A stretch of 57,387 bases of DNA, the filler included, from Dimargaris cristalligena (lineage: Eukaryota), in the NCBI GenBank assembly GCA_003614675.1. It is 4 parts of 4 records of this genome, joined end to end, with 100 filler letters (N's around TTAATTAATTAA, not from the genome) between each part and the next. Parts side by side here need not be neighbours in the genome. Positions count along the whole stretch, not along the records: positions 28,830 to 43,060 come from ML002957.1; 3 more parts are not named here. One strand, 5' to 3'. The notes below the pieces were generated by a model. The model had not been told where the DNA came from and ran no database searches. It saw nothing but the letters and a program-made list of their open reading frames with translations. This document shows positions 1 through 57,387 of this stretch, in pieces (positions within the stretch are counted from its first letter, which is position 1; the number at the start of each line of letters is the position of its first letter). Made by a program: the position numbers and the translations under genes.

Positions 1-3000
1 GAGGATACTGCTTCTGAGAACGTCGCCCAAGAACCTGCAGAAGCTGAAGAATTGGAGGTCGAGGCCGTGTCCACTGGAGGCATCGAGGAATCAGTTCCTA
101 CAGCTGGGGGTGAGGCAGAGATTTCCGGAATCGATGAGCAAGAGCGCGATGTCACCGTCGCCGAAGTTGCCGACGTTGAATCTGTTCCGGCTAAAATCGT
201 TGAGGTCGAGACCGCACCTATTGAAGAAGTCGTGCGCGAAGCTCCTACCGCTGAAGAAATCAAGTCTAAGATTGACGCTACCGAAGTCACTGATGTTGAG
301 GTCGCCTCTACCGGAGGTGTCGTTGAAGAAGCCGTTGCCACTGATAAAGTCGTGGCTGAGACCGCCGCCGTGGATGACTTAGTGGAAGAGCCTATTTCCG
401 TAGATGAGGTCAATGTCGAAACTAACGTTACCGATGTTCAAGAACGTGAGGCTCTTGCGGTTGAAACTACCGAGGCCGAGGCTGCTCCCGTTGAAGAAGT
501 CGAAGGAGAATCTGTTCCCGCTGAAGTAGTTGAGGCCGAAACCACAACTGCTGAAATCGTCGAGGCCCAGGTTGCACCCGCGGAAGATGTCGTTGAACAA
601 TCCGCTGTTGCTGAAGAAGTCGGGGCCGAAGTCCCTGCCGCCGAAGTGCCAGAACACAAGGACGCCGCCGATGAAGCCACTGACGAAGTCGTGGCTGAAT
701 CTGAACCCGCCGAAGAATTCGAGACCGCGATTACCGCTGCGGAAGTTGTCGACGCTGATACCACGCCCATCGATGAGATCGTCGAAGTAAGTGCTTCCGT
801 TGATGAAGTGGAGTCCGATGCCGTTGCCGCTGAATTTGTCGAAACTGAGACTGCCCCCAACGCCGAAGTCGAGTCCGAAGTTGATTCCGCTGTTGTGCAA
901 GAGCGCGAGGTTATTGCCGATGAAGTCGTCGAAGCCGACACCGAAGTCGCTGAAGAATCTGCTGCCCCCGGAGTGACTGAGGCTGAGACCACACCCGCTG
1001 ATGTCATCGTGGAAGAACCTATTGCCTCTGACGTTGTCGAGGCTGATATTGCCGCCGCCGATGATGAAGAACCCGAGAATGTTGCTGCCGAAGTTGTAGA
1101 GGCTGTAGCCGTACCGACCGAAGCTGAGACTGAGGTCACCATCGAAGTGCTAGAGCCCGGAGCCGTTGCCGATGAAGTCATTGAGGCTGACACCAAGTCC
1201 GCCGATGAAGTCACCGAAGAACCTGCTGCCCCCGAAGCGATCGAGGCTGAGGCCACACCCGCTGATCCCATCGTGGAAGAAACCATTGCCTCTAACGTTA
1301 TAGAGGCTGATATTGTCGCCGCTGATAATCCAGAACTCGAGACCGTTGTCGTTGAAGTCGTAGAGCCTGAGGCTGCACCCACAGAAGAGATCGTCGAAGA
1401 AACTGCACCAGCTGAGGCTGAGACTGACGCTGTCGCCGAAGTGCAAGAGTCTGATAGCTTTGCCGCTGAAGTCGTAGAGGGCGATGCCGCTCCCGTAGAA
1501 CCCATTTCGGAAATAATTGAATTCACGGGTGAAGTTGAGGCCAAGGTTGCTGTCACCGAAGTGATTGAACCCGAGGTCAATGTCGCCGAAGCCTTAGAGC
1601 CTAAGGCCACATCCGCAGAAGAGATTGTCGAAGAAGATTCACCCGCTGAGGTTGAGACTGAGGTTGTCGCCGAGGTGCAAGAGCCTGAAATCGTTGCTAC
1701 CGAAATTGTCGATGCTGAAGTCACACCCGCAGAAGACATTGTGGAAGCCACTATTGCCGCCAATGTACAAGAGCGTCAGGTCGTTGCCGCTGGAAACGAC
1801 GAAGTCGAAGTCACTCCCATCGATGACGTCGTCGAAGAACCCACTGCTACTGAAGAAGCGGAGATCGAGGTTGACACTACCAATGTGCCCGAACCCGAGA
1901 CTATTGTCGCTGAAGTTACTGAAGTTGAATCCTCTCCCACTGACGAAGCTGAGGCCCCTATTGCCACCATTGATGAACATGTGCCCGAAGTCGCTGTTGT
2001 TGAAACTGTCGAGGTTGAAGCCAATCTTGTTGACGAGGCCGTTGAAGAATCGGTCGCCACTGAAGAAGTAGAGAGCGATGTTGCAGTTGTCGATGTGCAA
2101 GAGCGAGAGAGCTCTACCGCCGAAGCTGACGTTGCCGAGGCTAGCCCCGTTGAAGAGGTCGTAAACGAAGCAGCAGCTGAGGAAGACAAGATCGAGGCCG
2201 AGGTTGATGTTCAAGAGCCCAAGGTCGCTGCCGATGTAATTCGTGCTTCAGAGATCACTCCTACTGATGTATCGGCGCCGGAGTCTACCCATGCACATGA
2301 ATCGGTGGAAGATGATACCCCCGTCGACGTTCACGAGCGTGAGGTACCTACCGTCGAAGAACCCGTGTTTGAACCTGCCCCAGCTGAGGTGCTTCCCGCT
2401 GCTGCTGAGGTTATCGAATCCCATTCGCCCGTTTCTGAAGTCGAAACCGAAGTTGCCCCTACCGTTGTGCAGGATCGCGAGATCGCTGTCACTGAAGTTG
2501 AGGCTGAGGCCACTCCTGTTGAGAAACTAGAAATCTCTCCTCCCGCGGAAGATGTTGAAGCCGTGGTTGCCCCCGCCGAAGTACAAGGCTCTGAAGTCAC
2601 TCCGACTGAGGTTGGCGAAGTCGAGGCCGCCCCCTATGAAGACGTCCCGCAAGAAAATTCCCCTACCGATCAAGTGGAGGAAGACGTTGCACCCGCCGAT
2701 GTGTATGGCCGGGAAGCTTCAGCTGCCGGAATTGACGAAGCCGAAGCTACCCCCGCTGAAGCTGTTGTCGAAGAGCCTGTTACCATTGAACAATTGGTGG
2801 CTGAGGTTGCTCCAGCCGAAGTTCAAGAACGCAGTGTTGCTCCTATTGAAGTTGACGAGGTTGAGGCTACTCCCACTGCTGATGTTGAGGATAAGGTAGC
2901 GCCCGTCGACATTCAAGAACCCGAGGTTGCCCCTGCTGCGGAATCTGGCGATTTGGCCGGACCTGTCGAGGAGGCTACGCCTGAAGCCGATGTTGTCGAT

Positions 3001-3585
3001 ATTCGTGAGGTAGTAGACCCTGTTGCTGTGTCCGAATCTGCTCAAGATTCACCCGCCGAACCGGTCGAAAAAGCTGTTCAGGACGAGGCTGTCGTACTTG
3101 AGGCTGAATCATTAGTCGAAACCCCAAGTGAAGCGTATCTCACCCCCGTGCCTTCTGCAGGTCCCTTGACTCGTTCTGCCATCGTTACCAAGTCCACTCC
3201 TGCGGTTGGTACCAATGCGACTACCGAACCAATTCCTACGGAAGATTCCAAGTTATCGGGTGGTCTGGGTGACGCCGCCTTGAAGGCTGGCGACAGCCCC
3301 CTAGCCATCGTTATCCCAGAACGGGATCAGGTAGACCTGGACCATTCTGACGATGAAAGTTGTAGTGATTCGGCTACATCGTCTAATCCGGTTTCCGAGA
3401 GCGCCTCGGTCTACCACCCCGCTACCGGACCCTCCAGTCGCGCCTCGAGCTACCAGTCCACTGCCTCGGCGCCCGCCAATATGACGTCGTTCCCCTTCAA
3501 GCCTTCGTCTACGTCTGGTCACCAATCGGCGGCTCCCCATCCCCCTGCCCGCAGACGTAAGAGAGACCGTTGCACCATTTTCTAA
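1..3585 (+). CDS. 5'-partial giant acidic Glu/Val/Ala/Pro/Thr repeat protein with polybasic CaaX C-terminus; paralog of the downstream MINDY gene without the catalytic domain
   Basis: Frame 1 is open from base 1 (EDTASENVAQ...), so the true start lies outside the contig. Internal duplications (e.g. 961 vs 1225, 264-nt offset). Ends RRRKRDRCTIF*. C-terminal blocks (ATPEADVVDI, LTRSAI, SASVYHPATGPS, RCTIF) align with 7123..12309. Confidence 0.85.
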   Translation, partial: EDTASENVAQEPAEAEELEVEAVSTGGIEESVPTAGGEAEISGIDEQERDVTVAEVADVESVPAKIVEVETAPIEEVVREAPTAEEIKSKIDATEVTDVEVASTGGVVEEAVATDKVVAETAAVDDLVEEPISVDEVNVETNVTDVQEREALAVETTEAEAAPVEEVEGESVPAEVVEAETTTAEIVEAQVAPAEDVVEQSAVAEEVGAEVPAAEVPEHKDAADEATDEVVAESEPAEEFETAITAAEVVDADTTPIDEIVEVSASVDEVESDAVAAEFVETETAPNAEVESEVDSAVVQEREVIADEVVEADTEVAEESAAPGVTEAETTPADVIVEEPIASDVVEADIAAADDEEPENVAAEVVEAVAVPTEAETEVTIEVLEPGAVADEVIEADTKSADEVTEEPAAPEAIEAEATPADPIVEETIASNVIEADIVAADNPELETVVVEVVEPEAAPTEEIVEETAPAEAETDAVAEVQESDSFAAEVVEGDAAPVEPISEIIEFTGEVEAKVAVTEVIEPEVNVAEALEPKATSAEEIVEEDSPAEVETEVVAEVQEPEIVATEIVDAEVTPAEDIVEATIAANVQERQVVAAGNDEVEVTPIDDVVEEPTATEEAEIEVDTTNVPEPETIVAEVTEVESSPTDEAEAPIATIDEHVPEVAVVETVEVEANLVDEAVEESVATEEVESDVAVVDVQERESSTAEADVAEASPVEEVVNEAAAEEDKIEAEVDVQEPKVAADVIRASEITPTDVSAPESTHAHESVEDDTPVDVHEREVPTVEEPVFEPAPAEVLPAAAEVIESHSPVSEVETEVAPTVVQDREIAVTEVEAEATPVEKLEISPPAEDVEAVVAPAEVQGSEVTPTEVGEVEAAPYEDVPQENSPTDQVEEDVAPADVYGREASAAGIDEAEATPAEAVVEEPVTIEQLVAEVAPAEVQERSVAPIEVDEVEATPTADVEDKVAPVDIQEPEVAPAAESGDLAGPVEEATPEADVVDIREVVDPVAVSESAQDSPAEPVEKAVQDEAVVLEAESLVETPSEAYLTPVPSAGPLTRSAIVTKSTPAVGTNATTEPIPTEDSKLSGGLGDAALKAGDSPLAIVIPERDQVDLDHSDDESCSDSATSSNPVSESASVYHPATGPSSRASSYQSTASAPANMTSFPFKPSSTSGHQSAAPHPPARRRKRDRCTIF

Positions 3586-3681
3586 ATCTATTAATTAGGA
3601 GAGTAACTTTCCACCAAAAAAAAACATACCTTTACTTATTTGTTTTGGCAATTAACTCCTTGCCCAGGGTTATTTTTCTTG

Positions 3682-3997
3682 CTACCTATACCCATATACC
3701 CATACACTCTTAAACCCATATATACCTAAACCCCTAAATTTTTAAACCCATACACACCTAAATTTCTAAACTACAAAACTACAAAATCCCTAAACCCATA
3801 CATACCTATACCCCTAAATCCCTAAAATCTCCTAAACTCCTAAAACCATACCCACCTATACCCTCAAATCCCTAAACTTCTAAACCCATACATACCTATA
3901 CCCCTAAATTTTTAAATCCATATACCCCTACACTCTTAAACCCATATATCCATACACCCTCATACCCTTATACCCCTATACCATAATTATTTTTCTT
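3682..3997. repeat. G-free degenerate minisatellite built from CCCTAAA / TAAACCCATA / CATACC units
   Basis: 316 nt with no G on the + strand. TAAACCCATACATACCTATACCCCTAAAT occurs at 3791 and 3881; about six CCCTAAA heptamers. Confidence 0.8.
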
Positions 3998-6900
3998 GGC
4001 GTAATAGTCAATCCATATAATCTGTATGTGTCCACATTTTTGTCGGACAAGGTTATATGACGCTGCTCTTCTCCCACCCACGATTTTGAATTTCTTGCGG
4101 CGAGTGAATTCCCTCACTTGCCTGAACTTCACGATTCTGGAGTGGTATGGGAGAATATGTTGGCACTTGGCTACGCCTCGTCATATCTCAATACATAACC
4201 GTGTTATTCACACATTAACCTATTAAACATACCCCAAATAAACCAAATTTCTACACCCCTCCTATCCAACTAAACCCGGAAAATGTGATGGCAATAATAA
4301 ACCGCGGGTACTAATGGGACACTATACTTACAGTATAGAAGAGGGGACTATGCATGATATAGCATAGAACTTGGTTTATGTAAGAAGAGAGATGGAAGTC
4401 AGTCTAGGCTTTAATGTGTTCAGCATTTTACTATTGCATCTGTTTGGTATAGAAACAGGCTAGGAAGAGTGCAAAGCTGGGGTGGTCGTAAACAACCGAC
4501 ATTGAATGGCAACATGCCCTCAATGATAGGTGGGGAATATCGGCATATTCCATCAACAAAAATGTACCAGGAATAGCAATGTAGGATTTCCAGTCGGTAG
4601 TTCTGTGAGAAGCCTGGGAATCTTTATAAATTTATCAGAGCAGCTTTAGGCGAAATGGTAGTATTCGTAATGCTGCGATTGTAACGGGGTCGCGGCGGAC
4701 CGTGGGTATTACCAGTCGTGCTCGGATCCGAGGCGGGATAGGGGAACTCGAACGATTCTTTAATTAGGGCAATTGTAGAGTTTAGTAATAAAGTTAATTA
4801 TTTTATTGGAACACACCTTTTTCCCGAATTCCGGGTCAATCCGTTTAATTTATAATATTGGTTCGATTAAGGTTTTCGGCTCCGGCGCTTATCGCGCTTG
4901 CTTCGCTCGTTGGGGGGCCCGGCCGGGGTTCTGTCACGTGACGGGGGGGATGATCGGGCCGGGGGTTTGTCGTGCGGTTGCACGATCAGCCAGGCGTTGG
5001 AGACTAGGGCTGGTCTCCCCTTCCCGATGTTGCTGGCCGGATTTGTACAGGGATTAAACATATTTATAAATGACGGGGTGGATGGGGCATATTTCCCCCA
5101 TTAATGGCACTAGATAGGGTTTATACAGATCGGAATGGCTACCCCCAAAGTATAGCTGTCAGCTGATACTAGCTACATCATATAATATGGTTGTTATGTT
5201 TTTAACCGTATAGTATGATTTTGAATGACGGTGTAGATGGCCAATGATTCAACAGCATACGTATGGGTGAAATTCGGCCCAGCTGTAGAAGACTTTTAAA
5301 GGATAATACGTGTATGGGAAAATGGGTTAAAGATTCATTTTCAACCAGTAACATTTGCCCCATCCAACGGATTTTATGGTATGAGACCTATCCAGTCCCT
5401 GCGTAGCTGCAGGAGGATTATTCCCCCATAGTTAATATTCGGCTTCGACTCACCCGGTCAACTGTCCCACCACATGAGAGTGACTCCTCCCTCCCGTGAT
5501 CGCATATACCAGACTGGCTTATATGCCCCCGCCATCCATATAGTATTCAGGCCAGCCTTGGCCTTATTCTTTATCCTAACCCCCCTCTACCCTGTCGCGA
5601 CCCGACGGTTGGCTTCCGAAAGGGTCACTCCGTCATTTGTTTCGAACCCTGGCCCTTTTATTCTCTAGAGGGTGTATTCTCTGGTTAGCCGGTCTTTTCC
5701 CTGCGCATGAGCACCGGGGCTACCTGCCTCGGTCTGTGGGGAATCCGCTGGTCGGCTCAGGGTCGCTGGTTTTTGTTTTTGTGTACTACGGTAGATGGTG
5801 GGAGTACAGTAACGATTCCCTTCGTCCAACTTTCCTAATCTGTAGTTCGGCCGCCTGTTTCGCTGCATAATCAATCACCAGCGTGGTGGGTGGGTTTAGG
5901 AGTATAAAGCATCCGCAGCCAAGGTCGCGTGGGTATCGCAGGATGCTGATCCCATCAGCAGGAGCTGTAGTAATCCTCCCTAAATAGGGTGATGGTTGAT
6001 AAGAGCAGCCCTCCCCAAAGGAAGCGTGGGTGTGGTATTCATCATCGTTGGGTACAGGTGAAAACACACCTGGTCCGGAAATCCAGTTTGCCTGACAGTA
6101 GGAGATTACGAGTGAGTGAGTGAGTGGGTGGGTGGGTGAGTGAAGGAGAGAGGGAGGAAAGACCCCCTCTCCTCTCAGTTGCTGTGGAGTGCATATTGCC
6201 CCCATAGCACTTCCCCTCATTCCTGGCTTCCCCCTACCGCAATTCTATTGCAACCCCATGCAATTCGATAGATGCCGAGAGACCAGAGCCGCAACCCCTC
6301 CTGGCGTCTTCGTTTTGAGACCGAATGGGGTTAGTACACTTAATCGAAGCTTAATAAACCCGGCAGTGAATCCCAGCCCGGTGGTTGTCGGGTACCCCAT
6401 GCAGTGGACGAAGGGTCGAAGTTTGGATTGAAGTATATTGGGATTTATTGGGTTGGGTTGGTGGGGGGGTAATCATCGGCCGGGACAGGTCGATCCTCGC
6501 ACTCGGCGGGGTTTATGCCATTGCATAGGGGCTAGAGGTTTATTTTCGACCGTCAAGGCCTTGTCAATGGCGGGTAAACGAAGCGTATCAGCGGGTCTTT
6601 ATCCTTACATCGCCTATCGGTGCCCTCGTCGGTTACTAATGCTAGGGGGTGCGGATAAAGAATAGCCAGTCCCGTGTCGCGGGTTCGGTGCCTTTGTTTG
6701 CAACTACGGGTGGTTGGCTTTTCCTTCAGCTGCTGGCCCACACGTAGTTCTCCCTCTCTCTCTATATGCCAAAGCGTAGAGCTGTGCTGGGCAGAGTGTG
6801 GAGGGGAGCAACGTCAGTGCTTCATGGGCATCTTATCCCTCCCCTCTCTTTTCCCTTTTCTCTTGTTTCTCTTCTCTTCCCTCCGCTTTTCTTTCCTTCT

Positions 6901-7122
6901 TCTGCACCCACACACTATTCTTGTTTTCTTTGCCCCCCGGTCGTTTTCTTATCATATTTATCCTATATTTTGCCCCTTTTTTTATATATTTGAAACTCAG
7001 GCTACCTGTTGCCACTGTCCCCCCGGTGTTATCTGTCTGGGCCCGCCTTATTGTCTCCCGTATTATCTCCCCGCCCTGTGGTCTCGCTTGCCATACCACA
7101 CGAACACACAACCCCCCCAGTC

Positions 7123-10100
7123 ATGTCTACTCCCCCCCACCACCCCGACGGTGTCGAAATACCCACCAGCGAGCCTGTCTCCGTTACCCCCGCCTCCAAG
7201 GACGAGCCCACCGAACTAGCACAGAAGATGGCCACCACTCCCACAGATGAGGCTACATCCCTTACCCCATTGCATACAGCCGACATGGTTTCCCCTTCTG
7301 CATCAGAGGAACTCGACCAAACCGTTGAGCTGCCAGTTGCTGTCGCCGACGAGCCGGTCGCCGTGGTCGCTGCCAACCTCCAGGAACCCACTGCTACCCC
7401 TGTTACAACCACTATCCCGTCGTCCGACGATGCTCTGCCTACCGAAGCCACCGTATCGCTTCTGACCGACGAAATCCAAGGTACAACCACCCCGGTTACA
7501 CCAGTCGACTCCGTGACACTTCTACCATCTGAGGCCCCAGTCGATGGGGCGTTGTCTACCAAAGCAGAGACCGAGGTTGAGGATAATACCCTGTCTACTC
7601 ACCCCGAAGATGCCTCCGCCGACTCGACCGTCCTGGCGGAGACCACCAAAGTTGAAGTCCCCCTTCAAACTGCCGCTACACCCACCGCCGAAATCACCGA
7701 AACCACTGAAGAGCCTGCTGAGGTGGTGGAACCATCGGCTGTCGCGGTTTCCTCTAAAGCCGAGCCGGAGGAATCCTCCAGTATCGCGGTCGGCAGCGAA
7801 CTTCCCGAATCCGACTCCGAATCCAAAATTGAGCCTGAAATGGATCGGGTAATCGAACCCAAGGTCGACGATACCCCGGCCGAACCGGAGGTTCAATCAA
7901 TTATTGAGCCCAATCATGCCGAGCCGGAACCGACTGAGGATGAGGCACCCAGCTCTGCACCCCTGGCTGATACCACTGCCCAATCAGATGCTGAACCCGA
8001 AGCTCCCATCCCTGCCGAGGCCCAGTCTGATTTATCAGTAATCGACCCGGCCCCCACTACGGCGGCCGTGGAGGTGACCGCGGAAGCCGTGTCTGAACCC
8101 GAGGCCACATCGGAACCAATCATCGACGTCGAGAAGACTCCGGAAAATACCGAAACACCCGAGTCCACCCCCCAGGTGGAAGCCGACGCTACTCCCGTGG
8201 AGGCTCTTGACCAATCGGCTGAAGCCGCCGTGCTGGCGGAACCCGAATCCGACACTGTGCTGACGGAGGCGACCATCCCGGAGCCAGAGGTGGAATCCAT
8301 TGCGGAAGCACCCCTTGAGGCCAGTAGCCCAATCGATGCGGAGCCCGAGTCCCCAGTTGCTCAGGAAGCCGAGGTAGCTCCAGAGACCGCCCCGGCTACC
8401 GAGTCCACTAACTTTCCCGAGCAGAACAGCGATGATGCCCCCAAGGTAGAACCAACTGCCGAATCCGAACCGGAAGTGCAAGCCATTACCGAGCCCGAGT
8501 CGATTGCTGAAGTAGAACCGGTTCCTACCTCGGCCGCCGACCTCGAGGTCAGCCAGGACGAAACCCCGGAAACTGAAGCGGCTATTGATTCGGAAACGGC
8601 AGTATCTCCTGTTCCCGAGTCCCTGCCGACTACTGAGCCGGAGGTGGAAGCTGTCTCGGTCCCCGAGGCCGCAGCTGAGCCCGAAACCCTAGTCGAGCCA
8701 GTGGAAAGGGAAGTGGCCGTACCAGAGGTTACGACCGAAACTGAACAGGTCGCCGAGACTGAGCAGGAGCCCCTGGTAGAAGTCGAGGCCACTCCAGAGC
8801 CCGAGTCGGTGGCCGTTCAGGAACCTGAACAGGCTTCCGACGTAGTCGCTACATCCGCACCCGAGGAAACGGCTGAAGCTGAACCCGTGCCCGAAGTAGA
8901 GTCCGCCGCTGCTCCCGAACCTGACACCGTTATCCTGGATGAGTCGACTGAAGCTGTCCTGGAGCCCGAGTCTATTCCCGAGCTCGAGGTGGACGAGTCA
9001 GTCATCCCTGAGGCCGCTCCCGCCGAAGTTGTCGAGTCTAAGCCTATACCTACCGAGGTACACCCAACCGAGTCTATTGCTGAGCCCGAGGTGGATGAAC
9101 CAGTAGTCACTGAGCCCCTATCCGAGTCCGTTCCCGCCGAGGTGGTCGAATATGAGGTTACTCCTGACGAGGTACACCAAGCCGAGTCTATTCCCGAACT
9201 CGAGGTAAATGAACCAGTAATCACTGAGCTCCAGTTCGAGACCGCTTCCACCGAGGCTGTTGAGTTCGAGCTTACTCCTGTTGAAGTGGATCAACCAATT
9301 GTCACCGAGCCTCTAGTCGAGACCGCTCCTTCTGAGGTACATCAGTCCGAGCCCGTCTCTACTGAAGTGGTTGAACCTGAAGTCGCTACCCTTGAAGTGT
9401 CTGAACCCGAGCTGGTCTCCACCGAGGTGCTTGTCTCTGGGTCTGATTCTACTGAAGTCATTGAGGCTGAGTCCGATTTAGCCGAAGCGCTTGAGCCTCA
9501 GTCTGCTCCTGTCGAAGAAATTGAATGTCCGGCCGCTCCGTCGGAAACCATTACATTCGCGTTGGCTCCCGCCGAAATGTCTGTTTCCGAGACTACTTCC
9601 ATTGAAGTTCATGATCCGGAAACCGAGTCTAGCCGTAATATCGTCCTCGACGATCCGGAACAGGTGGCCGACTCTACTCCCGAGATTGAATCACAATCCG
9701 TGGAAGTGCCCGAAGAAGTACCGGCTGTAGTGCAATCAGAACAGCCGATCGAGACGGTCAGGGAGGCTGAGCCAGCTGCTGAAGTCGTTCAAGACGAACC
9801 AGAAGTTGAGGTGAAGGAAGAGGTGTCCCAAGCCGCTGACCCTGAGCTTGTGCTCAACCAGGATCCCGAGAGCACGCCCGATCAAGAGCCCGATGCTGCC
9901 CCTATTGTGGAATCCGTTGACTTGTCTGGGCCTGCCGTAGAGGCTACTCCTGAAGCCGATATTGTTGATATTAATGAGGTCGAGGAGCCGGCTGTCCAAC
10001 CCGAATCTGCTCACGATCAGTCTGCCGAGCCAGCGGTTGAGTCGACTGTGGAAGAAGCCATTCTTCCTGAGGCCGAATCACCGGTCGAGGCCCAAACCGA

Positions 10101-12309
10101 GACGGAGCTTGCCGCCGAACCCGTCGCCAACTCCTTGACTCGCTCTGCCATTGAAGTCAGGTCCACTCCCATGGTCGACCTGGAAGCAATTGCTGAGCCC
10201 ATCATTGAGAATTTGGATGACCCTAAGCCTGTGGCTGAAGCTGAGCCGTTAAAGCCCGAGGGAATTTCCGATTTATCATCTGCTATTGTCCCTGAGGTCG
10301 AAGCCGAAGCTGAAGTCACTGTGGATGCCCCGACTGATCGGGCCCTCGACGTTAAATCTCTTCCTGAACCCGAACACCAACCGGAACCAGTGGCCGACTC
10401 TTCTGTCGAATTTGAACCCCAAACTCAGCTGCATGAGGCCCCTCTTACTGAAGCCCTTGATGAGACGGTGCTTGAACCCACCATCGAGCCCGTCCCCGTT
10501 GGCGAACCCATGCTGGAGCCTACCGCACCCTCTGTAGCAGAAATTGTGGCTGAACGTTCGGCTGTGTTGGAAGCTGACACCATGGCGAATGATATTCCGG
10601 AAACCCTTCCCGTGCCCGATACTGTGACTTTGTCTGGGCCCGAAGCGGAATTGGAAACCTCCTTTGCCCCCGAGAAATTGCTGACCACGGCCTTTGCATC
10701 CGAGCTCACTCCGGACGCTAATGCAAGCCTGGCCGTGGACGGTACTCGTGACTCCGATACCAGTGCGGTTGATTCTAAGACCGAACCTCAAGTTTTGTCT
10801 TTCCCTGAACTGGCGGCGAGCCAGGTTGAGGAAGAGAAGCTGTCCGAATACAATACTCGTAGTGTCGTGGACAATCCTGTCGGTTCCTCCTCGCCGTCTG
10901 CCCGTACACCTCAGACTTACTTGCTTAAATCTGTTACCTGGACTGACCCCCAAACCAACCAAGAGCACCATTTGCGCATTATTACTCAGAATGAAAATGG
11001 GCCGTGTCCGTTGATTGCTATTTGCAACGTGCTAATCCTACGCCAGGAAATCTCCATTGAGCCAGCTAGCCGATCGACTGTGACCTTCGACCATTTGGTC
11101 CAAATTTTGGCCGATAAGCTGGTCCGCGAGGATTCGCCATTGACTTCTCACCAACAGGTTCGCATCTGGTCCGAAGGACTACTGCTGCCGCGTCGCGCAT
11201 CCACCTCCCAGGGTCCGGGTGATGCCCTTTCCCGGTCGGTCTCCCGCACCAGCCCGGTCATTAAGCCGGTTCCTACTACTGAGGACACTCCTGATCGTCT
11301 TTCGAGCCTTCTTACGCTTCTTCCCCAGTTGGAGCGGGGTCTCGATGTGAACGTGCACTTCCACTCCATCCATTCCTTTGAGTCTACTCCCGAGCTGGCC
11401 CTGTTCGTTCGCTTGGGAGTGCCGCTGGTCCATGGGTGGCTGCCTGACGTACACGGTGAGTTTGACCTGTGGGAATGTCTGGTTGCTCGCCACCCTAGCT
11501 ACAACAAGGCGGTGGAATGCCTGGTGCGTCGCAATGAGCTTCGTGATGGTACTAGCAATCCCTCAGATGGCTCGGCTGAAGATGCTGATATGATCATGCA
11601 GGATGGTACCCTCATTGAGGACTTCCTGTCCAACAACCCGACCCAATTGACCTACCATGGACTGGTCACTCTATCCACCGAACTTCCCGACCATTACCCG
11701 GTTGTCTTCTTCCGCAACAATCACTTTTCTACCCTGTACAAACGCCAGAACGGTGAGCTTTACCTATTGGTCACTGATACCGGCTACGCTGCCAAGAGTG
11801 AAGTGGTCTGGGAGTCTTTGCGGGATATCGATCAGGATGGCTCGTCCTTCTTCAATGCCCGCTTCCAATCGAGTCTGACGGGTGACAGTGGGGACGCCTC
11901 TACCTCCACTCCTCACCAAGCTGGGGAGGTAGGCCCAGTCCCCGATGTTGCTTCTTCTCCCCGCGCATCCCCCTCCAAGACCGCCGACGGTCAGGGCGAG
12001 ACTGCTCAAATTGCCGATGATTATGCTCTAGCTCTGCTTATCCAGGAGCAGGACCGGGTGGACCAAGAGCGAACGCAAGAGACCGAGGCCCGTGCTCCCT
12101 CTACCACTTCGTCTAATCGGGGGTCGGACAGTGCATCCGTCTACCATCCCGCAACCGGACCTTCCGATATGGACACAAGTTTCCAAGCCAGTGCCCCCGC
12201 TGGCCCGGGTTCCATCCCCAGCGACGTACCCGCCACGACTGCCCCGCAATCGGCAGCTCCCCAATCGCCCACTCACAAGGAGAAGAGTGGCCGATGCACC
12301 ATTTTTTAA
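7123..12309 (+). CDS. MINDY1: MINDY-1/2 (FAM63, yeast Miy1-like) deubiquitinase with a ~1260-aa acidic repeat N-terminal extension, MIU motif and CaaX box
   Basis: First ATG at 7123 (the ORF track start at 7009 is TTG). Catalytic motif IITQNENGPCPLIAICNVL (Cys codon 11005), LVHGWL, VFFRNNHFSTLYK (His codon 11722), LLVTDTGY, VVWESL. MIU-like DDYALALLIQEQD. C-terminal CTIF. Confidence 0.93.
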   Translation: MSTPPHHPDGVEIPTSEPVSVTPASKDEPTELAQKMATTPTDEATSLTPLHTADMVSPSASEELDQTVELPVAVADEPVAVVAANLQEPTATPVTTTIPSSDDALPTEATVSLLTDEIQGTTTPVTPVDSVTLLPSEAPVDGALSTKAETEVEDNTLSTHPEDASADSTVLAETTKVEVPLQTAATPTAEITETTEEPAEVVEPSAVAVSSKAEPEESSSIAVGSELPESDSESKIEPEMDRVIEPKVDDTPAEPEVQSIIEPNHAEPEPTEDEAPSSAPLADTTAQSDAEPEAPIPAEAQSDLSVIDPAPTTAAVEVTAEAVSEPEATSEPIIDVEKTPENTETPESTPQVEADATPVEALDQSAEAAVLAEPESDTVLTEATIPEPEVESIAEAPLEASSPIDAEPESPVAQEAEVAPETAPATESTNFPEQNSDDAPKVEPTAESEPEVQAITEPESIAEVEPVPTSAADLEVSQDETPETEAAIDSETAVSPVPESLPTTEPEVEAVSVPEAAAEPETLVEPVEREVAVPEVTTETEQVAETEQEPLVEVEATPEPESVAVQEPEQASDVVATSAPEETAEAEPVPEVESAAAPEPDTVILDESTEAVLEPESIPELEVDESVIPEAAPAEVVESKPIPTEVHPTESIAEPEVDEPVVTEPLSESVPAEVVEYEVTPDEVHQAESIPELEVNEPVITELQFETASTEAVEFELTPVEVDQPIVTEPLVETAPSEVHQSEPVSTEVVEPEVATLEVSEPELVSTEVLVSGSDSTEVIEAESDLAEALEPQSAPVEEIECPAAPSETITFALAPAEMSVSETTSIEVHDPETESSRNIVLDDPEQVADSTPEIESQSVEVPEEVPAVVQSEQPIETVREAEPAAEVVQDEPEVEVKEEVSQAADPELVLNQDPESTPDQEPDAAPIVESVDLSGPAVEATPEADIVDINEVEEPAVQPESAHDQSAEPAVESTVEEAILPEAESPVEAQTETELAAEPVANSLTRSAIEVRSTPMVDLEAIAEPIIENLDDPKPVAEAEPLKPEGISDLSSAIVPEVEAEAEVTVDAPTDRALDVKSLPEPEHQPEPVADSSVEFEPQTQLHEAPLTEALDETVLEPTIEPVPVGEPMLEPTAPSVAEIVAERSAVLEADTMANDIPETLPVPDTVTLSGPEAELETSFAPEKLLTTAFASELTPDANASLAVDGTRDSDTSAVDSKTEPQVLSFPELAASQVEEEKLSEYNTRSVVDNPVGSSSPSARTPQTYLLKSVTWTDPQTNQEHHLRIITQNENGPCPLIAICNVLILRQEISIEPASRSTVTFDHLVQILADKLVREDSPLTSHQQVRIWSEGLLLPRRASTSQGPGDALSRSVSRTSPVIKPVPTTEDTPDRLSSLLTLLPQLERGLDVNVHFHSIHSFESTPELALFVRLGVPLVHGWLPDVHGEFDLWECLVARHPSYNKAVECLVRRNELRDGTSNPSDGSAEDADMIMQDGTLIEDFLSNNPTQLTYHGLVTLSTELPDHYPVVFFRNNHFSTLYKRQNGELYLLVTDTGYAAKSEVVWESLRDIDQDGSSFFNARFQSSLTGDSGDASTSTPHQAGEVGPVPDVASSPRASPSKTADGQGETAQIADDYALALLIQEQDRVDQERTQETEARAPSTTSSNRGSDSASVYHPATGPSDMDTSFQASAPAGPGSIPSDVPATTAPQSAAPQSPTHKEKSGRCTIF

Positions 12310-13363
12310 TTACATCGATAGCGGAATACATTTTATCTCCCAATCATTCTTTGCGTAGTCCATTTAGCTATTAGCTTCCCTGGCAGGCTTCCTTTGCTTC
12401 CATCAATGATATATATATACATCCAATCACATATATACACACCTATTACATTTTTATATTATTAGCTGTTTTTTGCGACATAGTCAATTCATATGCGCCC
12501 ACATTATTGTCTGGCCAGGTTATTAGTCACTGCCCTTTTCTCCAACCCATTAATTTGCTATATTTTTTTTTACTCAGTGTATTCCCTCATTTGTCTAAAA
12601 AAACAGCTTGTGGATTGCTATGTGGAGGGCTTGCTGCCACTTTCCTACGCCTCGCCATTCCTTTATACTTAGCCGTGCTATTCTCACAAAAATCTACTAA
12701 ACATATTTGCCAAATAAACCAAAATATCCCCCCTTTTAGCAGTATTATAATTATGTAATTATAAGCAGGGATGGGAAAGTTGTGGTGGCACAATTCTTCG
12801 GAATATTGAATGATAGTCGTCGTTAATCCCCAACAATTGCAGTCTGCCACTCGCAGTGTGGGCGGGTTTAAACAAACATACCATTTGGACGGTAATGGAT
12901 ATTTTTTATATAAAAAAATATCATTAAGCAAGAGTTAATTAAATTATCTAAAACGGTACGACTGTATTACTATTTGTTGCTTAAATTAGGGTGAATATTA
13001 ATAATAACCCGGCCACAGTAATGATAGTAGGAGGTGATGAACAGAAAAAAAGTCAAAGTGGGCGATATATTTAGCTAGAATATATATAAATCAAGGGGAA
13101 TAACATGTTCCTCAGAGCTTTATTAGAAAGCTGTTTATAGACGTAGGAGTGTAGTAGTAATATGAGGGAGGATTGTCAAAAAAGAATGGCCGGTGGTGTG
13201 CGTTATGCCAATCGGGAAATATACACCCTCTTCCAATAGGAATGGTTTCGGGTACGATATATTAAACATAAATAGATTAAACTCTAGATGAAATGGGCAG
13301 CGTCGGCTGAGTAGCCGTATTGAACGGGGCAGGAGGTGGGCATTCAGTTCAAGACGTGTGCTA

Positions 13364-13555
13364 TTAACAGGCGGACCACCACGACATTTTCCAGCATGCG
13401 GCCCCAGCCATACCGGCACCGTTGCTTTCAACCTCCGGTCCACCGCTTATTTGCCGCTTGGGTAGGCCAAGCGCATAATCCGGGGCAGGGTGGGCCAGGG
13501 TAGCCATGAAGGCAGTGGCGAGGACGACCATGGCTACAAGGCGGAGACCGATCAT
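13364..13555 (-). CDS. 63-aa secreted prepropeptide (signal peptide, KR dibasic site, 29-aa two-Cys mature peptide)
   Basis: ATG at 13555 in GTCACCATG context. MIGLRLVAMVVLATAFMATLA-HPAPDYALGLPKR-QISGGPEVESNGAGMAGAACWKMSWWSAC*. Upstream TATA box; AT-rich sequence downstream of the stop. Confidence 0.7.
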   Translation of the reverse strand: MIGLRLVAMVVLATAFMATLAHPAPDYALGLPKRQISGGPEVESNGAGMAGAACWKMSWWSAC

Positions 13556-13774
13556 GGTGACGGGGATTGGTTTAGGGCGGAGTAATTTGTAGTTGGGCTT
13601 GGAGGTGGAGGTGGGTAAGGAAGAGCGAGGACTTGGGGTGTTAGGAAACTGGCTTAATGGTTCGGGATCTAGCGGCTTGGGAATTAAAGTGGTAGTAGTA
13701 GGGTGTTTATAGGTAAACAGAAGGTGGGTTTCGGACATTAAAGTTTAACCGAGTGGGAGTGCCACCTTGCCCGA

Positions 13775-13782
13775 CTTTTATA
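13775..13782 (-). promoter_or_regulatory. TATA box (TATAAAAG) upstream of the small secreted peptide gene
   Basis: Plus-strand CTTTTATA reads TATAAAAG on the minus strand, about 220 nt upstream of the ATG at 13555. Confidence 0.5.
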
Positions 13783-14337
13783 CCAGCCCCTGTATAATAC
13801 ATGCGTACATTGTTAGTCGGGGTTATATTCGACCCGTGAGTGTAGAAGGATACTAGCTGAGACCGTACCCTCTAGAAGCTATCGTATAGTTTGCTTCCGG
13901 ACTGGCCATGCTCTTCCAACCTGCCGTTTCCATTATGGCCATGGGGTCAGAAACCTCCCACCATCGCCTGACTATTGGGTCCATCATTTGGAAGCTATAT
14001 GGAAAATCGACTTCCCATACTTACTGTTGCGTCCGTGTAGAAGCTATTCCATAAGCCACTTCTCCTTATTGGGTGGTCTTATAATTGGAAACTCTGCTCA
14101 ATTGCTGTACGATTTAGTAAATAGCTGTTACAGAACACCAAACAATCACCAACCCAGTCAACCGAATTTCCTACAAGTAATATCCTGAGAGCGGAAAATG
14201 GGCTGGGAATTGGAAGTGACTGGCGTATCCAGCGCCCAGGTATTCTTTTAAAAACATACTCTGTCTAGGTTCGTTTCACTTTCACATTTATCGAACAGTC
14301 CAGCTCCTCAGTAAAGATGCCCGTAGTTCGGAAGCCA

Positions 14338-14437
14338 NNNNNNNNNNNNNNNNNNNNNNNNNNNNNNNNNNNNNNNNNNNNTTAATTAATTAANNNNNNN
14401 NNNNNNNNNNNNNNNNNNNNNNNNNNNNNNNNNNNNN
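14338..14437. other. Artificial contig-joining linker (44 N + TTAATTAATTAA + 44 N)
   Basis: Identical 100-nt structure at three places; the 12-mer gives stop codons in all six frames. Confidence 0.97.
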
Positions 14438-14569
14438 CTGCCACCTCTTGGAACAGCAAGTCTATCATCACCTTTCCCTTTTTATCACCTATCTTTTTGA
14501 ATAAAGTTCAGTTTTCAAGGATTTGAGTTCAGTTCTTTATAAAGATAAGGGTCTTCAAATTATATCATT

Positions 14570-14900
14570 AGTATTACCAAAACAATGGTGAAAAAAGGGA
14601 ACTTTGAACTAATAATTAAATAGATAAAATGATTATACCTGTTGGTATAATAAAAACAACAGCATTAAAAAGATACTCAAACTAATAATTGGCTAGGGCT
14701 AAAGTTATACCCATTGGTATAGTAAAAACAAAGGTATAAAAGGTATAAAAGGCATAAACAAACTTATAATAGGTTAAAGAAATAGCTGATATTCATTGAT
14801 ATAGTACAGCAAGAGTATAAATGTAATACTCAGAATAATAATCTAATCAAAAATAAATATATAATTGTTGTATAATAATAACAATTTATAAAAGGGAAAA
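14570..14900. repeat. Degenerate AT-rich tandem repeat, ~72-bp period, 4-5 copies
   Basis: TTATACCTGTTGGTATAATAAAAACAA at 14633 recurs as TTATACCCATTGGTATAGTAAAAACAA at 14705, with weaker copies near 14788 and 14858. Confidence 0.55.
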
Positions 14901-15039
14901 CTTAGGCTAGCAGCATCAATTCTTAGTTTAATCACCTTAATATAGACAGTAGTTTCAATTAAAGAGGTAAAATAAATAGGATAATGCCAATTACTAACTA
15001 TGGCCATTTGGCTATATCACAATAAAAAACTAATATAAC

Positions 15040-16060
15040 AATACCAAAAAATCACTAATGGTAATATGCTCTTCCCCATAAGCACTATGACCAAGGGACA
15101 TGTGGGAATTATCATAGCTAATCATTACCTATTTACTATATTAGTTGGCCAGATTACAATGCTAAACAATTCAACTGCATTACATATTGACCTCAGAATT
15201 TATTAGGTGTAGTATAATATAACCTGCACTATTACAACTTGGCCCCTTACTTTAGCCAGCACCCAGTGTCATGGGGATCCCTACTACTTATTCATGGTCA
15301 ACACTCAGGGGCTCTATTCCACTAATTTCCACTGTCAACCTAAAAGTCTTCCAATTACCCCCCCCCCTCATGTCTTACAATGCCTGGTAGTTATATTCAT
15401 AGACGACCCCATAATTTTATTTGCCATATATGATACCCATATGGGCTATGTTTCTATTATATTGTAACTTGTATTTATCATTTATGTAGATACCAATTTA
15501 TCTACTCGCCCCTCTGTAGCACCCTGTGACAATGTACACACATATCTATATTTGCTATTTCCCAGTTACTACTAATAAATACTGGTCGATGGCTATTCCT
15601 AGGCTAGTATGTTTCCTTTCAAGTTGTCCCAGCGCATTAGTTTAGTACTAGCCAGTTGGACACAATCACTGTCCTAGGGGGGGTGGGATATGGAAAGGAA
15701 GTATTCCATATATATTTCCTGGTTGCAAAACCGCTCTAGATAAATAATATCCACAGATGGTGATAAAGAAATAAAAAGAAAATAATAGTAATCGACAATG
15801 TTGAAGCAATCTATCACCAAATAGTATTGAATGTGAAAGGTGACCAATCCTAGGCATGGAATGATTAATGGAACCCAATGACGTATATAATGTAGCCAAC
15901 TGGTATGGGAGTCGATAACTCACAATGGGCGTATTTCACACAGGTTTTGGAATTCCAGAATCTCGACTCACAAAATGAATGTAATTATATTAATTTCAGG
16001 CAACTCGACGACTATATCTGGATAGGAATACCATATTCGGTATAGTAGTTTGTAGGGGAG
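15040..16060 (+). mobile_element. Heavily decayed Ty3/gypsy (chromovirus-like) LTR retrotransposon pol relic
   Basis: Manual translation gives collinear motifs broken by stops and frameshifts: RT-like IIIANHYLF...HIDLRIY (~15110-15205), VVIFIDDPIILFAIYDTHMGYV (YxDD-like, DD at 15402), integrase GPF-like FPFKLSQRISLV (15612), VFH (15701) and chromodomain-like VEAI (15800). CpG-poor. Confidence 0.55.
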
Positions 16061-17384
16061 TCCTCAGTCCCTGACACTGCTATAAATGCTAACGCTAAAG
16101 TAACAGTGTTATGTTTGTAGAATATGTTATTTGTTTGGGTTGGTAAATGTAGAGTGATATTAGCCAAGCTGAAATGGCATGGGTTTCCCAAACTGAGTTT
16201 TCAATTCTACACTCCTCCCCTACGTATACACGTACACCAATCCCCCGGTTTCACCTTTTTTCGACATCCAATGTACCTATTCTGAATGGCTCGCATCTGT
16301 GAAAGTAAAGTGCACGCACCGCGTGAGGGGGTTTGTGTTTTGGATTACAGACAATGGTATACAAGTGGGTGTAGAGTGCAGGTGTCTAAATAGTTTGTTA
16401 TCATTGCCCCTATATTATCTCCATTTATCATCATTATATATAACATTCTAGCTGGGGTGTTAACGCGTGGTAATAGTACTTTTGAAGGTTACAGGGCATG
16501 CTAGTTAACGAAAAAGCCCGATAGAGTCTGGTGATCGTCCAACAAGAAAAACTGAACTCTAGATTATAATCGCGTACGGTCTGTGTAAGTAAGCAGAATG
16601 AATTGGTTCTATTGATGGAATACGTTTGGTACCCCATGAAAACCGGGGAAATATACTAGCCAAAAGTTGATAGCTCCTGATAAATTACGACAAAGCCTTG
16701 GAATACCCCAGGCCAAGTTGGTCAATTTATCACCCCTTTTATTGTTTTTGGGTTACGGGTTATAGCTAAACTTATTCTCAAAAACTGCGGGCAATGATGC
16801 ATCGATGGTTGACCAATGTAATTATGTTGTTGATTGTATCCATGCTTATTGTAACGCGATACACCTTAGACTCGGTTGGAATGGTTGACCCCGAGCATTG
16901 TCTTGCCCCAACTAATAGTTCAAAAAGATGCCTTCTATTTCACACGAAGCTAAGCAGAATTTTGATTGTATTATTCCTCCATATCCCAAACCACTAATAG
17001 GCAATAAGCAAATTTATTTAAATTTGCTATATTAAATTGATAAATTATACATATATAAACATCACAGGCCTGCATACGACTGATGGTTCGAAATGGCATA
17101 AAACGGTATCATTATATCCCTGGTCATTAATAATAGGTGTGATTAAGCAGGCTGATCTTAAATTGCTTGGCTCGCCGGTTATATTGCTGGCTCGCGGAAT
17201 TATATAAATTAGGTTGGATGCCGCCCTTACAGCTACCATTCAATAAGTTCCCCGTATTCAACCTTGCCGCCCACAACACACTTTATTTAACTTTTACCGA
17301 ACCCCTTAGCAACTCCTCTACAACGGTCTATATTCCACCCCACACCCCGACCTCTAGTCGGTTCTCAGAGACTCCGAATCAATC

Positions 17385-17778
17385 ATGCTGGTCGAGGGCT
17401 TCACTGGTTTGATAGTCGATTTGGAAGTTGGGCGTAAGTAGATTCCAGCACAATAGGTTTATCTAGGGCACCCTGTCCTTGTTCGGATTGTCTGAGGTTC
17501 GACGTTCCTTATTCAATCTACTGGTCGTGGACTGCACTGTCACACCTCTAGGGTGGATTGTTTTTACATTACATTCATAGCCCAGCCTTTGGTCATATGT
17601 AACTGCATTTGCCTTCCATGCAGAGAGTATCATATACGCCGAACGCCTAACCTATATGGAAAAACACTTGGGCAAGGTCATTGAAATCGACGAAAAAAAT
17701 AATACGCTGACTATCATGGACTTTCATCATAATGATAGGATCTATGCGCCTGCTGATATTCTGGCTCGCCTCTGCTAA
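17385..17778 (+). CDS. Small two-exon hypothetical protein (67 aa), join(17385..17433,17624..17778); possible Tudor/SH3-like beta-barrel
   Basis: TATATAAA at 17201, ATG in AATCATG context, GTAAGT donor at 17434, GTAAC branch near 17599, CAG acceptor at 17623. Splice phases match and give MLVEGFTGLIVDLEVGQSIIYAERLTYMEKHLGKVIEIDEKNNTLTIMDFHHNDRIYAPADILARLC*. Confidence 0.6.
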
Positions 17779-18851
17779 CTGGGCCAACCCGAACCGAAAT
17801 TGACACTCGGTCGATTAGTCTCTTGTGGTCATTAATTGACCCAATTCCCCTACTGGGTATACCATATACTATCCCCCTTCCCCTTCCTCCGTTAAGCACA
17901 GGCTTCTCGGTCTCAATATGGGGAAGGTTCAAACTGGCTGTATAACAAAAAATACATTAGATAAAATTCATATTACTGGTTAAAAACCAATACCCCATCT
18001 ATTCTCTCGTACACATCATTCAAAACCTTATGCAGCTGGTCTGAATTCCGCCCATAGGATGCCAATAAATAACGGGGTTGCACTTCTTAATATTATATAT
18101 ATGAGTGCCATTAGTACCTTTTTATGAGGTCTATTCCAGCGAAAATTCAGTTGTCAATACGACTTTTTTTTGGAATGCCAAAGGTTTTAGGAAATAGTTA
18201 TCTACATACTACATGCCAAGGGAGAATATTCCGTTAATGAGCCAACCGACAGTCAGGTTACTTGATTGTATTTGAAAATCAGAAGTAGATTGGCCGGCAA
18301 CCCGAAGACTGCCAGACCAGTGTAAAGATGACTTAACGGCGATTTATTCATTGGCTATGGCAGTGGGCTCGTACTTATCCGATGACATAGGTATAGGGCT
18401 GACACTTTGCTCTTGCTGCCAATTGCGGGTTACTTAGGGTGCTATCCAATTTCTTTTGAATGGTTGCGAAATATAACCATGAGGATGGCATTGCCCATTG
18501 CTTCCAGCAGCGTCATTAAATGTAAAGAAATATAAATACCACCACCACCACTAGGCTTTCAGCGTTCTAATCATAGGCCGTTCAACTGGATCAGCACTTG
18601 GTTTCCTGCGGCACACAAATCTCAAGGCCAATCATTTCCCTTACTGTGGCTCTCAGTGCTTAAAAATTGGAAAGCGGACAGCTTTTTCGTGAAAGCAGGG
18701 GGAGGGGGGAACCCCTATTATTGCCCGGTCACTTGCGTGCTCTACTACTACCCTCTTGCCCTCGATTTCCAATGGCACCAAATGCTTCTTTTCACTCCAC
18801 CAGCCTATTTTCTCTTCCGTCCGCTCTATATTTGACTCGCATCTGTCAACC

Positions 18852-20071
18852 ATGGCCGTCAGCATTGATAGCTTCATCCGGTTTGGTTCCATCGCTGGTC
18901 TGCATTACTCCACCAGCGCAGTGCTTGCTACGCTTTTTCTTTATCTAGGCCACCCTCTATTGAGCTTCTACCCGGTGCTCTGTTATCTGGCAACTTTGGT
19001 ACTAGCTTACTGGGCGGTACTCCAACGCCGCCACCAGCGGCGCTGCCAGGCATTCGATTGGTCGGAGGAAATCATCCTGGTGACCGGCGGGGCAGGAGGC
19101 ATTGGTCAGCTCCTGGTAGATACTCTCGCCATTCAAAATGCCACGGTAGTCAGTCTGGACATTGTTGAACCTGACTGCGGACTGTGTAAGTACCCCTTTC
19201 AGTATCCTACTCCTGAAGAGCGGGCCTTCAATTCGGCCAGCATTAGCTTGGCGTGGCTCATTCTAGGTCGATGGACTGGTTGACACAGGTAAAAACATTC
19301 AATAGACCTTGGAGGGGAAAAAACGGGCTATCCCATCAGTCTGCCCTATTCTAACCGTGCCACACTATTTACCACCACCTTGTCCCTCCTGTCTTTGTAA
19401 ATGCAGGGGGCAACGTTCACTTTTATCAGTGCGATTTGAATGACCCTCAGCAAATCGACACTACTTATCAGCAACTGGTTGAAGAGGTGGGTCACCCCAC
19501 AATCATTATTAACAATGCCGGAGTTGTGCACCCCAAGACCGTGTTGGAGCAATCGACCGCCAATGTAGCCAAAATCCTACAGATCAATACACTCGCACCC
19601 ATTCAATTAGTCCGATTAGCGCTTCCCGCCCTCCTGGAGGCCCGGCGCGGCCATATTGTGAACGTCTCATCCGTTCTGGGCTACGTCTCGCCCTGTCGAG
19701 TAAGTGCGTACGCCGCTAGTAAGGCCGCCCTGGCTGCTTACACCGACTCCCTCCGCCAAGAATTACGCCACAAGTTGGACGGAGGTCAGGATATCCACGT
19801 TACGTTGGTCGCCCCGGGGTTGGTTTCGACTAAATTATTTGCGGGTGTGGAGCTCGATCCGTTCCTTAGTCCAGCCGTCGAGACTCTGGATGTTGTACAG
19901 GCTATTGTCAAAGCCATCGCGTCCGAATCGGACCACCAGATTAAACTGCCTTTCTACGCCGTGGTGGCCCCTTTCATGGTGGGATTTCCCCTCTGTTTGA
20001 AGCGTGTCATGCATTTTGTTGCTGGGTCGAACCATGCATTGGACCCCAAAGATACCAAAAAAACAATCTAG
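18852..20071 (+). CDS. Short-chain dehydrogenase/reductase with N-terminal membrane anchor (retinol dehydrogenase/17-beta-HSD11/Tda5-like), join(18852..19185,19407..20071)
   Basis: ILVTGGAGGIG Rossmann motif, YQCD, IINNAG, GHIVNVSS and catalytic YAASK. Intron 19186..19406 has GTAAGT, CTAAC and CAG and joins the two ORFs in frame. Confidence 0.92.
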
Positions 20072-20446
20072 CAATCCCCCCCTCACGCTCGGTTATAGTT
20101 GGTATAGTATTATTATTATTATTATTATTATTTTAAAAAAAACGAGTGTGAAGCATAGTATATTTATTTATTTTGGTTGAGGCTCGTGAGTGGCCCAGAG
20201 TTATATGTAAATAATTAAATTGATTATCCTACTGAAAAATTATACTGTTTAGAATTATGGGTAGAATAGTTCTATACGACCGTCTACCGACCAACTCTGT
20301 AGGCGATTTACCCAATAATCCACCAAGCTATTAATTATAGTAGTTCGTAACCCATGGGGATATTAGTACAGGCCGTATTGGACCAAAGTGAAGAGGGGGA
20401 AGGGGCTGGATGGGCTTACTCGGCCCTTGGTTTGTTAGGGCAAAGG

Positions 20447-21860
20447 TTACGATGAACGGGCCTCAGCTAGATCCACCAATCCACTGATTCGGTTGGCCTG
20501 GTGGGTCGGGGAAGCGAAGGCCTGGCAGGGTGAAGGCCGTGTAAGATTCGAGCTACTCGGTATGTATCTGTTGGACATACTCCGCATGTCGATACTTAAG
20601 GATCGTTCAAGCATGTTCAGGGAATAAGGCAGTATTATTTGGATTTGCGAGTGCAGTAATGCCACTACGGATTTCCCAACATTGTTCGTTACATAACTGC
20701 AGGGTACCCTTGATCCGGCTGGGTAAGGATTTCCGGCGTTTAAATAATCAGGGCACTAGTGGCTATCCCCCCAGGGTGTCGGCTTGCCTGGTCCATACCC
20801 TAGATGAGAACAGTCCAACCGGCCCATATTCCGGGGGTAGGCGGGTCCCGCTACCCAGCAGCCTAAAACAAAACCACACTGAACCAAGCTATATCTAATT
20901 TGGTGGATAATAAGTAGATCAGGTAAATGTAATGTTGCGGGTTAATGGCGTATTTGCCGCTTACCTTGACAATACCAAGCCGATACCTGGCGATGGGGCA
21001 GGCTTTTAGTGAAAAAATGTTCCTTTTGGGTATGCTCGAAGTGCAATATTAGTTGAATTACCTTGGGGAAGACGGCGGTTATGATAGTAATGGTGGTGAT
21101 TGTAGCGATGAAGGCAATATCTATTCCAGGGACCTAATGGTTGATTAGTAATGTATAAATATCTCGTATTTCAAAGGGAACCAAGGTTTAAAGGGGCAGT
21201 TCCAGCTGGCGGCGATAATATCGATTTTGAAGACAAAAATCCAACCCCAGTTCTCAAGTAACTCGCTGATCTGATGGCTAGTGAAAATAATGATACATTA
21301 ATATTGTGCAATGGCAATGCGATCATCAGCTTACGAGAAACAACATTCGCAATAAATTAGCATTATATTACAGCGGCGCTTCTTATCCAATCCTACCAAT
21401 GATCTCGCCTTACCCAAGTTTCGTTAAAATCTTGTGTGTAGTATTGGGTCTTGTCGATTTATGTGGATCATAGTTTGTGATGGATTATAGATTAATGGAG
21501 TTTAATCAATGACATAGTGATGGTGATTCTTCCACTGCTATATATATCATACACTTCCGACATTTTACTACACCTGTGCTTATTTAATGGTAGACGAAGC
21601 ATGACCAAGTCCGACACCAAATACCACATGCCCAAAATCCAATTGGCTGGGTTGATAGGCCCAAAAATGCCTTATTATTAGAAGACGGCGGGGTTGGAAT
21701 CCTGGGGGGATGTTCAGGAGAGTAGAAATCATAGATTTTTCATAAGTCTGACAATCTTGGGAAGGGCTCCGTAGGTTACTATCGAGAAAAGCGGGCAATT
21801 CGGTTGAGCCATCCTTACAGGAATGTACCACTAGGATGCTGTATACCACTCGGGGATACT
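20447..21860 (-). pseudogene. Decayed class C (glutamate/GABA-B-like, 7tm_3) G-protein-coupled receptor fragment, TM3-TM7 plus tail
   Basis: Minus-strand motifs in order: FSIVTYGALPKIVRL (TM3-like, ~21740-21790), ILGMWYLVS (TM4-like), KTQYYTQDFNETW (21452-21414), phase-0 intron 21330..21413, LMIALPLHNI (TM6-like), TITTITIITAVFPK (TM7-like, ~21060-21110), intron 20863..20964. In-frame stops and frameshifts present. Confidence 0.6.
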
Positions 21861-24417
21861 GATCTTAGCCGGCTCAGTTGCCTGGGCCAGTATTAGTCGA
21901 TAAATCTACCTATTGAATCAATTAATTAGAGATGGAGAGTTAATGAGCAACGTCGGATTTCTCAAATCCACTATTGAATGAAGTATTTAGGTTAGAATGG
22001 GACAGGGTGGATGTAGTGGAGAGCGAAGTAACGTATATTAAGTGGGTTTAAATGTAGGCAGGACAGGTGCAGGATTTTATACGTGCTCTTGAGATTCTAT
22101 AGCAAAGATTTCTTAAGCCAAGCCAGGGGGGCCGTTGGAAAAATGAACTACTTTCTGTGTACATCTATGTCACGCAACAAGCACCAGGCTCCATGCCTCG
22201 GTTTGGGCCCTAACCGGAGCAGTTTTTACTGTCCCTTAGGGGAGCGCCTCCCTACTTAAAATTCTTAAATGCATTAGAATTCGCTAGGTAGTTTTTATAT
22301 TGGATATCTTTATTAGGCCCGTCTAACCATACATTGATTTGGCTTCCTCCTATCCGGGTGAAAATGTATTATTTTTTGGGCGTCTTCGGCGCCGAGGAGT
22401 AACTGTCGGCTCTATGTAATCACAAAACCTAGCCGGCAACATGGTGTTTTGTTTGCTTTCCCCAGAACGTTAATCTACCAGTCGCGTCAAAGGAATAGCC
22501 ATTGATTGGAACGGGCTTTTCAGACTGCCATTGTCATTTCCTGGAAATTAGTATATAAGTGATTCGTTGCGTCCAATTGTACTTCATATATAGGAAGCTG
22601 AGTTGACTGTGCTTATTGGTAGTTTGAGATAAACTTAAATGTCAAAGTGATCATTCAATATCCGCGCCCTCCGCGTATAGTCATTTTTTAACATACGAGA
22701 ATTTGGGTGTTCCATAAATGCGGCTCACCAAGCCAAGCTACGGTATAGTTAGCCGTCTCCTTCCCTTCTCCCGCCTTCGATATTAAAAGCGATCCGGGTC
22801 ACTTTTTAAGGTAAGCGCCGCAAATGACCGCCACAGAGCCCATGAGTAGTTGGATTCATCAAGATACCCCCAAAGTCGTTTCGAGACCAGGGTTCATATA
22901 CTAGTGGCAGTGAGGAGAAGCGAAGATATGCTCTATTAGTTACTAGTACACTGGCCTGTACATCTGTTAGGCTGATATCCTGGGTATTATGATTATTCGA
23001 ATTAATAACGGATAATCGTCTCCTCTTACAGAGCACCGCTGTTAACATTGTCTCCAATAAAAGTCCAAATACCTGCGTAAGAATGCATCGGTTTGCCGAG
23101 TAACACTCCGATTCGGCAGTCGTTCGATAAAGGGAGGGCTGCCCTCCCCCTAGTCTATATTAGTAATGTACATGTAGATTTTGGGACCCCGATATAGGCT
23201 GGGTAATTATAGACGGAGCACTATCATAATTTGACCGGAATTAGTCATATTTACCGAAATAAACAGAGAGTAATTTCTTAGTCTCTGCCGCTCTACTCAT
23301 TTACTCTGAAAGGGTAAATTCCTCCATAACAACTGACCGTGAAGGACTTGGCTGTGGGACTTCGGATGATAACAGTGACCGATTTTCAAACATCTCTCTC
23401 AATGAGTAAACCATTGTCACTCAGCGAAATTGCGAGAATCCATGGGCTGATTAGGGATGAGCCAACCATTGAAACTCCGACCATATAATAGTGTAAGGGT
23501 GGATTGTGCTGGCCACTATTTGATCTCCTACGACAGGCAAGGTGGGTCTGTTGGACTATAGTGAATTATGGATATTTGAGGAAGGTGTATCTTACCAATG
23601 CATCGGTGGACGTGGGTGTAGCACACACACAGTTATATATATATATACGTGTGTGTATGTGTAAAATGTATAGTATATAATTGTGTATATTAAGAAGGGT
23701 GTTTTCATTTCAGCTGATCCAATCGTATGCGGGAGAACAGAAGTCGGGTGCAACCCCAAAGGGCCAACCGCCTGGCTCAGTTTGCAGAGGGCAGGAAGAC
23801 GCCCGCAATGGAATCGAAAAATGGATGACTTATTGATAATATACGGTATAGCAATACTGGGCCCAGTATCTCCGTTGTGGCCATAAAATCCAATAAACAT
23901 CCGGTTTTGCCCCCCTTATCACCCTCGGCGGAGGCAGGCCAAGCTGCCACTTGTGCTCTCTCTAATACATGGGCACTGAACCAAGTAAGGGGGGTGCCAT
24001 TATAAAAAGGGGGTGAATGGTCGAGCCCATCTTTCATATGACGACAGTCCGAAGGAGATGGAAGACTCGCGCAGATCGTAGAAAGACGGCCAATAGGGCG
24101 GAGCTGGGTGCGCTTTTGACACGGCAGGGCAATCCAATTCCAGAGGGGCGGGGCGGGGGGATTGGATTCTCTATTAAGGAACTATCCGACTGCTAAAGCC
24201 AAAGTGCGAATAGCCAACTGGCTTTCATCCGCAAGGCCTGGTAGAGAGGCAGTCCCAGTGGGTAGGCTATAGTATAAAGGACCAGGCTTGATTGCGACTA
24301 ACACTTCGACCCTCGCCTATGCTTTAGGTTCTCCTTGGGCCGAATGAGGAGGCGCATTCTCTTTGTGGATTCGGCCGGCTCGACATTAGCCAGGCTCGCG
24401 TCGCCCTGGGCTAATAG

Positions 24418-24440
24418 GAGAGAGAGAGAGAGAGAGAGAG
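24418..24440. repeat. (GA)n microsatellite
   Basis: About 11 perfect GA units upstream of the CAP-Gly gene. Confidence 0.85.
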
Positions 24441-24884
24441 TTGGCAAATTTGGGGCATTCAGTCAGCGCGAGTGTTGTGGTGGGCCCTTTCAGCCTCACA
24501 CTCCCTGGGTCGTGTCCTCATGTGTGTATGCTGCTTGTGTGTATGTTTACCGGACCAGGCTTTCCTATATCATCCTCGCCCTTCTTCTATTTTGTCTGTG
24601 TCTATTATATTGTATTCTTTCGTTCTTTTATTTCCCTCTTGGCTTATTTATTGTGCTTTGGCCTTGTTGTAGCTGGCGGCGCCTTGTCTTTATATATTGT
24701 CTTTCCTACTATCTACTGCTATTATCCTTCATTTCTCTTGCATATATATTCTTAATCTGCTCATCAACTTGGGTGGCCGCCACCCTCGCTTTACCCTTGT
24801 AATCACCCGTGTGTGTGTGTGTCTTTTTCCTTCTTCCCTTTGCCTTGGTGCTTGACCATCCACGAGATTGTGCTACCCTTGCCC

Positions 24885-27800
24885 ATGTCCAAGTTCTCCA
24901 AGCTTAGCTCCGGTCTGCCTGTTCCGTCGGGCCTCCCTCCCCCGACCAGCAGCAACAGCCGGTCCGAGTCACCCCGTGCCCCTCGCAAATCCCTATCGCA
25001 CTTCACCCCCGTCGGAGACAACTATAGTCTGGCCATGCCCCCGCCTTCCCGCATTTCCACCGGCTCACTACCTCCTCCGTTCCAGCCCACCACCGGCCTT
25101 CATCGCCGAATGTCATCCATATCGTCAGTCACCGACGCCGACTCCCAGCCATCGGCCTCGTCGTCCCCGCCCTCGCTGCTCCCGGCCTACGCCAACTCCG
25201 CCGCCAAACCACCAAATCCCCGGTCGTCCCTACTGTCCCCATCCCCTACCGGCGCCCCGTCCGGCTTGCTCCCCATGTCCAGTATCCGCAAATCGACCAC
25301 CTTTTCGCCTGCGCTGACCCAGCCCAACTCCAGGGGGATTATCCCGGCCTTTCGCAAACTGAGCCTTGGTAAACCCCCCACCGGGGTCGTTGATGAATTC
25401 CAGCCAGCTCTACCCCCGCTACCCCCTAGCTACACGGCCTCCCCGGGCCTATCTATACCGGCACCCACCTCCTACGCCGGACAGTCCTCCACCCCACTAG
25501 ATGGGGATATAACCCCACGGCGAGAGGTCCCCATGGACGACGCCCTGCCCTCACCAATCACCCCCGTCACCCTACCACCAGCCTCCGGGCGACCGCATTT
25601 AAGCTCCGAGCGACCCACTTCCCCAGCCGTCCTGTCCCAGAAATTCGCTGTCGAGGATCCGATTACGGTCCCCTCCATGGGCCTTTCCGGCACCCTTAAA
25701 TTTATTGGCCCAGCCAAGTTTAAGCCGGGTATCTGGGCCGGGATCCAACTCGACACCGACGGTGCCGGCAAAAATGACGGAACCGTTGGCGGGGTGCGAT
25801 ATTTCGACTGCCCGCCTAATTGTGGTATCTTTGTTCTGGCCCAAAAATTAGCCAGGTTCGGCGATACTGACTCAATGGCTCTCAAATCCACCGACTCTAC
25901 TCCGGGTATTGGTCTAGTTACCCCCGGGCCCCCCACCTCGGGAATCCAGCGACCCACCCCCGGGGGTCTCCTCCTGCCCACTCCTTCTAAATTGGGACCC
26001 CGGCTGGGTAAAGGCACCAATGGATCAGCCATTAACCTGCGTAAATACGGCCGACCCACCCCGAATCCTAACGATCGCTCTCTACCTTCACCTGGTCCCG
26101 TTGGCGCTGGTTTACCTCCCACCCGGCCAAATGGACTGGCCCCGCCGAGCGTTAGCCGTTCCAGTTCCGGCCGCCGCATGACGATTGGTCCGACGGCCAA
26201 TGTCAGGAACGCCCGGACTTCCCCGGTGTCCCGGCATGATCCCCAAGCCATGTCCACCCGAGCCCGCTCACCATCAGCCCCGCAACGGACAGCTGGCTTG
26301 TCCACCCGAGGACTAGCGAATGGCAATCTCGCCAATTCCGCTCGTAGTGCAGCCCTCGCCAATACAGGGAGTGCACCGGTCCGTCGCACTCCTTTAGGGC
26401 CCGGGTCACGGCCAACGGTCATGTCCGATTCGCGTTTAACCGGCCGGTGGCGGGACACTCTAGCGAATCCCCGCAAGCCTCCCGCTAAACTGGCGGCCGA
26501 AGCGGGCAAATCGTCCGGTACAGCCACCCCCCGCAACCCGCCCCCGGTCGATGCTAACCAATCGCCGTCCCTGTCCCCCGCCATTCCGGTCGAGCTTTTC
26601 CAACGGGTCAAGCTTAAACTGGAGATGCTCGAGGCCGAAAATAAAGTCCTCCGGTTGGAGAATAAGCAAGGGCGGGCCCAGCTGGAAGCACGCCAGCTGG
26701 TCGAGAAAGATCTAATTCGTAAGCAGGTGCTCGAAGAAATCGGTGCCTCCAAAAATACCCCCAACGGGGGGGACCACGGATTGGCGTCGGCCAAGTCCCA
26801 GCGGACCGAGTCCGATGAGTCGACCCAACCGGGCACACCACCGGGGCAGGAATCCCCCCTGCTGAAACGCTCCCAAGCGGTGGGTCAAGCCATGTGGCCC
26901 GCGTCGGTAGCTGGAACCCCCAGCCGAAATGACGGGGAGGCCCTGCCTTCGATTGGGGATCGGATCGCCAAACTTAGCCAAAAGTTCGCCTCCATCGATT
27001 CCTCGCCCGGCCGGCGGGACTCGTCACAATCCGACAGTAGTTCGCAGTTCTCCCTAGAGCGCAAACAGTCCACCAGTAATATCAAGCCGGAGGGTCACGA
27101 AGACAACCTCAACGATGAAATCCTGCAGCTGACGGAAGTGATCCAGAACAAAGAAAAAACCATCAAAGATCTGGAGACCCAATTGGCTGAGCGACGGGCC
27201 GCATCCCCATCGTCCCCTGGTGGGACAAGTAAGAAATTATCACTGGACCAGGCCCAGACCGAGATTGAACAGCTGCGCCGGGACATGTCCCAATTACACG
27301 CCCAGCTAGAGGCTGCCGAGCAAACCCGGCAACTGGCCGAACTGGCCCACCTGGAGGAGCGCCAGAAATTCGAAGCTCAACTATCCGACGAACGGGCGGA
27401 CGCCCAAAAGTCCGTCCAGGTAATCGAGGAACTCAAGGCCGTCCTGGCCGAGAATGAGAAAATCGTTGTTCAGCAGAAGGAGGATATCCAGGCCCTTATT
27501 CGACAAATGGACATTTTGGTAGGCAAGGCTCTGCACGCGATGCAGGTCATCCGGGAAATGGACTGGGCGGAGGATAGCCAGGCCACTCTAACCGGGACCC
27601 GTGGAGAGGGACCAGCCCGGACTGCTGACCACGCCCCCTTTACGGCTGTCTCGGCCGAGTCGGATGACCTGGTGAGTCTTCAGCAAGAACAGAGTGAACA
27701 GGTATCCCGGGCTCTAGATAGTACCGCGCAAGCGGTGGAGCGTCTCCAAAAGGTCAACCACCGACTCTCCATGGACCTTCATTCAGTACTTCAAGAACGG

Positions 27801-28729
27801 GCTCTCTCGCCATCCGACGGTACCGCCGTTTCGGTAGCGCCGGTTTCGTCGCGGTCCACACCACCCCCCATGGCCAATGGCACCTCAGCTATCGTACACG
27901 GATCCCCCTTTGGCAATGACGGCAATACCCACACCATTGATGCGGAAGAACGGTACCGCCAACTGGTTGCGGAGAACGAGGTCCTCCAGGCCCAGTGCGA
28001 GGAGCTGAAAATAGACCTGCGGCAAAAGGAGGACTTGGTCGCTTCCCTATACCGTAAGAAGCACGCCGCTGCCGGACTGGAAGGGCGGTCGCCGTACTCA
28101 CCCGGGTCCTTCCTCGGCACAGTCTCCAATTCGTCCCAGGCCGACCTGGAATTCGATTTCGCACTGAACGGCAGCCAAGAGAGCCTCCGCCGCCCGGGCG
28201 GGTGCGATGAAGCCATCCACCCCACGGCGCTGAAAAACCCCCTGCACCCGGCCCTGAATGATTCACTGAAGGAGCTGCATATGTTGGTATCGGAGGCCGA
28301 AGTCGACCAGATTGATGTGAGCAACGAGATTCTAGGCGAGGAGGTGCTTCGCCTACGTGAAACCTCGACGGAACTCCAGCAACGGTTGGAAGATGCCTTG
28401 GCCGAAAAGGCGACCATCCAATCCCGTGTGGAAGCGGCCGAAGCCAAATTGGCCCAGTGTATCAAGGACCTGGAGGGGGCCCAGCAGCGGTATGAAGCGC
28501 AAAGCGGTGAGCTTGAAGCGGCCCAAGATGCTATTGCGGCCCAGGCCAGTCAGATTGACCAACTTAAGAACCCGTCGAGCCGGGGACGGGCGTCCGATTC
28601 AACGGCATCCTCCGCCGAAGCCGAAACTGTAGCGGCGGCGACGGCGGTGGCCCAATTACGGCGCGAAGTGGATGACCTGCGTAATTTGATGGCCGCTAAA
28701 GATAACCAGGTCCGGGGACTGCCCTTATT
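24885..28729 (+). CDS. CAP-Gly domain coiled-coil microtubule-binding protein (CLIP-170/Bik1/Tip1-like), 3'-truncated at contig end
   Basis: First ATG at 24885. CAP-Gly GTLKFIGPAKFKPGIWAGIQLDTDGAGKNDGTVGGVRYFDCPPNCGIFV (~25690-25840). Ser/Pro-rich flanks and long heptad-rich C-terminal half. Frame runs into the linker. Confidence 0.88.
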
Positions 28730-28829
28730 NNNNNNNNNNNNNNNNNNNNNNNNNNNNNNNNNNNNNNNNNNNNTTAATTAATTAANNNNNNNNNNNNNNN
28801 NNNNNNNNNNNNNNNNNNNNNNNNNNNNN
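28730..28829. other. Artificial contig-joining linker
   Basis: 44 N + TTAATTAATTAA + 44 N. Confidence 0.97.
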
Positions 28830-31800
28830 CGAAGGGTTGGTGGTGGTGATTGCCGGCCGCCCTCGCCAACGCTGTAGCGGGGGACGGCATAGGATGGTGG
28901 TCAGAGTGAGAGTATGGGTGTGAGGGTGGGGCCGCACGGGATGCCGACGGGCCTAGTAGAGTAGACGTGTTGGAAGAACTGCTGCCCGACGGGTAGACAA
29001 CCCCTTGATTCGGAGGGTGTGAGCCTCGACCTCGGCCCTGACCAGCGGTGGTAGTGTTCGTTTTGGTTGGAAGGAGCGATACGGGTCGGGAAGATCGACT
29101 AGACTCACCCGGAGGTAGTGGTGGGGCCGCCGCACCACCACCACCACCACCATTATTATTATTATTATTATTATCTGGCATTGACTTGGGAGGTAGGAGA
29201 GACGGGGCCGTAGGCGCAGAGTGGCCATGTCCATGCCCATGGTAATCCGTCGCTGTCGCTGACCGACCTGGTTTACGACTGCGGGATCGACCCTGCCCGG
29301 ATGTACGGTCATCGCCGTCTTCCCCCGATGAGCCCATCGGCCCCGGTGCCTCGTTACCCCGTCCCCCACTACCACTACTGCCATGGGCCCCAAAATGCTT
29401 CCGCAAAATCCGGCCAATATCGGGTCGTTGGTCCATATCCGTAATTTTCACCGCAATCGGGTATTTCGGCAGGACTGCGGCCGTTTGGCCCGAGGCCGCA
29501 GAAGGTGTTCGTCGGGTTTCCAGGGCCACCATGTCCACGTGGATAGCCAAACACTGCTGGTAACACTCAAAAAGATGCTGGTAGAGTGGGCGTAAGAACT
29601 CCGGAATTTCGTCCCGAATTTGACCGAGCCGGATAGGGTCATCGGAGTATAACGAGGCGGACCCCGCTGGACCACCGCCATTACCACCACCTCCTCCGGA
29701 AGTTACGGCAGCTGTTGCCGTAGCAGCCCCCCGGGCCCCTTTGGGCCACATCCCTTCGTCCAATTCCGATTCAGCTAGCCAGGCGGCCTGGTGGGGTCGA
29801 CCTGCGGCGGCAGATGAGGCATCTGACCCGTTACCGGTCGCGGGTAGGGTAAACTGATGAATACTATCCGGCAAATTCTTCTGAGGCACCCTAAACTCCA
29901 CCGTACGCTGCAGACACGAAATCTGGACCACAATTCCATTGTAAAACTTCATCAACAAATTGCCCATGGGTTCGTTTTCCATGTACGAGCACCGCGCCTG
30001 GGGGGTGGTCAATATAATGCGGGCCGTTTTCGAGCGCACGAGCTGGACGAACCGGATGATGTGGTCAAACGATTTGGTGTACTTGGCGGGTAAATCCGCG
30101 GTGGAATACTGGGCCGTGGGGGTGAGGGTTCGGAGGTCCACGTCTTCGGTCATGACGGGCACGTCCCGACGGGCGAAGAGGTAGAGTTTGGTACCCCGGG
30201 CATTAACGAGTAATACTTCCCGGTCGCCGTTGAAGTGGGCCATGACCCGGCCGTCCGACCGGATTTCAAAAGTGACGTGTTTGGTCGGTTTGTGAATGGG
30301 GTGGAGCCGTTTGGTATTGACGAGTCCCTGTGTCGATGAGGCCGTCATGGTGGTGGTCGTGGTCGTGCGGTGGGAGGGGTTCAGGCGGGTTGACGTGATG
30401 GTCAAGGGCTCCCGGCCGGTATGACGGTGGGTGGTTACGGGCGCACTCGCCGAGGGTCCTCCCCCCGAACGGCCGGGCGGGGTGGCCGCGGGGTACATGG
30501 GCTGGCCGTCCGGATAGGCGGCGTGGGTCAAGGTGGGTGTAGCCACCTGGCCATTGTAGGTGGATGCGGGGCGACGATTCAGGGCCCGATACACCGCATC
30601 CAGGCAGCTGGGCGGCGTTTCGGCGGCTAGTGATGGGATGGACGAATAGTAGGCGGCGGCGGTGGTGGTGGCGGGCGGTTTGTGGACGGCCGGTAGTGTA
30701 TGGGCAATGGAGGCAATATAGGGTAACGAAACCACCGGCAGATCGGGTCGAAAAAACGGGTGGTGCAACAGCTGCTGGGCCGTTAAACGGTTCCGGGGGT
30801 TAAGTTTCAACAAGCCCCGCACCATGGACCACGTTTCGTCGGACAGTCCACTGGGCATTTCGGACCACAAGCGTTGGAGGGCGCGGTCATCGATAGTTGC
30901 CGGGGTTGGCCCGCCGAGGACACCGGTGGGACCGCCATGGTCATAATCATCCATAACCCCACTCCCGAATGGGGGTTTACCGGTTAAAAACGACACAAAC
31001 AAACACCCCAATGACCACATATCCGACGGTGGACCGTACGTTTGCCGGGCCCATATTTCGGGGGGCAATATAGTTAGGGGTCCCGCACATGGTTTGGGGT
31101 TCGGGACTGCCCACCGGTCCGTCGTACCGAATGGCGAGACCGAAATCGCACAATTTCACCTGCATGGTCGCGGTCCACAAAATATTCGCTAGTTTCAAAT
31201 CGCGGTGCAGAATGCCCCGGTGGTGGAGGTACTGGACGGCCTGGACCAACGGGTACAGCACCCCGCGTGCTTCCGCCTCGTCCAAGGGCCGCTGGATGCC
31301 GTTCCGTAAATAACCGTACAGTTCACCCTGTTGGCACAGTTCCAGGACTAAATATACATACTGCGGGTCTTCGAAATAATCGTACAGGGTAACAATGTGG
31401 TTGTGGTGGGCCCGCCAGTGGATTTCCACTTCCTGGGTGAGTCGCGCGCGGAGTTCGGGCGTATGGAGTTGGTTTTTGGCGATCCGTTTAATCGCTACCC
31501 ATTCGCCGCGGCGTGGACCCCGGTGGCCTTGGGCTAGGTAGACTTGCCCGAAAGCCCCTGAACCGATGCGATGGCTGAACGTGTAATCGTCCGGCGAGCC
31601 GCTGGCAGCAGCAGCAGACTCATCGGCGGAGGGTAAGGCTGGAGCGTTGGGAGTGGGCTCTGCTGCTTCGCGGTAGTATGGCCGAGGGGCGATGGTGGCG
31701 CTAACACCGTGGTCACGAACCCGCCAATTGGGGCGGAATTTAGTCATGCGCTCATGGAAACCCTGACTGAATAAGTTGGGTGCCCCTGTAGCGGCTGCGG

Positions 31801-31954
31801 TTGGCAGTGGTGGTGGGTGGGGAGCCCTACCGTAATGGTCCGGATGTACGTCTCGTCCGGCTGATTCAGGGTGGTATACGCGTCGGTTGGTGGCATTGCC
31901 CAGGGGCTGGACAACTGGGCCCTGGATGGGGCCTGGCCTACGGGAGTACGCCAT
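28830..31954 (-). CDS. PLK4: Polo-like kinase 4 (PLK4/SAK) orthologue; one-base frameshift at 31060-31065; 3'-truncated at contig end
   Basis: Kinase motifs IGSGAFG, VAIK, EVEIH..HIVTLYDYFEDPQYVYLVLELC, HRDLKLAN, DFG, TMCGTPNYIAP/EI, DMWSLGC..LTGKPPF. Cryptic polo box (~29860-30325): NTKRLHPIHKPTK...YSTADLPAKY...RFVQLVRSKT..I...ARCSYMEN..FYNG, closely resembling animal PLK4 PB1-PB2. The two ORFs join if one G of the G6 run is removed. Confidence 0.88.
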
Positions 31955-34320
31955 GGAGGGAATCCTAACAATTCTTTTTGAATAGAAATGTCGCTGCTTG
32001 TAAAAGTAATAGTAAATATAATAATAATAATATAAACATGTGATGGTCTGAATAAGCGACCTAAACGTCCGGAAATTTGTTGAATCGACAAGCCGGGCGG
32101 GGGAATCAAAGAGGTAAATAAGGCCAAAGACTGGCGAAGCGACAAAATCAATAGAACGGACAATGGGCTGTCCTATACAAGCCTTAACAAAGGGTTGTCA
32201 GAAGAAGTAAACAGCCTAAGCGAAGGGTGGTGGATTTCTTGACAGTCGGAGTGGGAAAGGTCAACTATAGGTGGCCTAGACCCTGAGCAAGTCCAACTCT
32301 GTGGGCACCTAAACTGAACTCTACTGAGCTAGGAGTGCGGGGAAAGTAGCCCCCTAGACGAACTTTATTCCGTGCCTGTACTGAGGACGCGGATAAGCCT
32401 GATGGGTAACAACCGTACAGGACGGGGTTTTAAAGCCAGGGCCATTGATACAACCGTTGTTTATGGTTAGTGTTTTTCCAAAGCCCAAGTAAGCCAATCC
32501 AGATGAAGCCCCCCCCCTTCCACCAAGCCAATCAATAGGTTAACTTTGTTTACTTCGGGTGGTAGAGTGTATATTGATCACGTGGATTTGCCAAATTATA
32601 CTTACTTGCCTCGTCTCTCTGTGAACGTGTTATATGATAGACCCATACCATAGTAGTTTCCAACTCAGTATTGTATCTTCCCCAAATACCACGTGGGTCA
32701 GCGAGTGCCCTTGCCTTAAACAGACGAGGTTCGTCATCGCCAACGTGCCAGGGAAAACTTGTCGCCGTGGGGGGGATACGGGGCCCGCTTCCGCCTAGTT
32801 CGTCGACTTACTTCGACTGCAGCTCCCACATCTGCTAATCTATGAGCCTGTTGCCCATCCTCGTGTCGTAATGAAGCATTCGGTATCTAATATCCGCAGA
32901 ATCCCCCATGCCACCGAGTCACGGCCATCCATACCATGCAGAGAAAACTAATTTTAGGCGTGGTTGGGGGTAGTTGGTGTTGTCGGTACACGATGCTATG
33001 TGGGTATATCCCCCCCATTCTGCGTACATCACTCTTCTACAAGTTGACGTAATTCTTCGGCTCCAGCAATAATGAACGACTGATTGCGGATTTATTTTCC
33101 ACACTGAGTCCGCCCCCTCCCCTTCGAAGTAGTCCGAATTTCGGATACTCTCACGCCAAAGTCCGAACTTTATATCTCGAAGGTATTTGGCTGTTGCTCC
33201 TGATATTGCCTGTCAATGTCGGGCGCGTGCTGGAGGTGGGTGGGGGTGTTGTAGTCAATAACCCATCCCTAATCTATAGAAGACCGATATTTTTGTATAT
33301 AAATATTCATGTGTGTATGTAATACCTAAACACCCGGACAGTACTAATGGTGAGAAATATGCTGGAACGAGTGAAGGTGGTACGCAAACAAGCCGATGAT
33401 TATACCCCCAATTTAAAGGACCGCCAGGGCCAGAGTCGTCGATTGGCGGGGATTGTCTCCCAAACATCGAACCATATTCGGCAACGTGAGACGAGCGACG
33501 AGTGTAATCTAGGCCCGGAAAGGGTCATTGGCCATAACATTAGAGCGGGGGATTTTACAGTAGGGGATGGCCCAGGCTTACCGCCACTACTTACTGTAGT
33601 AGGTAGTATTATGTCTCCCTTCTCCTGGATGCAATGGCATGGTTTCGCTTATATTAAAATGGGCTGAGGGGTATGGGGGTGGCTCCCATATCTACAAGAT
33701 ACTATACATCTTCTCTTTCTACACCCATCTGCTGTTGAATCAGCTGTTTGGCCAGCCCCAATAATAATATCAACGGCCGTGAAAGATATCCGAGCTAATG
33801 CCCCCCAGGAAATATAAGTTGGCTTTGTTTTAAAGTGAGGCACAGCGTAGCGGGCAGCCCAGCCTCTCACTTACTAACTTACTTACTTACTTACTCGCTG
33901 ACACTCACTCCCTCCCTCATTCAAACACTTGCTTAATCGCATTCTTCCGCTACTGCCATACATACTCTTTGGCGTTGACTCCGAAAAACAAAGCAGCCTC
34001 TCCTCTCTCTCTCTCTCCTTTTATTAGCAAGTCTCGGGGGGCTATATTGCTTAGCGCCATAGTCTCTGCATTATTCCCATATCCGCTTTCTTAACCCTCT
34101 AACACTTCCACCTTCGGCTTCTACTCCCTTGGCTTTTCCCGGCTACTCAGTGGGCTATTGCCTCCCCCTTATACTATTCCTATTCCTATTCTTATTCTTA
34201 TTATTCTTATACCTATCCTCATCCCAACCCAACCCTTCGCTTCACTTCAACTCTTTCCGACAAACCCACATATACGCCGACATTCCAATCACTTCACCGC
34301 CCTTATCTATTTTCGACCCC

Positions 34321-37300
34321 ATGTCCACCCCCACCAACCTGGGTCTGAAGGACCGCACCCCGGCCGAGACGCTCGGTTCCAATCCCGAGGAAACCGAGGC
34401 CCGCCTTAAAAACGCCCTGGACACTATCCGCGATCAGAATGCCGAGCTGGACAAGGCCGCCAAGTACCGTTACCAACTCAACTCCGAGAAGAAGGAGCTC
34501 ATCAATGAACTCAACCTCCAAAAGAATAATCTCCGCAGTATGCTGGGCGACGTGTGGGCCAGTAACTCGGACAGTGAGGACCACCCACCCCACCCTCCCT
34601 TCCCGCGGCACCTGTCCGTGCAACCCACCTCCCCCAGCGGAGGAGGAACAGGTGGTCGTCCCTTGCCCCACTCGTTCCGGCGGGCCACTACTTTCCAGTC
34701 CGACAACCAACGCATGCTCCATAGCGCCCAGCGGGAGGGGCAGGACTATAAGACCCGGCTGGCCAAGTCCGAAATCCGACTGTCCGAACTGGAGGCCAAG
34801 CACGAAACCGTGCTCCAGACCCATGCCAAGGCCCTGCGCAAACTCGACCAAAAACTCGTCCAGACCCAACAGGCCCACAAGAACACCCAAAAGACCGTGG
34901 ACATGTTGCACGAGGAGCGCGAGCGGCTCATCCAACGTCACCACAAGGAAATCAAACTGGTGCGCGACCGGCTCGAACGCGACCTGGCCGAACTGCAGAG
35001 TTCGTTCGTGGCCCAGGAGGCCCGGTTCGACCAACGGACCGTGCAACTCCAGAACCGGAACGGCCAACTCGAAGCGCAACTCCGGATGGTCCAGATGCAA
35101 AAAAGTTCCCTCGAAGAAAACGTCCATGATTTGGTCAAGGAATTCACCGAAAAAATCGCCCGCATCGAGGAACTGGAACAGCTCGTCGAAATTGGGGACC
35201 AGTACCGTGAACAGTACGAACAGCAAACGGAAGCCATGCAGGCCCTGCAGGTGGAGCTCGAGGATAGTCGGACCCGACTGCAAATGCGCCTTACCCCCAG
35301 TCCGTCCCCCGCCGCGTCGAGCTCCTCCCTACACCACCCTCCTCCTCATCATCATCCATCACAGCATCCGGCCCCCGGGACGGCCAACCAGGCCTCGTTT
35401 ATCCGGTCCGAGTACCCCTTTGTGGAAGTATCCGACGACGAATACATCCAGAGCCAGGGTCGGGGACCCCGGCGGCCGCATAACCGCGAACAACGCCTGG
35501 TACGCCGGGCGGTCACCCAAAGTGCCCAGCAGAAAACCCGACTGGTCCAGGATTTGGCTACCCCCCACGACGGACCCGCCTTATCCGCGGTGGCCGCCGT
35601 GGCTGCTGCTGCCGCCGCGGCGCAGGGGCAGGGTAACCCGGTCTTATCCCTCCAAAACCAGAAGGAAGCCCTGGAAAGGGAAACCGACCGGCTGATCCAA
35701 ACCCTGGGGGCCGCTATTGCGTCGCGGGGCAAAGCCATCTTTACCGGCCCGTTGAATTCCTGGGGTAAGAATTGGTTGGCCCGGAACCGTAGTGCATCGA
35801 GCCCCGGAAACCACCCGGGAGGGGGGGAGAGAGCGGCGGTGGTCGCCCACGGCGACGGTCCGAAAAAGGGGGACTCCCAGGGGGCGAAGTCCCACCGGCC
35901 TTCAACTACTACTACGGGTGCTTCTTCGGCTTCCTTTACCAGTGCCCCGAACGGTGGTGGTGGTGCTAAGGGAGGGGTGACGGCTACGATCGCGCTTGAT
36001 TCCTCCGAAACCCAGTGTTCCTCCCCGCCCAAGGTGCCACCCACCTCGGCGCCGGCCAAACTGGTCTCGGCCGATATCCCGACCTTCATGATGTCCCCTC
36101 CGGACGCCCATGTGCCCAACCTTGCCGTGGAGGAAACCGCCGCTTCCGTCGAACTTGACCCGGCGTTCGCGAGTCTACTCGGGGGGGATGCAATGCCGTT
36201 ACCAACGACGAGCCTGGACTTCTTCCAGAAACACCAGCCCCCTTCGCCTCCCCCCGGTGGGTTTCGCACGTCCGTGGGGCTGCACGACAACGGTCATCAG
36301 CACCACTACCTTCATCCGTCCCACCGCGGATCCGGTGATGATCACCAGGTTCTGGACGACGGATACATGGATGAGGACATTTTGGGTCAGTCGATGGTGG
36401 CCCACGCCTTAACCACCAGTTTCCAAGAGTATATGGGCGATATTCCCCAAGGAGGCGGTAGTAGAGGACGCCGTCGGAGCTCTACTTCGGCCCGGGGTCG
36501 TCGTGGCTTACCCACTAAACGACCCCTCGCTCCGTCCCGGGCCCCGGAATCCACGGCCGCCCTTAACTTCTCCGCCCTGTCCATGGACGGTCCCGACCAT
36601 TCGATGCTACTGGAAGGAGCAGTAGACACCCCCGATGACGGTGATGCCGTTAATGATGATGTCATCCCCAAAGGAATGGAAACCCTGGCTTCAATTAAGG
36701 CGCTTGATACTTGGGCAGCGGCGGCGGGACCTGATAGCGGTCATGACGACCCCGAGCATGGCCACGACTCGCTGTTAGATAATCCTAATCGGGGCCACCG
36801 TGGTCTACCGACGACCGGGGGATCGGCCAAGAAACGGGTGACGATCAGCCAAGAGGCCGTCGGACCGGACGGAGGGGATCACGTCTTCCCTAATTTGACC
36901 ACTTGGTTGCGGAATGCCACCCCACTGGTCAAAGTAGCCCACCACTTTACTTCCCCTGGACATTCGCCGCCCCCCTCTTCTTCGACTGCTGCGCACCCCC
37001 CTCCCTCCCACTCCACCGGGAGTCAGGTGGGCGGTTACTACGATTCGGCAGCAGCAGCATCATCATCATCCACAACCGCCCGGGAGCGCGGCCCTTTACA
37101 CCGGCGCCGTATTCCCGGGGATAAACCCTACCATTCGGCACCCAATTCCTCCCGGACTAACTTGGGCCACACTAGTACTAGTCATCTGAACTTAAGTACT
37201 TCGTTCGGTGACTCCGTGCTCGGCTCGGGTTCGGGATCCGGGGCCGGCGCTCCTCGGCACCGCCCCGTTTCAACCTATGAACGTCTCATTCGGTGGTTGA

Positions 37301-37419
37301 TGCGGTTCCTGTCGACTTTGTACCGGTGGTTCAAATTCATTTGTTTCCTGGTGTGTGGTTTCGCTTTGGTATTACTCGAAGGTCCCAATGGCACTTTCGG
37401 CAAACGCTACATTAGTTAA
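34321..37419 (+). CDS. Uncharacterised coiled-coil protein with disordered middle and single C-terminal transmembrane helix (tail-anchored)
   Basis: First ATG at 34321; 1032-aa intronless ORF. Heptad-rich N-terminal third. C-terminus RWFKFICFLVCGFALVLLEGPNGTFGKRYIS*. Confidence 0.82.
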   Translation: MSTPTNLGLKDRTPAETLGSNPEETEARLKNALDTIRDQNAELDKAAKYRYQLNSEKKELINELNLQKNNLRSMLGDVWASNSDSEDHPPHPPFPRHLSVQPTSPSGGGTGGRPLPHSFRRATTFQSDNQRMLHSAQREGQDYKTRLAKSEIRLSELEAKHETVLQTHAKALRKLDQKLVQTQQAHKNTQKTVDMLHEERERLIQRHHKEIKLVRDRLERDLAELQSSFVAQEARFDQRTVQLQNRNGQLEAQLRMVQMQKSSLEENVHDLVKEFTEKIARIEELEQLVEIGDQYREQYEQQTEAMQALQVELEDSRTRLQMRLTPSPSPAASSSSLHHPPPHHHPSQHPAPGTANQASFIRSEYPFVEVSDDEYIQSQGRGPRRPHNREQRLVRRAVTQSAQQKTRLVQDLATPHDGPALSAVAAVAAAAAAAQGQGNPVLSLQNQKEALERETDRLIQTLGAAIASRGKAIFTGPLNSWGKNWLARNRSASSPGNHPGGGERAAVVAHGDGPKKGDSQGAKSHRPSTTTTGASSASFTSAPNGGGGAKGGVTATIALDSSETQCSSPPKVPPTSAPAKLVSADIPTFMMSPPDAHVPNLAVEETAASVELDPAFASLLGGDAMPLPTTSLDFFQKHQPPSPPPGGFRTSVGLHDNGHQHHYLHPSHRGSGDDHQVLDDGYMDEDILGQSMVAHALTTSFQEYMGDIPQGGGSRGRRRSSTSARGRRGLPTKRPLAPSRAPESTAALNFSALSMDGPDHSMLLEGAVDTPDDGDAVNDDVIPKGMETLASIKALDTWAAAAGPDSGHDDPEHGHDSLLDNPNRGHRGLPTTGGSAKKRVTISQEAVGPDGGDHVFPNLTTWLRNATPLVKVAHHFTSPGHSPPPSSSTAAHPPPSHSTGSQVGGYYDSAAAASSSSTTARERGPLHRRRIPGDKPYHSAPNSSRTNLGHTSTSHLNLSTSFGDSVLGSGSGSGAGAPRHRPVSTYERLIRWLMRFLSTLYRWFKFICFLVCGFALVLLEGPNGTFGKRYIS

Positions 37420-38498
37420 ATGTTTCAGGCTGGTGTTTCTATATCTTTTTATTTATATTTCCATATTTCGAATTGTTATTATTATTATTATTATTTAAAA
37501 AACGAAGATATATTTCCCCTGCTATAATTATTATTTAATTATTATCAGTAACTCTATTTATTCATCTGTTGAAGAGATCATCAGATCAGCATATTATCCA
37601 CGTCTCATTTAATCACCCTTTTTTCTTTGGCGATGGTTGTCCAAGGTCTCATACATTATTTTATTCTTGACCTTTCGTTACGATTGGTACCCTCCATTAT
37701 CCCCTACCCTGCCTGTAGTTGTTTACGATTAGATCCGAATACGATCTAAGTTATTGCAGTTATTTTATTAATTTATTCGAACAATTACGAAAATAATTTG
37801 ATGTTTTAGTTTGGTGGCCCCATTTGAGCCACCACCATTGGAATGATCTGGTTATATATATACATACATAAAATTATAAATATAGTTGTATCTATTTATT
37901 TCAGCGTACTACTAATCACCCAAAACGAGCTGAAATTAAACTATGGGAAATGTGGTTGAGGAGGATATAACGTGGAATTTTCCATTTTGGCCACTCTAGT
38001 CTTAACCCCAATGGGAGCATAGGGACAGCAGCTCTCGTATAACGGATGGTGCGATATTTATTTATTTATAGTTCGCAAAATACAAGAGTTTCGAATATAG
38101 GATAAACAACCACAGGAGAACGGGTGGATTAAAACCCACTGAAATGCTGAATGGGGGGTGGTCAGACTGGAATTTCAAGCTCCGTCCTCTAATAGAGTAG
38201 AAATGTGGGATATTCATGCCGATAGAATAGCTGGCTGATGGGGGAGGGGATATAAAAAGGAGAATAATAAATAATATATTAAGTCGGCAATTGACCGGCA
38301 GAAAGTGATAATCCGAGGATACAGAAAATGGAATTCCCCGCGTTCAATTTTTTTTTTTAAAAAAAAGAGGGATGTAATATAAAGTACAACGTACGTGCAA
38401 TGGGAGGGTAGTAGAAATGTGCAATAAAAAAAAGGGACAGAGAGTTTGAGTGCAACCCAGAGAATGGGAAGGGGTGAGAAATGGGCAAATAAAAGGCG

Positions 38499-39811
38499 TT
38501 AATGAATGCCTTCGGTTGGGTCGGGTCCTTCGAGTTTCTTGAAATGTTCGCAAACGATACGAACGTTGCTCGTAAGTGTGGCAATGGCTTATAATCCAGT
38601 GACAGTGGGGCATTACGGGCAGAGGAAAAGGTCGGAAATTAGTGGGAGGGGAACAGGACGCTGTCACGAAACATATTGCAATGGCAAGTAGGAGTGGGTC
38701 ACATATGGACATTCGGTTTCCGAGCTGTGCCGACAATCTACCAATGATAGAATTATCGGCCTGGCGATACAGCGAGTAAGAAGATGCAAGCGAGTGAAGG
38801 GATAAGTGTGCACTTACTCATATTGGGGTTGGTGGTGGTGGCCATCAGCACGGTATTCTTGGTAAAATTCGTAATAATCAGAATAAAGTCCTTTTGCCGA
38901 ATCCGGATAGTCTTGAATGACGTAGACCGTTTGTTATTGAGGGCCAAGTTAAAGCTCTTGAGGACGGACGAAAGTTGGTCAAACGTGAGGTTGTTGGTCG
39001 AATTCGGATGGGCCTGGTGTTCGGCAATGGCCAAAAACGACGATTTCTCGAACAAGACGACTTCAGCCACGTCCGCCACGGCGCAGAACTGCTGAAGGTG
39101 TTGGCGGATAAGATCAATGTTCGGCATGATGGAGTTCATGATTTTCGACCACGCGCGGTACAGCGAGGGTTCGAAAATGGACGTGCCATAGATTTCCACG
39201 GGCATTTTACCCGTCCGTTTACGAAGTTCCACCGTTTTATCGTGAATGACCTTATCCTGCACGTCCGTTCCTACGAGATCCATTTTATGGAGGAGACACA
39301 CCACTTTGGCGTCTTTGGAGTAGAAACGGATGGCCTCCAGGCATTGGTCAAAGTAGGCCAACTCACCGTCGAACTCCCGGTTTTCCATATCAAAGACATA
39401 AATAAGCATCTCGACGCTTTTAAAAATGTACTCGCGCTGGGTGGAGAAGAAGCTGAACATAAAGTTTTCTTGACCACCGCAGTCCCATAATGCCAGTTGG
39501 AGGCGGCCGAGGACCCGAACGGACACGTGTTCGACGTCCATTGTGGCGCCCAGTCGGCGGGTATCGTAGGGGGAATAGTGGGAGAAGATGATGGACCGCA
39601 TGGAGGTTTTGCCGGACCCACTTTTCCCCAACAGTAGAATCTAAAGGGTGGAGAGGCGGTTGTGGTATTCATAATGAACAGGGTTAATTCACCGAGAGTT
39701 GCTGAGACGCTTCGAAAATACATATCTATCAATACGACAGGTGCTGCGTGGATATACCTTCCTTGTGTGTAGGAAATTGCTTACCTTCTTTTTCGTTTCG
39801 TAGGAACTCAT
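38499..39811 (-). CDS. GTR1: Rag GTPase Gtr1/RagA, complement(join(38499..38587,38818..39640,39785..39811)), 312 aa
   Basis: KKKILLLGKSGSGKTSMRSIIF, RRLGAT, LWDCGGQE, LIYVFD, LHKMD, TSIF..SLYRAWS, EVVLFEK and C-terminal CEHFKKLE. Both introns are GT-AG with consistent phases. Confidence 0.95.
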
Positions 39812-40657
39812 GGTGAATGGTGGTGAAGGTAGGGGGTTACAAGAGCCAATGGACTAAGACCAGGACAATGCGGCCGGTTTACTATTTTGGGTATCTTTCC
39901 AATGAGAAGTGGAATTGCCGGTGCTTGAAAGTGAATGAAGTTGGGCCTGGATAAGTGGTAAATGGTAGCTGGAGTTCATGGGGGAGGAGTGGCGGAGTAA
40001 GAAAGAGGGTAGCTGCAGGGCTCGACTGACAGATGACTTATTACTTTTGTACTCTGGTCAATGGGAGGTTAAGCAGGACCATCGCTCGTTTTCACTTTCA
40101 CTTTGACTTGGAGGCCTGTAGAGGGAGGGGGAGGGGGGGAGGTTAAAATCCGGGACCCTGAAAGGGCGAGAGGAAACTAAATGCCGCCGCCTCCCTTCAT
40201 AGTCTGTTGTAAGGCAGGGTGGGGCGTATATGCGTCATTGAATCACGTGCCCTGGGCTGTTCAGTCAGAGTGGGGATGCGCATTGAGTCATGCCCATTGG
40301 TTGAGTGTGAAGTTCTTGGATTCTTCCTCCCCCAACGTCTCAATTGCTCTCTACAACCTCAGCCATTAACTCCCTATTTACACCAATATTTGATCCCCTG
40401 GGCCTGGCATAAAGAAAGCAGCCGCCATCATGTGGTAAGGTAAGATTGAATGCTGGTAGAAAGAGGGAGGGAGGGGAATTCCCCCAGCCCCTGCGAATGC
40501 TCTTACACAAGCCAATCCAAAACCCAGTGAATCGTGAAGGAACACAGCCTCCAGAAACAAGCTTAGCACAATCTCTCATTCGTAGACAGAGTAGTCCCTT
40601 TCATTCCTCAATTTCCACCCCTTTATCCCTTCTAGTCTACCCGATTCTGCCTCTACG

Positions 40658-42071
40658 ATGGATCCCTCCACCCCTTCGAATGAGACTCCGATGGTCCCTA
40701 ACCCCAAAAATGTACGGCCTTCTATAGCACCATGCCATTTTCAGCAAATGGAACATGAAGGCCATCGTCAAAGAAGCCTACGCTAAATAGACCCGGCTAT
40801 TCCGTTTGGCTACCACTCCCCCGCCTCTAGATGCCTAGCCTCCCCTCTCCCAGCCCAATACTCATGCCTAGCCTATATCCATCCTTATTATTATTCCCTT
40901 TATTATACTTTCACGCTCAACCGTTCAGTTAAGTATCTATGACGAAAGTCAGGTACAACCCCAGCCGCCACTGGGCCCGACCCGTCTCCAAATCGCCGTT
41001 AAGCAGTCCCGGGAGCGCGTTGAGCGTTTTGTTCACTTATCCAAGGTAAGTTCTAGTACTAGTCACCCAAGCCAAGAGCGCTTCCGTAATGCTTACCCCG
41101 TTTTTGTTTTTATTAAAAAAATAATGTATGAAAAATGATGATTAATTCACCCCATGTCCCAGACTAATACTTACACTCTTAACGTTAAACACAATCCTCG
41201 CTATATGAAATCACACTTTGATAAATTCGGCTAGGCCCACGGTCAAATGGCTGTCGACCGCTGGATCGATCTGGAACACCGTGCCGAAGGTATAGCTTAG
41301 GATTATTTGATCAAACACATATCTTACTCCTATTTCGACTAGCGATCAATCAGCATCGCCCATACTGCCCCAGTGACTCCCCACCACCCACAGTCACGAT
41401 GAGTTAATGTATTTCCACGTATTGACGGCCAAACCCTCTGAACTTTAAACCTGCACCTGTGAAATATATATCTGTATTGTCTAGACTCCGTCCGGAATAC
41501 TGTCCCCAAGGGCGAGAAGCTCTTTCCGGGTGCCCTCTATGTCGCCGTTGCCGGTCTGGCTGGGTCGGTATTCGCCCGTAGACGTAAGTCTCCCATTTGA
41601 ATAATCCGATTTGCATGCTCCCTAAACCCTTCTCCCTTCCAATCTAACCAATACGTTGCCACTATGTCCCCAATATACCGGGATTATGTTTGATCAATCC
41701 CTAAGACTCACTTTGGACTATTCCTTAACTTCATTAACCCCCTTCCCCCATCGTATCAACCACATCCCCCAATATATACTACCTCATCTACTCCAGGCAA
41801 TTTCCTAGTCCGCTGGACCGCCCCGGTGTTCTTCGCCGCCGCCTCTTCCTTCTATTTTCTCCCGGGTACCGCGCGTACCCTGAGCCGTAGACTATATGAT
41901 ACCTACGGTGATGAGCAGACCGAGCGACAGGCCCGAAACACCATCCATCAACTGACCGGTCTTGGTAGTAAGCTGAGCCACCAGGTCGAGTCGACCGTGC
42001 ATGATGCGCGTGCCTCGTTGGTCGATTCAGTGCGTAGCCTAGAATCCAAGTCGGACAAGCCCCAAAAATAA
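40658..42071 (+). CDS. MIC26: MICOS subunit Mic26/Mic27 (apolipoprotein O family), join(40658..40711,40929..41045,41235..41289,41485..41583,41797..42071), 199 aa
   Basis: Manually spliced with four phase-consistent GT-AG introns: LSIYD...PTRLQIAV...VDRWIDLEH...EKLFPGALYVAVAGLAGSVFARRRNFLVRWTAP....YFLPGT, typical of fungal ApoO/MICOS proteins. Mic26 vs Mic27 cannot be resolved from sequence alone. Confidence 0.88.
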
Positions 42072-43005
42072 AAAGAGTGGTATTCTCTCTCAGCAATATG
42101 TGACCACCCCCCCCCTCCCCCCCACCTACGACACTTATTAAGCCGACCATTCTTAAAAATTGTATGCGCGTACGTATGAGGGGGTGAAAGGCAGAAGGGG
42201 GGAGGGAGTTCAAAAAGACAGGCATATCCCCTCTTGATTCCTGGCGCCTATTTATTGAATTATTATTCCAATTATCATTATATCCTTCTTTCTCAGCTTA
42301 TCCGATTAAAGTTCAGGCGATAAACCATTGAAATCGTATTAAAATTGTTTACCCCCACAAAAGAAAACGAAACACAATTTCTAAGCTTTTATACCACACA
42401 CTTGCAGGTTGGATATGGGAGAAGTTCATTCAGGCTGTATAATGAAAAATCCATTGGATGAGGCCAATATTACCGGTTAAAAGTTATTCTCACATATTCG
42501 CCCATACACGTATTGTGTAAAACCTTATACAGCTGGTTTGAATTTCTCCCATATGGTGGACGCGGACACTATGATCAAAGTACATATAACAGTGGTGTCG
42601 TTGGTCTGCATAACCAGATTGTAGGTCTAAAACAGCCATCCCTCCCGTTTTCCTCGAAAAATATATCATAAAACTTCTTACACAGCCGGCATATAGTGTA
42701 CGCTTATGGACAATTTAAAGCTATAACTGCCTAGACTGATGTGTTTCGGCAATCCTTCGTAATATAGACAATCTGGTGGGTTAGACTATTTAGATTAGCA
42801 AGTGGATTTTTGCCAGGACAATATATCTTAATCGACTTCCTGGTAAATTAAAAATAGAATTATCATATTAGCTTGCATTAGATTCCCTCCCTCTCCCTCA
42901 GCATCCACATATCAACCATTACTATTCGCCAAATACAGCAAAAGTATGTAATCTCATCTATGATAGCGACTTCATTAGTTCATAATGGTCAAAAATAAGA
43001 ATCAA

Positions 43006-43060
43006 TGCCGTTGGCAGGAATCGAACCTGCGTCGGCGCGGCCACAACGCGATGTACTGCC
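43006..43060 (-). tRNA. tRNA-His: tRNA-His (GTG), 5'-truncated by the contig end
   Basis: Reverse complement GGCAGTACATCGCGTTGTGGCCGCGCCGACGCAGGTTCGATTCCTGCCAACGGCA: anticodon loop TTGTGGC, T-arm GCAGG-TTCGATT-CCTGC, 3' acceptor strand. T5 Pol III terminator at 42991-42995. Confidence 0.9.
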
Positions 43061-43160
43061 NNNNNNNNNNNNNNNNNNNNNNNNNNNNNNNNNNNNNNNN
43101 NNNNTTAATTAATTAANNNNNNNNNNNNNNNNNNNNNNNNNNNNNNNNNNNNNNNNNNNN
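43061..43160. other. Artificial contig-joining linker
   Basis: 44 N + TTAATTAATTAA + 44 N. Confidence 0.97.
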
Positions 43161-43499
43161 GGGGGCAGGGGTGGTCGAAGTCTCGATGGGGGCAGGGGTG
43201 GTCGAAGTCTCGATGGGGGCAGGGGTGGTCGTAGGGACGACTTCGGTGTTGGACACAGAGGTGGACTCAGTAGCAGACGGGGTCATGGTGGGAAGAACAT
43301 CGGTGGCGGTGAAGATGTTCGTGGGGGTTGGGAGCGGGGGCCACTCAATGGTGGGGTACACGGGAGTGGTGGTGGTTTGGGGCTTGGGACGGCACTTCTG
43401 GCGAAGACGGCCGGCGCTACCGCCAACCGCGGGGGCGGCGAGGGCCGTGGAACTCGTCAGAGCAATAGCAACCAGTGCTAATAAAGACAGACGGACCAT
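43161..43499 (-). CDS. Secreted Thr/Pro-rich mucin-like or cell-wall protein with TTPAPIETS repeats, 3'-truncated
   Basis: Signal peptide MVRLSLLALVAIALTSSTALA, then KCRPKP and a Thr/Pro-rich region. Perfect 27-nt tandem repeats at 43161-43230 run into the contig end. Confidence 0.85.
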
Positions 43500-46400
43500 A
43501 TTGAACGTTGGGGGTATGTGTGTGGGGGAAGGGGGTTATGAATTAAGATGGTACGACTCGCGTCGGGATGTTCTCTAATATCAGGTTCGGTACGATAAAA
43601 ATCGGGAGTACAATGGTGAAACAGAAGTCAAAAATAGCTAGCTACAAGTGACTAAATGTTATAATATTAGTGGGGCCAAATTAAGGGTAAATGGGTGCAA
43701 AATTGAGTGAGGTGAAGAACGTTAATTAACGTAGTAGCTATTTGAGACAAGTATGGCAAACCAGGCCGACACAATAGTACTCAAGAAGAATACTGCGAAA
43801 AATTAGGTAAAAATAGGGGGTGAAAGAAGGTAAGCACCAACAGCGAACCAAAATATAATGTATTAATGGAGTATTAGAGTTAAGCAACAACTGGGATAGG
43901 GATGTGCGAAGCAGCTGAACTTTATACCTAGCGGAGGTCCAATCTTTCAAATTCTACCCACCCCCCCTCATCACCGCCGACCTATTCCTACACTTAGCTT
44001 CACCATCAATAATCACGCTAACGAATGAAAAGGAAGACCAACGTGGGGGGGGGGAGATCCTCCATCCCGTCCCCTCCTCTATCGCCCACCTTAGCCTCTC
44101 TCAACCTGGCTTGTGACCAACAACATACTTCAAAAAACTATAATGGATTGAACGGATCGAATGGGGGGAATATCATACTATGGGTGCTGCTCATTGGCGC
44201 TGCTTATAAGAAAGGAACTCTTAAGGGCGATCCCCACTGATAATTTGCCAAATGGTGAGAGTGGGAAAAGGTACCAACGACTGTTGGTGGGCAACGACCG
44301 GGGATTCAAGCGGGAAACATGGAAGAGTGGAAGCAATCGCAGAGACCGCCGATGTTAGTGAGGAGAGAGACCTGGGAACCCGAAACATAAACTAATCGAT
44401 ACGAGGCATAAACCCTAACATAACAGTATCTCCAATATGATCACACTAAAATCGCAGTAGTGTATGTGAGAATAGACTAGCCACATATAGAGGTTGCCGC
44501 TCAGGGCCACCACCCCCACCGCCATAAAGTTCATTCTAATCACAAGTTTCCACACACCCAAAGACTACTCACTGTTCGAGCCTCCTTCCCCCCAATTAAA
44601 AAATCCCCAGGTTGTCCAAACACGGCGGATGAACAGTGTGCACCAACTAACCCGGTGGTGGCCGCTTACGGACATGTTTGGGCCTAGTAATCTGCTGGTA
44701 AAGCAATGGCCAATATCCTTGCGGCTCCGAGTCCCATCTCCCAGACAATCATCAACACAAGCAGCCAATCAATACCTCTTTGTGGATAATTCACGCTGAT
44801 CGTCGCCGTAACGGATGGATAGTGGGAAAGGCCAAACAGCGGCCGATCCCACCGCAGGCTTGTTGTTCATTCTCACCAGATGGCTGAATACCAGTGCCAC
44901 TTGAGTGGTGCCTGGACCGATTGAAAGCCCTCCTCCCCTTCACTGGAAGGAACACCAATTTTTCTTGAAATGGGTTGGCAATGAGGTGATGATACTCATT
45001 TGATACATCATCCACCATGTTCACCCTACTTGGTCGATTTTATCAGCCTGGATAAAGAAATTGGCCAGCTAACCCTTAATAATTACATCATCGCTGGGCG
45101 TCAAAGTTCGGGTTTGTTTAGGGGGTGGTCGATGATTAATAAAGGCTGGTTGTATCAACTGGAGCATACCGCAATAGCCGCTGTCAACCACTATACTAAA
45201 TAGAAACGATCCTTCGCACATACCTGTCCATCGACAAACCCCCTTATATAAACCCACCGGATAAATCATCACGAGTCAGTAATCAATTGCTTCTACTCAT
45301 CGGTGGCTACCACTGAGGGCTACGGCTATCAGGATGATGAATTAGCAACGGATAAATGATACATGCTTCCCGGCCCTTGCTACGCATTTTGGCACTCAGT
45401 ATTCTATTATTTCGCAGAGATACTCAACAATGGTATGCTCAGTTGTTTGACCAACCTGTCAAGCAGGATGCCAGTATAACATATCGTGTATATTGATGCT
45501 GTCTAGAATGTTTTTTTTTATCCAATGCCATGGGTAGCAGCAGTGTTTTAAATAAACGCGCGGTTTAACCTGGGCTACATTGGGTGAGAGTTAGCGCCAG
45601 TTTATGAAAGTGAGTGTAAACTATTAGCGGCTGGTTTAGTCCATGTGGAAAAAAACCGGGTAAGGCGAGAAATAAGGCCAATAGTCGCAAACTCTGCCCT
45701 TTAGTCAAGTCAAGCGAATTATATCATCTTCTTTGCTATCCGAATATTAGAATGTCAGGTACCTTTATTAGTTGTGGTTGGGATGAGTGAAAATCATCTT
45801 GGATTTGTGTTTCTCGAATGCCGCTCCTCAAAGCCCAACATGGTAACTGATTATCATGCTTCAAAACAACAGCAATAAATATATGAAGTAAAGCCAACAG
45901 GTCTAGTTTTCGTTTGCGAGGGAATCCCTTTTTCGATTCACGATATTTTTATATAATTCCTTCGCCATGACTCATGCCCTTTGCTTTTGGGTCACCTTCA
46001 TCACCGCTCCCCCATCAGCGTTCCGCTACCGTTGGATGATCATTTATAGCCAAACAGCAATCTAAAGTATCTACTGTCGTGTCCATTTTGGTGATTCATG
46101 TTGGTGAAGGAAATGGGTAATTTTCTTGCTTAATAAAATAAATGAAAATACAAGATTATCCAGGCCTAGGAGGCTAATGCCGATTTTGGTGCTTGAGCTA
46201 CCGTGAAGTCCATTCACGAACTTAAGGAAATCCTCGTCTGAACGTCATTATCCTAACCCAGTTGAGGTGCACCATTATCGAACGATAGAGGGCGATGTAT
46301 CATTTATGAATAAGGCCCATATAGTGCTCTATTCCCTCCTCGTATCCGATCATGGGTTCGCTGTCGAAATTTATTCCGACAAGGTGGCAGGATGTAGACC

Positions 46401-49400
46401 GGTGTGAAGAGATGTTGCCTTCAATCGTCCCATAGTCGTGGCTCCACGGTACTGTGATCGTGGGGAAACACCGTGGTAATCATGTATAATGCGTAATAAC
46501 GAGAAAGAGAGAGAGTGTATGTGTGGGTGCAACTAACCTGTATTTGAAATGTCTATGTGTGAATGAGGGCGGTGTTTGCATCCATATGAGGCCTAGGCTA
46601 TATTAATTCTATGATGGCCAGTGTGCTCTCCGTTATCACTGATGTTAATAGCCCACATCACCTTGCAAATGCCTAATGGCTGGGATAGTCCTATTCGGAA
46701 CCACATACTTTTACTTCACTTATAAAAAGCAATTTTTCTGTGGCTGTAAATTACAGCAGGAATGGTCGGATGATTTGGTCCCCCAAGCGTGTCGACAAGG
46801 GTAAAAATAAGAGAGCTAATGGCAAAACGAAGCAGATTTCCGGAAAAGCAATAGTTGTAATTTCGGTCATGAGACCTTTTTATCACCCACCTGGCCTCTA
46901 GTAGTTGTTTTTTCAATCTCATGAGGAGTGGAGGGAGGTCAGTATTATCAGTTATGTTGGAAGCAAGTCTTACTAACAGTTGGCTGGTGAACAAAAGAGG
47001 CGCGCGGAAAATTCAATACACTCAATAAAGTTGGTTGGGGCGCCAACGAGCCCCTACGATAATTTCCGAGCGAACTGTGTTCATTCAATCCCAGTTGATG
47101 GTAAAGGGACAGTCAACGTTATTTAGCTAGTATGGGGTGTTTTTTTATATATAATATATATGAAGCCTCACCAAGGGGTAATTATTTATCCAAACATGCG
47201 TAATAACTCGAGTACCACCCTGGCAACGTTGATTACACTCTACGGCGATGTCAATGACACAAGGGGGGATATCCTACCATAATAGGGTTAGTTTGGTAAG
47301 TCTAGAGACAACGCAGGACTAAAGGTCAGGGATAAAAGAACTACCCCAACCACCCCTGTTGGCCACTAATTCCGTGAAAATCCTTCAACATGATTCCCTG
47401 GGCGAAAGGGGCCTGTTATTTGAGAGAATGCCCATTTTTACCCCAGATGGGGCACTCCTGTTACGTTTGGTCGTGGTGGACTAGTATTTAGGGGAGCCGA
47501 GTAGGGCGTAGGGTTTTTTAAGATATATATAGTTATTTTATTAGAACATAAAGAACCCACGTTATAGCGAGCTAATCCCTATTTTATACTCTGGGCACAT
47601 TAGTATTGATGGTAAGTCTTGTAACTGTTCGCTCTCCGCTTGGCGGTGCGCTCTCACTGAGGGAGTCAGGTGACCACTCTAGTTCGGGGGGACCGATTCC
47701 CTCTGATGGTGGCACTCCCCCTTGAATGTTGTTGTTTTGACCCGGAAACCTCATGGGTAAGCTAAATCTTCTACCAGTAAGCTACACGGCACCCATAAAC
47801 ATAGGAGATACATACATTACAATTTTCTACAACGTGGGTTATGGAGTTGCTATCGGTATCCTTACTAAATACCAAGCAAGACTAATCTGTTTGGGTACTT
47901 TAAGTTACTACTAGAAACCCGGCGAACCGTTTATTTCGTAAACTCTTCCTTGGGATTATAGCTGTATACTCCAAGTAGAAGTATTAGGGTGTTAGGGTTA
48001 GTGGCTAAAAATAATATGTGTGTGCCAGTCCCACCAGTTTAAGGCACTGTTTCTATGAAACAGTATGGCGTATATTGTATGGCATTTCTAAAAATACAAT
48101 TTGAGTTAAAGAAACAAGGAGGTATCTCAGAAAGACAGATAGTGCGAGTAATTGATTTTAGCGAAAAATTAATTAGTTTGGCTGCATTCTAAGCTATACC
48201 CAGCGAGTGCCTACTCCAAGGGGCGGGTCGCTGCCAGCTAGAAGATAGGGGGGACATTTGCGCCGACGTTACTGTATTTATCTTCTCTGTAAACTGATGT
48301 ATATTCCGGGCGAATTGCTTTGGTTTCCGCCTAGCGACTTGCCATCATTAAATGGGCAAGACCCCCTTCACTTCTTGGAAAGGGCTAGGCTTTCTCGCCG
48401 CTTTTTAGCAGTGACATGCACATTCCGCCAACGTTGGGCATTAAAGATTTTTGTCCAGCTTGACCTAGGCAGTATTAGGCGAGTAGAATAGGGGCAAATG
48501 ACCAAAGACCAAGGTAGGGGAGTACCACCAAGGACAAATACCTCCAATAGAAGGGCTAATATTGCCTTTGCACCAATCGGAAAAAGAGGGTGATGGAGGA
48601 AGGGAGCATCCCAAGTGCCCCCGACCCGCACAGAGCAGGCCTTTCGTAAGGAAAGGTATTTTCGAATAATCCCAACTATATTCCGGCTCCTCCCCGTTGC
48701 GCCCGTTATTCTTCCGTCTCTTCTTTTGGGTGACGTATATCGGCGACCCTTAAACTCACTGTCCATTTTATATATATTTTTCAACCCACCCGCTTTACCG
48801 TCACCATAGCCACCATCTCCTATTCAGATACATATTTTTCGATCATATAGTGCCATTTCCTATGGACCCCCCCCAAATAAGAATAAGAATAATAATAATA
48901 GTAATAATAAAAAATATATATGTAATTACAGGCAGATGCCATGGCGAATTCTCGACATTGGAGGTGGGGGGCTCCATGTAGGCTTCGCTCCTCGCTCGTT
49001 GGGCGGGCGAGCCTCCAGGGGCCCGATCTGGGTGTTCATTGTAATAGGGACCAGATATTGCATTTCAAAGGGCGGATCAAGTGAATCTGGCGAGGGGTGA
49101 TTGGTTTCCTGTTCGCTGCCATGGTTCGCACAATAAAGAAATGGCGAGATAAAGAACGGAACATCGAAAGGGAGAATGTAGGAGATGAGAGGTGAACTGG
49201 GGGATGGAGGTTAACTGTGCACCTCCAGCTATATTTCACTCGCCCCTATTCGCAAACCCCATGCCTCTCCCCCTCCCCCGTCTCCCATTTTTTTTCGGGG
49301 GAAATTGGTGACTCCCAGAACTATTATCTGTATATAAGGTCGGTCACGTCCCAACTAGTGCACCTGTGATGTGTCAATTTACCTTCCCTGTCCACCAATT

Positions 49401-49704
49401 TTACTCTGTGTCGGTACATGCCCAGACCCATTTTCCCTTAGTGCACTCTTCATTTGTTTCACTTAATAGATCCCGAACTCCACACCCTCGCCATTTTCAC
49501 AGCGTAAGTCCCATTTTGACCCAATACTAATCGAGAGCCATCTGCAGAGACACAGTCACATAGTGCATCGGTGCTGGATAACTCTAACTAGCCCCTGACC
49601 TCAACCTCAACTTAAAGAGTAATAGCCTACATCTCATACTTACATCCACCTACCCCACCCATTCCTATATATCCTGTCATTTTCGCAAATAGCTCACCGT
49701 CACA

Positions 49705-51027
49705 ATGTTGGGCCAATTCTATTCGAACATTACCAACCGCCTTAACCGGGACAACAGCTATATTTCCATGCGCCGCACTGGTAGCAAGGGCTTCGTCCTG
49801 ATGCCTGACCACGAAGACGGCAACCAAGCCGAGATTGACAAGCTCATGGCCGAAACCATGGCCGAGCTAAACATGACGGCGACCAACCCCCGCCTCACCC
49901 GTAAGTCGAGTCTCCGCCGGTCCATTCGCAAGTCCAAGTCGCTCAAGTTCGACCAATATTACAACGCTGAGTCTGCCGAGCTCATGCAAAAAGCGGTCGA
50001 TTTGAAGAAGCCCAGCCCCCTGCTTTCGAGTAAGGCGAGCTCCGCCAAGAAACTGGGTGGTCTGAACAGCTTTCTCAACCAAAACGAAAATTACTTGGTC
50101 CCCACCGCTGGCCAATCCCCCAAGGCCGGCCGCACGGTCTTATCCGCTATGACCGTCACCACGCCCACCAACAAGCAGGTGCGCGAGCATTTGGACGCCC
50201 CCCACTCCACTCCGCCGGCCGCCCCCGGATCCCGAACCTCCATGGTCCCTGGTCGGACTGGGTCCCTTAGCCTGACCCACCCTTCCAACCCCAATGAGCT
50301 GGAAGACGAGGATGACGGTATGGCGGAGCTGAACGAGGCGGATATGGCCAAGGTTCACCTCCTACCCTCTACAACCGGCCGGTCCAAGGGCGCTCGTTCC
50401 CGGTCTATGTTTTCATCCAAAACTCCCTCGGCTGCCGCGTTGGCCGCTTCGGCTGCTCTGAACCCCCTACCTTCTACCCCCGTCCCAGGGCTTAAGGTAA
50501 CCTCCTCAACCACCACTGCTATGGGTAGTAATAACAGTAATAGCGGTGCCCCTGCTCGGAGCTGGAGGCGCCCTACCCTCAATGTCACCAACCCGTTTTA
50601 CCGGCGTCGCCCGATGGCCGGGGAATTACCCGCCAGTATCGACTTGGGAGTTGACCTGAGTGAGTGCCCGCAAGCACGGGAGGCGGCCTGCCAGGCCTAC
50701 TCCCAGGCCATGAAGCACACCTCGGATGTGGGCGTAGCCACCAAGGCTGCGGCAGCCGCGGCGACGGCCGCCCTTATCATGAGTCGTCAGGGCAACCACT
50801 CGGCCTCCGCCATGGGCGTTCCCTTGGCTACGTCGCGTTCCCAGGGTCCCCGCAACAAACCCCTGCCCAATACGCCGGCGTCCACTAGTTTGGAGAATAT
50901 CCCTAAGCGACGGGGTATCTCCACCCACCCCCACCGGGAGCTCTTCACCCATGGTAACAAGAGTACAGTGGATATCACTCAAATGTCTCGCGATTCATCC
51001 AAGAAATCGCTGCTCAACCACATCTAG
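49705..51027 (+). CDS. Hypothetical, mostly disordered Ser/Thr/Pro/Arg-rich protein (440 aa)
   Basis: ATG in CACAATG context and coding-type codon bias. TATATAA at ~49331 and probable 5'-UTR intron 49504..49692 (GTAAGT...TAG). No family motif recognised. Confidence 0.78.
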   Translation: MLGQFYSNITNRLNRDNSYISMRRTGSKGFVLMPDHEDGNQAEIDKLMAETMAELNMTATNPRLTRKSSLRRSIRKSKSLKFDQYYNAESAELMQKAVDLKKPSPLLSSKASSAKKLGGLNSFLNQNENYLVPTAGQSPKAGRTVLSAMTVTTPTNKQVREHLDAPHSTPPAAPGSRTSMVPGRTGSLSLTHPSNPNELEDEDDGMAELNEADMAKVHLLPSTTGRSKGARSRSMFSSKTPSAAALAASAALNPLPSTPVPGLKVTSSTTTAMGSNNSNSGAPARSWRRPTLNVTNPFYRRRPMAGELPASIDLGVDLSECPQAREAACQAYSQAMKHTSDVGVATKAAAAAATAALIMSRQGNHSASAMGVPLATSRSQGPRNKPLPNTPASTSLENIPKRRGISTHPHRELFTHGNKSTVDITQMSRDSSKKSLLNHI

Positions 51028-52032
51028 GCCTGTCTTACCCTTCACCGTCCGCAATAGATATCGATCTCTTTTCTACCTGTTTTCCACTCTTCACACATGT
51101 CTCCACTCCTTTGTATTCCTTACATGTATCTATATAAGTGTATCAGTGTTGTTTTATTCATATACATATTTTTTTGTCTTCTTTTAAAAAGAACTATTGT
51201 AGTATTTCTGTACACTAGTTTTCATTCGACTCTATTTGTTTAACCCCTCCTTCAGTATGTCCAACTTGTCTTATGTCCCGCCTTTTTTTATTATATATAT
51301 ATTTCTATTACACAGGGCGGACTAACGCGGCTGGCCCCGTTGACTAGCGAGCACGTCGCAGAGCGTGACTCGCCTCCATTGTTTTTTCTTGAAAAGTAGT
51401 ATATCATATTCCTTATTACTAGGTCATTGGTATGCTACTTGGTTCGCCACCATGGTGTATGTATTTAAGACCGGAATCCCTATTCCATATGAACTACAAA
51501 TAAAGTATCCCAATTTATAGCCTAGTCCTTTTTACTATATCGTCAGTCGGTGCTATGAACTCCGTATGGTTAGTAGGGCGCAAACTAAAGCCCAGTTAGC
51601 GCAGATCTGACCATCCAGTATCCCCCTGCGGAACAACCCGATCATTTCCCTGGCACTTTTAGCTATTCGACCCTTCCCAAAAGGGGGCACAGCCTGGGGA
51701 ATGAATGCAGAGATAGCAGCCACGCATAACCGATAATCGGGGGATTATATTTGGACTGTGTCGGTATAACTGGGTACACACCGCCGTTCGATGGTATTGC
51801 AGTAGCGTAAGCCCAAAAGTTCAGGACGTAGGGTTTTATCGCATGTCTGACTATTCGGATGATTCATCCGGACCCGTCGTTAATTTCGCTTCCATTTTGA
51901 CTTACCTAAGCTGTTTCCCACCGCCTATTCTTTTCTTTCCCTATCGCATGGTCCATCTCATTAGAGCGACCTTCCTCGACAAACCCGTACGCCAGCTCTA
52001 CCGCCCTGTGACAGCGTTAATTCCATTCCATC

Positions 52033-54101
52033 ATGTGGAGTACCCTTTCCGCCCTTGTGGTTCTTCTGAGCGGAGCTACTTTGACCAGTGCCCGACCTGA
52101 ATCAACCCATGCGGGAGGCCATCCGCAGCCACCCACAGAAAGCTTCTCGGAAAATCTACTCGTCAACCCACTCACGTCGGATCGAATCCTGTCGCATTTT
52201 GAATTCGTCACCGCCACACACTTGCCCTCGTCTTCTGTCGCATCCGGTAAGTAGCTGTTACTAAGCCTCACTAATGGGAGGAACCGGCGGTGTTAGCAAA
52301 TACCCGTTATTAAACTCGTGAATGAGGGGATCTTAACCAAGTACCAAACTACTTTACTTAAACTGCTGCGCTGTCCATTTATGTAGACCGCGGCCAACAC
52401 TATCGACTCTTTCCCCGGCTGATTGGTCAAATTCTACACAAATACGGCGTGGAAGAATTCCACCTCACACTGACTCAGGGCCGTTGGGACTATGATAGCT
52501 GGGGCTATCCGGTCGAACCCAGCACCGCGACCGGTCTGGAACTGTGGACCCGTTTGGTTGATTCCGCCGACGTGGAGGAACGCTGGCGGGGTTTTAACAA
52601 CGCCCTCTCAGGCCTGTTCTGTGCCTCCATCAATTTCGTGGACCAAACCATTACCTCCGAACCCTCGCTTAGCTTCCGGCCCAACGGACAAGGGATGGTC
52701 GACCCGGACTCTGCTTCTGGGTCAGCCAACCCCACTACATCGTCGTCATCGTCATCCTCGTCGACTAACCAACCACCTACTATCCTTCGCCATTCCCTGC
52801 TAGCGCGGGAATCGGTCTGTACTGAAAACCTGACCCCGTGGATTAAACTGTTGCCGTGTCAGGGTAAGGCGGGTCTTACTTCACTACTCAATACCTATCG
52901 GTTATACGATACCAACTTCCACTCCATGGGCATTCATTTGGCTCGCACAGGGGCTTGTCCCCCGATCGGCCCTTGTGGCAATCGACCCGTCGAGCTCCGG
53001 CTGTCACTGGCCCTGGTAACTGACCGGACACGTCTGACCCACCAACCCGACCGTTTGTTGAGTACTCTGTTCGATAGGCACCTTGAGGGTAGCTGCCCTC
53101 TGGCCACCCAAAGCCGTATTACCCTTTTGGTGCCCGAGGTGAATGTAGGTCCTATGCGACTCGTGTCGGAACCTAGCACCTGGGATTCGGAAAGCCTCGT
53201 GGCCGGGCGTCGGGTGGCCCGTTTTGACCTCCACCATCTCACAGCCAAGACGGAGAATCGGACCAGTCCCTTTGAGATTTACACGGCCTGGTCGGATACC
53301 CTCCAACCCACGGCGGAATCTAACGGTGCAGCTGATGTGACACCCCTAACTTTTCACCGCCAACTAACGGGACATGGCCTGGAGCGCAATGGCCTAGAGG
53401 TGACGCTCTCGAACTTCCAGTCCACCGATGTGACCGTCACTTACCTGGACACCCTGCCTTGGTACCTTAACGTCTATTTCCATACCCTGACTATTCGTTC
53501 CACCCCGCTGCCTGAACCCATTGCCCTGGGTGATTCGTCACCAAGTGTGCTTACGACCACCAAGTATTGGCCCAATGTTCCCCAGCGGCAGTTTTGGCAG
53601 CCGTCCCACGACCATGGCCGTCCATCCGTCATGGAATTGGGTCTCCAACTACCAGCCCAGTCACTGACGATCCTCACCCTAGAATTCGACAAAATGTTCC
53701 TCAAGTACACGGAATACCCCCCGGACGCTAACCGTGGTATGACCGTGGGTTCGGCTGTATTAACCGCCCAACTAGCCCCCCAGCAGTCGAACAAGACCCA
53801 CGGTCCCAGGCTTAACAGCTGTGTTTACCAGAATTTGATCCGGAGCGATAGTGGTGCCGGTGCATCGGGCCCTGGGGAGGAAACCCCAGGTACCTGCTGG
53901 ACCCGTATGTATAGCGAGCCGTTCCTGGTTAGCTTACCAACCCCGGATTTCAGTATGCCTTATAATGTGATCGCCTTTACCTGTACCGTGTTGGCATTTT
54001 TCTTCGGTTCCATGTTTAACTCTCTCATTCGTGGATATCGGATTCTAGAACCCGCCCCATCGGCTGAAGAAGATCCAAAACCCTCTGTATCAGCGGGTTG
54101 A
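52033..54101 (+). CDS. GPI16: GPI transamidase subunit Gpi16/PIG-T, join(52033..52246,52387..54101)
   Basis: Signal peptide, ESFSENL, HYRLFPR, LTLTQGRW..WG, LSGLFCASINF, ESVCTENLTPWIKLLPC.GKAGL, EYPPDANRG, LPTPDFSMPYNVI and a C-terminal TM helix. Intron 52247..52386 is GTAAGT...TAG and in phase. Confidence 0.95.
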
Positions 54102-54699
54102 TTCGTCTTTATATATTTATATTAATATACCACTTAAATGTTTGATAATGAATACCGATGACCTATGGCCAAATATCGGGGGTTAAGTATTTAATCTGGA
54201 AGGCCAGGGGATAGAGCATTGAAACCGCGTGGGTCATTGTGATAATATTGAAAATCCAACCGGTCTAGATACTGAAATCTTAATGAGGAGATGTAAAAAT
54301 AAAACCGGCTATCTGAAACCACTCCCAAGACCATGCGTTGTGAGGTTCAAATTTATTTAGAGGGTATATAATCCCAATACTAGTAAAATAACCTGAACTT
54401 GAGTGTTTTCCTATGATTAGGGATATTATTGTTAGGTCACCAGTTGTCTTTTTGTTTCCTACACTAAATTATAATACTCCAGCTCACCTCTGGATTGCCT
54501 AAATAACACGGTATACTCTGCGCCATACTAACAATACTATTACTGGCCCCAAGAAATAATGCTTCAGCGGAGCCTGAATTATTAGTAAAAGTAGAGTATG
54601 TGTATATTTGGGAGGGGCTCTTTACTGTATTACTGCGAATTCGGTTTATGAGACGAGTGTTACTGGCATAAAAATAATTACACTATGCATGCATCTACC

Positions 54700-57387
54700 C
54701 ATCGGGACACACAGCGGGGGTACGTAATACTTACCCTCGCATCAATTAATAACATTTCATCCATTTTGCGAGGCATTACAGGTGATTAAGAAATCAGTAG
54801 AACCCTACTCCCGGCTTTCCATGCTCCCGGTTGGTAGTTTCAATACTATATTATCCAAAAAATAACATTGCCGTTACGTCAAATAATAATAAAATAGCGG
54901 TACTACTCCAAGTCATTCCTTTAGTTAGACATGTGTGCATTATAGAAGAGGAAACGTAGTTAGGATGCCATCTATACACTGTATTTTCCTTTCTTACTTT
55001 AATAATTACGAATACTGCTATTTTACTGTGAATGGGATGGTGGTATATTTCCACCGCCAATGCCAGGAAATTATCTTCCAAAATGATAGGGACCACGGTA
55101 TAGGGGGGCTGACTGGATGTCCCTTTGGTAATTTTCAACCCATCACTATGAGGTATTAGTAATCAGCTACTATGATTTCCATCTTCCAGGAATTAGTGTA
55201 TATTTACATTAGTCAAGCAAGAGTCTGTATCCCACAGTCTGGTCAAGTGATGTTGGTGGATCAGAGGAAGAGGAGTATACACTGCTGACATTTTGGCCAT
55301 GGAAAGGGATATGTAAGTGTATGTTTCACTAATCTGGGGGGGGGGGGTTTGGGAATAATACAGGGACAGAAAGCGGAGCTGACTAAAAGGTACTATTGCT
55401 GACCTTGTCTGCTGAGTAATATCAAGCCAAGAAACTAGACCTATGGCTTAGTAGAGTGGCACCAAACTAGCCTTATCTATTCCTAGCCCAGGCTAAACTT
55501 TATTCCTCGGAAATTTGATAAAGGGTCAAGTTCCTTATATATTCACTAGTTGCCAAATATCCCAAATTCTAGTAAGAGACAGTATCCTATAATTTTTACA
55601 CAGACTATCCCCCCCCCTCATATCTGCCAAAAAATTATGTAATAGTATCTATTGGCCCTCCTAATCTGACTTAATCTGTACATAACAATCATCTGCCCTT
55701 ATTAGGCCCTATAGCACCATATTAACCTTCCCATGGTCACCCCCAGTACTATGGGATCATCCTTTATCATATAACCATTCCCCTTCCAGACCCCAATACT
55801 TCACACTAATCACTCAACATGCTGATCTAAAGACTCCTCCAGTTACCATGAGAGTCTTCCAGATATGAGTGGCCATCCAGTTGGCCTATTTATCTATACC
55901 TTAGTCTAGTAGTATCTTCCCCTTGGGACTGGTTAGATTTGGGAGCTTATTCTTACCCCCTAGTTTACTCTAATAAACCTCATATATACTCACCCCCTCA
56001 TACTAACCTGTAAGTGTGCCCACTGCATGTCCCTTGCATAACTAATTGCCTAGGCCTTTATTAGTTAGTACTGTACCCCATACCTAATACTAGTAGCCCA
56101 CTTGGCCGAGTCTAAAGCCCTACCTACTGTTAGAAGCCTATCCCCAGGACTCTTGATGGACTAAGAGTGGTAAACCCAGGTAACACTAGTGGAGGATGAA
56201 ACTAAATAATCCCTCAAAGGAAAGCCTCTGTACCCCCTATCATCTGTAGACCTACCTGCACCTTATGAAGGACTGTAAGGTACCATGGAAGGAATGGAAC
56301 CCCACCTGTAAAGGACCATGGATGGCCAAGCTGTCAACCCACAAAGGACCATGGAGATGCAACCCAAAGATCCCACCCCACAAAGGACTGCAGATGTGCA
56401 AGTATAAGACACTGAATCACAACAAATTGTGAGAGTGCACCACTACCACCACCATCCGGCAGTACAAATGCTCCAGTAAGATCTATGTGAACTCCCAAAG
56501 AACTTCAATACAAACTCTCACTACTTCTATGAAGACTTCCTAGTTAAATAATTACATACCTGTACACACCCACAGGAAATCTCCCCCAATCTCCCACCAG
56601 CCCCAGTACCACTGGAAGGAAGTACTGCATGTTAGAATGAATGAATATATAATGATGCAAAGCCTTAGTGTATCAAAGTGAATAAAAGTAAAGAAAGCTG
56701 CAAGAGTTGTGTGGAATACACTCCACTATGTGTTTTTTTTGTATAACTATTGACTGTGTTGAGAGTTGGGATATAATTCTCTCTATGATGGGAGAATCTC
56801 TAAGGATATAATTATAGAGGCATGAGCTGCCTTTCTAACACCCCACCCACAAGTCAGGAGCTCCCACCAGGATACCCTTGACCAAATCAATAAGGATTAC
56901 TGGCTATGGTTAACTTACCACATTTTTACCTACCTTTATTTTTTTATCTATTTTTTGCACTTATCAGAAGTATGCCCCTGATAAGTGAATGAGCCCCTGC
57001 CCCTAACAAGTATAGTCATTTTTCCTCCATTTTTTTTAGTATAGTATTTTTTCTATTAGTATATTATATACTCTTAACTATGATATACCCCTGCCCCTAA
57101 CTGGACTGTACCCCTGCATTTACACTGCCCCTGGCCCAACTGCACCCCCTATTCAAAGTATAGTTCAAAATAGCTTTTTCCCTTTCCCTTCTTCCCTTCT
57201 ATTATTTCACATTGAATCTATTAGTTACCTAAGTATTACCTATCTGTTGTGATGGCTAATATTATTATCTGGGAACTCCCCTCCCTTTCCCTCTGCTTAT
57301 TCATCCAATGTTCTAGGATATTCCCTCCCTTTCTCTATTATTTATCTATCTTTTCATTTAGGCTTCCCCTTTTGAGTATAAATACTC
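54700..57387 (-). mobile_element. CpG-depleted repeat region containing a decayed Ty3/gypsy reverse transcriptase N-terminal fragment
   Basis: ORF 54851..55138 (-) QPPYTVV...HPIHSKIAVFVIIKVRKENTVYRWHPNY resembles gypsy RT QPPYR...PSxSPWASPVVLVxKKDGxxRxCVDY. Only four CG dinucleotides counted in 55141-57387. Short direct repeats (AAAGGACCATGGA at 56310 and 56343). Boundaries uncertain. Confidence 0.5.

Follow-up and report, generated by a model that had tools for sequence, protein, structure and literature searches.

A PLK4-type kinase with a cryptic polo box in Dimargaris cristalligena, a fungus of a non-flagellated order

We found that a stretch of DNA from the fungus Dimargaris cristalligena encodes a protein that is almost certainly an intact and functional orthologue of PLK4, and homologous proteins were detected in several other fungi that lack a flagellum. 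Judged from sequence comparison, the master kinase of centriole duplication persists in at least six non-flagellated fungal lineages with its targeting domains conserved. The window, i.e., the whole stretch of 57,387 nucleotides that was analysed, consists of four contigs joined via three artificial linkers (0.01 such linkers are expected by chance). The PLK4 gene is located on the minus strand (28831..31954), and its reading frame extends from the ATG at 31954 to the last coding base before an N run at 28831. The contig end at 28830 truncates the gene inside linker L2 and before the third polo box (PB3). The DNA to the left of the adjoining contig-join linker (28730..28829; 44 N, TTAATTAATTAA, 44 N) belongs to another contig. 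The sequence-only reading of this locus had proposed a polo-family kinase followed by an intact cryptic polo box, and Pfam searches (Pkinase, Plk4_PB1, Plk4_PB2) confirmed this order of domains on the minus strand. The word intact held for the cryptic polo box but not for the whole protein: since the gene is cut by the contig-join linker at 28830, its PB3 part lies outside the window. The supposed origin from a zoopagomycete or mucoromycete, as opposed to a flagellated chytrid or blastoclad, was also supported: the host is a zoopagomycete, since an NCBI protein from D. cristalligena is 100% identical. This mycoparasite belongs to the Kickxellomycotina and its order is non-flagellated (PMC6899921).

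The Ser/Thr kinase domain (30751..31585, minus strand) was recognized by Pfam Pkinase on both pieces into which a frameshift at 31060 divides the deposited reading frame. It carries all of the catalytic motifs VAIK, HRDLK and DFG (as DFGL) and the activation-loop sequence T.CGTPNY (as TMCGTPNY). The cryptic polo box (CPB) starts with PB1 (30034..30321, minus strand), which corresponds to residues 279-374 in the frame piece on the C-terminal side and scored 38.4 bits with Plk4_PB1 (Pfam cut-off 26.4). PB2 follows (29446..30030, minus strand) and comprises, according to Pfam and an AF2 model, a beta-sheet, a disordered insertion (about 29656-29820) and a closing helix plus strand. Plk4_PB2 matched at 37.2 bits (cut-off 26.9) over profile positions 1-43 of 108, which represent the sheet part. 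The AF2 model of the CPB reached an overall pLDDT of 80.2, mostly above 90 over PB1. It predicts strands at 109-167 and a helix at 250-279, and for most residues from 177 to 231 pLDDT did not reach 50. The PB2 insertion is thus predicted to be disordered, and it is lineage-specific with a length of roughly 55-70 residues. When the CPB model was searched with Foldseek, ranks 1-11 were PLK4 CPB structures (6n46_A, TM 0.79 normalised to target) and rank 12 was the CPB of ZYG-1 (E 1.3e-5). This divergent centriole-duplication kinase of Caenorhabditis elegans also carries a CPB, but matched far more weakly than PLK4. At the sequence level the CPB matched the human and fly CPB structures. A profile built from the fungal sequences between CPB and C-terminus gave 11 PDB matches at E<=1, all 11 of which were PLK4 (seven CPB, four PB3), and the E values for the seven CPB sequences ranged from 1e-28 to 1.5e-19. 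The motifs RFVQLVRSK, LPAKY and CSYMEN...FYNG, which had been read as PLK4 features, are all present in the translation, at positions where the family alignments are most strongly conserved. Prediction of a CPB homodimer from two copies returned 'no answer' (score 0.00, with the alignment left unused), which counts neither for nor against dimerisation.

Downstream of the CPB, the window contains only the start of linker L2 (28831..29445, minus strand), a low-complexity stretch in which runs of codons encode poly-N and poly-G. The window copy is without PB3 because of the contig end. In all five other Dimargaritales, the corresponding region is followed by a conserved C-terminal block, which we assigned to PB3. 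The fungal profile matched the four PLK4 PB3 sequences weakly (E about 0.02), and a Foldseek search with the PB3 model of Dispira simplex returned PLK4 PB3 structures at ranks 1-9, none of them at E<=0.001. In VIA-align this model gave Z 9.4 and an rmsd of 2.1 over 76 of 76 residues, which is tied with the polo boxes of PLK1 (Z 8.2-9.0 vs. 9.0-9.4 for PLK4 PB3). PB3 of the Dispira orthologue is therefore predicted to fold as a polo box, a fold that a single polo box of PLK1/Cdc5/Plo1 shares. Pfam POLO_box did not match PB3 in the Dimargaritales, and PB3 of Ambispora and Smittium scored only 14-16 bits, below the cut-off of 23. From these relatives and from the read contigs that continue past 28831 (X1, X2 and X4; X1 by 5547 letters) we infer the full architecture of the window copy.

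Upstream of the kinase domain, the protein carries an N-terminal extension (31586..31954, minus strand), which counts 123 residues up to the point where the Pfam kinase match starts. An extension of about 120 residues had been called unusual; its length was correct, but it is not peculiar to this protein, being common to all Dimargaritales. It contains the motif LFSQGFHER.T.FRP, which is conserved in six of six Dimargaritales; outside this motif it is only 30-32% identical to its counterparts, as low as the linkers. Linker L1 between kinase and CPB (30322..30750, minus strand) is poorly conserved and lacks a DSGxxT beta-TrCP degron, as had been noted, and a search for D[ST]G..[ST] found no such motif anywhere in the window protein. 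A DSGxxT-like degron was present in none of 18 non-flagellated fungal rows vs. six of six animal rows of the alignment. Of the 17 rows from flagellated Holomycota, Batrachochytrium alone shows a motif with loose similarity close to where the kinase ends. Since absence of the degron is common to flagellated chytrids, it is not special to Dimargaris and says nothing on function. The degron is not a family-defining feature outside animals, because it is missing from nearly all flagellated fungal PLK4s.

Compared with animal PLK4/SAK (human PLK4, Drosophila Sak), the Dimargaris protein shares the kinase domain (best PDB matches; 43% identity to Nematostella), the T-loop threonine, the PB1-PB2 CPB by sequence and fold and, as seen in the Dimargaritales orthologues, one C-terminal polo box. 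Unlike the animal enzymes it lacks the DSGxxT SCF-betaTrCP degron and carries the 123-residue extension and the disordered PB2 insertion, and unlike animals D. cristalligena has neither flagella nor classical centrioles. Chytrid PLK4s (Batrachochytrium dendrobatidis, Spizellomyces, Geranomyces) are the nearest flagellated relatives in our tree. They have the same architecture and, with the one loose exception, also lack the animal degron; the Batrachochytrium protein is identical to that of Dimargaris at 46% of kinase and 43% of PB2 sheet positions. In contrast to Dimargaris, chytrids possess centrioles and flagella, and their PLK4 branches are much shorter. For B. dendrobatidis, SAS-6, CEP135, CPAP, STIL and CEP295 are listed in the source data of PMC6559791.

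To place the gene among fungi, we compared it with its homologues. Full-length orthologues with the same architecture, including PB3, were found in five other Dimargaritales; their folded domains are 47-70% identical (66-70% for the kinase domain) and their linkers 22-33%. Further family members came from Coemansia, Harpellales (Smittium/Furculomyces), Basidiobolus, Ambispora and Calcarisporiella, all of them without a flagellum. In public sets these non-flagellated homologues are mostly called 'hypothetical protein', and one from Smittium culicis was automatically named PLK4. The CPBs of Basidiobolus, Ambispora and Calcarisporiella are chytrid-like and high-scoring (PB2 72-90 bits), whereas that of Coemansia falls below the Pfam cut-offs. 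This census comprised the best 120 kinase matches and name look-ups for 30 among the best 150 of 838 profile matches, eight of the 30 being without an organism. It contained no named match from Dikarya or Mucorales, but many matches were never named and the census does not prove that Dikarya, Mucorales, Mortierellales, Entomophthorales proper or Zoopagales lack the gene. Another profile search covered proteins of 1058-3020 residues, above the range of 626-1058 residues into which most PLK4s fall, and yielded seven proteins with the flagellated Piromyces finnis as sole addition.

A maximum likelihood tree of 41 rows, which were picked from the search matches and include no PLK1/Cdc5 outgroup, separated fungi (Holomycota) from animals (100/100). 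It supported Dimargaritales (100/100), Kickxellomycotina (100/99) and a grouping of Basidiobolus with Kickxellomycotina (92/83); the backbone of chytrids and Mucoromycota was unresolved. Kickxellomycotina PLK4s are located on long branches, whose stem lengths are 0.43, 0.8 and 1.11 (changes per column). The gene tree follows the species tree, and PLK4 has descended vertically from the flagellated ancestor of fungi and has been under constraint in a lineage that lacks flagella.

In two papers (PMC6070874, PMC6559791), PLK4 and other centriole-biogenesis proteins are described as absent from fungi except chytrids, and the molecules that compose the centriole-like ring of the spindle pole body of Coemansia are called unknown. 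By the terms searched, the fungi in the source table of PMC6559791 are only ascomycetes, Ustilago and one chytrid. We found no report of PLK4 in zygomycete-grade fungi (Zoopagomycota, Mucoromycota) in the literature searched, a scope outside which subscription journals and bioRxiv supplements fell, and the strings SAS6, SASS6, PLK4 and CEP135 were not found in seven supplementary files of PMC8371127. PLK4 in fungi without flagella offers a handle on the replacement of centrioles by spindle pole bodies and a marker with which the stages of centriole loss in fungi could be dated. Two of the at least six PLK4-bearing lineages are genera with centriole-like organelles, and the ultrastructural puzzle thereby becomes a testable molecular question: at which site the kinase is located, what its substrates are, and which partners have been kept.

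What does PLK4 do in Dimargaris? We propose that its role is the one PLK4 has in other organisms. CPB and PB3 would together direct the kinase to a microtubule-organising organelle at the nucleus. There it would phosphorylate a partner with scaffold function, which would permit a single round of duplication or assembly in each cell cycle. This organelle may be what is left of a centriole, comparable to the ring-shaped bodies that electron microscopy has shown in Coemansia and Basidiobolus. Turnover of PLK4 would have to be controlled otherwise than in animals, since the protein, like that of chytrids, lacks the SCF-betaTrCP degron. The evidence is about evenly balanced on whether PLK4 acts at such a nuclear MTOC or centriole-derived, nucleus-associated organelle. 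In its favour, homologues are present in Coemansia and Basidiobolus, two genera for which centriole-like nucleus-associated bodies are described (PMC6070874, PMC3281927). Against it count two statements in PMC6559791: the CPB receptors CEP152 and CEP192 are undetected even in chytrids, and Drosophila Plk4 does not localise to the spindle pole body in fission yeast. No account of the spindle-pole ultrastructure of Dimargaris was found in the literature searched. A wider reading, which we consider less likely than not, is that PLK4 builds the nucleus-associated organelles, ring-shaped and bearing microtubules, that have been observed by electron microscopy, that the transition from centriole to spindle pole body was gradual, and that PLK4 was lost several times independently (Dikarya, Mucorales, others) and not once together with the flagellum.

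The strongest competitor of our proposal is repurposing: a genuine and functional orthologue of PLK4 would have been kept, once centrioles were lost, for a task that has nothing to do with duplicating the nuclear MTOC, such as acentriolar microtubule nucleation, cytokinesis or septation, polarised growth or another step of the cell cycle. For animal PLK4, centriole-independent roles have been reported. The long branches of Kickxellomycotina and the low-scoring CPB of Coemansia are compatible with a changed function. Lineage-specific additions (the N-terminal extension with its own conserved motif, the disordered PB2 insertion) point in the same direction, as does the absence of the known CPB receptors from fungi, as stated in PMC6559791. 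However, not the kinase alone but the targeting domains PB1, PB2 and PB3 are conserved, retention of PLK4 coincides with genera that have centriole-like bodies, and Dikarya and Mucorales are missing among the named matches of the census. On balance, we consider such repurposing possible, though the less probable explanation.

Little is known of how these parasites pass through their life cycles, and PLK4 has been retained for a very long time across several lineages. One might conclude that true centrioles, or even a flagellated cell, are still formed in an undescribed stage by Dimargaritales and by the other zygomycete lineages with PLK4, which would have its classical function there. [quoted passage not shown]

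In the deposited assembly, a homopolymer (31060..31065, minus strand; GGGGGG on the plus strand, a C-run on the coding strand) contains one extra base that shifts the frame, and the public gene model P0001 (591 aa) begins only downstream of it. If the frameshift were real, the locus would be a young pseudogene and the protein a decaying relic; the low-depth X5 contig, which has a separate 1-base insertion at 30985, might be cited in support. However, when the reads were reassembled, the contigs of three of four runs (two samples, two studies) were one letter shorter at 31060 (X1, X2 and X4, with depths of 40.4, 25.6 and 208.3), whereas the X5 contig stops at 31064, four bases past the site, and is uninformative there. 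After removal of the extra base 1041 codons can be read without a stop, neither frame piece contains one, the catalytic motifs are all intact, and the orthologues of the five other Dimargaritales are intact genes with an uninterrupted frame across the homopolymer site. Because the reassembled reads of three of the four runs lack the extra base, this base at 31060 and the frameshift it causes are an error of the assembly, and a pseudogene is highly improbable. Most probably the fungus itself carries an intact gene, whose 3' end with PB3 lies beyond the contig end.

The sequence-only reading had assigned the protein to the PLK4 type and not to the Cdc5/PLK1 type, and one of the checks it proposed, a search with the Plk4 PB1/PB2 and POLO_box profiles, was carried out. 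Both Plk4 profiles scored above their cut-offs, and PF00659 POLO_box gave no match at E<=0.1 in the window protein and none at E<=0.01 in seven orthologues. When the kinase domain was compared with PDB by phmmer, four human PLK4 kinase-domain sequences came out on top (139-142.6 bits), followed by PLK3 (111.9 bits), PLK1 (at most 108) and Aurora C (102), so that PLK4 scored about 30 bits above PLK1-3. The names PLK1 and Cdc5 do not occur among the best 120 database matches to the kinase domain of the Dispira orthologue, of which all except three have both PB1 and PB2 as precomputed domains. It is hardly conceivable that an ordinary mitotic polo kinase (Cdc5/Plo1/PLK1 type) was misread as PLK4: membership in the same kinase family and the plain UniRef label 'Polo kinase' of the Basidiobolus homologue could suggest this, but Cdc5 would carry two canonical POLO_box domains in tandem where the window protein shows none at E<=0.1, the kinase domains of PLK1-3 score lower, and the PBD structures of PLK1 and Cdc5 match the CPB model weakly in arrangement (TM 0.27-0.32, i.e., about 0.3, with PLK1 PBD chains appearing from rank 14 of the Foldseek list).

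D. cristalligena is grown on a host fungus and the assembly is fragmentary (14 kb contig), but contamination by a flagellated organism or the mucoralean host has a negligible probability, as the protein nests among five other Dimargaritales (100/100) and the same DNA occurs in runs of three samples from two studies under one organism label throughout. Five runs were found in all, none of them listed as RNA. A tRNA scan of the window found none. The neighbouring ORF at 34063-37419 reached a best Protein Atlas score of 0.89, with generic coiled-coil clusters that allow no interpretation.

The PLK4-type gene lies on the minus strand at the left end of the contig spanning 28830-43060 and is divided between two overlapping open frames. 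The N-terminal frame piece (30977-32197, minus) holds an ATG at 31954, a 123-residue extension and positions 1-187 of 263 of the Pfam kinase profile. The C-terminal piece (28831-31155, minus) carries the remaining kinase, a linker, Plk4_PB1, Plk4_PB2 and a low-complexity tail running up to the N-run. In this second piece, Pfam scored Plk4_PB1 at 38.4 bits against a cut-off of 26.4, and Plk4_PB2, matched over profile positions 1-43 of 108, at 37.2 bits against 26.9; the window protein had no canonical POLO_box at E ≤ 0.1. Together with the kinase match, these data bear out the sequence-only reading, which had placed a PLK4-type kinase with a cryptic polo box (CPB, PB1-PB2) here; the motifs it had listed are all present in the window translation, at the positions that the family conserves most. 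The catalytic motifs (VAIK, HRDLK, DFG and the T-loop threonine) are intact.

Among solved structures, the kinase matched four human PLK4 kinase-domain sequences best (139-142.6 bits), followed by PLK3 (111.9 bits), PLK1 and PLK2 (≤108 bits) and Aurora C (102 bits). When the intact kinase domain of the Dispira orthologue was compared with 5.8 billion proteins (length range 587-1871 residues), 926 matches were obtained at E ≤ 1e-20. In the best 120 of these, Dimargaritales came first, then chytrid and animal PLK4s; PLK1 or Cdc5 never occurred as a row name, and the UniRef labels included one 'Aurora kinase' and two 'Polo kinase'. Precomputed PB1 and PB2 domains were found in all but three of the 120, the exceptions being two Dimargaritales proteins with PB2 only and one Coemansia protein with neither.

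The CPB sequence matched human and Drosophila CPB structures with 41.4 and 33.9 bits, respectively, and a profile built on the CPB-to-C-terminus part of six fungal proteins retrieved from the PDB, at E ≤ 1, 11 sequences, every one a PLK4. An AlphaFold2 model of the window CPB (36-row alignment, mean pLDDT 80.2, pTM 0.77) contains two polo boxes and a disordered insertion (pLDDT <50 over most of residues 177-231) that separates the PB2 sheet from the helix closing it. Since this insertion splits PB2, the Pfam Plk4_PB2 match is only partial. With this model as Foldseek query, PLK4 CPB structures took ranks 1-11 (E 2.5e-12 to 2e-9; TM 0.79 against 6n46_A, normalised to the target), and the CPB of C. 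elegans ZYG-1 followed at rank 12. In contrast, the polo-box domains of PLK1 and Cdc5 appeared from rank 14 onward (E 1.4e-4 or weaker) and fitted poorly, with a TM of about 0.3. Human PLK4 is the top kinase structure match, and human and Drosophila PLK4 both resemble the window protein in CPB sequence and fold. Kinase scores, CPB sequence and CPB fold all support the earlier assignment to PLK4 rather than to Cdc5/PLK1.

The two frame pieces are offset by one base where the coding strand has six consecutive C (31060-31065). We aligned to the gene contigs rebuilt by Logan from four public DNA sequencing runs (X1, X2, X4, X5). At 31060, the contigs of X1, X2 and X4 had one letter fewer (depths 40.4, 25.6 and 208.3); these three runs represent two samples from two studies, and the source of the assembly is possibly among them. 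The X5 contig is of low depth and ends four bases beyond the site, so that it is silent on the extra base. All orthologues read without interruption across this position, and with the extra base removed the gene comprises 1041 codons and no stops. The frameshift is an assembly artefact. The same holds for the truncation at 28830, where the gene ends because the contig ends: the X1, X2 and X4 contigs extend past this point, in X1 by 5547 letters, and therefore the stretch expected to encode PB3, the third, C-terminal polo box, is present in the reads, outside the window. These three contigs also carry C instead of A at 30453, which changes Ser to Ala in the linker between kinase and PB1 (L1); a single inserted base, within a homopolymer after 30985, was confined to the low-depth X5 contig. 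An NCBI protein of Dimargaris cristalligena, BJ085DRAFT_36032, matches the C-terminal frame piece at 100% identity. Its public gene model (P0001, 591 residues) begins 3' of the frameshift and carries a spliced-on tail in another frame; these two defects explain its filing as a hypothetical protein that lacks a kinase domain.

The N-terminal extension of about 120 residues noted in the sequence-only reading is real and common to all six Dimargaritales; it includes one short conserved motif and is otherwise as variable as the linkers. The absence of a DSGxxT degron was also correct, but it is no peculiarity of D. cristalligena: nearly all flagellated fungal PLK4s lack it too. The motif D[ST]G..[ST] is missing along the whole window protein and from all 18 non-flagellated fungal rows, whereas in each of the 6 animal rows it follows the kinase by 22-30 residues. 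The 17 flagellated holomycotan rows lack it as well, apart from a loose resemblance in Batrachochytrium, whose DTGTLS sits close to where the kinase ends.

A C-terminal block is conserved among the proteins of the other five Dimargaritales. The fungal CPB-to-C-terminus profile matched four PLK4 PB3 structures weakly (E about 0.02). For the block of Dispira simplex (model pLDDT 82.8), Foldseek ranked PLK4 PB3 structures 1-9, none at E ≤ 0.001, and VIA-align aligned all 76 residues at an rmsd of 2.1 with a Z of 9.4; single polo boxes from PLK1 and Cdc5 scored within one unit of this, a tie. The block is thus a polo box in the PB3 position.

D. cristalligena is placed by NCBI in the Kickxellomycotina, Dimargaritales, in line with the previously suspected zoopagomycete or mucoromycete host. 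PMC6899921 describes Dimargaritales as haustorial mycoparasites reproducing by merosporangia, and phylogenomic studies infer that the flagellum was lost once, at the base of Zoopagomycota, Mucoromycota and Dikarya (PMC8371127; PMC7865070). Full-length orthologues (1023-1196 residues) occur in Dimargaris xerosporica, D. verticillata, Dispira parvispora, D. simplex and Tieghemiomyces parasiticus. An hmmsearch of 1.84 billion cluster representatives with a CPB-to-PB3 profile yielded 838 proteins at E ≤ 0.001 (53 at E ≤ 1e-30). Organism names were looked up for 30 of the best 150 of these matches, and 8 of the 30 had none; those named include chytrids, one blastoclad, aphelids and several non-flagellated fungi. 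Among the latter are two Glomeromycotina, Ambispora leptoticha and A. gerdemannii (251 bits); Harpellales, with Furculomyces and four Smittium species reaching up to 204 bits and with S. culicis already carrying an automatic PLK4 annotation; and many Coemansia isolates, in which a 1090-residue form matched the whole profile (137.6 bits) and forms of 829-858 residues matched best in PB3 (about 108 bits). The two size classes are seen among the database proteins P0149, P0183, P0184 and P0115; the Coemansia RSA 1939 assembly has two 1090-residue entries. All these forms may be paralogues, haplotypes or species differences. Separate database searches revealed homologues in Basidiobolus ranarum and Calcarisporiella thermophila. 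In Pfam, Basidiobolus, Ambispora and Calcarisporiella have strong CPBs (PB2 72-90 bits), Smittium CPBs are weaker, and no Coemansia CPB exceeded the cut-off.

A maximum-likelihood tree was calculated from 41 rows chosen from the matches (18 non-flagellated fungi, 13 chytrids, 2 blastoclads, 2 aphelids, 6 animals; 749 columns), rooted on animals, with no PLK1 outgroup. Ultrafast bootstrap/SH-aLRT support was 100/100 for Holomycota, 98/96 for Fungi, 100/100 for Dimargaritales, 100/99 for Kickxellomycotina, 92/83 for Basidiobolus plus Kickxellomycotina and 94/84 for Coemansia plus Harpellales; the backbone was without resolution among chytrids, blastoclads, Ambispora and Calcarisporiella. Wherever resolved, the gene tree agrees with the species tree, which argues for vertical descent of PLK4 and against contamination as the origin of the contig. 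Within Dimargaritales, identity to the window protein is 66-70% in the kinase, 47-51% in PB1 and 63-68% in the PB2 sheet, compared with 22-33% in the linkers, a pattern that would be expected under purifying selection on the domains. These comparisons show that an apparently active PLK4 with conserved targeting domains has been retained since the split of the non-flagellated lineages.

The window protein belongs to a well-known family, and its own and its relatives' sequences are already in public databases. The phyletic picture in non-flagellated fungi, however, appears to be new. PLK4 and other centriole-biogenesis proteins are stated to be absent from fungi except chytrids in PMC6070874 and PMC6559791, and the species table of the latter has entries for Batrachochytrium and none for Rhizopus, Mucor or Coemansia. 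An older paper (PMC1599754) had linked the loss of the flagellum to that of centrioles in a single event. Full-text searches of the literature outside subscription journals found no report of PLK4 in zygomycete-grade fungi; this does not prove unpublished status. Specialists would be surprised, and the composition of centriole-like fungal organelles becomes directly testable.

As to function, there is about an even chance that PLK4 acts at the nuclear microtubule-organising organelle. Its polo boxes would dock the kinase at this organelle, and phosphorylation of a scaffold partner would license organelle duplication. We favour this role mainly because the kinase coincides with the two genera for which the cited papers describe centriole-like nucleus-associated bodies: Coemansia and Basidiobolus each have a PLK4 homologue, and these papers report a ring with nine microtubules of composition 'not known yet' in the former (PMC6070874) and a body 'superficially like a centriole' in the latter (PMC3281927). 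Against it count the long branches of Kickxellomycotina PLK4s in the 41-row tree and two statements in PMC6559791, namely that the CPB receptors CEP152 and CEP192 are undetectable even in chytrids and that fly Plk4 does not localise to the SPB in fission yeast. A repurposed role of PLK4 is possible but less likely. A hidden centriolar stage using PLK4 is very improbable. Pseudogene, PLK1 and contamination, even taken together, are very improbable explanations of a gene with intact catalytic motifs, a PLK4-like CPB fold and vertical descent.

An artificial linker (44 N, TTAATTAATTAA, 44 N; chance expectation 0.01) occurs three times in the window, at approximately 14338-14437, 28730-28829 and 43061-43160 (cores 14382, 28774 and 43105); the window is therefore a concatenation of four contigs. 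Genes separated by a linker, such as PLK4 and the large CAP-Gly and coiled-coil protein (24756-28728, plus; resembling CLIP-170 or dynactin p150 in its CAP-Gly domain, cut by the contig end), are no genomic neighbours. Upstream of PLK4, about 2.1 kb from its start, a divergent open frame of 1118 codons (34063-37419, plus) encodes a protein that has a coiled-coil region at its N terminus, is disordered over a long central part and ends in a hydrophobic anchor; it had no Pfam match, and its best Protein Atlas score was 0.89, to generic coiled-coil clusters. This tail-anchored coiled-coil protein could be a candidate nuclear-envelope or spindle-pole component. Elsewhere, we found an extremely acidic, repetitive E/V/A/T-rich protein without Pfam match (1-3585, plus; 1194 codons, 5' end open), a 1771-codon open frame (6994-12309, plus) that ends in a MINDY-type deubiquitinase domain preceded by an unusually long N-terminal region, and ordinary housekeeping genes for a short-chain dehydrogenase in two frames, reflecting an intron or another frameshift (18693-20071, plus), a Gtr1/RagA GTPase (38753-39640, minus) and the GPI transamidase subunit Gpi16 (52362-54101, plus).
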